From the IMG/VR virus record IMGVR_UViG_3300031565_000128: a stretch of 39,901 nucleotides of DNA. One strand, 5' to 3'. Of the stretch, positions 1 through 39,901 are shown in pieces. The translations under genes and the position numbers were made by a program. This stretch comes from a virus. A model generated the notes under the pieces. That model had not been told where the DNA came from. It made no database searches and saw only the letters and a list, made by a program, of their open reading frames with translations. Position 1 is the first letter of the stretch. Every line of letters begins with the position of its first letter.

Positions 1-127
1 TCCCGTTGGTTCACCTAGAAGTGCCTCCATGTCAGCCCTGCTGAGCTGCTCCCCTGATGGCGTGATATAAATGTCATTCTCTTTAATCTCCCACTTCTCA
101 GGGGTGATAAAGCTGATGCCATAGCCT
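1..127. repeat. Terminal direct repeat, copy 1 (identical to 39775..39901)
   Basis: Base-by-base identity read directly: tcccgttggttcacctagaagtgcctccatg...gctgatgccatagcct occurs at both ends. Confidence 0.95.
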
Positions 128-396
128 CTCTGAGCCTCATTCGGTGTCATCTTCAGCATATACCCCTCGCTAAGAGACAAGCCCATCTGGGCAGCTTCCG
201 ATGGAGTAAAGAAAAGCTCTTGGGTAGGGAATGTAGTCGCCAGCCTACGTTGAGATATGGTCTCCGTAAGCTGGGGGTAAAGCTCCCTCATGTCTTTCAA
301 GGAAGTCCCATATTGAGACAATAACCGCTCAATCTGTAGTTGCTTGGACTGCCCGTATTGCTGAAGTAAGCTCTTAGCGTCTAAGTTAATGGCCAT
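1..396 (-). CDS. Giant virion-associated protein, N-terminal 132 codons (continues across the circular junction into 33973..39901)
   Basis: ATG at 396..394 (MAINLDAKSLLQQYGQSK...). Manual translation shows no stop down to position 1. The frame is the same as ORF 33973..39804 (396-30=366, divisible by 3). The start overlaps the stop of the upstream 51-aa ORF. Confidence 0.6.
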   Translation of the reverse strand, partial: MAINLDAKSLLQQYGQSKQLQIERLLSQYGTSLKDMRELYPQLTETISQRRLATTFPTQELFFTPSEAAQMGLSLSEGYMLKMTPNEAQRGYGISFITPEKWEIKENDIYITPSGEQLSRADMEALLGEPTG

Positions 397-536
397 TCGG
401 TCTTACCTTGCTCCTTCTTTGCTCGCATCATCTGAAGTAAATTGGGCTTTCCTTGTGGTTTAGCCTGTTCTGGCTTTTGTTCCAGCACCTCTCTATATTC
501 TTCTAGATATTCCTTAATGCCATATTTCTCTGTCAT
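381..536 (-). CDS. Small hypothetical protein (51 aa, not in ORF track)
   Basis: ATG 536..534 forms an ATGA overlap with the portal stop (535..533). Translation is MTEKYGIKEYLEEYREVLEQKPEQAKPQGKPNLLQMMRAKKEQGKTEWPLT, stop TAG at 383..381. It fills the only gap between the portal and giant genes. Confidence 0.4.
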   Translation of the reverse strand: MTEKYGIKEYLEEYREVLEQKPEQAKPQGKPNLLQMMRAKKEQGKTEWPLT

Positions 537-2242
537 GTCTCAGACTCCTCAGTTCCAGGTCTCGGCGTTCCCTTGGCACCTGTTCCCCCCTTCTCTAAAA
601 GAGGCAACAGGTCTTCTTGCTTTGGCTGTTCCCTCTTGCCTTCTACCGGGCTTAGCTGTCCTAGATTTTGCCTTTGTATCAAGATAGTCTTAATTCGTTG
701 CATCAAGGTCTTAGCTTCAAGTTCCATTATCTCTTTCTCAATCCCAGTCTTGACTTCTGCTTGACGCAAGAAGCTAAGTCCCTTATTGAAGAGGAATAAG
801 ACCTCATCTGTGTTTTCGGCTTGTTGTACTTGAAGCTCAAACTTCATGCCATCGGGGTCCTGCACCTTCAGGATTTCTCGCAGAATATAGTCATCGGATA
901 CTACCCCGCGCAAAGCCTTGGCCAACGTAGCGTCGGCAGCCGCTTGTTCCTTTGATAACAGGTGGAATTGATAGGTAATGGAAAACTCACCAGCAAAATC
1001 ACTCGGGCTGTATGTATTGTAGCCTCCTGGCCGTCCTAGCTTTATGGTCTGGTTGAATTGCACACACTGGTCAATAATCATCCTTGAAAGAGCCTGGTAG
1101 AATGAGGCAATCATGGACAGTATCGGAGCGAAGATGTCATTGCGCGCACTGATAAGGTTCATTATAGCCACTGAGGACAGTGGGAAGGTGAGAGTCCCAT
1201 AGTCTAAGGGTGTCAATTCACCCCTCTGCAAGCAAGTTTCTATTATCGAGTAGAGCAGCCTGGTAGTACTCTTAATATCGTTGACAGGCAATTGTCTGAA
1301 CCCTCCACCTATCTCTGTTTCTATTACCACATCTTCCTGAAAAGGTGATTCCTCTGGCTTCTTGCCATGGTCAGGACTATTTGGACTTCTTTGAATCTCC
1401 AATCCCCCCTTCAATGCCTTCCTGCTCAGCGTTTTAAGAATGGTAACAATCTCATTTTTCTCTTTCCATAAATCACGATTAGGCCAGAAGATACTCTCCC
1501 CGTCATGCTCCATGGCATCTTCCGTATTGAACATGCACCCAATCGGACACTTGGCAATGACAAACGGCGGGTATTTATAAGAGTTAACCTCTTCTTGGGC
1601 TATCGTCTTTTCAATAAAAACTAATTCCTTCTCAGCATTCCAGAAGTCAATGACCTGGTTTCCGGTATCCTTTAGCTTAACTTTGAAATCTGGGTAATCC
1701 CTTTCAACCTGAGACTTTGAGCGGCTGCAAATCGGAGCTCCCCACACCATGCCATCAGCGCTTGTGTCAAAGGGAAGCCATCTCGTATCAAACGGCACAA
1801 CATCGGGAACTATGCTTCCCTGCCCGTCCAGTTTTATAGCTGAGCGAGCTCCTATTCTCCCCCGATTACACGCTTGCTCATTGATAAAAGCGTCCAAGCT
1901 AGGAATCCCCCGTTTTGGAAGCCACTCATTCACCATATATAAAATATCGTCCACAAATTTCTCAATCTTGGTTGTCTGCTTATCGGTTAGATCATTACCC
2001 TCGATGACTGTTTGCTTCTGATAACTACCCGTAATAGCAATCGCCTTTTTAGAATAATTCAGAGGGTCGGGTAGCGTAACATTCGATACGTCTTTCTCAT
2101 CCGCTTTACCATCCAGAGTTCTCATCTTGAAGGGTTTAAGCAGATACAAGTCCTCGTCCTCATCCATGCGGTCAAGGAGAGGCTTCATCTCCTTTAGCTT
2201 GCTCTGGACTAGCTTATACTCTTCTCTGTTTTCGTCAGACAT
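533..2242 (-). CDS. Putative portal protein
   Basis: 569 aa, downstream of terL in the packaging/head module. Size is portal-like and the C-terminal tail is charged. SD AGAGGAG lies before the ATG. Assigned by synteny and size, not by a verifiable motif. Confidence 0.55.
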   Translation of the reverse strand: MSDENREEYKLVQSKLKEMKPLLDRMDEDEDLYLLKPFKMRTLDGKADEKDVSNVTLPDPLNYSKKAIAITGSYQKQTVIEGNDLTDKQTTKIEKFVDDILYMVNEWLPKRGIPSLDAFINEQACNRGRIGARSAIKLDGQGSIVPDVVPFDTRWLPFDTSADGMVWGAPICSRSKSQVERDYPDFKVKLKDTGNQVIDFWNAEKELVFIEKTIAQEEVNSYKYPPFVIAKCPIGCMFNTEDAMEHDGESIFWPNRDLWKEKNEIVTILKTLSRKALKGGLEIQRSPNSPDHGKKPEESPFQEDVVIETEIGGGFRQLPVNDIKSTTRLLYSIIETCLQRGELTPLDYGTLTFPLSSVAIMNLISARNDIFAPILSMIASFYQALSRMIIDQCVQFNQTIKLGRPGGYNTYSPSDFAGEFSITYQFHLLSKEQAAADATLAKALRGVVSDDYILREILKVQDPDGMKFELQVQQAENTDEVLFLFNKGLSFLRQAEVKTGIEKEIMELEAKTLMQRIKTILIQRQNLGQLSPVEGKREQPKQEDLLPLLEKGGTGAKGTPRPGTEESET

Positions 2243-2253
2243 AATTACTCCTC

Positions 2254-2514
2254 TTAATGCCTCATAAAGTAATCTACAACAGCTACAATGGCAGCAATAA
2301 CTAACCCGGCGGCGCCACCGATCCCTGCTGTCTGCCTCTTGCTCAGGCCGTTCGAGTTCCCTATTCCTACCTTGATAGTTGCTAGTTCTGTGCTATGCCT
2401 ATTGACAGTTTCAGATAATCCCGTGAAGGTTTTCTTCAGGTCGCGTATATCTACCTCCATGTGCTCTGTTCTTTCGTCTATTCTGGCTACCATTGCTTCT
2501 AAACCGTCTTGCAT
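2254..2514 (-). CDS. Tail-anchored coiled-coil membrane protein (XhlA-like architecture)
   Basis: Preferred start is ATG 2514 with SD AAGGAGG 7 nt upstream (the track start 2538 lacks one). About 60 aa are charged/helical, followed by a C-terminal TM segment GIGGAAGLVIAAIVAVVDYF. Confidence 0.5.
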   Translation of the reverse strand: MQDGLEAMVARIDERTEHMEVDIRDLKKTFTGLSETVNRHSTELATIKVGIGNSNGLSKRQTAGIGGAAGLVIAAIVAVVDYFMRH

Positions 2515-2525
2515 AGTGAGCCTCC

Positions 2526-3833
2526 TTAGTATTTCCAAACCTGGGTTTTCTCTTGCTGTGGTATAGTCTCCGGGGTGAAATCGCTGGCGATATATCTCAG
2601 TGAAGCTAAAAGATGGTACCTAGATTCGTCTTTGATGACATTCGTTGGTTTATTTTCCTCGTCAAGTTTCCACATACAGTTAGCTATCTCGGACAGAACC
2701 ATCCACAGGTCATCGAAAATGTGAATCCTGTTCAACTCCATTAAGGCAATCGTTCTATCTATCTGAACATTTACCCTGGTAAGCATAGGTGCTACTATTT
2801 GCCAGCCATGAGAGGTATAGGATTGCCTTATCTCCTCCTCGGTGGTGACATTCCCCCCGACACTCCGTTTGACTTTGTAGTCATTAGTAAGGTCCTTGAA
2901 GTTTTGCACATGTTCAAATGTAGAGGCACTACCCGGACAATACTCTCTGAAAATCACAAAGTCCCCTTGCCTTACCTGACTTCGTGTTGATGTTACCGGC
3001 TCATCTGGCCCTGGATTCCTTGCGAGAAACAAAGCTGCTGGGTTAGCACTGCCGAAGTCATGCCCACTATACACAGGCCAAATTTTAGGAATGTCGAATC
3101 GCTTAATCTTCATTAGTGACTCATTGAATTTGCCGTAAACGAGCCACGATAGTTCAATCTCATCATCCTCAGCCATAATCTCCTGGCGATAGGATTTCTG
3201 GCTCATATCCCTTGTGATTTCCTCTAATGCCTCATGGGTAATTACTGGATTATCATGGCTGGTGAAGTGAAGGCATAACCACCGGGGATCGTCTTGCTTA
3301 TCCTTGAACATCTTAGAGGCATGGCGTGGATCCTTAGCTTTCGAGATTCCCGCCATCCTCAGGGATGGAGGCGTATAGGAAAACACAGCATCCCCGTTAT
3401 TATCAAGCAACATCGGAGCCCCTACTTGTTCCCAAGCATCCTCACTCATTAGTTGCCATTCGTCCAGGTATAAATCATCAGCGTAGTCACCGCGTAGCGT
3501 ATCGGCGTTCCAAGCTGTTTTTGCCTTGATTCTCTGCTTTGTTCCTGGTACCTCGATAAAGCGCTCTGATTCGTTCTTAACCAGTACCTTAGCGTTTACC
3601 GGCTCACTCAAGGACCGACAGACCTCATACCAGAAAGCATCTGTTTGCTCACTCGTTGGTGCAGCATACAACTGCCTTCTTCCCTTCAAAAACCTCTCAA
3701 CAGCACGAATGGCAAGACCAACCGTTTTACCACTCCTCCGCCCTGCTCGAACTATGATTCGCTTCGCATCGGAATGAACAAACTTAACTTGTTCAGGGTG
3801 TGGTTCCAGGAGTTTTATCCCATACTCGCTCAT
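2526..3833 (-). CDS. terL: Terminase large subunit
   Basis: Walker A is VRAGRRSGKT and Walker B is DLYLDEWQ, followed by the SYTPPS coupling motif. C-terminal nuclease-like acidic motifs are GHDFG and IKDESRYH. Confidence 0.9.
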   Translation of the reverse strand: MSEYGIKLLEPHPEQVKFVHSDAKRIIVRAGRRSGKTVGLAIRAVERFLKGRRQLYAAPTSEQTDAFWYEVCRSLSEPVNAKVLVKNESERFIEVPGTKQRIKAKTAWNADTLRGDYADDLYLDEWQLMSEDAWEQVGAPMLLDNNGDAVFSYTPPSLRMAGISKAKDPRHASKMFKDKQDDPRWLCLHFTSHDNPVITHEALEEITRDMSQKSYRQEIMAEDDEIELSWLVYGKFNESLMKIKRFDIPKIWPVYSGHDFGSANPAALFLARNPGPDEPVTSTRSQVRQGDFVIFREYCPGSASTFEHVQNFKDLTNDYKVKRSVGGNVTTEEEIRQSYTSHGWQIVAPMLTRVNVQIDRTIALMELNRIHIFDDLWMVLSEIANCMWKLDEENKPTNVIKDESRYHLLASLRYIASDFTPETIPQQEKTQVWKY

Positions 3834-4149
3834 ATATCACCTTGAATATTATTGGCCCATCTGGAGTAATCGGCTGAGTAACCTTGCCTTCTGTGCGTTC
3901 AAGTATTATGTTAAGAGCAAAGTCGCTCTTCTTAGCCCGCTTTATCAGACTATCAGCCAGAATGTCAGCTAAGGTCACAGCGTCCAGTTCGCCTCTAGCC
4001 AGCCTCTCTCTCAGAGCCTCGCTGACATACTTGATATTTGGGGGGCGCCCCTTCGGGTTTCCTGATTCCCCTGGCTTCCATGCTTTTTTGAGGTTTGCCA
4101 GGGAGTTCGGATTCTTGCCAGTGGCATATTTAGATTTCGGTTTCGCCAT
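3793..4149 (-). CDS. Putative terminase small subunit / DNA-binding packaging protein
   Basis: 118 aa with a basic N-terminus carrying the SGNPKGRPP motif, which is common in small proteins encoded directly upstream of terL. It overlaps the terL start by 41 nt. Confidence 0.5.
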   Translation of the reverse strand: MAKPKSKYATGKNPNSLANLKKAWKPGESGNPKGRPPNIKYVSEALRERLARGELDAVTLADILADSLIKRAKKSDFALNIILERTEGKVTQPITPDGPIIFKVIYERVWDKTPGTTP

Positions 4150-4210
4150 CTTGCTCCTCTAAGGTGGTCCCGTCCTCTGTCCAAGTAAAGTTACCGTTAA
4201 ATTCCATTTT

Positions 4211-5095
4211 CTATCCTATGATATGCGTGAACCTCCGCACAGGTCTTAACCAGGGAAAAGAACAGCCGGGGTTATCCGCACCATCCCCTGTTATCTCTTT
4301 AAGATAGCTGTCATTCAAGTCAACATTTACAGGGGAATCAGCACCTTGCCACTCATTGCGATTATCAACTACGGCAAACACCTGATTAACTCTAGCGTCC
4401 CAGAAGCCCCAATCCATAGGTTGTTTTTCGCCCCATGTCATACAGGTTAAGCCATTCTCATCCCATCCGGTAAGACAATGAGGACAGTCGTGGTGAGCAT
4501 CCATATAAGAGAAACCATAAACCCCATGCCCACCCTCAAGAGTGCCATTATGTCCAGTCAGATGCCAGTATTCATCCTTCCTGAATTGGTCAATATCAGT
4601 AGAGAAAACCTGCATAGCAAAGAAAATGCCCCGGAGTAGATAGATGGCATATTTAATAGCTACATGGTCTCTAGGTTCAGCGCCGGCGAAGCTATAAATT
4701 GTGTATATCTTACCGCCAAATTCCAGACCATGATTCCGCCAATCTTTCATGGCGTAAGTGGCATACAAGCCAGAATCAGCACCGCCAGTCTCTCGGAGAT
4801 ATTCGGCAATGACTTCCTGATCGGTTATCTCTATCTGAATACCTTGCTCAAACTTTTCCAGCGTAAGAATAAAGTGAGCAAAAGCAGCTTTAACACAATC
4901 CCCATATTGGTTATTCCCAAACATGAAATTGTCCTGAACCCCGCCTACTGCTGCGTGGGCATCCCATTCAGTAGGCAAAGGCGGCAACTCTTTAAGCCTT
5001 AGAATAGCGCGAAGTGGTATGGTCCTAAAGTCTATGATGGGTTTGCCATCATCCTTTAATCCTGGCTTAAATATAAAGTTTTTCCTGTCTGTCAT
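4211..5095 (-). CDS. Papain-like (C1-type) cysteine peptidase, candidate endolysin
   Basis: NNQYGDCVKAAFAH matches the papain Q..G.CGSCWAF pattern (Q63, C67). LEGGHGVYGFSY matches HAV..VGY (H190). MTWGEKQPMDWGFW matches NSWG..WG..GY. The Cys-His spacing is about 123 aa. No signal peptide. It follows two small membrane proteins. Confidence 0.6.
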   Translation of the reverse strand: MTDRKNFIFKPGLKDDGKPIIDFRTIPLRAILRLKELPPLPTEWDAHAAVGGVQDNFMFGNNQYGDCVKAAFAHFILTLEKFEQGIQIEITDQEVIAEYLRETGGADSGLYATYAMKDWRNHGLEFGGKIYTIYSFAGAEPRDHVAIKYAIYLLRGIFFAMQVFSTDIDQFRKDEYWHLTGHNGTLEGGHGVYGFSYMDAHHDCPHCLTGWDENGLTCMTWGEKQPMDWGFWDARVNQVFAVVDNRNEWQGADSPVNVDLNDSYLKEITGDGADNPGCSFPWLRPVRRFTHIIG

Positions 5096-5096
5096 A

Positions 5097-5378
5097 TTAA
5101 CACCACCTTATAGTGATAACTCCAAGATAGTGAAGTAAGCCTAATATACCTTGACCTATGCAGAAGGTCAGGAAACTATCCCACCAATCTGAACAACCTT
5201 GTCTAGTTCCATCGCAATAGTCATTCCAGGCTTCCATGCCAGCGAACATTCCCATCATTCCCCATCCTGCAAGAATACCAAAGCACAAGATAAGAAAATC
5301 ACACAGAAAACCAAACGCCCAATGTACAGGAGTGGTATTCTTCCTTAATTGAAGCCACAGTGCTATTCTGCTGATCAT
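5097..5378 (-). CDS. Small membrane protein (holin/antiholin-like)
   Basis: 93 aa with 2-3 hydrophobic helices (FGFLCDFLILCFGILAGWGMMGMFAG and FLTFCIGQGILGLLHYLGVITI). It sits directly upstream of the peptidase, and its start forms an ATGA overlap with the upstream small ORF. Confidence 0.45.
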   Translation of the reverse strand: MISRIALWLQLRKNTTPVHWAFGFLCDFLILCFGILAGWGMMGMFAGMEAWNDYCDGTRQGCSDWWDSFLTFCIGQGILGLLHYLGVITIRWC

Positions 5379-5539
5379 TTAGTTAATTTCTGTATGCCCC
5401 TGGCGATAATCGGGAAACCCAAAAGTGCTCCGAATACGCCGGCGAATGAATAGCAGAGTTCCATCTGCCCTATCAACGCAAAGCTAACCGAAGCTACCAT
5501 TGAGCAACATATCCCTGCTACTTTTACTGCATCACTCAT
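5375..5539 (-). CDS. Small 2-TM membrane protein (holin-like; 54 aa, not in ORF track)
   Basis: ATG 5539 is preceded by SD AAGGAGGG. Translation is MSDAVKVAGICCSMVASVSFALIGQMELCYSFAGVFGALLGFPIIARGIQKLTK. Stop TGA 5377..5375 overlaps the next ATG (ATGA). Confidence 0.45.
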   Translation of the reverse strand: MSDAVKVAGICCSMVASVSFALIGQMELCYSFAGVFGALLGFPIIARGIQKLTK

Positions 5540-5552
5540 ACTTGCCCTCCTT

Positions 5553-5581
5553 AAATGCGAAAAGCCACCCGAAAGGTGGCT
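5553..5581 (-). terminator. Intrinsic terminator-like hairpin 3 of 3 (late leader)
   Basis: Minus strand reads AGCCACC-TTTCG-GGTGGCT followed by TTTCGCATTT. Confidence 0.55.
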
Positions 5582-5598
5582 CTAAGGTGATAATTCCC

Positions 5599-5623
5599 AA
5601 TAAAAAAGGCTGCTTTTGCAGCC
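5599..5623 (-). terminator. Intrinsic terminator hairpin 2 of 3 (late leader)
   Basis: Minus strand reads GGCTGC-AAAA-GCAGCC followed by TTTTTTATT. Confidence 0.7.
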
Positions 5624-5636
5624 CAAAATCAAACTA

Positions 5637-5651
5637 GGGCGAAATTCGCCC
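5637..5651 (-). terminator. Hairpin 1 of 3 (late leader), weak terminator or RNA element
   Basis: Minus strand reads GGGCGA-ATT-TCGCCC followed by TAGTTTGATTTT. Confidence 0.4.
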
Positions 5652-5665
5652 ACTGTCAAAATATC

Positions 5666-5695
5666 ATGGTATCATGGTGCTTTTATATTTGTCAA
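5666..5695 (-). promoter_or_regulatory. Putative late promoter (CACTTGACA -35, TGA-TACCAT extended -10)
   Basis: Minus strand has TTGACA at 5695..5690, an 18-nt spacer, and TGATACCAT with its hexamer at 5671..5666. The spacer and -10 region contain the direct repeat ACCATGAT x2. The same CACTTGACA-N14-TGA layout recurs at 18882 and 28825. Confidence 0.55.
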
Positions 5696-6159
5696 GTGGT
5701 TAAATGGGTGATATTTTTATCACTTTTTCTGGCATAACGGTGGTCTGCAACCCACTGAGAAAACTGGCGGTCTTTAGGTTTTCGAGTGATATAATAAAGA
5801 GCCGATTTAGCATCATCGCTGAGATATTGTATCTTCTCTCTTTGATAATCTTTGCATTCGGCTGATAATAACTTTCCCCTCCAGCCAGTTGCATCTAATC
5901 TGCTATAAACTTCAGCCAATAATGTTGATGCTTTGGTAAAGGCTGCCCAGCTCATGGATTTACCGGACATACCCCCGATTGCCGTTTCGTTTGGCTCAGG
6001 CCACTTTCTTCCCCTGATTATGTGCTCATATTTCAACAGCCAGAAAATATGCTGAGGGCAGAATGTAATATCCTGATAACCGAACCAGTCTTTTTCTCCC
6101 TCTGTCAAAAGACAGGTGTCCCAGTCCTTACATTCTCGGCAAGGCCTGAAGTCACTCAT
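5692..6159 (-). CDS. Hypothetical Cys-rich protein (candidate late-gene regulator, function inferred from position only)
   Basis: 155 aa with an N-terminal cysteine cluster (CRECKDWDTC...FCPQH). It is the last gene before the late promoter and terminators. Its start overlaps the upstream stop (ATGAGTGA). Confidence 0.6.
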   Translation of the reverse strand: MSDFRPCRECKDWDTCLLTEGEKDWFGYQDITFCPQHIFWLLKYEHIIRGRKWPEPNETAIGGMSGKSMSWAAFTKASTLLAEVYSRLDATGWRGKLLSAECKDYQREKIQYLSDDAKSALYYITRKPKDRQFSQWVADHRYARKSDKNITHLTT

Positions 6160-6346
6160 GCCACGCTCCCCTACCGGGCTTCCGCATCATTCTGCCGATT
6201 TCCTCGACATCTTCTAGCCTTGCTTCAAGGCAAATACCCCGCTTATCCTTCTTTGGCGGGATCCACTTCTTGCCGGTAAGCTGCCAGTAAATCTCGGGCC
6301 AGTTCTCTTTACTTTTTTCTGATAATAAATCTGTAAATCTAGCCAT
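6152..6346 (-). CDS. Hypothetical protein (64 aa)
   Basis: ORF that is translationally coupled to 5692..6159. No recognisable motif. Confidence 0.5.
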   Translation of the reverse strand: MARFTDLLSEKSKENWPEIYWQLTGKKWIPPKKDKRGICLEARLEDVEEIGRMMRKPGRGAWHE

Positions 6347-6383
6347 TGTTAAACTCTCGTTTAGTAACTCTTTCCCTTATTAA

Positions 6384-6424
6384 ACAAAAAAGACGAGTCC
6401 CGGGATTTCTCCCTGAAACTCGCC
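6384..6424 (-). terminator. Intrinsic terminator after the early/middle gene block
   Basis: Minus strand reads GGCGAGT...GGGAGAAATCCC...ACTCGTC followed by TTTTTTGTTT. It lies in a 126-nt intergenic gap. Confidence 0.6.
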
Positions 6425-6472
6425 TCCAGTTCCTAATGCTGGTCAGCTAATTTAGCTTAACTTTTTATCCAT

Positions 6473-6682
6473 TTAGCTTCCTTCCCCTGTGATTTCGCAT
6501 GGCACTTTTATATCACAATTAGATAAATTCCAGGTATCTCCTTCTTTCAGGTGTTCCACTACCCAAAATATCATAGGTTCTCCATCCGTGGTAACGCAAA
6601 CCTTTAATGTTACCTCCCTACCAATGATTTCAACTAGTTCGATAGATATTCCATCTCCGCTGAGTTGTATGTGTTTGTCCAT
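6473..6682 (-). CDS. Hypothetical protein (69 aa)
   Basis: ORF with SD GGAGGG. Its ATG directly follows the upstream stop. Confidence 0.5.
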   Translation of the reverse strand: MDKHIQLSGDGISIELVEIIGREVTLKVCVTTDGEPMIFWVVEHLKEGDTWNLSNCDIKVPCEITGEGS

Positions 6683-6892
6683 TTACCCTCCATTCACTAT
6701 TTTATCAAATCTAACTAGCTCTGTGCCAATTCCATCCTCGGTGACTACGACAATCTTCATGGGTTGACCGTCCACAAACTCAAGGTCTTTAATCCGACCG
6801 TGTGGGTGTTTCTCCCCCCAATCCAAGAGAGCCTTTTGTGCTCGAGTGAGTTTACAGTCTATTAGCTCCACGCCGGCCATCATTTTATTCAA
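6683..6892 (-). CDS. Hypothetical protein (69 aa; TTG start, or ATG at 6883)
   Basis: The track ORF starts at TTG, with AGGAG 6 nt upstream. Confidence 0.45.
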   Translation of the reverse strand: MNKMMAGVELIDCKLTRAQKALLDWGEKHPHGRIKDLEFVDGQPMKIVVVTEDGIGTELVRFDKIVNGG

Positions 6893-6925
6893 TCAACGCT
6901 CCTGTCTCCTGCTTTAATAGCTCCT

Positions 6926-7099
6926 CTAAACGATAAGTTTTGCCAGCCTCTCGTTGATTGCCTTTATTTGCTGCCTGACCATAACAACCTTGTGCTCCCA
7001 GTTGCGAGGCTTGTCCTTCTTGAGTTGCTGCTCTACTTTCTTGAGTCCAGCTCTCGTCTCTTGCAGCCTCTTGATTCTTGCTACCCTTGTTTCTTTCAT
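6926..7099 (-). CDS. Small coiled-coil protein (57 aa, not in ORF track)
   Basis: ATG 7099 has SD AGGAGAT. Translation is MKETRVARIKRLQETRAGLKKVEQQLKKDKPRNWEHKVVMVRQQIKAINERLAKLIV, stop TAG 6928..6926. Confidence 0.4.
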   Translation of the reverse strand: MKETRVARIKRLQETRAGLKKVEQQLKKDKPRNWEHKVVMVRQQIKAINERLAKLIV

Positions 7100-7112
7100 T
7101 GCTATATCTCCT

Positions 7113-7418
7113 TTAATAGCTCCTTAATATCTCCGCAATCCTCTCAATGTCCGCCGGTCGCCACACCCAAACCTCTTGCCCGCAGGCTTGGAGATCGTCA
7201 AATGTCTCTTGCTGCTCCGGTGTGAGTTTGCCATTCTCACTTTTTAATTCCGCGAAGATCACCCGCTTTTGTTCCTTGTTGATGAGTAACAAATCCAGCA
7301 TCCCCTTCGGACTATGAATTGATGACCAGGTAAATAGAAATCTCCACCCGAAGAGCCTGCACAGGTCCCGAACTTGCTCTCTCAGGTCTGCCTCGGTTAC
7401 TTTAATCTTGAAGTTCAT
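7113..7418 (-). CDS. VRR-NUC domain nuclease
   Basis: PD-(D/E)xK pattern GMLDLLL...IFAELKSENGKLTPEQQ, in a compact 101-aa protein typical of VRR-NUC. Confidence 0.75.
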   Translation of the reverse strand: MNFKIKVTEADLREQVRDLCRLFGWRFLFTWSSIHSPKGMLDLLLINKEQKRVIFAELKSENGKLTPEQQETFDDLQACGQEVWVWRPADIERIAEILRSY

Positions 7419-7918
7419 CCTAGCTCCATAACTTCCTGACTACACTGCCTAGTTGCTGGCAATGGTTTCTGAATATCCTTTAACAATCCTCGCAAATTCA
7501 ATCTCCGTACTATTGCATAGAGGACTGCCCACTCTGCTGCTTTAACACTGTCATCTGAGAAATACTCGGACTCCTTAACCTCGATTATTCGCTTGTCTGT
7601 GGCGTACAATAAGCCCCAGCCATTGTCAATATCCTCTGGACAAGCCACATTCGGCAGCGTTAGATAATATCTGAGATTTCCTAACTTCTTGATGTACCGC
7701 CGATGAGGTTTATGCTTATCAGCCTTGAAATCTGCACGGCTAACTTTGCACTCAATCAAAATGGAACGGCGGCAATTAAAACCGATGACATCTGGTATTT
7801 CAGGCAAGGTGCAGTTGAACTCCGCCAATACAACACCACAGGCAAACTTAGTTCCGTGAGCCTTTTCCAGCCACTTCCTAGCTCTCTGAACCAGTTGGGC
7901 GTGTGATATAAAATTCAT
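7415..7918 (-). CDS. PD-(D/E)xK nuclease, MmcB-like
   Basis: Motifs EIPDVIGF...ILIECKVSRADFKADK. Its stop forms an ATGA overlap with the VRR-NUC gene start. Confidence 0.55.
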   Translation of the reverse strand: MNFISHAQLVQRARKWLEKAHGTKFACGVVLAEFNCTLPEIPDVIGFNCRRSILIECKVSRADFKADKHKPHRRYIKKLGNLRYYLTLPNVACPEDIDNGWGLLYATDKRIIEVKESEYFSDDSVKAAEWAVLYAIVRRLNLRGLLKDIQKPLPATRQCSQEVMELG

Positions 7919-7928
7919 TTCTCAGCCT

Positions 7929-8246
7929 CTACTCTTTGACAATCTTTAAGCATCGTTTACAAAAGGCTTGCCACTTCTGAGAATCAATGCCGAAATCTAC
8001 ATAGTTATCCATCCCCTTCAAGTTAAAATTATTATCTTTTATCCAATCCACCACCTTTTGTATCCCTCTTTGTTCAGCCTCATCTACTTCCTTCTGTCGT
8101 GCTTCCCATGTGAGCTTGGCTTGGGCATTTATCCTGCTCTTGATATACTCCTCGAAGGCCGACTGTGCATTTGCTGCACCTAACAGAAATCTAATTGACT
8201 TACGGGTTTCCTCTTCGTTGTTTCTCACAGTCTCTTCCCAGTTCAT
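7929..8246 (-). CDS. Hypothetical protein (105 aa)
   Basis: Preferred start is ATG 8246 (MNWEETV...) with SD AAGGAGGAAC. The track start 8279 has no SD and overlaps the upstream small ORF. Confidence 0.5.
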   Translation of the reverse strand: MNWEETVRNNEEETRKSIRFLLGAANAQSAFEEYIKSRINAQAKLTWEARQKEVDEAEQRGIQKVVDWIKDNNFNLKGMDNYVDFGIDSQKWQAFCKRCLKIVKE

Positions 8247-8398
8247 TGTTCCTCCTTCTTTACAGCACCACACCAGCATCTATGTAGATGATGTGGTATC
8301 CTTCTTATGCAACTATGATGTGCTGGCATCCCTACATCAAACCACCTATATCCACAGCCACATATAAGTGTTCGGAGCATCCTAATCAATTTATTCAT
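8243..8398 (-). CDS. Small Cys/His-rich protein (51 aa, not in ORF track)
   Basis: Translation is MNKLIRMLRTLICGCGYRWFDVGMPAHHSCIRRIPHHLHRCWCGAVKKEEQ. There is a TAATG overlap with the upstream stop and an ATGA overlap with the downstream start. Confidence 0.4.
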   Translation of the reverse strand: MNKLIRMLRTLICGCGYRWFDVGMPAHHSCIRRIPHHLHRCWCGAVKKEEQ

Positions 8399-8682
8399 TA
8401 TTCCTCCTTCACTTTACATTTAACCCAAACATCGCCATCTTTGTGGGTGAGCATATACTTCTGCACATAGCCCTCACCAATATCACGATAGGCATTATTG
8501 AAGTCCTTGGCATCATTCAAAACTAAAGGCAAGTCCTGATTACTACACTTTATTCTGATGCCTTTAAGGGAGAGGATTTGGTCGGCTAAGTCATAATGGC
8601 ATGCAGCTGGCACATCAACTGCTACTGTATCGGCAACCATTAGTAATCTTGCCATCTCTTCCCTTACCTGTTCTTCGTTCAT
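8398..8682 (-). CDS. Hypothetical protein (94 aa)
   Basis: ORF with SD AGGAGGAATAA. Confidence 0.5.
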   Translation of the reverse strand: MNEEQVREEMARLLMVADTVAVDVPAACHYDLADQILSLKGIRIKCSNQDLPLVLNDAKDFNNAYRDIGEGYVQKYMLTHKDGDVWVKCKVKEE

Positions 8683-8725
8683 TTATTCCTCCTTTCTCTG
8701 CTCTTTCATTGCCTATCACCGAGAT

Positions 8726-9496
8726 TTACCTTCTGACCATGTGCCCATACTTGCCTTTGATATACTTGTCAGGGTCCTGCTTTCCGCGCGGCCCCTTATT
8801 TGAGGGGAATTTAGCTTCTCTTTCTTCGCGCTCCCAGTTCTTTAAGATGCCGGCGATATATCTCCAGTCTCTCCTCTTATGCTTTACTGCCTCCCGGATA
8901 GCGTCAATCACCCAGGACGCGCTGAATATCTCAACGGCATTCTTGAGTTCCCCATCCATGTCCTCGGGAATAGAGGCTGATTCATCCAGGCTACCCATGA
9001 TCTCTTTTTTATAAACTTCGTAGACATCTTCTATAGATAAACTAACAACACTTTCTTCTTTAGTTTCTTCTTTAACTTTATCTTTAACTTTATCTTTAAC
9101 TTTATCTTTAACTTGCGTTAGACCATTTCCGTCTTTACTCCGTCCTAAGTCGGGAGTAAAAGCAGGGATTTGCGATTGAGCTTCCTTGTCTTTTCTTAAT
9201 CCAGGCTGATGTTTCTCAAAGTTTTCCATGCACAAATATTGATTTTCGTTAACAGAATATCGCAAAATTAGCCCAGAACTTTCCAATTCTTTGAGATATT
9301 TTTCGATTTTTGCCACCGGGATTTTGCGCCGGGGAAAGACAATACTCTTGACTGTTTGGGCGTCCCCGTGCATCCTGCCCTCACAGTCCAGGTGGGTGAT
9401 TAGCCAGGTGAAGAGAAGCCGGCAGGTGTCGTCCGATAGGGCATCAACCTTCTCATCGAGGCTGATTGCCTTGCTCACAAACCTACCGCGTGCCAT
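8726..9496 (-). CDS. DnaD-domain replication initiation / replisome organizer protein
   Basis: The C-terminal WVIDAIREAVKHKRRDWRYIAGILKNWERE matches the DnaD/DnaB_2 signature (..RYI.aIL.nW). The N-terminus resembles a phage replisome-organizer winged helix. The central linker is KDKV-repeat low complexity. Confidence 0.75.
   Translation of the reverse strand: MARGRFVSKAISLDEKVDALSDDTCRLLFTWLITHLDCEGRMHGDAQTVKSIVFPRRKIPVAKIEKYLKELESSGLILRYSVNENQYLCMENFEKHQPGLRKDKEAQSQIPAFTPDLGRSKDGNGLTQVKDKVKDKVKDKVKEETKEESVVSLSIEDVYEVYKKEIMGSLDESASIPEDMDGELKNAVEIFSASWVIDAIREAVKHKRRDWRYIAGILKNWEREEREAKFPSNKGPRGKQDPDKYIKGKYGHMVRR
9069..9114. repeat. 12-bp tandem repeat x3.8 (TCTTTAACTTTA), candidate iterons/origin
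   Basis: Read directly at 9069-9080, 9081-9092, 9093-9104, with a partial copy at 9105-9114. The context is AT-rich and lies inside the replication initiator gene. Confidence 0.5.
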
Positions 9497-10328
9497 TATT
9501 AGCCCTCATATAAGCCTTCATCGCTGCTGGTCTTGACCAAGTTCGTGCCAAAGCTCGCCAATCTTTCGAGTATTGAATATACTTATCGGCTGGCTGGTAA
9601 AGTTGGGCAAATGGCATGAAGCCCAGTGCCCATACTGCTTCGAGCCTTTCCTGTGCCTCGAGTATTGTCTCGTTATTAAATGCCAAGAGAACATAAGCTC
9701 TAAGCTGTTCCCTAGTGAAACCCTCGAGCATTTTTTTTGCTCGCTCCAAGGGCTTGATCGCCTCTTTGGTATCACACGCAAAGAACAGTTGCTTAATCCG
9801 CAGCGATCGCAGATCATCGGCTATCGAATCAGTGAGCAATCTGCTATCGAGCCCCCCGGAAAACTTAATACCGTGCTGGGTGCGCAGCATATCAAAGACT
9901 TCAGCTATATGCTCTTTGTTACATTGGAGTAGGTTATTATCGAGAATGTTGCTGCCTATGCGAATCTTGATCTCTCTGAGCTTGCCTTCTCGCTCCTGCA
10001 CTAAGCACCATGGGCACTGATTGTTGCATCCCCGGCTGGTGAAAGTGACACCCTTCCTCACATAGAGCCTTGGCACAAACTCACCGGCTGCCATGCCTGG
10101 CATATATCCGTAAGCAGGTCCACCGAGCTTAACAACAGGGTAATGCTTAGACCAGGCTCTAAAAAGTCGGCTGGCTTCTGCCATGTCCCAAGTGAATGTG
10201 CAGTCAACATGAACTTCGTTTCCTGATGGAAGGAACAGTGGGGGATCGCCCACGAAAGCATAATCATCCCGGGGTGTCATTGTCGTCCTACGCGGGAAGA
10301 CTCGTATAATCTTCTGGATTCTAGCCAT
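9483..10328 (-). CDS. Radical SAM enzyme
   Basis: CX3CX2C motif TSRGCNNQCPWC after a domain of about 100 aa. Preferred start is ATG 10328 (SD GAGGAG), not the track GTG at 10364. It overlaps both neighbouring genes. Confidence 0.7.
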   Translation of the reverse strand: MARIQKIIRVFPRRTTMTPRDDYAFVGDPPLFLPSGNEVHVDCTFTWDMAEASRLFRAWSKHYPVVKLGGPAYGYMPGMAAGEFVPRLYVRKGVTFTSRGCNNQCPWCLVQEREGKLREIKIRIGSNILDNNLLQCNKEHIAEVFDMLRTQHGIKFSGGLDSRLLTDSIADDLRSLRIKQLFFACDTKEAIKPLERAKKMLEGFTREQLRAYVLLAFNNETILEAQERLEAVWALGFMPFAQLYQPADKYIQYSKDWRALARTWSRPAAMKAYMRANNGTR

Positions 10329-10596
10329 TAGTTCTCCTCGCCAGTTCCTTAACTCTTGCAGCACTCAAATTGGCCCGCGCCTCTACGCTCCCAACACCAA
10401 GTTCCCGCAGTTCGTGATAGATTTCCTTCCTTTTGTCGTCCGTTACATTCACGAAGGCATCATATTCAGCCGCACATTCAGCTTCAATAGGGCAATCAGG
10501 ATTGTCGGCGCAACACCGCTTTACCCGGCGTTCCATTGCCCTGGCTCCCCAGAACCTTCCCCTTAATAATCTCAGCGTTGCTTCCGGCTTAAACAT
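10321..10596 (-). CDS. Small Cys-rich hypothetical protein (91 aa)
   Basis: Contains RCCADNPDCPIEAEC. It is translationally coupled on both sides by 8-nt overlaps. Confidence 0.5.
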   Translation of the reverse strand: MFKPEATLRLLRGRFWGARAMERRVKRCCADNPDCPIEAECAAEYDAFVNVTDDKRKEIYHELRELGVGSVEARANLSAARVKELARRTNG

Positions 10597-11566
10597 TCGG
10601 TATTTCCTGTCTTAACATCCAAAAATTCGGTGCTTTAGAACATTCATCAACAAGATTGTCAGATAAACACGGTTCTTCATAACATGGGTCTTTGCCATTC
10701 ACCTCAGCACAGCACTTTGTATAGAACGGTGGCTCTTTTGGTAACAGTCCTCGCAGGTTATCCTTCAAAAACACCTTGACTCCCACCTTGTCCGCAGCCT
10801 CGACTATCTCACGAAGCCACCCGATACTAGGCTGTGCTGTCCACTTCAAACGCCTCAAGCTATCTCTTTCAGACATAATAGTAAGCTCAGGATACCGCTT
10901 GCACAATTCCCACAGCTCGTCATGCGAGCCTGTGCAAGCCCCGATGACGAGCCAGTTAAAAGCACCCAAGATATTCTCAAGGTCACTTCGCATCATCCGT
11001 TCCCATCGAAGGAATGGCTCTATTGAAACGAATTTAATTTTTGCCTGTATCTCATCTAGCCTATATGCAGCTTCACACAGCATAGAACGATTCGTAACAG
11101 TAACCCCCACCCAGCAATTCTCAGGAAACGGTGAGAACTTGATTAGGTTCTGAGGTTGCTTGGTGAGAAGGTAGAAGCGGTGCTGAGGGCGTTCCTTAAT
11201 CACTTGGAATATTTGCTTTTGCCATTCTCCAGGTATCCAATCCCCAAATAATTCCCCCATGTCGCAAACAAAGATTCCTACTGGCATTATCGGATTGTAG
11301 GGTTTCTTTAGTCTCTCTTCCCAAAAGCGGGGGTAGAAGGGGTCAAGGATTTTAGCTGCTGGGATACCTGGGACGAAAGGTATTCTATGTATATTCGCCA
11401 AATACAATGGCTTCAATCTCCCATTCGCCAGCTTATAGGCATAGCAGGGGAAGCCACCGCCTTTGCATAAGCCGTCTTGAATGTTCAAGCAGCCTGTTAT
11501 GATATTTAGCGTATAGCCCTGGCTGCCGTCAGGATTACGCACCCATTCTATATTTGTCTTGTTCAT
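10589..11566 (-). CDS. Phage Gp37/Gp68 (DUF5131)-like three-Cys-motif protein
   Basis: The N-terminus NIEWVRNP...NIITGCLNIQDGLCKGGGFPCYA resembles the family signature IeW...tGC...GC..CYA, with insertions. Confidence 0.6.
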   Translation of the reverse strand: MNKTNIEWVRNPDGSQGYTLNIITGCLNIQDGLCKGGGFPCYAYKLANGRLKPLYLANIHRIPFVPGIPAAKILDPFYPRFWEERLKKPYNPIMPVGIFVCDMGELFGDWIPGEWQKQIFQVIKERPQHRFYLLTKQPQNLIKFSPFPENCWVGVTVTNRSMLCEAAYRLDEIQAKIKFVSIEPFLRWERMMRSDLENILGAFNWLVIGACTGSHDELWELCKRYPELTIMSERDSLRRLKWTAQPSIGWLREIVEAADKVGVKVFLKDNLRGLLPKEPPFYTKCCAEVNGKDPCYEEPCLSDNLVDECSKAPNFWMLRQEIPNV

Positions 11567-12256
11567 TCAACCTCCTACATAAACCGGTTTGCCTGTTATT
11601 TCTTCGACCTTTCGCTTGAACATAGCTGCGTCAGAATTATTGTCGCTCAGGTGGAGCAAATGTATCTCTTCGACCTTGCTCAGATCATTTGCCCGGAGCA
11701 TCTTAACTAGCGTCTCCAAACTCATGTGGTCCTGGAGAATTGACCGCCTTAGCTCCGACGAAGGGGTGTTGTCCTTGAGCAGAGGCAAGCTGTAATTCGC
11801 CTCAATCATAATGATTTGAAGATTATTGAAACGATAGGGGCAGTATGGAGTATCTGTTATATAGATTGCTCGCTCGCCCTTACTATTTGCAAAAAGGAAT
11901 CCACAGTTAGGGACATCATGCTTGAGCGGAAATGCCTTGACTGAAAAAGTGCCGATTCTGAATTGTTGGAGCAATTTAATCTCGTGGATTCTATGCCCGG
12001 ATAATCCTAAAGCCTCCCTCGTTTCAGGAAGAAGGTAGACATCTTGCCCCTCTTTTACCGCATCAACTATGCCCTTAGAATGGTCCCCATGGGAATGACT
12101 CAAACAAATAGCAGAATACTCCGCGGTCTTGAAACTAAGTGCTTTTTGAACCTGCTTCCAGGGGAGACCACAGTCAAGCATAATCCGAGTTTCCCCGTCT
12201 GAAAGGGTACTTACATTCCCGGAACTCCCACTAGCATAAGAGCGAAAGCCTAGCAA
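11567..12256 (-). CDS. Metallo-beta-lactamase-fold hydrolase
   Basis: HxHxDH motif [11 protein letters not shown]. The N-terminal SGSSGN...IMLDCG is typical of the fold. Confidence 0.85.
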
Positions 12257-12773
12257 TCTCCGCCTCCAATTCTTTTATTCGCTTATTCCTTCCATCATGC
12301 AATCCTTTTTGAAAACCATCTCTATAACCTCTGCTGTGGTCTCTGCCATGCTCACCCAATGAACTGGTCATCTCTAGGTTATCCTCTAGGTTATCAGCTC
12401 TATTTCTAATATCCGTATACCTTATTCCTTTATGGTGAACTACCTCCCAAGAGTGGAGACACCTACCAAGATGCTTCGCCATAACAAGGCGATGTTCAAG
12501 AACATAGCCAGAGTTGCCTGCCATGGAGTAGAAGAAGTCATTGGGATATATTTTAAGCAGGATATAACCATCAGCAGTTTTTACTCTCCCACCTTTCCAG
12601 CATGGATTCTTCTCGCCACGAACTCGTAATCTGTTCGCACACGATTTGCACCTTATATTTCCTGGCATACCTTTCCTTAATGGAACCCACCGTTTCTTTC
12701 CACAATCTTGGCAAGCCTGCCAGATGAACTTATGCCCACCTTTCCCTTTTCTAATCTCACCTACTTCCAGCAT
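12231..12773 (-). CDS. HNH homing endonuclease
   Basis: N-terminal zinc ribbon (CQDCGKK...CKSCAN). HNH_3-like [16 protein letters not shown]...VVHHKG...NLE. Start is ATG 12773 with SD GGAG. Confidence 0.8.
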
Positions 12774-12810
12774 CACATTCTCCTAGGAAGCCAGTACCTT
12801 TATCTCCATC

Positions 12811-13506
12811 TTAAAACTCCATTACTTCTACAATCACCTTAATAATCTCATAAGCTACCTGTGGCACGATTGCATTTCCTAAACATTTAAGTCGGTCCAC
12901 CCAACAGGATACCCCATCATCTGTTCCACAAATCGGGGATTCTGTCGCCCATTGAACCATTGGTGTAAATTCATTTGGTGTTCTCCGTTTATCCCCACAT
13001 TCTTTGAATCGTTGGCTGTCGGTGTAGGCAATAACCCAAAGCCTCTCCCTTTCGTGAAGGGCAGATACGGCAAGAGCTGGAATAATAAATGATTCTGTTT
13101 TGTAGCCCTCATTTCCCATTTGAGATATGATGTTATCGAGTTCCATGTTGATGATTCCAACAACATTCTCGCAAACAATCCATCGTGGTTTAATAACCTT
13201 GATAACTCCAAGCATTTCTTCCCAGAGGTAACGATCATCTTCAATTCCTCTTTGTTTACCACTTTGGCTAAATGGTTGGCACGGGAATCCACCGGTAACC
13301 AAGTCAACTGTTCGCCCTCTAACAATTCGTTTAATTCCTTCAATGTCTCTAATATCCTCTACTATCGGCACACCTGGCCAATGCTTTCTCAAAACCTTCT
13401 GACAATACTTGTCTATCTCCACAAAGCCTATCGTCTCTATCCCTGCCCACTGACAAGCTAGGGCGAAACCACCGATGCCTGAGAACAAATCCAAGTGCTT
13501 TAGCAT
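12811..13506 (-). CDS. dcm: DNA (cytosine-5)-methyltransferase (short, minimal target-recognition region)
   Basis: Motif I DLFSGIGGF, motif IV GGFPCQPFS, motif VI ENV and motif X GNAIVPQV, in only 231 aa. Confidence 0.9.
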   Translation of the reverse strand: MLKHLDLFSGIGGFALACQWAGIETIGFVEIDKYCQKVLRKHWPGVPIVEDIRDIEGIKRIVRGRTVDLVTGGFPCQPFSQSGKQRGIEDDRYLWEEMLGVIKVIKPRWIVCENVVGIINMELDNIISQMGNEGYKTESFIIPALAVSALHERERLWVIAYTDSQRFKECGDKRRTPNEFTPMVQWATESPICGTDDGVSCWVDRLKCLGNAIVPQVAYEIIKVIVEVMEF

Positions 13507-13539
13507 TCATTCATGCTCTCTTGATAGTATGGCTTCATC

Positions 13540-14577
13540 TTAAAACTCTGGCTTCTCTTCGGCCACCGCCGGTCCTACCCTGACTGCTGCTATCCGGGTG
13601 TAGCAATCTGCCGGACTTTTCGTTATCTCTGCCTGGGTAGAAACCCCGAGCTCATCCAGCACTTGTTTTGGTTTCAAACCGAAGTCATCAAAACATGCCT
13701 TCGTCATAGCTGCTAATGTTTTGAGACTCGCGGGATCACGGTCTATCGTTTTGTCCTCAACAATCTCCCCGGTCTCGGGATCCACGTCAATAAAGTCCTT
13801 GTTGGCGTTCTCTTCAATCTCAGTTTCGAGCTCAAGAACAGTTTGCTCTTCGTCTGAGCGGTTAAAATGCTCCAGGAATAGATTACTGTCAGAACTAGAG
13901 TTGATCATCGCCTTGCATGCCCGGTTCGTTACGGTGCGCTTCGCCATTTCTTCAGGGAATTGAGAATGAACTGAATTAGGCGAGGCAGGGTCCATCTTCG
14001 ATTTAGCCCATGCCTTTTTAATTTGGTCAATAGTCATAATCTCGGTAAACGTAGGCTTAACAGTGCTGAACTCAATCACGCAATAAGCAGCCACGATAGC
14101 GCCTGGCTTGATATTCCCTAGCTTCTGCGTGTGCCTGGTTACATTCTTTCGATTGTGGGAGATCGTATATTCAAACTCATCCGCTTCATAAACGACCTCA
14201 GCCCAAATATCACTTGCTCCCGCTACCCTCTCGGCTACTGCCATGGTGCCAAAGTAACTTCTCTGGCATACGAGCCTTTGCCCGTATGCGATAAAGTAGC
14301 ATTGGTCCTTGCCAGGGTTTAACCCCTGGACGGCCATGTCGAGAAGGGCATTTGCTATACTAGCCTGAGAACACGCCTGGAGAGCCGGGCGTTTGTCCTT
14401 ATCAACTGTCTCCTGGAGCGCCAGCCACGCCGACTTCAATGCGTTCTCAATGCTGTAGTTTGCCGGTAAGACCAGCTCCCTGTTATCTGTGTAGGTTCGC
14501 AACTTTGAAGTCACGATTGCCACTATATCAAATGGCTTGGCTACCGCCGTGTCCTTTTTCTCCGTTACTTTTTCCAT
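13540..14577 (-). CDS. recT: RecT-family single-strand annealing recombinase
   Basis: RecT-like core: ALKSAWLALQETVDKD...SIANALLDMAVQGLNPGKDQCYFIAYG...QRSYFG. Confidence 0.8.
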   Translation of the reverse strand: MEKVTEKKDTAVAKPFDIVAIVTSKLRTYTDNRELVLPANYSIENALKSAWLALQETVDKDKRPALQACSQASIANALLDMAVQGLNPGKDQCYFIAYGQRLVCQRSYFGTMAVAERVAGASDIWAEVVYEADEFEYTISHNRKNVTRHTQKLGNIKPGAIVAAYCVIEFSTVKPTFTEIMTIDQIKKAWAKSKMDPASPNSVHSQFPEEMAKRTVTNRACKAMINSSSDSNLFLEHFNRSDEEQTVLELETEIEENANKDFIDVDPETGEIVEDKTIDRDPASLKTLAAMTKACFDDFGLKPKQVLDELGVSTQAEITKSPADCYTRIAAVRVGPAVAEEKPEF

Positions 14578-14627
14578 TATTTGATTCCTCCTTTTTTATT
14601 TATTCTCTCTGGAATACTAGGTTCAAT

Positions 14628-14852
14628 CTAACAAGAAAAGCGATAGTGAGTTTTCCCTTGTCCATCAGGGCAAGGCGCTTGGCCATTTCCGTCGAATCTC
14701 CACTTACTGCTAATTCCAGTGGGCGATTCTCTATTTAATCTTGAGGTTGCCTCTTCAATAGACAACCTGGTGCAAACAACAGCATCGCACATGCCGATGT
14801 ATAGCACCTCAAAGTCGATATTTGGCTTAGCTTTATTTTTCCCCTTGTTCAT
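14628..14852 (-). CDS. Hypothetical protein (74 aa)
   Basis: ORF with SD AAAGGAGGAGAG. Confidence 0.5.
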   Translation of the reverse strand: MNKGKNKAKPNIDFEVLYIGMCDAVVCTRLSIEEATSRLNRESPTGISSKWRFDGNGQAPCPDGQGKTHYRFSC

Positions 14853-14864
14853 CTCTCCTCCTTT

Positions 14865-16823
14865 TTATACCGCTATAGCTTCTTTTGCTGCTTCGATTCT
14901 AAGCACCTTGTCGGCTTCACTCACGTATAGCCTGATTTGTTGCCCCTTTGTCTGTAGTAACTGTGTGACAGCCTCAGCGTTATCTATCCATATCGGAGCG
15001 TCAAACTGGAAATGCTCGCTCAAGGTGTTAATAATGTCGAGCCCGATGTTTATTCGCGCCGAGTTATTAAGTGCTGAGCTATACGGCACCCCGAGATATA
15101 TTGTTTCGCAAACTTCCTCTACCCCGCCGTTCACTAACTGGTTGAATAACTTAAACCTGGCCATCTCGAAGCGGCTGTTTATCCTGTCCTCGAGCAGACT
15201 AACCTTTGTTCTAACAAACTGCTCCGTCAGGTATAATTCCCCTTCCAGCTTCTCAAACTCTTTAGCCAGTGTCCTTTCCTCAGACTTCAATTCCTCAATG
15301 CGCTGTAGACCGACTTCGCGCTGCTTGATTTGAGCTATCGCTGATTCGCACTCCGCTATCTTTGTGTCAATGGCAGAGAGAATCAACCCCAAGGCTTCAA
15401 CTGCCCCGCTATTAGTAGCCTTGAGCTTTTCGATATCAGTTTCTATGGTTTGCTTCAATGCTTGTTTCTTGGTATAGGTATCATCGTGTGCCTGGAAGGG
15501 CGCACCTGCTTCTATCGCTGAAACCTTGTCTTGGGCATCGGTAATCTGCTTCGCTATTACGTCTAATTGAGGTTGAGCATCGGCAATCTCTTGTTCAAGC
15601 TCAAATACTTCATGCACAAGCCTTTCGACTTCAGCGCCGGTGGACTTCCCATTCGCGGTAATTTTTCCAAGGCGCTCTGCCTTATCGCTATTGAATAGAG
15701 CTAGTGCCTTCTCTCTGGCTGCTTCTAGGTATTCCGGCGGTAGTGACTGCCCACAAGCAGGACAGTTTTCGCTTTGTTCAAAGGTAAAGTTTTCAGCATT
15801 GACCATCTTCCAATCTTGGCGAAGTGTACCTATCAGCTCTTCGAGCCTCTTAACGGTATTTTGCTTTTCCGCAACCTCTGACTGCATATTCTGTATGGCT
15901 CTTCTTAGGCCATCGGCTTCGTCCTCTACCTTCATTAACTCTACCTTCGCTGATTGAGCCTCCGTGTTCAGCAATGACCTGTGTGCGTTCTCTAGCTGAA
16001 GTATCTCAGCCTCAATCATCCTTAGCTCTTTTATTTTCTCTGCAACCCCGCCGCCAGCCTCGAGGTTCGCAAGTTCCCGGGCTTTCGTATTGCGTTTTCC
16101 TTTCAAATCCTCAAGCTCTATTTCCGGAGCATCAATGGCATCAGGCAACCCGCGCTGGACCTCACTAATGCGCACAGGGATCATCTCGATATCTTTATTG
16201 ATTGTTGTGCGCCTGGCTGCTATGACCTTGCGATGATCTTCGAGCTTGCGGCCATTTAGAATCTCAGGTAGTTTTGCCAGCTTGGAATCACTGGCTATTA
16301 CCTCAGCATCGCTCAGGTCGCCGCATACTTCTAAGAGTATCTTCCTGCGGTCTTGCCAGTGTAGAACCTCGTTGAAATGTCGGGGATTGGTGAGTAGCTT
16401 AAAAGCATCTTCGTCTACGATACTGGCGATAGTGGCTTCATACTCATTCTTCTTAGTAGGCACACCGTCCAGGAAATAGTTTGTGGTATGTCCTGTAAAT
16501 TCTCGCTCTAGGGACCCTCGCTTCTTGGTCCAGTTCTCGGAGTAGACTTTCTTGAGGCTAAGTTGTCTCCCGCCAATTTCCAGCACACCCTCAACCTCAT
16601 GCTCTAAGCCGTGTATCGGCTCCCCATCTGGTCCAAGTGTTTTGATTTCAAAGTCCTTCCGGTTGGCCGAGTCTTTGTCAAACAAGAGCCAGGAGAAGGC
16701 ATCGAAAAGAGTTGTCTTAAAAGTTCCGTTATCACCAAATATGCTCATATCATTCCCGTCTAGTTCCAGCGTGAATGAATGGCACCCCTTGAAATTAGTG
16801 AGTTGCAATCGCTGCAATTTCAT
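14865..16823 (-). CDS. Rad50/SbcC-like SMC-family ATPase with CxxC hook
   Basis: N-terminal LQLTNFKG...IFGDNGTFKTTLFDAFSWLLF (P-loop). A long central coiled coil contains CPACGQSLP, which is zinc-hook-like. The C-terminal signature region is PIWIDNAEAV. Preferred start is ATG 16823 with SD AAAGGAGGTAAGC. Confidence 0.8.
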   Translation of the reverse strand: MKLQRLQLTNFKGCHSFTLELDGNDMSIFGDNGTFKTTLFDAFSWLLFDKDSANRKDFEIKTLGPDGEPIHGLEHEVEGVLEIGGRQLSLKKVYSENWTKKRGSLEREFTGHTTNYFLDGVPTKKNEYEATIASIVDEDAFKLLTNPRHFNEVLHWQDRRKILLEVCGDLSDAEVIASDSKLAKLPEILNGRKLEDHRKVIAARRTTINKDIEMIPVRISEVQRGLPDAIDAPEIELEDLKGKRNTKARELANLEAGGGVAEKIKELRMIEAEILQLENAHRSLLNTEAQSAKVELMKVEDEADGLRRAIQNMQSEVAEKQNTVKRLEELIGTLRQDWKMVNAENFTFEQSENCPACGQSLPPEYLEAAREKALALFNSDKAERLGKITANGKSTGAEVERLVHEVFELEQEIADAQPQLDVIAKQITDAQDKVSAIEAGAPFQAHDDTYTKKQALKQTIETDIEKLKATNSGAVEALGLILSAIDTKIAECESAIAQIKQREVGLQRIEELKSEERTLAKEFEKLEGELYLTEQFVRTKVSLLEDRINSRFEMARFKLFNQLVNGGVEEVCETIYLGVPYSSALNNSARINIGLDIINTLSEHFQFDAPIWIDNAEAVTQLLQTKGQQIRLYVSEADKVLRIEAAKEAIAV

Positions 16824-17298
16824 GCTTACCTCCTTTAATGGGATAAGTGAAAGCTTTTTCAATATCCCAATGGCTGAGTCTATAGCGGAGCAAACTTGAT
16901 TCAATCCCTAATATTTCGCTCCACTCAGCTAACGTCTTCATTTCTCCGCGAAAGGTGATCGGATGATTATTGCTCTTATTTCTGGATTGGGTCGATGTAG
17001 ACACCCATCGGCAGTTCCCCGGCTCATAATTGCCGTCGTTGTCTTTGCGGTCAATGCTGAGATTGTCTTTGTATCCGTTCATCACTGCCCACCAGTGGAA
17101 ATATTGAAACCTCAACCACTCTACACAGATTGTGATCCCTCTCCCTCCGTATCTCTTATAATCATCGGTGTTGGGGTCAAAACATCTTTGCTTCATCCTG
17201 ACCCAGATGTTATAGAGACGAGCCTTGTTGCCCCTTTTGGCAAAACCGTGCTTCGTATTGCGCCTCAATAATGCTTGCATCTGCTTGCCAGTCTTCAT
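16795..17298 (-). CDS. HNH-like (DRxDNxGxYxPxNCRW variant) endonuclease/DNA-binding protein
   Basis: YNIWVRMKQRC...YGGRGITICVEW...LSIDRKDNDGNYEPGNCRWVSTSTQSRN plus a C-terminal helix-turn-helix-like LAEWSEILGI. Preferred start is ATG 17298 with SD GAAGGAGGT. Confidence 0.6.
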   Translation of the reverse strand: MKTGKQMQALLRRNTKHGFAKRGNKARLYNIWVRMKQRCFDPNTDDYKRYGGRGITICVEWLRFQYFHWWAVMNGYKDNLSIDRKDNDGNYEPGNCRWVSTSTQSRNKSNNHPITFRGEMKTLAEWSEILGIESSLLRYRLSHWDIEKAFTYPIKGGKHEIAAIATH

Positions 17299-17329
17299 GT
17301 CATTTACCTCCTTCTCTTCAGCTTTGGCT

Positions 17330-17497
17330 TCAGTATCTATCATCTCCAGCATAGCGAGCATCTGCTTTGGCATCTTCTTTTGAGTAGTAGTACTTGCACT
17401 CTTCCAGCTCATCTTCCTCACCATGCTCAGGGTGTTTACACTCCTTCCAGTTGACATCCTTTTCTTCATAGAACCAAACGCAACCTTGGCAGTTCAT
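17330..17497 (-). CDS. Small zinc-ribbon-like protein (55 aa, not in ORF track)
   Basis: Translation is MNCQGCVWFYEEKDVNWKECKHPEHGEEDELEECKYYYSKEDAKADARYAGDDRY. The start forms an ATGA overlap with the upstream stop. This explains the region better than the N-terminal extension of the 16795 ORF. Confidence 0.4.
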   Translation of the reverse strand: MNCQGCVWFYEEKDVNWKECKHPEHGEEDELEECKYYYSKEDAKADARYAGDDRY

Positions 17498-17694
17498 TGT
17501 TTCCCCCTTGCAATTTTTTCAAAGTCTTCCTTTGTCCAGTAACCGCCTATTTTGTTATAGCTTTCCAGGGTCTTTAGTATCTCAGGTGTCCAAGCTCTAA
17601 AAGTCCTTAATAGTGATACAATTCGCTCCTCTAAAGCTATCCGCATCCTAGAAAGGTCACAATCGGTTAGCATTTCCCTTAATTCTGTTGCCAT
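17494..17694 (-). CDS. Hypothetical protein (66 aa)
   Basis: ORF in the tightly packed early operon. Confidence 0.5.
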   Translation of the reverse strand: MATELREMLTDCDLSRMRIALEERIVSLLRTFRAWTPEILKTLESYNKIGGYWTKEDFEKIARGKQ

Positions 17695-17695
17695 C

Positions 17696-17968
17696 TCAAT
17701 TCAACTCCGCGCCGGTTACTACCATTTCCCATGCAAAAGTTTTGCTCAGAAGGTCAAATGCTTTGCACTCTGTACCGATAAGACATCTTCTATCCAGACA
17801 ATCCCGACAGATTTCCCCTCTTGTCTTTTCCTGGGCCAGAGGCATCACTCTCTCCAATGCCTTCTGCTCTATTAGCTCAGTGGTTAATAGAGTCTTTTCG
17901 TTAGGGGTGCGCACCCCTATTGGTTCCTTGCCTTTCCTTTTTAAGCGGTGTAAAATAGATTTAATCAA
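17696..17968 (-). CDS. Hypothetical Cys-containing protein (90 aa, TTG start)
   Basis: The TTG start has SD GGGAGG 5 nt upstream and forms a TTGA overlap with the upstream stop. Contains CRDCLDRRC...C. Confidence 0.45.
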   Translation of the reverse strand: MIKSILHRLKRKGKEPIGVRTPNEKTLLTTELIEQKALERVMPLAQEKTRGEICRDCLDRRCLIGTECKAFDLLSKTFAWEMVVTGAELN

Positions 17969-18213
17969 CTTATCCTCCCGGCAGAGAGGGAATAGTCTCC
18001 CCCTCTGCCATTTCGTTTATTACCCCTCCCTCCCATTCTTCCCGCTTTTACAAAATGCTCTCTCCCATATTTATTTAATGTGGCTTCACCCCCTTTCTGC
18101 CCGGTCTTTTCAAAGAACGAGCTCCTTATTGGATTCCCACAACAAGGGCAAAGAGAAATGTGGTTATCCCTCGTTGCTAATCCGCCCTTTTGTCCTGATT
18201 CTTTAGGATTCAT
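17965..18213 (-). CDS. KGG-repeat (stress-protein-like) small protein
   Basis: Repeats SGQKGGLAT, TGQKGGEAT and AGRMGGRG resemble the KGG stress-induced repeat. CPCCG is inserted between the first two repeats. Confidence 0.4.
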   Translation of the reverse strand: MNPKESGQKGGLATRDNHISLCPCCGNPIRSSFFEKTGQKGGEATLNKYGREHFVKAGRMGGRGNKRNGRGGDYSLSAGRIS

Positions 18214-18394
18214 TTTTTTGCTCTTTGTGCTTTGCTTCTATGTCGCAGAAGGGGCAATCACGGAGTTCATATTTACCATGACCAAAATAGTCGCCATGTA
18301 TAGGACATTGACCCCCTCCCATTGCATCGAGAAGTAAAGCAGTGCGATATCGTTTAGTGAATTTCGGTTCTCTCCGCCAATCACCTTTACTCAT
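18203..18394 (-). CDS. Small Cys/His-rich hypothetical protein (63 aa)
   Basis: Contains CPIHGDYFGHGKYELRDCPFCD. Confidence 0.45.
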   Translation of the reverse strand: MSKGDWRREPKFTKRYRTALLLDAMGGGQCPIHGDYFGHGKYELRDCPFCDIEAKHKEQKNES

Positions 18395-18404
18395 TTTCTC
18401 TGCC

Positions 18405-18530
18405 TTAATTCCTTCTTAGCCAGCCCACTATCTCCCACTCATCCAAATCTCTCTCGAGCATGACATAGTCAACACCCTCAGTCCCCTTTAACATCACCAG
18501 GGCAATCAAAATTGTGTCAACTATTGTCAT
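18405..18530 (-). CDS. Small hypothetical protein (41 aa, not in ORF track)
   Basis: The start forms an ATGA overlap with the Cro-like stop. Translation is MTIVDTILIALVMLKGTEGVDYVMLERDLDEWEIVGWLRRN. Confidence 0.3.
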   Translation of the reverse strand: MTIVDTILIALVMLKGTEGVDYVMLERDLDEWEIVGWLRRN

Positions 18531-18844
18531 TTCCTTAGCCTCCCCAGTAATCCCACTAATAACCTTTTTAATCCCCATCCTTGAGGCTCTGAGGGCTGAG
18601 TGAGGGGATTTTTCACATTGTTGGACAATACATTATCATTGTTGGACAAAAAATATATGACGTCTTGCTGAAGTTCAGGGAAGGCAATCGAAATGCCCTT
18701 CAGGATTTTATTGCCCGGTGGAATCTTACCAGTCCTGGTCATTTGATATAACTGACGAGAGCAGCCTAAACGCCTAGCCATTTCTTTATCTGCCAAACCT
18801 TCATTAGCTTGTATATATTGGAGCTTGCTTATCAATTCACTCAT
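18527..18844 (-). CDS. Cro-like XRE-family HTH regulator
   Basis: HTH segment GLADKEMARRLGCSRQLYQMTRTGK. It is divergent from the repressor gene. No SD, and the ATG lies about 10 nt after the -10 box, so the transcript looks leaderless. Confidence 0.7.
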   Translation of the reverse strand: MSELISKLQYIQANEGLADKEMARRLGCSRQLYQMTRTGKIPPGNKILKGISIAFPELQQDVIYFLSNNDNVLSNNVKNPLTQPSEPQGWGLKRLLVGLLGRLRK

Positions 18845-18853
18845 TACGCTAAT

Positions 18854-18882
18854 ATTTTCTCATAGGCTAAAAAACTTGTCAA
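18854..18882 (-). promoter_or_regulatory. Early leftward promoter (CACTTGACA -35, TGA-GAAAAT extended -10)
   Basis: Minus strand has TTGACA at 18882..18877, a 17-nt spacer, and TGAGAAAAT with its hexamer at 18859..18854. Confidence 0.6.
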
Positions 18883-18982
18883 GTGGCAAAATCATAGCTA
18901 AATTAGATACAAAAGTCATCAAATAGCTATGGGAGGAAATTATCTAATAATGTGATAGAACTATCTTCTAGAACTTAATATC
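18883..18982. promoter_or_regulatory. Operator-like palindromes between the divergent promoters
   Basis: ATAGCTA (18894-18900) pairs with TAGCTAT (18924-18930) as an inverted repeat. GATAGAACTATC lies at 18954-18965 and TTCTAGAA at 18966-18973. Confidence 0.4.
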
Positions 18983-19010
18983 TTGACAATTTAATCAATG
19001 GTGCTAAAAT
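18983..19010 (+). promoter_or_regulatory. Repressor promoter (TTGACA-16-TGcTAAAAT), leaderless
   Basis: TTGACA at 18983-18988 and TGCTAAAAT at 19002-19010. The ATG at 19018 is only 7 nt after the -10 box, and there is no SD. Confidence 0.6.
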
Positions 19011-19017
19011 ATTTGCA

Positions 19018-19662
19018 ATGGGTATGACATTAGCACAAAAGTTGAAGGAATTGAGGATGCAGCGGGGTTGGACGCAGCTCGAGGTTGCTCAACGCTCAGT
19101 TCTAGACAGGAGTTATATTTCTTATCTTGAACAACCTGGGAAGTCTGGACGCCCCTCAGCTGAAGCCTTACTGAAACTAGCCAAAGCCTTCAACATCAAG
19201 CCAGAGGAGTTATACCAAGCAGCAGGGTATATAAAGGAAACCAAAGGAATTTCGCCTCGCCCCGAGACCCCGGAAGAAATCCTTGACCGATTGAAGCTCG
19301 CAACCCCTCAGAGCATACCTGTCTACACAGATTTTCCCTTCCATGCCGGGGAACCGGTAGAGCCAGTTGATTATGTATATCGTGCCAGACCAAAGATTGC
19401 CAGTAAGAACATCGAAGGCTATGTAGTTCATGGCAAATGCCTTGAGCCAGACATCAACAGCGGAGACATCATCATCGTTGACCGCCAGGGTGAGATAAAC
19501 AACGGAGACATAATTGCTTGCTTACTGGACAATGAGCTGCATTTAGCCCGCCTCAGAAAGATAGCCGATGAACTCTGGCTTGAGACTAATAACGGCAGGC
19601 GAAAATTCGAGGAGTGCCAGGTGGCAGCTCCGGTTATTGAATGCATAAGAAGGTTGAAATGA
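19018..19662 (+). CDS. cI/LexA-like repressor (XRE HTH plus S24-like domain with altered catalytic dyad)
   Basis: N-terminal HTH (WTQLEVAQRSVLDRSYISYLE). HAGEP is an Ala-Gly cleavage-site-like motif. The S24-like core is VHGKCLEPDINSGDIIIVD...ELHLARLRK. Confidence 0.75.
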   Translation: MGMTLAQKLKELRMQRGWTQLEVAQRSVLDRSYISYLEQPGKSGRPSAEALLKLAKAFNIKPEELYQAAGYIKETKGISPRPETPEEILDRLKLATPQSIPVYTDFPFHAGEPVEPVDYVYRARPKIASKNIEGYVVHGKCLEPDINSGDIIIVDRQGEINNGDIIACLLDNELHLARLRKIADELWLETNNGRRKFEECQVAAPVIECIRRLK

Positions 19663-19970
19663 AAGACGAGGATCCAGTAGGCAACATCGCCCGAAGGATG
19701 ATAAGTCGTTCCTTATGGGGATTGATTCTAGTTGGCTTAATAATCGTTGTAGTATGGACTTTGCTTAACCATTTCCTTCCTATGGGTTGGTGGATTACCC
19801 TTATCAATGTTTTAGGATTTTTATCTACATCATTGGTTATAGGTGTCGGCACTTGGCAAACATTGAAGCTAGTTATTTCGTCGGGTTATGCTTTTCTGAT
19901 TTCTTCACTGATATGGATTGCAATGGTCATTGGATTACGAACTTTGATGTTTAACTTATTGGGAGGCTAG
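19658..19970 (+). CDS. 3-TM membrane protein co-transcribed with the repressor
   Basis: ATG 19658 forms an ATGA overlap with the repressor stop. There are three hydrophobic helices (SLWGLILVGLIIVVVWTLL, WWITLINVLGFLSTSLVIGVG, YAFLISSLIWIAMVIGL). Confidence 0.55.
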
Positions 19971-20102
19971 TCTGAGACCTGATATTATCTTTTGCTTAAT
20001 TATGCTTATCCTAGTAGCGATTTACGCTTATAAGCATGATGACCCAGATGATTGGAGGGGACATTAAGTAGAACATCCTTGCTAGTTTTTACGAGCAAGG
20101 AC

Positions 20103-20146
20103 TGGCAGTCAGAAGGTAGTGGGTTCGAATCCCATCAGCTCCACCA
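20103..20146 (+). other. attP core candidate: 3'-terminal fragment of a tmRNA (ssrA)/tRNA-like gene
   Basis: GTGGG-TTCGAAT-CCCAT is a T-arm, CAGCTCC is the acceptor 3' strand, then ACCA, ending at 20146. CAGCTCCACCA matches the typical tmRNA 3' end. No matching 5' acceptor strand (GGAGCTG/GGGGCTG) occurs upstream, so this is a fragment and not a gene. Confidence 0.65.
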
Positions 20147-21111
20147 TGAAGCTAAATTGGGCAAAGAATCGGGGAAATGGGCTTGGCTTACCATCTGATT
20201 TTTTGCGGTTGTTATCTAGAGAGATGCTTTTAGACCATCTGATTTCCAAATCCGTATCTGAAGCGCTGGATGAATTTCTCATAGACCTCAAAATCGAGGA
20301 GAGAAGCCCTAAGACGATTTTATTCTACCGGGACCGCCTGAAGTGGTTTGTGAACTTTATTAAGCCCTATACATTATTAAAAGACATCGAAACTGGCGAC
20401 ATCAAACAGTATTTCAGCGCTCAGAACAGCCAACATATCTACGCCTACCATGCCAAGTATCGAGCATTGAGGGCCTTCCTGAATTGGTGTGTCAAACAGA
20501 ATTATATCCTGGAAAGCCCACTAACTTTCAGTCCCCCAAAACTGCCAGACATTATTAAGCCAGCTTTTACCGATGATGAACTGAAGGCGATAATCAAAGC
20601 CTGCACAGGCTCATTGGGACTGAGGAATAAGGCAATGGTGTTAGTTTTGATTGACACCGGGATTCGCCGGGAGGAATTAGCGGGAATTAAGGTAGCAGAC
20701 ATTAACCTGGAGGCCCGACTTATATCTGTAATGGGCAAGGGCAGGAAGCAACGGCTGATACCCATATCTCCCACAACGCTGAAAGCTATCTGGCAATATC
20801 TCAAGGCGAGAAGAAATCCCAGTGAATCCTTATGGCTTACTGAAGAGGGCAGATCCCTTACTGGGGACGGCATAGGACAGACTATTCAGAACTTAATGAG
20901 CCGTGTCGGAGTAAAGCACAAAGGAGCTCATACATTCCGCCATACCTTCGCTAATAATTTCCTTGACCATGGCGGCGATCCCCTTGACCTTCAATATCTT
21001 TTGGGACACACTTCACTCAAGATGGTGGAGAATTATTCCCGGGCTCATAAACAGCGCCGGGCATTGAAAGCTCTGGAAAAACAAAGACCGGTTGACAGGT
21101 TGATGAAATAA
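20146..21111 (+). CDS. int: Tyrosine recombinase / phage integrase
   Basis: C-terminal catalytic motifs GIRREEL, AHTFRHTFA and LLGHTSLKMVENY. The start is ambiguous: ATG 20146 shares its A with the terminal A of the CCA, and the alternative is GTG 20119. Confidence 0.9.
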   Translation: MKLNWAKNRGNGLGLPSDFLRLLSREMLLDHLISKSVSEALDEFLIDLKIEERSPKTILFYRDRLKWFVNFIKPYTLLKDIETGDIKQYFSAQNSQHIYAYHAKYRALRAFLNWCVKQNYILESPLTFSPPKLPDIIKPAFTDDELKAIIKACTGSLGLRNKAMVLVLIDTGIRREELAGIKVADINLEARLISVMGKGRKQRLIPISPTTLKAIWQYLKARRNPSESLWLTEEGRSLTGDGIGQTIQNLMSRVGVKHKGAHTFRHTFANNFLDHGGDPLDLQYLLGHTSLKMVENYSRAHKQRRALKALEKQRPVDRLMK

Positions 21112-21118
21112 AAAAAGA

Positions 21119-21138
21119 CTCCGAGCCGAAGCTCGGAA
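21119..21138. terminator. Bidirectional terminator hairpin between convergent int and the late operon
   Basis: TCCGAGC-CGAA-GCTCGGA. It is flanked by an A7 run upstream, which reads as U7 on the minus transcript, and by a T-rich tail downstream. Confidence 0.65.
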
Positions 21139-21187
21139 TGTTGTCTTAATTGCCCTGTGATGCCCTTCTTTTGAGGCGGAAAGCCCC

Positions 21188-21463
21188 TTAAACGTTGTCT
21201 GCCACTAATCCCTTATCCCGACCATACATCGCCAGCCAGTTTTCACAATAAGCCATCAGGTTGAGATTTTTAATCATCTCCTGTAAGACAAAATCAGTAG
21301 ATGGAGAAGAGATGCCATCTTTCTGCATCCTCGCAAAGAGATTCCAAAATCCCCGAAGAACAAAACAAATGGTGGAGTAGGGGATTCCGTCTTTGTGCAT
21401 CCGACTTACGAGCTGGCGAAGTTCGTCATCGTATTTCTCAATCAGTTCTGGGTTATCAGGCAT
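21188..21463 (-). CDS. Hypothetical protein with an internal duplicated segment (91 aa)
   Basis: RMHKDGIPYSTICFVLRG and RMQKDGISSPSTDFVLQE are tandem copies. This is the last gene of the late unit, next to int/attP. Confidence 0.5.
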   Translation of the reverse strand: MPDNPELIEKYDDELRQLVSRMHKDGIPYSTICFVLRGFWNLFARMQKDGISSPSTDFVLQEMIKNLNLMAYCENWLAMYGRDKGLVADNV

Positions 21464-21640
21464 TTACTTCCCTTTAGGCTTGTCGCCGTCTTTTGATAAG
21501 CGCTCTAGCATCCTCACTTCACCATCTAATCTTAGAGCTTCCTGGATAAGATTCCGCCTTTGCTGCCCCATTTCATTGATTTGAGCTACTATCTCCTCTC
21601 TTCTATGCTTGGTTTCTGCTAGTTCCTTTGTGATGTCCAT
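21464..21640 (-). CDS. Small coiled-coil protein (58 aa, not in ORF track)
   Basis: ATG 21640 has SD AAGGAGGAAC. Translation is MDITKELAETKHRREEIVAQINEMGQQRRNLIQEALRLDGEVRMLERLSKDGDKPKGK. Its stop abuts the next ATG. Confidence 0.45.
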   Translation of the reverse strand: MDITKELAETKHRREEIVAQINEMGQQRRNLIQEALRLDGEVRMLERLSKDGDKPKGK

Positions 21641-21648
21641 GTTCCTCC

Positions 21649-22557
21649 TTATGTTCCTTCAAAAGCTCTTTCATTCCCGCTACTGTCTATGTAGCAATAA
21701 TGAGTTCCCAACATTGGCGATTTAGTGTTTATGGAAATTTGGTATGGAGCCTTACCAGTAAGTCCAGTCAGTGTTCCAAGTATTCGCCGAACTTTTCCTA
21801 GATAATCAGTGTAATACTGATAATCACCATATACCCATGCCTGATAAGGGTCTCCATCAGGGTCGCCAGTAAGAGTTCCTTCCTTTGTTCTCTTGGTATA
21901 AGATGCATCAATATAAGCGAATTTAGTTTCTTCTATCCATAAATAGAAAGGAGTTTTATAGCCTGGGTTAGCATTTATCCAAATCTCTGTTTTAAGAGGA
22001 TTGGTAGCATAGGCAACATAACAAGTACCACTAGAGTCACTAGAAGGGGGGAATACAGTAGCAAGCATACCTATCCTTGCTACACCTCCTCTCTTTGACT
22101 CAAGGTAAGCTATTCCTCTCTCATTGAACACTCCCATCCATTTAGCTGTGCTATCATTTACGACTGGGCAGGTGAATGTACCAATAATCTTATCAGGGTC
22201 ATTATAAGGTACAGTTCTTATCTTCCCATACATAAGATGGTCATGTAAAGCGTGCCCATCCATGTTTACTAACCATCCCTGAACCCAACCTCCGTTAGAG
22301 CAGTAAACTCCATATCCAACAATGTAAGCACTAATAACTTCTTCATCTGGGATAGTCTTTGTGTTGAAACATACCCTATAGATTCGCCAATAATCACTAT
22401 GTGGTGTAAACCCCATGCTTCTGTTAGTAGGTGGGTATCCCCAATACATATAATCAATCGCACTTCCTGTGTAATAGAAAACATCATCATATGTGGGACA
22501 ATCAGGGTCTCCATACTTACCATAACCATAAAGTTCATTTAATATTGTAATAGACAT
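21649..22557 (-). CDS. Hypothetical tail-module protein (Tyr/Trp/Gly-rich, possible receptor-binding protein)
   Basis: 302 aa, distal in the tail gene block, with an aromatic-rich composition. No motif recognised. Confidence 0.4.
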   Translation of the reverse strand: MSITILNELYGYGKYGDPDCPTYDDVFYYTGSAIDYMYWGYPPTNRSMGFTPHSDYWRIYRVCFNTKTIPDEEVISAYIVGYGVYCSNGGWVQGWLVNMDGHALHDHLMYGKIRTVPYNDPDKIIGTFTCPVVNDSTAKWMGVFNERGIAYLESKRGGVARIGMLATVFPPSSDSSGTCYVAYATNPLKTEIWINANPGYKTPFYLWIEETKFAYIDASYTKRTKEGTLTGDPDGDPYQAWVYGDYQYYTDYLGKVRRILGTLTGLTGKAPYQISINTKSPMLGTHYCYIDSSGNERAFEGT

Positions 22558-22564
22558 TTATTTC

Positions 22565-24730
22565 CTAGTCATACATATCAGTCCCACCTGGGATTGTGAG
22601 CCTGGACTTGAAGTAGCCACCTTTGAATTGATGGCTAGGAGAGCCTAAACTATCTGTATTATTAGATGCAGGGCGAATGACATCTGTGCTACTGTCAAGT
22701 ACAATATCTACATCACCTGTGGAAATTATATAAAGTCCATCTGCGTGTGCATATATCCCCCCTCTTAGAATATTGTCACCATCCGTGAACCTCAAGGCAG
22801 CACCAGAAATAGTAAGGTAGAGGGAATCTAATTTAATAGCACCACCCCCAGCATAGATAGCTCCATCCGAACCTACATAACACTGGATAACTCCTGCTCC
22901 ATAGGTTTTCAATCCTGTGGCATCAAGAACAACCGCCCCAGCCCCGGCATACAGCTTTCCATCCGTCCCGATGTAAACTTGAACAGGCGTGCCAGCCTCG
23001 TAATCTTCTTCCGTGGCAAAAGTCCTGAAGGCGTTAATCCCTTCACCGCCGTAGAGTGCTATCCCATAGGTAGCATCTAATACTACTCCGCTTTCCTCGT
23101 ACCATAGCCCGTCCTTTTCTGTCTTGGATAGGAGAATCTTGCCTGCTGAAATACTGGTAGCCAAAGTTAGCCCATAAGTTCCCTCTTGAACTTCGTCTAA
23201 AACAACTAAGCCATCGGCTGTTAAAGAAGTTGATTTTAGCTCTCTATAAATCGTAGCCCTGCCGAACTGCTCCAACTGTGCAGGCGTGGCTTCTGCCCAC
23301 GAACTGCCATTCCATATCATTACCTTGTTCGGAGTGTAGTTTGTGTCCAGCCAGAAGTCGCCGGTGTCTTTGTCCGTTGGTGCTGAGTCTTGCTTCCACA
23401 GGTTATGCTTTGCCTCACCGGGTACTCTGATAGCATAAAGCACACTCTCAGATATAAAAACACCCGTAGCATCCAGGTGGAGGTAGTTTTGCCGAATATA
23501 GAGGTCTGGCCCATCCTGTATGTCGTCGAGGTAAGCGTATAATTGTCCAACCTGCAAGCTGGGGAAGTAATTGCCCGAATCGGTATAGGTCTCCAGTTTG
23601 TTAAGTAAGTCGCGGTACTTCAGCGTGTCCAGCCAGTTACCAAACCCGAAGGTCATTGTCCACTTGTCTTGGCCGAACCTTCTGTGAACATAGCCTAAGT
23701 TCCCAGCCCGGGCATCCCCCTGCCTCTGGTCGGTGACTAGCACATAATCAAAAACTTCAGCACCCACATTAAGCGGTACCTCAGCAGCACCCCGCTTGCT
23801 CCACATCTCAGCTTTGGCTATCAATGCCTCAGCTATGTCGTCAGCTTCGCCATCGTCTTTAAGTTTGGCCTGTATGTATGAGATTTTCTTTAATTCAGCA
23901 GGTAAAGAGGCATAATCGGAAGTCGAAGCCACACCCAGGTATTGAGGGTCGTCGTCCTCATAGGATATGACATAGACTCTGCTCGGGATAACTAAAGTGT
24001 TTCGATACGCCTTAGAGAAAAACTTATGCCCGGCCTCAAGCGAGTATTCGTAATCGTATGTCTCCCCGCTTGTGACCGGCTTTAGTATGTGAACTTTACC
24101 ATCGGCCTCCCATCGAGCCACATTTGAAGTGTAGTCCAGTAATCGCCTTATAGCAGCGAGCCTGTTCCCGCCAACATAGACTCTAAATCCACCCTTCGGC
24201 TTATAGGTGTCAGCCAGAGCATCATAGCCCTCATCCCATTCTACCTCGAAGGCGTTGCAATGGCCGTAACAATCTAAGGTTTTTCCTAGAACGGCATCTA
24301 CTAAGTCCTTGACTGTGTTCTCGTCATCGTCTTCTGGAATGTACATTTGATTAGCCTGGTCATCAGCCATCAGGTCAAAGGCGCCGCATAATTCTAGTGT
24401 GCAGATTAGTTTGTTCGGATCCGAATCAAACTCCTGGTCTATAACCCATACCGGAGCAGTGGCAGAATACTCCTCGCCGGCACTGGTCAATACTCCGTAT
24501 GAAATTACTCCCTTGAACCCCTTGAGGTCTATATCGTCTAGGGCACTGTCGTAGTTATTCAGAACGATTGTCGCCCGGTGGGAATATGGCTCTTCGTCAT
24601 GTGCTGAAGGTAAAATGCGTTCCTTGTCGTAAGTGTATGTGGTAGATCCCTTCGTCAAGACGATTTTATACAGAGCCTTGACAAAAGTAGACTGTTGAGC
24701 CGATTGTAAGGTATCTGAAATTGTCCTCAT
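22565..24730 (-). CDS. Large tail protein / tail-fibre-like protein
   Basis: 721 aa. The C-terminal third has Gly-rich repeats (KLYAGAGAVVLDATGL, AIYAGGGAIKLDSL, GIALYGGEGI) typical of fibre or spike shafts. Its position is in the tail module. Confidence 0.5.
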   Translation of the reverse strand: MRTISDTLQSAQQSTFVKALYKIVLTKGSTTYTYDKERILPSAHDEEPYSHRATIVLNNYDSALDDIDLKGFKGVISYGVLTSAGEEYSATAPVWVIDQEFDSDPNKLICTLELCGAFDLMADDQANQMYIPEDDDENTVKDLVDAVLGKTLDCYGHCNAFEVEWDEGYDALADTYKPKGGFRVYVGGNRLAAIRRLLDYTSNVARWEADGKVHILKPVTSGETYDYEYSLEAGHKFFSKAYRNTLVIPSRVYVISYEDDDPQYLGVASTSDYASLPAELKKISYIQAKLKDDGEADDIAEALIAKAEMWSKRGAAEVPLNVGAEVFDYVLVTDQRQGDARAGNLGYVHRRFGQDKWTMTFGFGNWLDTLKYRDLLNKLETYTDSGNYFPSLQVGQLYAYLDDIQDGPDLYIRQNYLHLDATGVFISESVLYAIRVPGEAKHNLWKQDSAPTDKDTGDFWLDTNYTPNKVMIWNGSSWAEATPAQLEQFGRATIYRELKSTSLTADGLVVLDEVQEGTYGLTLATSISAGKILLSKTEKDGLWYEESGVVLDATYGIALYGGEGINAFRTFATEEDYEAGTPVQVYIGTDGKLYAGAGAVVLDATGLKTYGAGVIQCYVGSDGAIYAGGGAIKLDSLYLTISGAALRFTDGDNILRGGIYAHADGLYIISTGDVDIVLDSSTDVIRPASNNTDSLGSPSHQFKGGYFKSRLTIPGGTDMYD

Positions 24731-25026
24731 TTTAGCTCAAACGAACCCTCGCATATCACATATTTAACTTCTGCACCGGTCCCGTCCTGGCTCTTGCAAA
24801 AATATCTCCAGCATCCTTTGACGTCATCATCTTCACTATTGTAGTAATAGACAAGTTCCCCTGCCGAGCTTTCAGACATTGGTTGAGCAGTTACCTTCAC
24901 AGTACCCGCAGGGTCGGTGAGAGTTACCTTAACCCCGTTATCGGGAGTGGTTTCGACCCCTTCCCAATCTTTGATATGACACCAAATTCCTATTGTCTCG
25001 CCTGCCTGGAATGTGTTAATGTTCAT
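24727..25026 (-). CDS. Small beta-rich hypothetical tail-module protein (99 aa)
   Basis: There are ATGA overlaps at both ends. The beta-strand-like pattern is VKVTLTDPAGTVKVTAQP. Confidence 0.45.
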   Translation of the reverse strand: MNINTFQAGETIGIWCHIKDWEGVETTPDNGVKVTLTDPAGTVKVTAQPMSESSAGELVYYYNSEDDDVKGCWRYFCKSQDGTGAEVKYVICEGSFELK

Positions 25027-25466
25027 GACTTGACCTCCCTTGTTTCTGTGGAAATATCTCTATACGGCTTGGTTTCTACGACCATATTGAGATAAGGGCG
25101 CTGAAAGAGCCACATCTTTAGGCGCCTGCCTGCTCCCCAGATTAGCCCGCCTATGAAGCTAACAGCTCCGCCTACAACTTTTGCTGTTGCTTTAATGAGA
25201 CTCCCCGCGAAGGTAATAGCTCCATTCATGGTCTTTGAGGTTGCTTTAACTAGGCTTCCCGCTAATGTCAATGTGCCAGATGGAAGTTTCCCTATGTATT
25301 TACTTAAAACCGCAGTAAGCGTTAATGCCCCGCTGATATTCTTAGTTATACTTTTGGTAGCTGAGCCCGCAAAACTGAGAGCACCATCTAGTGCTTTTTG
25401 TATTAACCCTGCCTCATCAAACGCTACCTCATCAAAACAAGCTAAATCAAAAACTGCTTGAGCCAT
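25023..25466 (-). CDS. 18-residue-repeat protein (5 units) with conserved C-terminal RPYL..ETKPYRD tag
   Basis: The units are GALSFAGSATKSITKNIS, GALTLTAVLSKYIGKLPS, GTLTLAGSLVKATSKTMN, GAITFAGSLIKATAKVVG and GAVSFIGGLIW. The tail is LFQRPYLNMVVETKPYRDISTE. Confidence 0.6.
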   Translation of the reverse strand: MAQAVFDLACFDEVAFDEAGLIQKALDGALSFAGSATKSITKNISGALTLTAVLSKYIGKLPSGTLTLAGSLVKATSKTMNGAITFAGSLIKATAKVVGGAVSFIGGLIWGAGRRLKMWLFQRPYLNMVVETKPYRDISTETREVKS

Positions 25467-25469
25467 TTT

Positions 25470-26435
25470 CTATCGGATAACGCCTCCATCAGCAGCGAGT
25501 TCATTGCCAGTAGTGCCTGTTGGCTGGGTGTCTTTTTTGCCAATCGCACCTCCACCTCTGGCATGGAGACCATATCGTTGCCCATTGCCAGTATTATTTC
25601 TCGATACCAAATGAGCACCATCAATATAAATACAATCCTTCACCACGTCAGTTCCAAAATCACAATCCCTGAAATAGACAAAACCACCCACTACGAATAC
25701 TGCAAAGTCCGCAGTAGCAGCAGGGCATCTCGGCTCCAGCTTATACATTGAGGTAATATCGGTACTAGAGCAGGCTCCCATACTTATAAGCTGAGTAGCT
25801 CGAAGATATTGGACTCTGTAATCACCAAGCATGGCTTTAAGCGTGATTTTATTTACTTCATGGTCGCCTGGGGTATCTGTATCTCCTCTAATCAATAAAA
25901 TTGCGCTGCCAGATATTGTCCGCCCTCTTATATCCACATCCTCTGCCATATCACCAATGATGCGGATAGTATAGCTATGTAGAAGAAACATCGGCACCAT
26001 GCTTTCAGCCTTCCCCCAGGTTTCAAAGGCATCGTCAGACGCTTCGCCACCATTGCCATCATCTCCACTCACTGAGTCTATATAATAAGTCTTACTGGCA
26101 GCAGAAAATAAAAGTATTGATATGCCATGAACGCCTGTGGTTAGGTCTGGATGAGCTTGAAGTTCAGCAATGATAGCTGCCGTTATATTGAGTTTAACTG
26201 CCTTACCAGACACATGAGCAGCAGCAGCCGTCCCTTCCTGTGCTCTGGTAACTGTGAGAACATCACCAGTTCGAGATGTGCATTTGGCTATCTCATCCTC
26301 ACAGGTAACATGAAAGTCGCCAGTAGTAGGGAATAAAGCCCCTTCGCCAGTGGCTACCGTTAGCGATAAATCACTATCAGATATGCCACTAGCCAGTGTT
26401 GAAACAGCACGGTTCTTAACTTTCAAAAATGCCAT
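25470..26435 (-). CDS. Tail fibre/tailspike-like protein (possible beta-helix)
   Basis: The N-terminal segment LTVATGEGALFPTTGDFHVTCEDEI...VTRAQEGTAAAAHVSG is common at the N-termini of phage fibre proteins. The C-terminal half is Gly/Asp/Thr-rich and beta-helix-like. Confidence 0.45.
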   Translation of the reverse strand: MAFLKVKNRAVSTLASGISDSDLSLTVATGEGALFPTTGDFHVTCEDEIAKCTSRTGDVLTVTRAQEGTAAAAHVSGKAVKLNITAAIIAELQAHPDLTTGVHGISILLFSAASKTYYIDSVSGDDGNGGEASDDAFETWGKAESMVPMFLLHSYTIRIIGDMAEDVDIRGRTISGSAILLIRGDTDTPGDHEVNKITLKAMLGDYRVQYLRATQLISMGACSSTDITSMYKLEPRCPAATADFAVFVVGGFVYFRDCDFGTDVVKDCIYIDGAHLVSRNNTGNGQRYGLHARGGGAIGKKDTQPTGTTGNELAADGGVIR

Positions 26436-26447
26436 AATTTATCTCCT

Positions 26448-28127
26448 TTAATCATCCTTCGACTCTACCGACATATCCCTGTAAGGTTTGGTTTCTGTGG
26501 ACATATCAAGGTAAGGACGATGAAAAAGCCTCACTTTGAGGTCTCGCCCGAATGAGGGTAGTATTCCCACAAGGGATAGAGCCCCACTTACAATCTTAGA
26601 GGTCATCTTCTGAAGTAATCCTGTGATTGTGAGCGTTCCGTGCATGAGTTTCCTTGCATACTTGGTCGTTATGCCCACGCTGGTTAATAAGCCACTCAGA
26701 TTCTTGCCTGTGTTTCTGATAACCGACCCCGCAGAGGTTAGAGTCCCATTGATTGCCACGAAAAAGCCTTTTGTTAATCCGCCCGCCAGGGTGAGGTCTC
26801 CTGCTAGATTCTTGCTGACTTGCTTAACGAGTGTTCCTGCTGAGGTTAAATTCCCCACCAGGTGTGCGCCTATGCTCTCAAATGTTGCTATTACTATTCC
26901 AGAGGGGCTTATTGCCCCAGCGACAGTCTTGTAGATGTTCCTTGTTAATGCTCCTGCCGGGCTGATAGCTCCTGTCATTACCTTCCCTGGTAATTTAGAT
27001 ATAGCCCCAGCGAAAGACAGAACACCCGCTACTGCCTTTGAGGTCATCTTAATTAAAGCCCCGGACGATGTGAGCGTTCCCACCAGTAACTTAAAGTCCT
27101 TTTGGTAGAGAATCCCGACAAAGGAAATAAAGCCTCCCCCTACATTCTTTGCTATTTGCCTTGAGATTGCCCCAGCAGGAGAAAGAGTCCCTTGTGCTGA
27201 AACTACCCTTATCAGCCAGGCTAAAACCGAACCTTGAAATGATAATGCACCACTTACGGCTTGGGGTATTGCTTCCCCACTCTCTGTCCCTGTGCCATAG
27301 AGGGAGAGAATGGCATTATATGTAAAAAAGGTCACACTGGAGCATGGGATTTGGTCTGCACTCTTAGTCCAAGAATTTCCTCCAGCATCCTTCTCAATTT
27401 TACCACCTGAGAAATAAACGCCAATATCGTCATCAGTAGAGACATCCATATCGAGACCCGTAAAATCCCGATAGCCTGATGATACAGTTCCCAGAGTTTC
27501 AGAGTCCCTAGTAGAAAATACATCACTACCCTCATCTATGAAAGTGGCAACCTCTGTGTCATACATAATGGTGTTCGAGTATATCTCTATGGTATCTATC
27601 GTTCCAGTAGCGTTAGCGGGATTGTTACCATCTATTAAAGTCATGGGGCCCGCCACGTTTTGTTCTCTGTCAATCGCTGCACTCCCCACATCAATAGTCC
27701 CCTTCTCGCCTATATTGAGGTTTTGAGGGGGGACTTTTGAGACACCTACCTGGAACTCTTGAACCCGTGAGAGGATATTCTGGACTTTACCTTCATTAGC
27801 TTTAAGGTTTTCAGGCTCGCCTTTGATGAAAGGGCATCTTACCTGTCCAGCTTGAGACGGGACTTTCTTCCACTCGTCTATGAATTTAAGTTCTTTGTCC
27901 CAGCAATGCTGATGGAAGGCGTAGAAGTAGTTAAGACACTTCTCTATCTCTGCCTTGATGTCGGCATCAGAGGCATCCTTATCAGGATAGATAAAATGGG
28001 AATGAAAAGGGCTATCAGGGCATCTCTCATAGTTAGGGTCATTGGGACTCAAAAAGAAATCAAGCCGTAGCTTCGCCCTATTCTTATGTATTCCGCAACC
28101 AGATTTATTTATTGCAACATAAGACAT
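26448..28127 (-). CDS. Tail-module protein with about 13 x 18-residue repeats and an RPYL..ETKPYRD C-terminal tag
   Basis: Residues from about 293 onward follow G-x-L-(S/T)-x-x-G-x-(L/I)-x-K-x-x-x-K-x-(L/V)-x, for example GTLTSSGALIKMTSKAVA, GVLSFAGAISKLPGKVMT and GAISPAGALTRNIYKTVA. The tail is LFHRPYLDMSTETKPYRDMSVE. Confidence 0.6.
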   Translation of the reverse strand: MSYVAINKSGCGIHKNRAKLRLDFFLSPNDPNYERCPDSPFHSHFIYPDKDASDADIKAEIEKCLNYFYAFHQHCWDKELKFIDEWKKVPSQAGQVRCPFIKGEPENLKANEGKVQNILSRVQEFQVGVSKVPPQNLNIGEKGTIDVGSAAIDREQNVAGPMTLIDGNNPANATGTIDTIEIYSNTIMYDTEVATFIDEGSDVFSTRDSETLGTVSSGYRDFTGLDMDVSTDDDIGVYFSGGKIEKDAGGNSWTKSADQIPCSSVTFFTYNAILSLYGTGTESGEAIPQAVSGALSFQGSVLAWLIRVVSAQGTLSPAGAISRQIAKNVGGGFISFVGILYQKDFKLLVGTLTSSGALIKMTSKAVAGVLSFAGAISKLPGKVMTGAISPAGALTRNIYKTVAGAISPSGIVIATFESIGAHLVGNLTSAGTLVKQVSKNLAGDLTLAGGLTKGFFVAINGTLTSAGSVIRNTGKNLSGLLTSVGITTKYARKLMHGTLTITGLLQKMTSKIVSGALSLVGILPSFGRDLKVRLFHRPYLDMSTETKPYRDMSVESKDD

Positions 28128-28138
28128 TCAATTTCCTT

Positions 28139-28161
28139 AAAAAAGAGGGCGTTTAGCCCCC
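28139..28161 (-). terminator. Intrinsic terminator after the HNH cassette, inside the late unit
   Basis: Minus strand reads GGGGGC-TAAAC-GCCCTC (one G-U pair) followed by TTTTTT. It lies 11 nt before the next gene start. Confidence 0.6.
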
Positions 28162-28184
28162 TGCTTTGTGTGTGGTTATTTTAT

Positions 28185-28778
28185 TTAACTTGATAAGAAG
28201 TTCTGAATTACCTGTTTAGCTTCTTGGGTATGTTCTAATGCCCAAAGTCCAGCCAGGTAATCTATCAAGCCTTGATGTTGAGCTTGTGTCATTACCACTA
28301 AATTCTCTGGGCGATTATCGAGTTTGTCGCCGTTTATATGATGGACAACCTCTTGTCTTGTTAGAGGTCGCCTGAGCATTTGCTCGGCAATCAACCGATG
28401 CTCAAGGATTCGTCTGCCATCTGGTTGCCAAATTACTGCATATCCCGCACTGTGCATACTCCGCCCATTCTTAGTCATAGCTGCACAGTGCCTTGAGCAA
28501 TAAATCTGGTCTCGGCTACCGGCACGCCCTCCAGTCTCAAATTCCTTACCACATCTGGGGCAAACTTTGATAATCCTTCGCTGTAATTCAGGACGGGGTT
28601 TGCCTCTCAAGTGTGCGTGCCCTTGCTTCATTCTTTCAATAGCTTCAGGAGTATGGTGATAAGTCCCCTTCAAGCCCTTGTTCCAGGGAATAAAACCTTT
28701 CTTGAAGGGTTGGCCTCTAGGTTGTGTTCCCTTCTTGAACTCAGTTTCTTTTGACCGATGTATTCCTTTCTTTGCCAT
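28185..28778 (-). CDS. HNH homing endonuclease
   Basis: HNH_3-like YAVIWQPDGRRILEHRLIAEQML...VVHHINGDKLDNRPENLVVM. N-terminal NUMOD-like repeats are KKGTQP and KKGFIPWNKGLKG. There is also a zinc ribbon, CPRCGKE...CSRHC. Confidence 0.85.
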   Translation of the reverse strand: MAKKGIHRSKETEFKKGTQPRGQPFKKGFIPWNKGLKGTYHHTPEAIERMKQGHAHLRGKPRPELQRRIIKVCPRCGKEFETGGRAGSRDQIYCSRHCAAMTKNGRSMHSAGYAVIWQPDGRRILEHRLIAEQMLRRPLTRQEVVHHINGDKLDNRPENLVVMTQAQHQGLIDYLAGLWALEHTQEAKQVIQNFLSS

Positions 28779-28796
28779 ATTACACCTCCTGTTAAT

Positions 28797-28825
28797 AGTG
28801 TATCATAACAAAGAAACGGTGTCAA
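28797..28825 (-). promoter_or_regulatory. Promoter of the HNH cassette (CACTTGACA -35, TGA-TACACT extended -10)
   Basis: Minus strand has TTGACA at 28825..28820, a 17-nt spacer, and TGATACACT with its hexamer at 28802..28797, followed by SD AGGAGGTG. Confidence 0.55.
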
Positions 28826-28833
28826 GTGTAAAC

Positions 28834-29370
28834 CTACCCTCCCGCAGCGACGGATAATTGATAGGTAAATTCGATTTTTTCTCCATTCCCCACATTTACC
28901 GCAGCAAACTTGCTCCTGTCCATCAGAGTCCCATCAGTAGAGGCATTGAACAAGCCGTGCTCAGTAATGGCAAAAGTGTCACCGTAGGTATGCGTAGCCA
29001 CTGACTTATAGATATTAGCAGTAGCCCCTTCTATTTGAGTTCCCGTGTCCCTTGCTTCACCACACGGAGTTCCAAGTGCAGTATCCGTTGTAGCTTCGGC
29101 AACAACTCCCGTTCCTGAATCGTGATATTTGAAGGTGCTATGCAGTGCCTCGCTTGCCTGTAGTTCATCCACCAGCAGAGCAACATAGGCATCGGTAACA
29201 CACCTTGTCGCCTTCCTTCTGTCCCTCTTAATTTCACGGCAGAGAACCCCATCCTGGGCGAGTATATTACCAGCCGAGTCAGGGACAAGATGCCTTGTCG
29301 TGAGAATAGCCTGAGCCGTCAGCTTTCCCCCCGTGCCGAATAAGTCCTGTATTTTCCTAACTAAGTTCAT
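28834..29370 (-). CDS. Hypothetical virion-module protein (178 aa)
   Basis: SD AAAGGAGGG. It lies between the head and tail genes. No motif recognised. Confidence 0.45.
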   Translation of the reverse strand: MNLVRKIQDLFGTGGKLTAQAILTTRHLVPDSAGNILAQDGVLCREIKRDRRKATRCVTDAYVALLVDELQASEALHSTFKYHDSGTGVVAEATTDTALGTPCGEARDTGTQIEGATANIYKSVATHTYGDTFAITEHGLFNASTDGTLMDRSKFAAVNVGNGEKIEFTYQLSVAAGG

Positions 29371-29393
29371 TGTTCCCTCCTTTAATCTCTTGC

Positions 29394-30191
29394 TTAAAAT
29401 TTCCAGGCTTTCGCCGGAGTGATTGAATCGAGTCCTTTCTGATAAATTGTGTAGTGTTCATTTGCCCACTTGTGATACCAATTCACTGTATTAGGCACTA
29501 TTTGGTCTCGCATATTGTTGAGCCATGAGCGAGCAGTTAAAGCGACAGCACCATCTACTAAGACTTTCTCTAAATCAGCAGTCAAAGTAGATGCCGATTC
29601 GGTCAACTGGTGAACCTTATGACAGTAAAGGAAAACCTCATCACCGTCAGCCGGTTCAGAGTCAACCTTTAGGGTTACAATGTCGCCAAAAACCTCAACA
29701 TCTTTCTTGTCTCGTGGCCACTGCCTTGTGGGATATTCAGCCTTTTCTACCTTTTCCCCTATTAAGCCCGTTATTGAGCTTATATTGAGGTCTCTGCCAT
29801 TCGTTCCCCCATAACAATACAGGGTATAGGATTCACCGCTTGCCATGATGTCGGTATCCAGCGTCAGGTCGGATTCTGAGTTATATTCAGTTACCTTAGC
29901 TGTGGTCTTGTCGGTGCTGTTATAGACAGTCTTGCCAACATCTCCGGCTACGAATTGGGCGTTTACCGTATCAATGAGATGGTTAGCCGTTGTCGCCGTG
30001 GCCGTGCCTGATTTATTGCTGGCATACACTATTTCCTTAACCCCGTAAGGTCTCCTCTTGGAGATGTCCTCTAGGGCCTCGCTGATATGCAAGTCCAGCT
30101 CATCATCGGCAAACTCATAGGTATTGCCGGTATATTCATCTCTAAGAAACTGCCTCACTATCCCGCGAATTGCTGATAAAGTCTTTGCCAT
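29394..30191 (-). CDS. Hypothetical virion-module protein (possible head-tail adaptor)
   Basis: 265 aa. The N-terminal LSAIRGIVRQFLRDE...FADDELDLHISEALEDIS resembles the adaptor/connector N-termini that follow capsid genes. This is a weak call based on position. Confidence 0.35.
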   Translation of the reverse strand: MAKTLSAIRGIVRQFLRDEYTGNTYEFADDELDLHISEALEDISKRRPYGVKEIVYASNKSGTATATTANHLIDTVNAQFVAGDVGKTVYNSTDKTTAKVTEYNSESDLTLDTDIMASGESYTLYCYGGTNGRDLNISSITGLIGEKVEKAEYPTRQWPRDKKDVEVFGDIVTLKVDSEPADGDEVFLYCHKVHQLTESASTLTADLEKVLVDGAVALTARSWLNNMRDQIVPNTVNWYHKWANEHYTIYQKGLDSITPAKAWKF

Positions 30192-30198
30192 GGTTCAC

Positions 30199-30360
30199 CT
30201 ACTCTTTTTCGACTGGTCCCTTGCACCACTCACTTAACTTTTCTTCGCTCATAGAATCTGCCATCTCAGCAGCCTGAGCGCTGTATGATCTTGGGGTTTC
30301 CCCGTGCTTTATGGCAAGAGCGATGCAGGCAAGTGTCTTTTGATTTTCACTTACAGGCAT
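30199..30360 (-). CDS. Small DUF3008-like protein (53 aa)
   Basis: Preferred start is ATG 30360 (MPVSENQKTLACIALAIKHGE...) with SD AAAGGAGGT. The pattern A..A.KHGE...MA.SMSEEKL.EW resembles DUF3008. Confidence 0.45.
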   Translation of the reverse strand: MPVSENQKTLACIALAIKHGETPRSYSAQAAEMADSMSEEKLSEWCKGPVEKE

Positions 30361-30362
30361 AT

Positions 30363-31658
30363 TTAACCTCCTTTGATGCACCAATGGTCATCAAAAACGA
30401 CTAAGCCCGCTTCCTTCAGCCATTTGTTTATATTCTCGCTATGGTCAAAGTGCATCGGGCTTACTTCATGTTCCCAAAAGCAATCATAGTGATAGAACCT
30501 TGCACCTTCTTTCATTCTCGGTCCTAGTTTCAGGAGAAAGCCACGCAGGTCCTCAATGTGCTCTAATGTGTCTATGGCGATAATGAGATCGAATTTCTCC
30601 AAGTCCTCTGGGAACTCACTTGTGAACTTGACATTCCTGGCCCCCAGTTTATTAGCTCTGAATCTGGCGAACTCCAGGACTGTTTCGCTTATGTCGTAGC
30701 CAACTAGGTTCTTATTCTTCCAGCACAAATCAAGGAGGGCAGTCCCTATACCACACCCAACATCTAAAATATGGAGATGCTCAGCGTTCTTGATTCCAGC
30801 CAGCCTTTGCTCTTTGTAGAACTTCGCGGAGTTGAACCCTACTAAGTCATAGAGATAAAGCTGGCCTATCTCCGGGTCTTTGTAGAAGTCCTCGGACGTT
30901 CCTTGCCATTCCTTCCATCTATCACCTAATTGCTCTGTTGCTATGGATTGAGGGACAAGTTCCCTTGATTCCTTCCCTAGATATTCAGCTAAGTCATTCC
31001 ATAAATCGGGACTCTCTGGCTTCCAGGTCATTTTCTCTATTGCTTCCTGAGTGGTGTAAACCTTTTCCTTCAGATGTTGAAGCTGAATCCCGGTATGTGC
31101 ATAAACCTTCGCTCCGGCCTGCCTGACCTTGTTACAGAAGTCCCAGTCCTCAGAGATGTAGATATTTTCATACCTGCCAACCTCAAAGACCGGGTAACAT
31201 TCCGACCAGCTCCCCTCGTTGAGAACCGGCATATCCTGGGTAATCTTCTCAAGGATATTACGGCTGATTCCCAGAAAGCCTGTTGAGACGAACTGCACTT
31301 CCTCTAGCTTGCCTGATATGTGAAAATGCCCGTTCCAACCTCTTTGAGCTAGGAAGGTGCCTCCTCTTACTGGGTATAGCCCACCCACTACATCTAGTCC
31401 ACTACTCAGAGCATCCAGTAACTTCTCGATGTCTCCGAGTGTGAATATAATGTCTCCGTCAAGGAATATCAGATAAGGTGCTTGGTTTTTCTTCAGGAAC
31501 TGGTAGGCTGCTACGCTTCGACTCCTACTTATGAGTGCATCCCCGGTCTGGAACCACCACTCGAACCTGTAATTCGTGTTGTGTAGTCTCTCCACAGATA
31601 CTACTGTATGGTCTGTAACCATTCCGTAAGAGCACGTATAAAGTATGAAATCTAACAT
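30363..31658 (-). CDS. Bifunctional GT-A glycosyltransferase / class I SAM-dependent methyltransferase fusion
   Basis: The N-terminal half has YLIFLDGDIIF (DxD), DVVGGLY and ISEDWDFCNKVRQAGAKVY, which is GT2-like. The C-terminal half has ILDVGCGIGTALLDL (motif I) and FDLIIAIDTLEHI. Confidence 0.75.
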   Translation of the reverse strand: MLDFILYTCSYGMVTDHTVVSVERLHNTNYRFEWWFQTGDALISRSRSVAAYQFLKKNQAPYLIFLDGDIIFTLGDIEKLLDALSSGLDVVGGLYPVRGGTFLAQRGWNGHFHISGKLEEVQFVSTGFLGISRNILEKITQDMPVLNEGSWSECYPVFEVGRYENIYISEDWDFCNKVRQAGAKVYAHTGIQLQHLKEKVYTTQEAIEKMTWKPESPDLWNDLAEYLGKESRELVPQSIATEQLGDRWKEWQGTSEDFYKDPEIGQLYLYDLVGFNSAKFYKEQRLAGIKNAEHLHILDVGCGIGTALLDLCWKNKNLVGYDISETVLEFARFRANKLGARNVKFTSEFPEDLEKFDLIIAIDTLEHIEDLRGFLLKLGPRMKEGARFYHYDCFWEHEVSPMHFDHSENINKWLKEAGLVVFDDHWCIKGG

Positions 31659-31677
31659 AGCAGCCTCCTTTTTCCGG

Positions 31678-32106
31678 TTACGGAATTATGTAGTCCACAT
31701 AGACATCAGCCACAAGGTCATCGGCGTTTGCTATGACACTTGAACCAATCAAAATCCAAGAGTTAGTGGCATTATGATTGGCGTTTTGAGCTGCCACTTT
31801 GCAGTTGGCGTTAATCGCTGCCGCAGGTCCAGTCGCAATACCAATGTTCATGGCATTGGTCTCAAGAAACATTATCGTGGCATTCAGGCTGTTATCAATA
31901 GCGTTATCCCCTAGACCAACCTCAAGGTTACACGCTACCTCTGCTGCCGTTTTAATGTCGGCTACTACCCTATCAATGAGAATATCCACATCTTCGGGGT
32001 TCTCTATACCACCTAATAGGGCATTGGCGTTGAAGTTACTCTTGGAAATCTTTATGGTGCCTTTGCGGACATAAGATTGAATTCCAGAAGCATATAAGTT
32101 AGGCAT
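31678..32106 (-). CDS. Hypothetical head-module protein (142 aa; possible decoration/accessory capsid protein)
   Basis: It is directly downstream of the capsid gene, is Ala/Asn/Ile-rich, and has SD GGAGGGAAAAC. Confidence 0.4.
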   Translation of the reverse strand: MPNLYASGIQSYVRKGTIKISKSNFNANALLGGIENPEDVDILIDRVVADIKTAAEVACNLEVGLGDNAIDNSLNATIMFLETNAMNIGIATGPAAAINANCKVAAQNANHNATNSWILIGSSVIANADDLVADVYVDYIIP

Positions 32107-32132
32107 TTGTTTTCCCTCCTTTTTAGATTTTT

Positions 32133-32153
32133 GGGGCTGTTAAGCACAGCCCC
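32133..32153 (-). promoter_or_regulatory. Stable hairpin just after the capsid gene (no U-tract)
   Basis: GGGGCTGT-TAAGC-ACAGCCCC has an 8-bp GC-rich stem. On the minus transcript it is followed by AAAAATCT, so it is more likely an mRNA-stability or processing element than a terminator. Confidence 0.45.
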
Positions 32154-32160
32154 CTAAGCA

Positions 32161-33150
32161 TTAACTTGTTGCGTCTATGGCTTTGGCCTTGTTGATGCTG
32201 TGAACCCGGGATATAGACTTGGTGCTACCCATCGCTAGGGCGGTATAGCAGTATGCCCTGATACCTTCCATGTTGTAGTTCTGCAACTTCTCAAAATGGT
32301 CAATCTCGAAGAAGTCTTGTCCACCAGTTTCGCCACCAACAGCAAGGCTGACTCCGCCATCCTCGATTGAACCCTTCCTGATAGCGTAGATGCTCACTAA
32401 ATTGCCAGTGCCTAGATCGCCACCAGTGTTGTCATTCTCGGCAGATAGGTAGTCAGATGGGACAATAGGGACACCATTAACGCTTGCGATCATTGTCCCA
32501 AACTCGCTAGGGCTACGAGCCATTATGATAGCTCCAGCCTTGGTCATTCCGTGAATGAACAACTGGTCAACTATCGCTTGAGGCATCAGTAGAAAGTCGG
32601 GACGCGGTTTGCAGGCATGGATAAGGCCAAGCAAGTTGACAATGCTGAGGCCGATGTTGCCACCGCCCTGATCGCAGTCCTGAGAGGCGGCGAAGGTATG
32701 TCCGTCAGTAGCAGGGCACAGCTTGTCCAGACCATCGAACTCTTTCGGGTAAGTGGTTTTATCGCCATAAATGAGCTTGTCCTCGATAGTTCTTAGAGCC
32801 CCTTTTATGATCTGGGACTGTATAGCTGCCCGGTAGTCGTTGGGGTCTTTATATGTTTCCTGGGCTGCTGCGACTAATGCCCACTGGTCGCCAAATTCCT
32901 TCAGCGCCAATTCCCCCTGTGAATAAGTAGCGACTTCCTTCCAGCCATACTGCTCACCCTTGCTCTTAGCGGAGACACCAGGGAGCGTTCCTTCCCGGTT
33001 CCATTTCAGGGTGTATGAGTCAATAGTAGTTATGGCCAACTGTGGTATAAGCTGCCCAACCTCGTATATTTCCTGAACAATGCCAGGCAGTAACTTGGAC
33101 TGCACCAGCTTTACCATTTCGGCAGTGCTGGCAAAATATCCAGTAATCAT
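32161..33150 (-). CDS. Putative major capsid protein
   Basis: 329 aa, directly downstream of the scaffold-like gene, with a strong SD and a 3' hairpin. Assigned by synteny and size. Confidence 0.65.
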   Translation of the reverse strand: MITGYFASTAEMVKLVQSKLLPGIVQEIYEVGQLIPQLAITTIDSYTLKWNREGTLPGVSAKSKGEQYGWKEVATYSQGELALKEFGDQWALVAAAQETYKDPNDYRAAIQSQIIKGALRTIEDKLIYGDKTTYPKEFDGLDKLCPATDGHTFAASQDCDQGGGNIGLSIVNLLGLIHACKPRPDFLLMPQAIVDQLFIHGMTKAGAIIMARSPSEFGTMIASVNGVPIVPSDYLSAENDNTGGDLGTGNLVSIYAIRKGSIEDGGVSLAVGGETGGQDFFEIDHFEKLQNYNMEGIRAYCYTALAMGSTKSISRVHSINKAKAIDATS

Positions 33151-33167
33151 TTAGTTTTCCTCCTGTT

Positions 33168-33884
33168 TTACTTCTTTTTTTCTCGGAAGCCATCCGCATA
33201 GATTTGCCTTGCGGTTTTTCCTTCCTGTGATCCTTTAGGGCCAGAAGTTACAAGAGAATCATGAGTTGATTTCTTTACAGGCGTTTCGTCTTTCGGCTTT
33301 TTATTCAACCGTTTCGCTACTGTTTTGGCTTGCTCAACAGTCGTCAATTTAAGGTCTTTCATCGTGTCTTTGAGTTCTACCGGGTCAACGCTTTCTGTAT
33401 TAGCAATCTTCCAGATTTCTATTTCCAGTTGCGTTTCCTCAGCAGCCTTAATCTTTGACGCATGTTCGGCCTTGTCCCGCTCGAAGTTGTCGCGCTCTTT
33501 CTTGAGTTCCTTTTTTTTGCCTTCAAGGTCAGCTAGTAAGGTCTTGTAAGACTTCTTAGCCTGAAGTTCCCTGAGTTTGACGGGATCGCCCCTAGCTGCC
33601 TCTAGTTCCGCTTGGTCTATCTGCTCTTGCATCTTAGAGATTTCAGATTTGGTGTCGTCCATCTCCTGTTGCTGAGTTTTTAGACTAGCTTCCCAATCGG
33701 ACAACGTTTTGGCATCCCTGCCGGCAGTAACCCGGGCGTCTTGAGCAGCTTTCGCCTTAATCTCCTCAATCTCCTTCTCTGTGTAAGTCTTGGCTTGGTC
33801 TTTTGGAGTAGTCTCTTCGCTACCCTCGGGAGCCTTCCCATGTTCTTGGGGGGAATCCTTTTGGGTTTCTTTGATTTCGTCCAT
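33168..33884 (-). CDS. Putative scaffolding protein
   Basis: 238 aa, extremely charged (K/E/D/Q) with coiled-coil character. It lies directly upstream of the capsid gene. Confidence 0.6.
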   Translation of the reverse strand: MDEIKETQKDSPQEHGKAPEGSEETTPKDQAKTYTEKEIEEIKAKAAQDARVTAGRDAKTLSDWEASLKTQQQEMDDTKSEISKMQEQIDQAELEAARGDPVKLRELQAKKSYKTLLADLEGKKKELKKERDNFERDKAEHASKIKAAEETQLEIEIWKIANTESVDPVELKDTMKDLKLTTVEQAKTVAKRLNKKPKDETPVKKSTHDSLVTSGPKGSQEGKTARQIYADGFREKKK

Positions 33885-33905
33885 TTGTACCTCCTAAATT
33901 AAAAC

Positions 33906-33959
33906 GCCTCAGAATGTAAAAGATTTTCTGAGGCCGGTGCCATCCTTTAAGGCGATGGC
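33906..33959 (-). promoter_or_regulatory. Two tandem hairpins between the giant gene and the scaffold gene (attenuator/terminator-like)
   Basis: GCCTCAGAA (33906-33914) pairs with TTCTGAGGC (33926-33934); on the minus transcript this stem is followed by GTTTTAATTT. GCCATC (33939-33944) pairs with GATGGC (33954-33959). Confidence 0.45.
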
Positions 33960-33972
33960 TTTCCAAACGACC

Positions 33973-36900
33973 CTAATTACATCTATCCGTTCCGTATGCT
34001 TTCGTAAGTCCCCTCAATCTGACAAGAGCATCATCTAAATCTGCATCCTGGCATCTAGCCGAAAGTCTCGGTGTCCCAGTCGCCAAGCCGTCATAGTAAA
34101 TTAGTAGCTTCTCCTCTTCCACTGTGGGAATCTTGCTAAAGTCCTTCGGCTGATTGCCTAAAGCATCCAGCCAGACATCATTGTAATAATCTTCATGCTC
34201 CATCAAGAAGCGCTCCTGGTCATAGCCGGCGGTGGGCATTTGGTAATACTGAACATAGAGGTTGATATAGTTTTCAGGAACATCTTTGTTATAGGCGCTT
34301 ACCGTATAATATGCAGTGCCAAATTCCGTCATCTTGCCTTTGTTGTTGAACAATAACGCTTCCCTGGCATCCGCCCTAGCTGCATCACTCGAAATATAAT
34401 TAGGCGATTTGCTGTCTCCATAGGAAGTATAGAGTGAGAATTGCTCTTCATATTGCACCTGAAGCCTTAGAACTGGCTCATTCCAGTCCGAGCCATCATC
34501 TGATAGTAAAGCATTGTCTAATGCCCACTGGTGAGCCTCCTGGTTATCAATCAGCCAAAGTTTAGCCTCAGCACTGCTTGCCCCATACTCGTCAACGATA
34601 ATCCCTCTCTCTACCCATAATTCAACAATCTCTTCAGGTGTGGGATTATCTTTTGTCCCTACATTTAGTGCCTCAATCCGTCTCTGGTCGTCACGGAAGT
34701 CGGGATGTTCTACATATAGTTCTTGAATCGCTCTATCCCTCGCAGTAAGCCCATCAGGACCCTTGAATTCATTATCGAGCCCACTATAGGCATCCAGCAA
34801 ATCAGAAAGGTCTTGGTTCTTGAGCTTCAGCTTAGCAACTTCGTCTAACTCCTCCATGAGTAGGGCATTGACTGGTATGTCCAATGATTTAGCCAATGAA
34901 CTAACCTGCGATAAAGCCTCAAGGCTATAAACATCAGATTGTCCCATAAGTGCCAAGATAGCGTTCTCTTCGGGATGGCTTCTCAGCCAGGCATCCCGAG
35001 GTTTAGAGTGAAGTTCAGGATGCTTGGCTATAAAAGCACCTTGAGTACTGGGTGACAATGAATGGTACTCTACAAGTAGAGCATACTGGCTCTGCGTCAT
35101 ATTGCCCAGGTAAGCCTTCGGGTACAAATCATCGAATTTAGCTAGTTCGCTTTCGTCTGTTATATCCTTCCTTGCCATCCATTGAGCATGGTATTGCTCG
35201 AAGGTATCACCTTCGCTTGGGTCTGCATTGATGCTTGTTAGTCTCTGGCTTGGCAATAAGCTAATTTCTTTCTTCGCATCCTTAGCCTTGGCAACCATCA
35301 ACACCAGTTCGGGTATGTCTCCCCTTTCAGCAAGCATCTCATAAGTGGCACCGCCTATCATCTGACCAACCTCAGAGTAATAATCCTTCATATCGTAAAC
35401 GTCATTTTCTATCGTGTATGGTGCTACCTCTGATCTCTCTGGTAATCCTAACTGCTCTTGTGCCGTTTCCCAATTATTACTCCATGTTTGAACACCAACA
35501 CCCAGCATGGCGAGAAGCCCATATATTGTGCTTGCTCCTTCATTTGACCACCTGACAGCATCTATCCAGTCTTGGACAGCCAAAGGTGTCAATTCTTGAT
35601 AGATTATGCTCTCGGCATTTTCGGCACTTAATTCTTCGCCTATAAACGTCTTGCCTGATTTCAGGCTCCATAGTAAACCGGGAACAGGTGCGAGTTTCGA
35701 CCTGACAAAATTAACCCCTATGTCTATAGGGTCAATAATTTTATAAATCTCGCCGGTTCTGGTTGACTTACGCTCTTCAGCAATTATCTGAGCGATGTTC
35801 CTTACATACGGCTGGAAGCCTGCCCAGAAATCTATCCTTGTATTGCCGAACCTGACTTTCCCAAAATCGCTAGAACGCGGGTCTTTTTCAACGTCAGCGC
35901 CAGCTAGTTCCAGTAGCATTATTACCAGTAAATTAGCACCAACCCACGATACAAGATTTCGAGCAGCTATCTTTCGTACGGCAGGAGTCGTTTTAATTAA
36001 ATCAAGCGGAAGCTGAAGCCTGGACATTACATATCGTGGCGAGAAAAAGACTGCTGAAAGGTATGAACCTGCTCTGCTAAGTGCGCCTAGATCGCCACGC
36101 CCTGTAGCATGATTGATAAATGATGCCAAGTCGGTGTAATCCTTAATAGTCTTATTAGTCCCTTCCCACTGACGGCAGTAATAAGCCCATGTCTCCATTC
36201 TGAGAACATTCAGAAATGTGATGTAAGCCCTCTCTGATGCACGTACTATCGAGCCGATAACCGGCACCCTCTCGATTAACCTGCCCCTAAATGCTTCCTC
36301 CCTGGCTTCTATCCTGACTGCTTCTTCTATAGGCGCAATATAAAGTCCATAACGCTCCGCCTTATCTGCGTAAACGTTGTTATGTACGATTTCGTTTATC
36401 AGCTTAAAATTCTTTTCACTGAATACAGTCTGAAGCTCTGCCTTAAAAGCTGTGGCAAATTGAACAGGTTGACCAACAGCTAATGTAGCACCTTGTCTTA
36501 ATGTGGCTGATAAGTCTGCAAAAGTCTTTAGCGTTCTGGGGATATTAGCTATATCTAGGGCAATCCTAGTAACTTTCTGGCTGGTGGGCATCTTGTCCAT
36601 GATAGCCTTGACAAACTCTGAGCCAAATTCCCTTTCGAGTAAAATCAGCTCGCCCTCGGTTGGTATTTGCCCCATAATTAAATTGGTCAAGGCTTCAGCA
36701 GTATTAAGTTTTTCAAAGGGTCGCAGATTTTCGTCAGTGCGAATCCTGTCAAACATTCGCTCTATATCAGCATCGGTAACTTCAAACTTCCGGAGGTCAA
36801 TATCATAATCAGAGATAGGTAGCGGTCCCCTCAATGCACTCTTGGCTTCGTCAAATGCCTTCCATCCTTCGCCACCCTGAAGTATGCTGGCATATATAGC

Positions 36901-39900
36901 AGAACGCTTGGATAACTCCTCATGCTTTAATGCTTCGGTAGCCTCCCTCGCTGGCTTGGCATCCTTAATAGCCTCGATAAACTTAGACGTGATAATCGCA
37001 TCTGAAGCTGGCGTGGGGTCAGTCTTGACTATTTCAATCTGAGCCTGTGTAGGCTCTGGTTTGGCAACAGGCTTAAGTGCAGGCACTTCAGGCGATAAAG
37101 TCTGCCTTGCCTGCTCATATACTTTAAGCATCTCCTCAAGCTGCCTTGACGTGTACTCTGGGAATATATTGGGCTTTCTCGGGTGCCTTGCTAACGCTAT
37201 CCCTTTTCTAGCTGGTTCACCCTGACCGGGCAAAGAGCGACGGCCTAGCTCAGTTTCTACTTCTCTAATTAGGGAATCTATGTCTTGTACTATCTCTACA
37301 GCATCTAACTCTAGAAGTGCCTCTAATCTGGCAAGTTCTAATCTGAGATTCCCCTTGAGTCCTAAGTCCTTTGGTAGTCGCCCTTTCTTTTCTAAGAGAC
37401 TTTTAATCTCAGAAATTCTATCTTCTGTGGCTTTGGTATTGTATTCCCTGAGCCTCAGATAGTCGTCAATGCGAGACTGGACTAATTTGCCCCTTGCTTC
37501 AGGTCTTACTTCTTTTGCTGGCACTTCCTCTAGCATAGAAGGCTGAAGTCCTGCCTCTGGCATACCTGTGGCGGTTTCGGGGATTGCTGCTCGTTGTGCT
37601 TCACCTAATTGAGCTTGTGCTTTGTTTAGTGCATTTCTCGCATTTATGACATCTTGCGATGTTGCCTTGCCCTTATAAGCAAAAGAGGTCTGCATTTGGT
37701 TAAGAACGTCAGAAGCCTGCCCTACTTTCTTTTTAAGTTCTGCGATTGTAACCTCTCCCACCCCTTCTTCGGCTTTGGGGAGTGCCTTCTCAGGATGGAA
37801 AACTACAACCTCATCGCCCTTTTCAATTATGTTCCTGGCTATAAGCCCATCATATCCTTTACTTTCAAGCCATGCCCTAGCTGCCTGAGCAGCCAGTTCG
37901 TCAGCCTCTTCTACTGTTTTGCCCTCATTAATTGCCTGTTCTCTTGCGGGTCTGGTAGTCTCATTCCAGAAGGTCTCGGCCTCTTGCTGGGTGTTGATAA
38001 CGAAGGGGTTTTTGAGGGTTACAGTCATGACCTCTTTGCCATCGTAGGTCTCGGCATACTCTTTGCTCGTGGTGTAGTAAGTTCCCTTGCCGAACAGGCC
38101 CTCGTCCACGGGAGCACCGCCGACTTTATATCCTCGATAGACAGTAGCGGTATATGGCTTGCCTGTTGTAACCTCTGGGGTAACAGGCGTAACCTTTATC
38201 TCCTCCGCCACCTTTATATCTTGCAAGACACTTTCGGCTAATCCTGCTTCAAGAACTTTCTTGGCATCTTGTTCCGTTATAGTTCCTTTGCCTACCTCCT
38301 CCTCTATATGTTCCTTAAGTTCCTCATATAACGGATTACCTTCGCCGATTTCATTTTTGAGAGAGTTAGTAATTTTGTCTATGTTTTCAACACTGTTTGT
38401 CCTCGCTCTGATACGCCCAGCACCACTAACTATAACCTGCCCAGCACCAGTCATTATCGTGGTTAAGAGAAATGTTTGTGGGGCAATTTCCTTAAATGCT
38501 TCCCACCAAGTAATGTTGCCTTCCCTTAGTCCAGCCTCAACCTCAATAGCAGCCTGTCCCTTTTGGGTTATTGTTTCAGTCAATAATTCTTCACCATAAA
38601 TACCAAATGCCTTACTACCAAATTTCGCAACCAGAGAGCTACCAATAGACTGTGCCACTTTCTGTCCAGCAACTCTAGTTAAAGCATTAGTAAATGCACC
38701 GCCTAGAATTCCAGAAAAAAGCATATTGCTAATACCTTCTGGTATTGCTTCCCAAAGACCATATCTAACAGCCTTATCGTGGAAATCAATCTTCAGTTGA
38801 TTTTCTTCTTCTAGCGTCAATCCTTGACCAGTATCGGCTCTCTTTTCAGCATCCTTGAATTCAAGATATTGCTGCGTTATCTGATAAGTAACCATTCGGT
38901 GAGAAATAAATCCTGATACCGCCCCTGTTACTGCCATAGCAGCCACCTTCGTTCCCGTTGTTGGTTCAGGGATAAGCCATAGGGGTAAAGCAGCCAAGCT
39001 ACCTACTCCCATAGTAACAATTGAATAACCTAAATTCTGTGATAATTGAGCCACATCTAGCAAGAATTGTGAATTAGGATATTCTGTCATAGTCTTCTGG
39101 ACAAACTCATTTAAGTTTTCGTTGGCTTCAGCAATCTTTTCGTCCGCCCAATCTTTATTGACTACACTTGCCCCACCTTCACCTTGAACTGCTTGTAATA
39201 CAGATGCCCCAATTTGAGCAGGAAGTTGCTTTATACTACCTGCGAAAACATATGCAGCGTCTTTCAGGGGTGCTGCTTCTACTACCGGGATTTCACCATA
39301 AGCCCCTGGGAATCCTATAGTATCTAATGGCGTTGTCATTGTCGCCCATACAGGAGTTTGGGGAAACGGGAGCAATCTTCGCACTTCTACGTCTGGTCTT
39401 GTCGCCTCAGGTGCAACTTCCGTGCCAAATATATCTTGTATCTCCTCATCGGTGAGATGAACGGTACCTCCCTGTCCATCATCAAAAGGAATCGCCTTGA
39501 GCAGTGCTACCACATCCTCAGTCGGGCCAATCTCTCTTATATCAGCAAGAAAAGCTTCGCGATTTTCATTCATATAGTCAATAACTTCCTGAATATCCTG
39601 CTCAGGAAACACCACCCCGAATACCTGCTCAGTTTCAAGCTGCTGCCTCTCTCTTAAATCCACCCAGCCTTTAACATCTAACTCTCCCCCAGCCTGCTGG
39701 TATTCTTGGTATGCACTCTTCCCCGCTTCGGTCAGGTCTTCTATGGTCACAGCCCATGGGGTAGCCTCAAAATCTCCCGTTGGTTCACCTAGAAGTGCCT
39801 CCATGTCAGCCCTGCTGAGCTGCTCCCCTGATGGCGTGATATAAATGTCATTCTCTTTAATCTCCCACTTCTCAGGGGTGATAAAGCTGATGCCATAGCC

Positions 39901-39901
39901 T
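33973..39901 (-). CDS. Giant putative polyvalent / internal virion protein (2,065 aa once joined to 1..396 across the junction)
   Basis: The 1,943-aa track ORF stays open to the window edge. It lies between the portal and scaffold genes. It has several hydrophobic glycine-rich segments, long coiled coils, an ART-like segment (about 37790..38165) and a C-terminal region of HPE-containing helical repeats. Confidence 0.8.
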   Translation of the reverse strand, partial: GYGISFITPEKWEIKENDIYITPSGEQLSRADMEALLGEPTGDFEATPWAVTIEDLTEAGKSAYQEYQQAGGELDVKGWVDLRERQQLETEQVFGVVFPEQDIQEVIDYMNENREAFLADIREIGPTEDVVALLKAIPFDDGQGGTVHLTDEEIQDIFGTEVAPEATRPDVEVRRLLPFPQTPVWATMTTPLDTIGFPGAYGEIPVVEAAPLKDAAYVFAGSIKQLPAQIGASVLQAVQGEGGASVVNKDWADEKIAEANENLNEFVQKTMTEYPNSQFLLDVAQLSQNLGYSIVTMGVGSLAALPLWLIPEPTTGTKVAAMAVTGAVSGFISHRMVTYQITQQYLEFKDAEKRADTGQGLTLEEENQLKIDFHDKAVRYGLWEAIPEGISNMLFSGILGGAFTNALTRVAGQKVAQSIGSSLVAKFGSKAFGIYGEELLTETITQKGQAAIEVEAGLREGNITWWEAFKEIAPQTFLLTTIMTGAGQVIVSGAGRIRARTNSVENIDKITNSLKNEIGEGNPLYEELKEHIEEEVGKGTITEQDAKKVLEAGLAESVLQDIKVAEEIKVTPVTPEVTTGKPYTATVYRGYKVGGAPVDEGLFGKGTYYTTSKEYAETYDGKEVMTVTLKNPFVINTQQEAETFWNETTRPAREQAINEGKTVEEADELAAQAARAWLESKGYDGLIARNIIEKGDEVVVFHPEKALPKAEEGVGEVTIAELKKKVGQASDVLNQMQTSFAYKGKATSQDVINARNALNKAQAQLGEAQRAAIPETATGMPEAGLQPSMLEEVPAKEVRPEARGKLVQSRIDDYLRLREYNTKATEDRISEIKSLLEKKGRLPKDLGLKGNLRLELARLEALLELDAVEIVQDIDSLIREVETELGRRSLPGQGEPARKGIALARHPRKPNIFPEYTSRQLEEMLKVYEQARQTLSPEVPALKPVAKPEPTQAQIEIVKTDPTPASDAIITSKFIEAIKDAKPAREATEALKHEELSKRSAIYASILQGGEGWKAFDEAKSALRGPLPISDYDIDLRKFEVTDADIERMFDRIRTDENLRPFEKLNTAEALTNLIMGQIPTEGELILLEREFGSEFVKAIMDKMPTSQKVTRIALDIANIPRTLKTFADLSATLRQGATLAVGQPVQFATAFKAELQTVFSEKNFKLINEIVHNNVYADKAERYGLYIAPIEEAVRIEAREEAFRGRLIERVPVIGSIVRASERAYITFLNVLRMETWAYYCRQWEGTNKTIKDYTDLASFINHATGRGDLGALSRAGSYLSAVFFSPRYVMSRLQLPLDLIKTTPAVRKIAARNLVSWVGANLLVIMLLELAGADVEKDPRSSDFGKVRFGNTRIDFWAGFQPYVRNIAQIIAEERKSTRTGEIYKIIDPIDIGVNFVRSKLAPVPGLLWSLKSGKTFIGEELSAENAESIIYQELTPLAVQDWIDAVRWSNEGASTIYGLLAMLGVGVQTWSNNWETAQEQLGLPERSEVAPYTIENDVYDMKDYYSEVGQMIGGATYEMLAERGDIPELVLMVAKAKDAKKEISLLPSQRLTSINADPSEGDTFEQYHAQWMARKDITDESELAKFDDLYPKAYLGNMTQSQYALLVEYHSLSPSTQGAFIAKHPELHSKPRDAWLRSHPEENAILALMGQSDVYSLEALSQVSSLAKSLDIPVNALLMEELDEVAKLKLKNQDLSDLLDAYSGLDNEFKGPDGLTARDRAIQELYVEHPDFRDDQRRIEALNVGTKDNPTPEEIVELWVERGIIVDEYGASSAEAKLWLIDNQEAHQWALDNALLSDDGSDWNEPVLRLQVQYEEQFSLYTSYGDSKSPNYISSDAARADAREALLFNNKGKMTEFGTAYYTVSAYNKDVPENYINLYVQYYQMPTAGYDQERFLMEHEDYYNDVWLDALGNQPKDFSKIPTVEEEKLLIYYDGLATGTPRLSARCQDADLDDALVRLRGLTKAYGTDRCN
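39775..39901. repeat. Terminal direct repeat, copy 2 (identical to 1..127)
   Basis: Same 127-nt string as positions 1..127. The length is typical of a k-mer overlap left by circular contig assembly (inference). Confidence 0.95.

Follow-up and report, generated by a model that had tools for sequence, protein, structure and literature searches.

A 2,065-residue modular protein encoded among the head genes of an uncultivated short-tailed phage, a candidate capsid-packaged and ejected polyvalent protein

The window analyzed here is the whole 39,901-nucleotide stretch of record IMGVR_UViG_3300031565_000128, from an uncultivated short-tailed phage of ~40 kb. Positions 1..127 are identical to 39775..39901 (a 127-bp assembly overlap), and the genome is complete at 39,774 bp. 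Joining of minus-strand positions 396..1 and 39774..33973 gave a single open reading frame (ORF) of 2,065 codons plus stop, encoding a protein of 2,065 aa (230 kDa, pI 4.8). The ORF listing inside the window gives 33973..39804 (1,943 aa), which begins at an internal ATG. The giant gene and its neighbors are as follows:

2526..3833, minus strand: terminase large subunit (TerL; phrog_2, E 1.7e-33)
533..2242, minus strand: 569-aa conserved protein, portal candidate by position and size only
386..535, minus strand: conserved 49-aa ORF whose ends overlap the 569-aa stop codon and the giant-gene start codon
1..396, minus strand: start of the giant ORF, first 132 codons, ATG at 396..394
33973..39774, minus strand: main part of the giant ORF, codons 133-2065 and stop
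33168..33884, minus strand: 238-aa scaffold candidate directly downstream of the giant gene (phrog_1793, E 9.7e-4, a weak match; synteny)
32161..33150, minus strand: major capsid protein (phrog_212, E 2.3e-25)

The circular junction within the giant ORF is real, as the earlier note on this DNA had proposed. The identical 2,065-aa gene lies uninterrupted in the interior of two independent contigs from two ENA assemblies, k141_4106987 (40,226 bp; gene at 25695-37892) and k141_2414914 (39,866 bp), which answers the concern that a non-contiguous junction might have truncated it. The share of the genome given in that note, ~15.6%, was reproduced (6198/39774), and the ATG at 396 does overlap the TAA (388..386) of the small upstream ORF, which starts at 535. 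Since the ORF straddles the sequence ends in the supplied window, a chimeric join or a fused pseudo-ORF had to be considered. We regard such an assembly or annotation artefact as extremely improbable in view of the identical gene in the two contig interiors, the more than 60 full-length homologues (1,400-3,200 aa), and the collinear homologues in three related contigs (L010, L018, and L019). The homologue P0002 is 61% identical across 98% of the giant-protein length. A chance origin is ruled out by 2,065 open codons at 46% GC.

The gene order TerL, 569-aa protein, ~50-aa ORF, giant protein, scaffold, capsid protein, and adaptor-like protein was found in five independent contigs (this genome, L008, L010, L018, and L019). 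The 49-aa ORF is 63% identical to its L010 counterpart. The 569-aa protein gave no match in PHROGs, Pfam, or PDB, nor to portals of the T7, P22, or SU10 type, and is a portal candidate by its position. Across L010, L018, and L019, the 569-aa protein kept 48-81% identity and the capsid protein 49-86%, compared with 37-69% in the giant-protein modules; judged by these sequence comparisons, the giant protein is diverging faster than its neighbors. Among the large proteins of the structural block, it alone has clearly hydrophobic segments. A T7-like fibre N-terminus is encoded in the genome by a separate fibre gene and an orthologue of the 265-aa protein showed a faint SU10_adaptor match, both indications of a podovirus. 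In agreement with the earlier note, the structural genes matched no tape-measure, tube, or sheath family, and no tail chaperone gene was detected in the genome. The structural block also holds genes that are not structural, for an HNH endonuclease and a glycosyltransferase-methyltransferase fusion.

The giant protein is composed of six modules, A to F, that recombine independently among homologues:

1..396 and 39406..39774 (the second part, aa 133-255), minus strand: module A (aa 1-255), alpha/beta fold, pLDDT ~90
38251..39285, minus strand: module B (aa 296-640), built of long helices; its Gly/Ala-rich hydrophobic segments at 382-400, 483-501, and 566-584 are conserved
37783..38169, minus strand: module C (aa 668-796), ART-PolyVal ADP-ribosyltransferase cassette with R679, Y698, T701, and D774 invariant
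36586..37593, minus strand: module D (aa ~860-1195), charged helical linker starting at a conserved GMPEAG motif
35416..36585, minus strand: module E (aa 1196-1585), helical; its hydrophobic segments are the helix at 1406-1424 and a second stretch at ~1542-1560
33976..35415, minus strand: module F (aa 1586-2065), acidic (net charge -42), all-helical, pLDDT >90

Most of the length gave no match in Pfam, PHROG, NCBIfam, or PDB, consistent with the remark in the earlier note that it resembles no nameable family. Foldseek searches of both AF2 models against PDB gave no significant match (best E 0.017 and ~1, TM-scores ~0.1). For the long coiled coils proposed in the earlier note, the only match, to the H-NS N-terminus, was non-significant (E 0.005). 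The eight peptides quoted in that note were located at aa 380, 408, 567, 1405, 1549, 1715, 1819, and 1989, where it had placed them.

A sensitive search of 1.84e9 proteins recovered only 81 relatives of module A. Nearly all are N-terminal in proteins of 1,600-3,700 aa or come from short entries; the latter, some under 100 aa, are probably fragments. Module A thus appears to be a separate family confined to giant proteins of this type. The gene slot directly after the (here candidate) portal is shared with MuF/SPP1 gp7, and a head-anchoring N-terminal domain with exchangeable effectors is a concept known from MuF-effector fusions (PMC5512222). Unlike those proteins, the giant protein has no detectable Phage_Mu_F domain, even with module A scanned alone at E<=5. 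The last ~145 residues of module D belong to stand-alone E-type proteins as well. Where homologues carry module F, it is nearly always C-terminal; it consists of ~95-aa tandem repeats with HPE/NPD motifs; its self-alignment by hhalign was significant off the diagonal (probability 99.1%, E 9e-19), so the recurring HPE/HPD helical units described from the sequence belong to a true tandem repeat.

The segment previously described as enzyme-like and globular corresponds to an ART-PolyVal domain (PF18760). When aa 645-810 were scanned alone, the score was 33.9 bits against a gathering cut-off of 31.2 (E 6.6e-8); the full-length protein scored 28.6 bits, under the cut-off. All 11 cassettes retain Y698 and D774, and the strand-1 position reads YRG (R679), with Arg where the published H-Y-D active site has His (PMC5512222). 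Because of this replacement, and because the alignment omits the first 28 profile positions, ART activity is uncertain. The cassette is 78-88% identical among proteins whose remaining modules are 40-65% identical. Other cargo occurs downstream of module B in homologues: a PBECR3 nuclease (P0081), a SAM methyltransferase (P0051), and LPD38 (P0029 and P0064).

The polyvalent proteins in which ART-PolyVal was defined come from phages and conjugative elements and have a predicted co-delivery with DNA (Iyer, Burroughs, Anand, de Souza, and Aravind, 2017; PMC5512222). The giant protein resembles this class in its size, multidomain build, location among late virion genes, ART-PolyVal domain, and mosaic shuffling of cargo, and the PBECR3 and LPD38 of its relatives come from the same catalogue. 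It differs in having one recognizable enzymatic domain instead of two or more unrelated ones, and in lacking the zincin-like MPTase that is frequent, though not universal, in the class (no Pfam match to this or another processing peptidase, and no HExxH seen on reading the sequence). About 90% of its length (A, B, D, E, and F) falls outside the published LPD/Pfam catalogue, and two of its modules carry conserved hydrophobic segments; in the polyvalent-protein paper the word "hydrophobic" occurs once and "transmembrane" and "PLxRFG" are absent.

The partial ART match, with Arg where the family has His, would also suit a purely structural internal head protein (core, inner scaffold, or portal-associated plug) that is packaged and undelivered and carries a degenerate ART domain. 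The gene position between portal candidate and scaffold, the fixed and well-folded termini A and F, and the acidic character of the protein (pI 4.8) agree with such a role. We consider it unlikely, since delivered effectors, not structural parts, typically show the kind of cargo exchange seen here (nuclease, methyltransferase, or LPD38) and the ART cassette is highly conserved; the invariance of R679, Y698, and D774 suggests purifying selection on an active site.

We then considered hydrophobic modules B and E. Kyte-Doolittle peaks in 19-residue windows were 1.64 (aa 382-400), 1.28, 1.33, and 1.89 (aa 1406-1424), such that only two windows pass the usual threshold of 1.6, and many homologues stay under it. 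The hydrophobic positions are conserved in 40 module B homologues and 156 module E homologues. In module E, helix 1406-1424 is followed by a conserved DPRxxDFGK(I/V)R(I/F)GNxRID hairpin. Its 157 relatives are mostly entries of ~400-680 aa, with full-length ones at ~560-680 aa, and module B likewise has a stand-alone homologue (P0074, 581 aa). In the podovirus-like contig L013, B (581 aa) and E (642 aa) are adjacent separate genes that close the tail cluster. An E-type protein is encoded downstream of the adaptor and tail genes in L012 and, in L011 (a contig that begins just upstream), by the final large gene ahead of those for SNF2, methylase, and Toprim; in L005 the E-type sequence forms the C-terminus of a 2,825-aa protein closing the structural block.

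This distal slot of the structural operon is also where T7, P22, and SU10 encode their ejection proteins. Such proteins are alpha-helical, hydrophobic or transmembrane-capable, and fast-diverging, and are recognized by size and synteny rather than by sequence (PMC8954989). The podovirus ejection proteins (T7 gp14/gp15/gp16, P22 gp7/gp20/gp16, and SU10 gp21-24) share with the giant protein the alpha-helical build, the moderately hydrophobic segments, and the fast divergence, and the split B and E genes fill the same slot; in T7 gp16, too, an enzyme is fused to a membrane-active part. The differences are that sequence or fold similarity was undetectable (HMMs of the six modules gave no match at E<=1 to T7, P22, or SU10 ORFs) and that the modules are here fused, with an ART domain attached, and encoded outside the classical ejection-protein slot, beside the head genes and the portal candidate. 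From these comparisons, the giant protein seems to unite two proteins that have separate genes in the ejection slot of related phages, together with an ART cargo. The stand-alone B and E genes at the end of the tail cluster are circumstantial support for an ejection function.

Foldseek searches against BFVD matched module B to N-terminal parts of other giant phage proteins. A relative from a cultured podovirus is the giant protein of Klebsiella phage LASTA (QIW86628, 4,433 aa), annotated as "PLxRFG domain-containing" or "DarB-like antirestriction", which carries module B at aa 358-598 (HMM E 2.8e-45), close to its N-terminus. Its gene closes the structural operon, as those of ejection proteins do and unlike the gene described here, and modules A, E, F, and the ART domain were undetectable in it with these HMMs. 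The terms "PLxRFG", "DarB", and "mass spectrometry" are absent from the LASTA paper. The N4-like virion RNA polymerase gp50 and P1 DarB, which are packaged in the capsid and injected, are comparable in being very large and capsid-internal (the latter proposed here) and agree with the pattern of fixed termini and variable middle of the giant protein family; they show no homology to the giant protein, which has no RNAP, helicase, or methylase domain.

In its length, helical build, and hydrophobic Gly/Ala-rich segments, the giant protein is reminiscent of tape-measure proteins, and BFVD did return a weak match to one from a Caulobacter phage (E 0.43). An external tail component, whether tape-measure-like or of the fibre or needle type, is nevertheless very unlikely: the genome shows no tube, sheath, or chaperone gene, the giant gene precedes those for scaffold and capsid and is outside any tail module, the T7-like fibre has its own gene, and module B is present in LASTA, a podovirus by electron microscopy. 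The predicted structures contain no beta-rich receptor-binding domain.

The presence of the HNH endonuclease and the glycosyltransferase-methyltransferase fusion in the structural block would fit a late non-virion protein that acts in the producing cell (host takeover, anti-defence, or envelope remodeling), its place in the head operon being incidental. This explanation seems improbable to us, as the gene keeps a strictly conserved position among head genes with overlapping start and stop codons, homologues of B and E occur in structural clusters every time, and a 230-kDa protein taking up 15.6% of a 40-kb genome would be costly as an accessory.

We therefore favor, as the probable reading, a polyvalent protein that is packaged in the capsid and ejected, with ejection-type modules and an ART effector combined in one chain. 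The polyvalent and ejection role suggested in the earlier note gained partial support from the ART-PolyVal domain, the swapping of cargo, and the synteny of the head block; homology to the T7, P22, and SU10 ejection proteins was undetectable. The giant protein most likely acts as a "pilot" protein inside the virion of a short-tailed phage. It would be synthesized late alongside the head proteins, and a few copies may be packaged into the capsid and expelled through portal and tail, before or with the DNA. The fixed termini A and F probably serve in incorporation, docking, and exit. Modules B and E probably refold into or onto the host envelope, where their putative membrane insertion would aid DNA passage, and the swappable cargo, here ART-PolyVal, may modify a host target upon entry.

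A more far-reaching version is that a single polypeptide stands in for the multi-protein podovirus ejectosome. B and E would then found two new widespread ejection-protein families in an uncultivated podovirus clade and form an envelope-spanning conduit with a cis-tethered ART that modifies the host at the DNA entry site, while A and F would constitute a new system for capsid incorporation and exit. We hold this version to be possible but doubtful.

The giant protein looks like an uncharacterized variant of the known giant polyvalent virion proteins rather than a novel type of system; mosaic proteins of giant size that carry ART domains and are delivered from the virion are already an established theme, and current ideas stand. 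The analysis provides a working functional label for two large unannotated families, with at least 157 relatives for module E and dozens for module B, and the member of the module B family in the cultured Klebsiella phage LASTA offers an experimental entry point. The split and fused forms make up a natural set for studying how DNA and cargo cross the envelope in podoviruses without recognizable T7- or P22-type ejection proteins, and they suggest that ejection-type modules and injected effectors can fuse and move into the head-gene block.

An exact direct repeat of 127 bp is shared by the window ends (1..127 = 39775..39901) and is typical of k-mer overlap in circular assembly, so the genome is complete at 39,774 bp. 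Joining minus-strand 396..1 to 39774..33973 gave a single unbroken ORF of 2,065 codons, which occupies 15.6% of the genome and encodes a protein of 229.9 kDa with a pI of 4.8. The earlier note had read this giant gene across the circular junction, and the reading holds: an identical gene lies internal to two independently assembled ENA contigs, so the junction is no artefact, and an artefactual ORF is in our view extremely improbable. The peptide segments quoted in that note were all found at their positions.

Nearly all genes lie on the minus strand, in the order TerL (phrog_2), 94-aa ORF, 569-aa protein, 49-aa ORF, giant gene, 238-aa protein (weak scaffold match) and major capsid protein (329 aa, phrog_212). 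Beyond the capsid gene come a glycosyltransferase-methyltransferase fusion gene, the gene of a 265-aa protein, an HNH endonuclease gene, a tail-fibre gene whose product has a T7-like N-terminus, and genes for large unassigned proteins. Four related phage contigs, L008, L010, L018 and L019, keep the succession TerL, 569-aa protein, ORF of ~50 aa, giant protein, scaffold and capsid protein. No tRNA genes were found in the genome.

Features of the genome outside the giant gene
386..535, minus strand: conserved hydrophilic ORF of 49-51 aa flanked by the 569-aa and giant genes; stop and start codons overlap at either side
533..2242, minus strand: 569-aa protein, presumed portal, labelled from position and size; 27-81% identity among relatives
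2254..2538, minus strand: 94-aa ORF between TerL and the portal candidate, with a strongly hydrophobic C-terminal helix (Kyte-Doolittle 2.24)
5097..5378, minus strand: 93-aa ORF with two hydrophobic segments, which may be a holin
19018..21111, plus strand: small island within the otherwise minus-strand genome
19641..19970, plus strand: 109-aa ORF in this island, with a very hydrophobic segment (Kyte-Doolittle 2.58)
25470..26435, minus strand: tail-fibre protein; its N-terminal domain (aa 4-93) shares 39% identity with a 121-aa "tail fiber protein" of the cultured Klebsiella podovirus LASTA and matches PHROG tail-fibre N-termini
28185..28778, minus strand: HNH endonuclease gene inserted in the structural module, with many PHROG matches (best E 2e-17)
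30363..31658, minus strand: 431-aa fusion of a GT2-type glycosyltransferase-like N-terminus with a SAM methyltransferase, between the capsid gene and the adaptor-like gene

The ATG of the giant gene overlaps the stop of the 49-aa ORF, which in turn overlaps the stop of the 569-aa gene. Counterparts of the small ORF are a 51-aa ORF in L010 (63% identity) and a 53-aa ORF at the same position in L008, and it may be a coupling or assembly factor. The 569-aa protein gave no match to portals by BLASTP, by a five-sequence profile against the PDB or by hhalign (T7 gp8, P22 gp1 and SU10-type), and no portal family was found for it in PHROGs, Pfam or the PDB; either the assignment is wrong or this portal is highly diverged. 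The 94-aa ORF is the sole clearly membrane-type protein of the head block besides the giant protein. Family searches of the genome detected no tube, sheath or tape-measure families. A faint SU10_adaptor match was obtained with the orthologue of the 265-aa protein from a related contig; pairwise comparison of the 265-aa protein itself with an SU10_adaptor-annotated protein detected no match. Given that none of those tail families was detected, the faint adaptor match of the orthologue and the LASTA-like fibre N-terminus, the virus carrying the giant gene is likely a short-tailed phage. The fibre N-terminus is a second link to LASTA, alongside a module of the giant protein described below. In L008 and the related contig L012, genes for glycosyltransferase, radical-SAM/B12, NeuB and LicD proteins adjoin the structural genes, which together with the 431-aa fusion suggests possible glycosylation or modification of virion or DNA in this phage group.

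The giant protein has 64 homologues, all of 1,441-3,238 aa and many of them on metagenomic contigs (36-41 kb) of sediment, subsurface and spring origin. Mapping of their local alignments onto the giant protein resolved six independently recombining modules, A to F. Module A (aa 1-255) is predicted with confidence (pLDDT ~90) as an alpha/beta domain, for which an exhaustive phmmer search of 1.84 billion representative proteins returned only 81 relatives, nearly all of them residues 1-250 of 1,600-3,700-aa proteins or short entries that are probably fragments. In module B (~296-640), which is made up of long helices, hydrophobic stretches rich in Gly and Ala are conserved. An ART-PolyVal domain forms module C (668-796), and module D is a charged linker starting at a conserved GMPEAG motif. 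The most hydrophobic helix of the protein (1406-1424, Kyte-Doolittle 1.89) lies in module E (1196-1585), where a conserved DPR..FGK.R.GN.RID hairpin comes after it. The acidic, all-helical module F (1586-2065; pLDDT >90) is a tandem array of ~95-aa repeats, as shown by hhalign of the module with itself (99.1%, E 9e-19), and sits at the C-terminus of nearly all homologues with this module.

Features around the boundary of modules C and D
37741..38238, minus strand: ART segment
~37550..37593, minus strand: (T/A)xAGMPEAGL motif (giant protein aa ~870-878) at the boundary of ART cassette and module D, which many homologues conserve; possible cleavage or docking site

Scanned alone, module C scored 33.9 bits against the Pfam cut-off of 31.2 for ART-PolyVal; in the full-length scan it scored 28.6 bits, below the cut-off. 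Residues R679, Y698, T701 and D774 are invariant in 11 ART cassettes and E787 is not. The published active site of ART-PolyVal is H-Y-D (PMC5512222). The giant protein has Arg as its strand-1 residue, in a stretch where the profile does not align, so its catalytic competence is uncertain. Proteins that are 40-65% identical in their other modules share ART cassettes of 78-88% identity, which indicates cassette exchange; where the giant protein has the ART, relatives have a nuclease (PBECR3), a SAM methyltransferase or LPD38. A tblastn search of the GenBank phage collection with the ART segment gave a single, non-significant match (E 0.1), which fell in a giant protein annotated "putative RNA-polymerase subunit" from the crAss-like phage cr85_1. 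The ART domain would be cargo, delivered to modify a host target in analogy to T4 Alt (PMC5512222). That the whole protein is instead a late effector outside the virion seems unlikely to us.

Apart from ART-PolyVal, neither the whole protein nor its single modules gave a significant match in Pfam, PHROGs or NCBIfam. Matches to Ubiquitin_3, H-NS_N, DinB_2 and PriL were weak and not significant, as was that to phrog_137 "head-tail adaptor Ad1" (E 0.014). Neither phmmer nor profile searches of PDB sequences gave a match with the whole protein, aa 1-810, aa 1196-2065 or the ART cassette. AF2 models of aa 1-810 (pLDDT 73) and aa 1196-2065 (pLDDT 82) had no significant fold match in the PDB by Foldseek, the queries being uncropped multi-domain models for which a weak single-domain match (A or ART) may be missed; long-helix transporter matches were spurious (TM-scores ~0.1). 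Family scans of the giant protein found no MuF, RNAP, peptidase, lysozyme or tape-measure signatures. Identities as a MuF, tape-measure or N4 vRNAP protein were considered and rejected on membership tests, and we judge an external tail or tape-measure-like protein to be very unlikely.

The most informative result of the analysis is how the modules occur elsewhere; B and E are found there as separate genes. Module E with the last ~145 residues of D makes up essentially the whole of a large protein family (157 matches), whose full-length members (~560-680 aa) align to residues ~1050-1565 of the giant protein. In the related contig L013, a module-B protein is directly followed by a 642-aa module-E protein, and the pair closes a tail cluster that begins with an SU10_adaptor-like gene. 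In L012, the adaptor gene and four tail-sized genes precede the E-protein gene. On L011, the E-protein gene is the final large one ahead of SNF2, methylase and Toprim genes; this contig begins just upstream, so that the structural block falls outside it. The structural block of L005 closes with a 2,825-aa protein whose C-terminus is module E.

Stand-alone module-B (581 aa) and module-E (~630-664 aa) proteins in related contigs
L013, 8001..11686: module-B and module-E proteins
L012, 10001..11893: module-E protein
L011, 923..2917: module-E protein

Against PHROG these proteins gave one non-significant match only (E 0.0085), and they had no precomputed Pfam match; they are large unannotated families that would merit their own family definitions. 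They occupy the ejection-protein slot of SU10-adaptor-type podovirus contigs, matching that of the ejection proteins of T7 (gp14-16), P22 (gp7/20/16) and SU10 (gp21-24). In the same slot lies the 4,433-aa giant protein of LASTA, which contains module B at aa 358-598 (HMM E 2.8e-45). HMMs of all modules had no match in T7, P22 or SU10. The only tblastn matches among 50,697 phage records were LASTA/SJM3 for module B and one metagenomic phage for module E, with no module copies in other cultured phages; consensus-E and ART queries added nothing significant. Two pattern-based scans of GTDB species genomes found no prophage copies of module E. Foldseek of the N-terminal model against predicted viral structures matched N-terminal segments of other giant phage proteins, one of them named "large polyvalent protein-associated domain-containing".

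Beyond its being a late gene in the head block, we infer that the giant protein is probably a virion-internal pilot protein. Its termini A and F, fixed in position, would mediate incorporation near the portal and orderly exit. Modules B and E would be the ejection-protein equivalents of this lineage, their conserved, moderately hydrophobic helices staying soluble in storage and then refolding at the envelope, as described for T7 gp16 and P22 gp16. Fast divergence is usual for ejection proteins, and normally only their size and synteny identify them (PMC8954989). The giant modules are 37-69% identical in L010, L018 and L019, whereas the flanking 569-aa and capsid proteins are 48-86% identical, a pattern that fits the ejection-protein reading of B and E. 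The giant protein is the sole large protein of the structural block with clear hydrophobic segments, a finding compatible with its providing the membrane-active function. T7, with a genome of the same size (39,937 bp), has a multi-copy internal core of gp14, gp15 and gp16; a rough estimate based on how many copies T7 has of these proteins, and on their sizes, is that four to six 230-kDa molecules would equal the mass of that core. A structural core protein that is packaged and not ejected has, in our judgement, a small chance of being the right description.

The giant protein belongs with the polyvalent proteins (Iyer et al., 2017) in function and architecture, and can be grouped also with the giant capsid-delivered proteins N4 gp50 and P1 DarB. 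MuF/SPP1-gp7 proteins share its gene slot, but it has no MuF domain. Four points set it apart from these. Modules absent from the published catalogue make up ~90% of it. A single enzyme is recognisable in it, and a processing peptidase is lacking. Conserved hydrophobic segments are present in two of its modules. Lastly, it appears to have arisen by fusion of what are elsewhere separate genes in the ejection slot, moved beside the head genes. The concept of a giant delivered protein is already established; through the split/fused B-E relationship and the connection with a cultured phage, a large unannotated block of phage proteins comes within reach of experiment.
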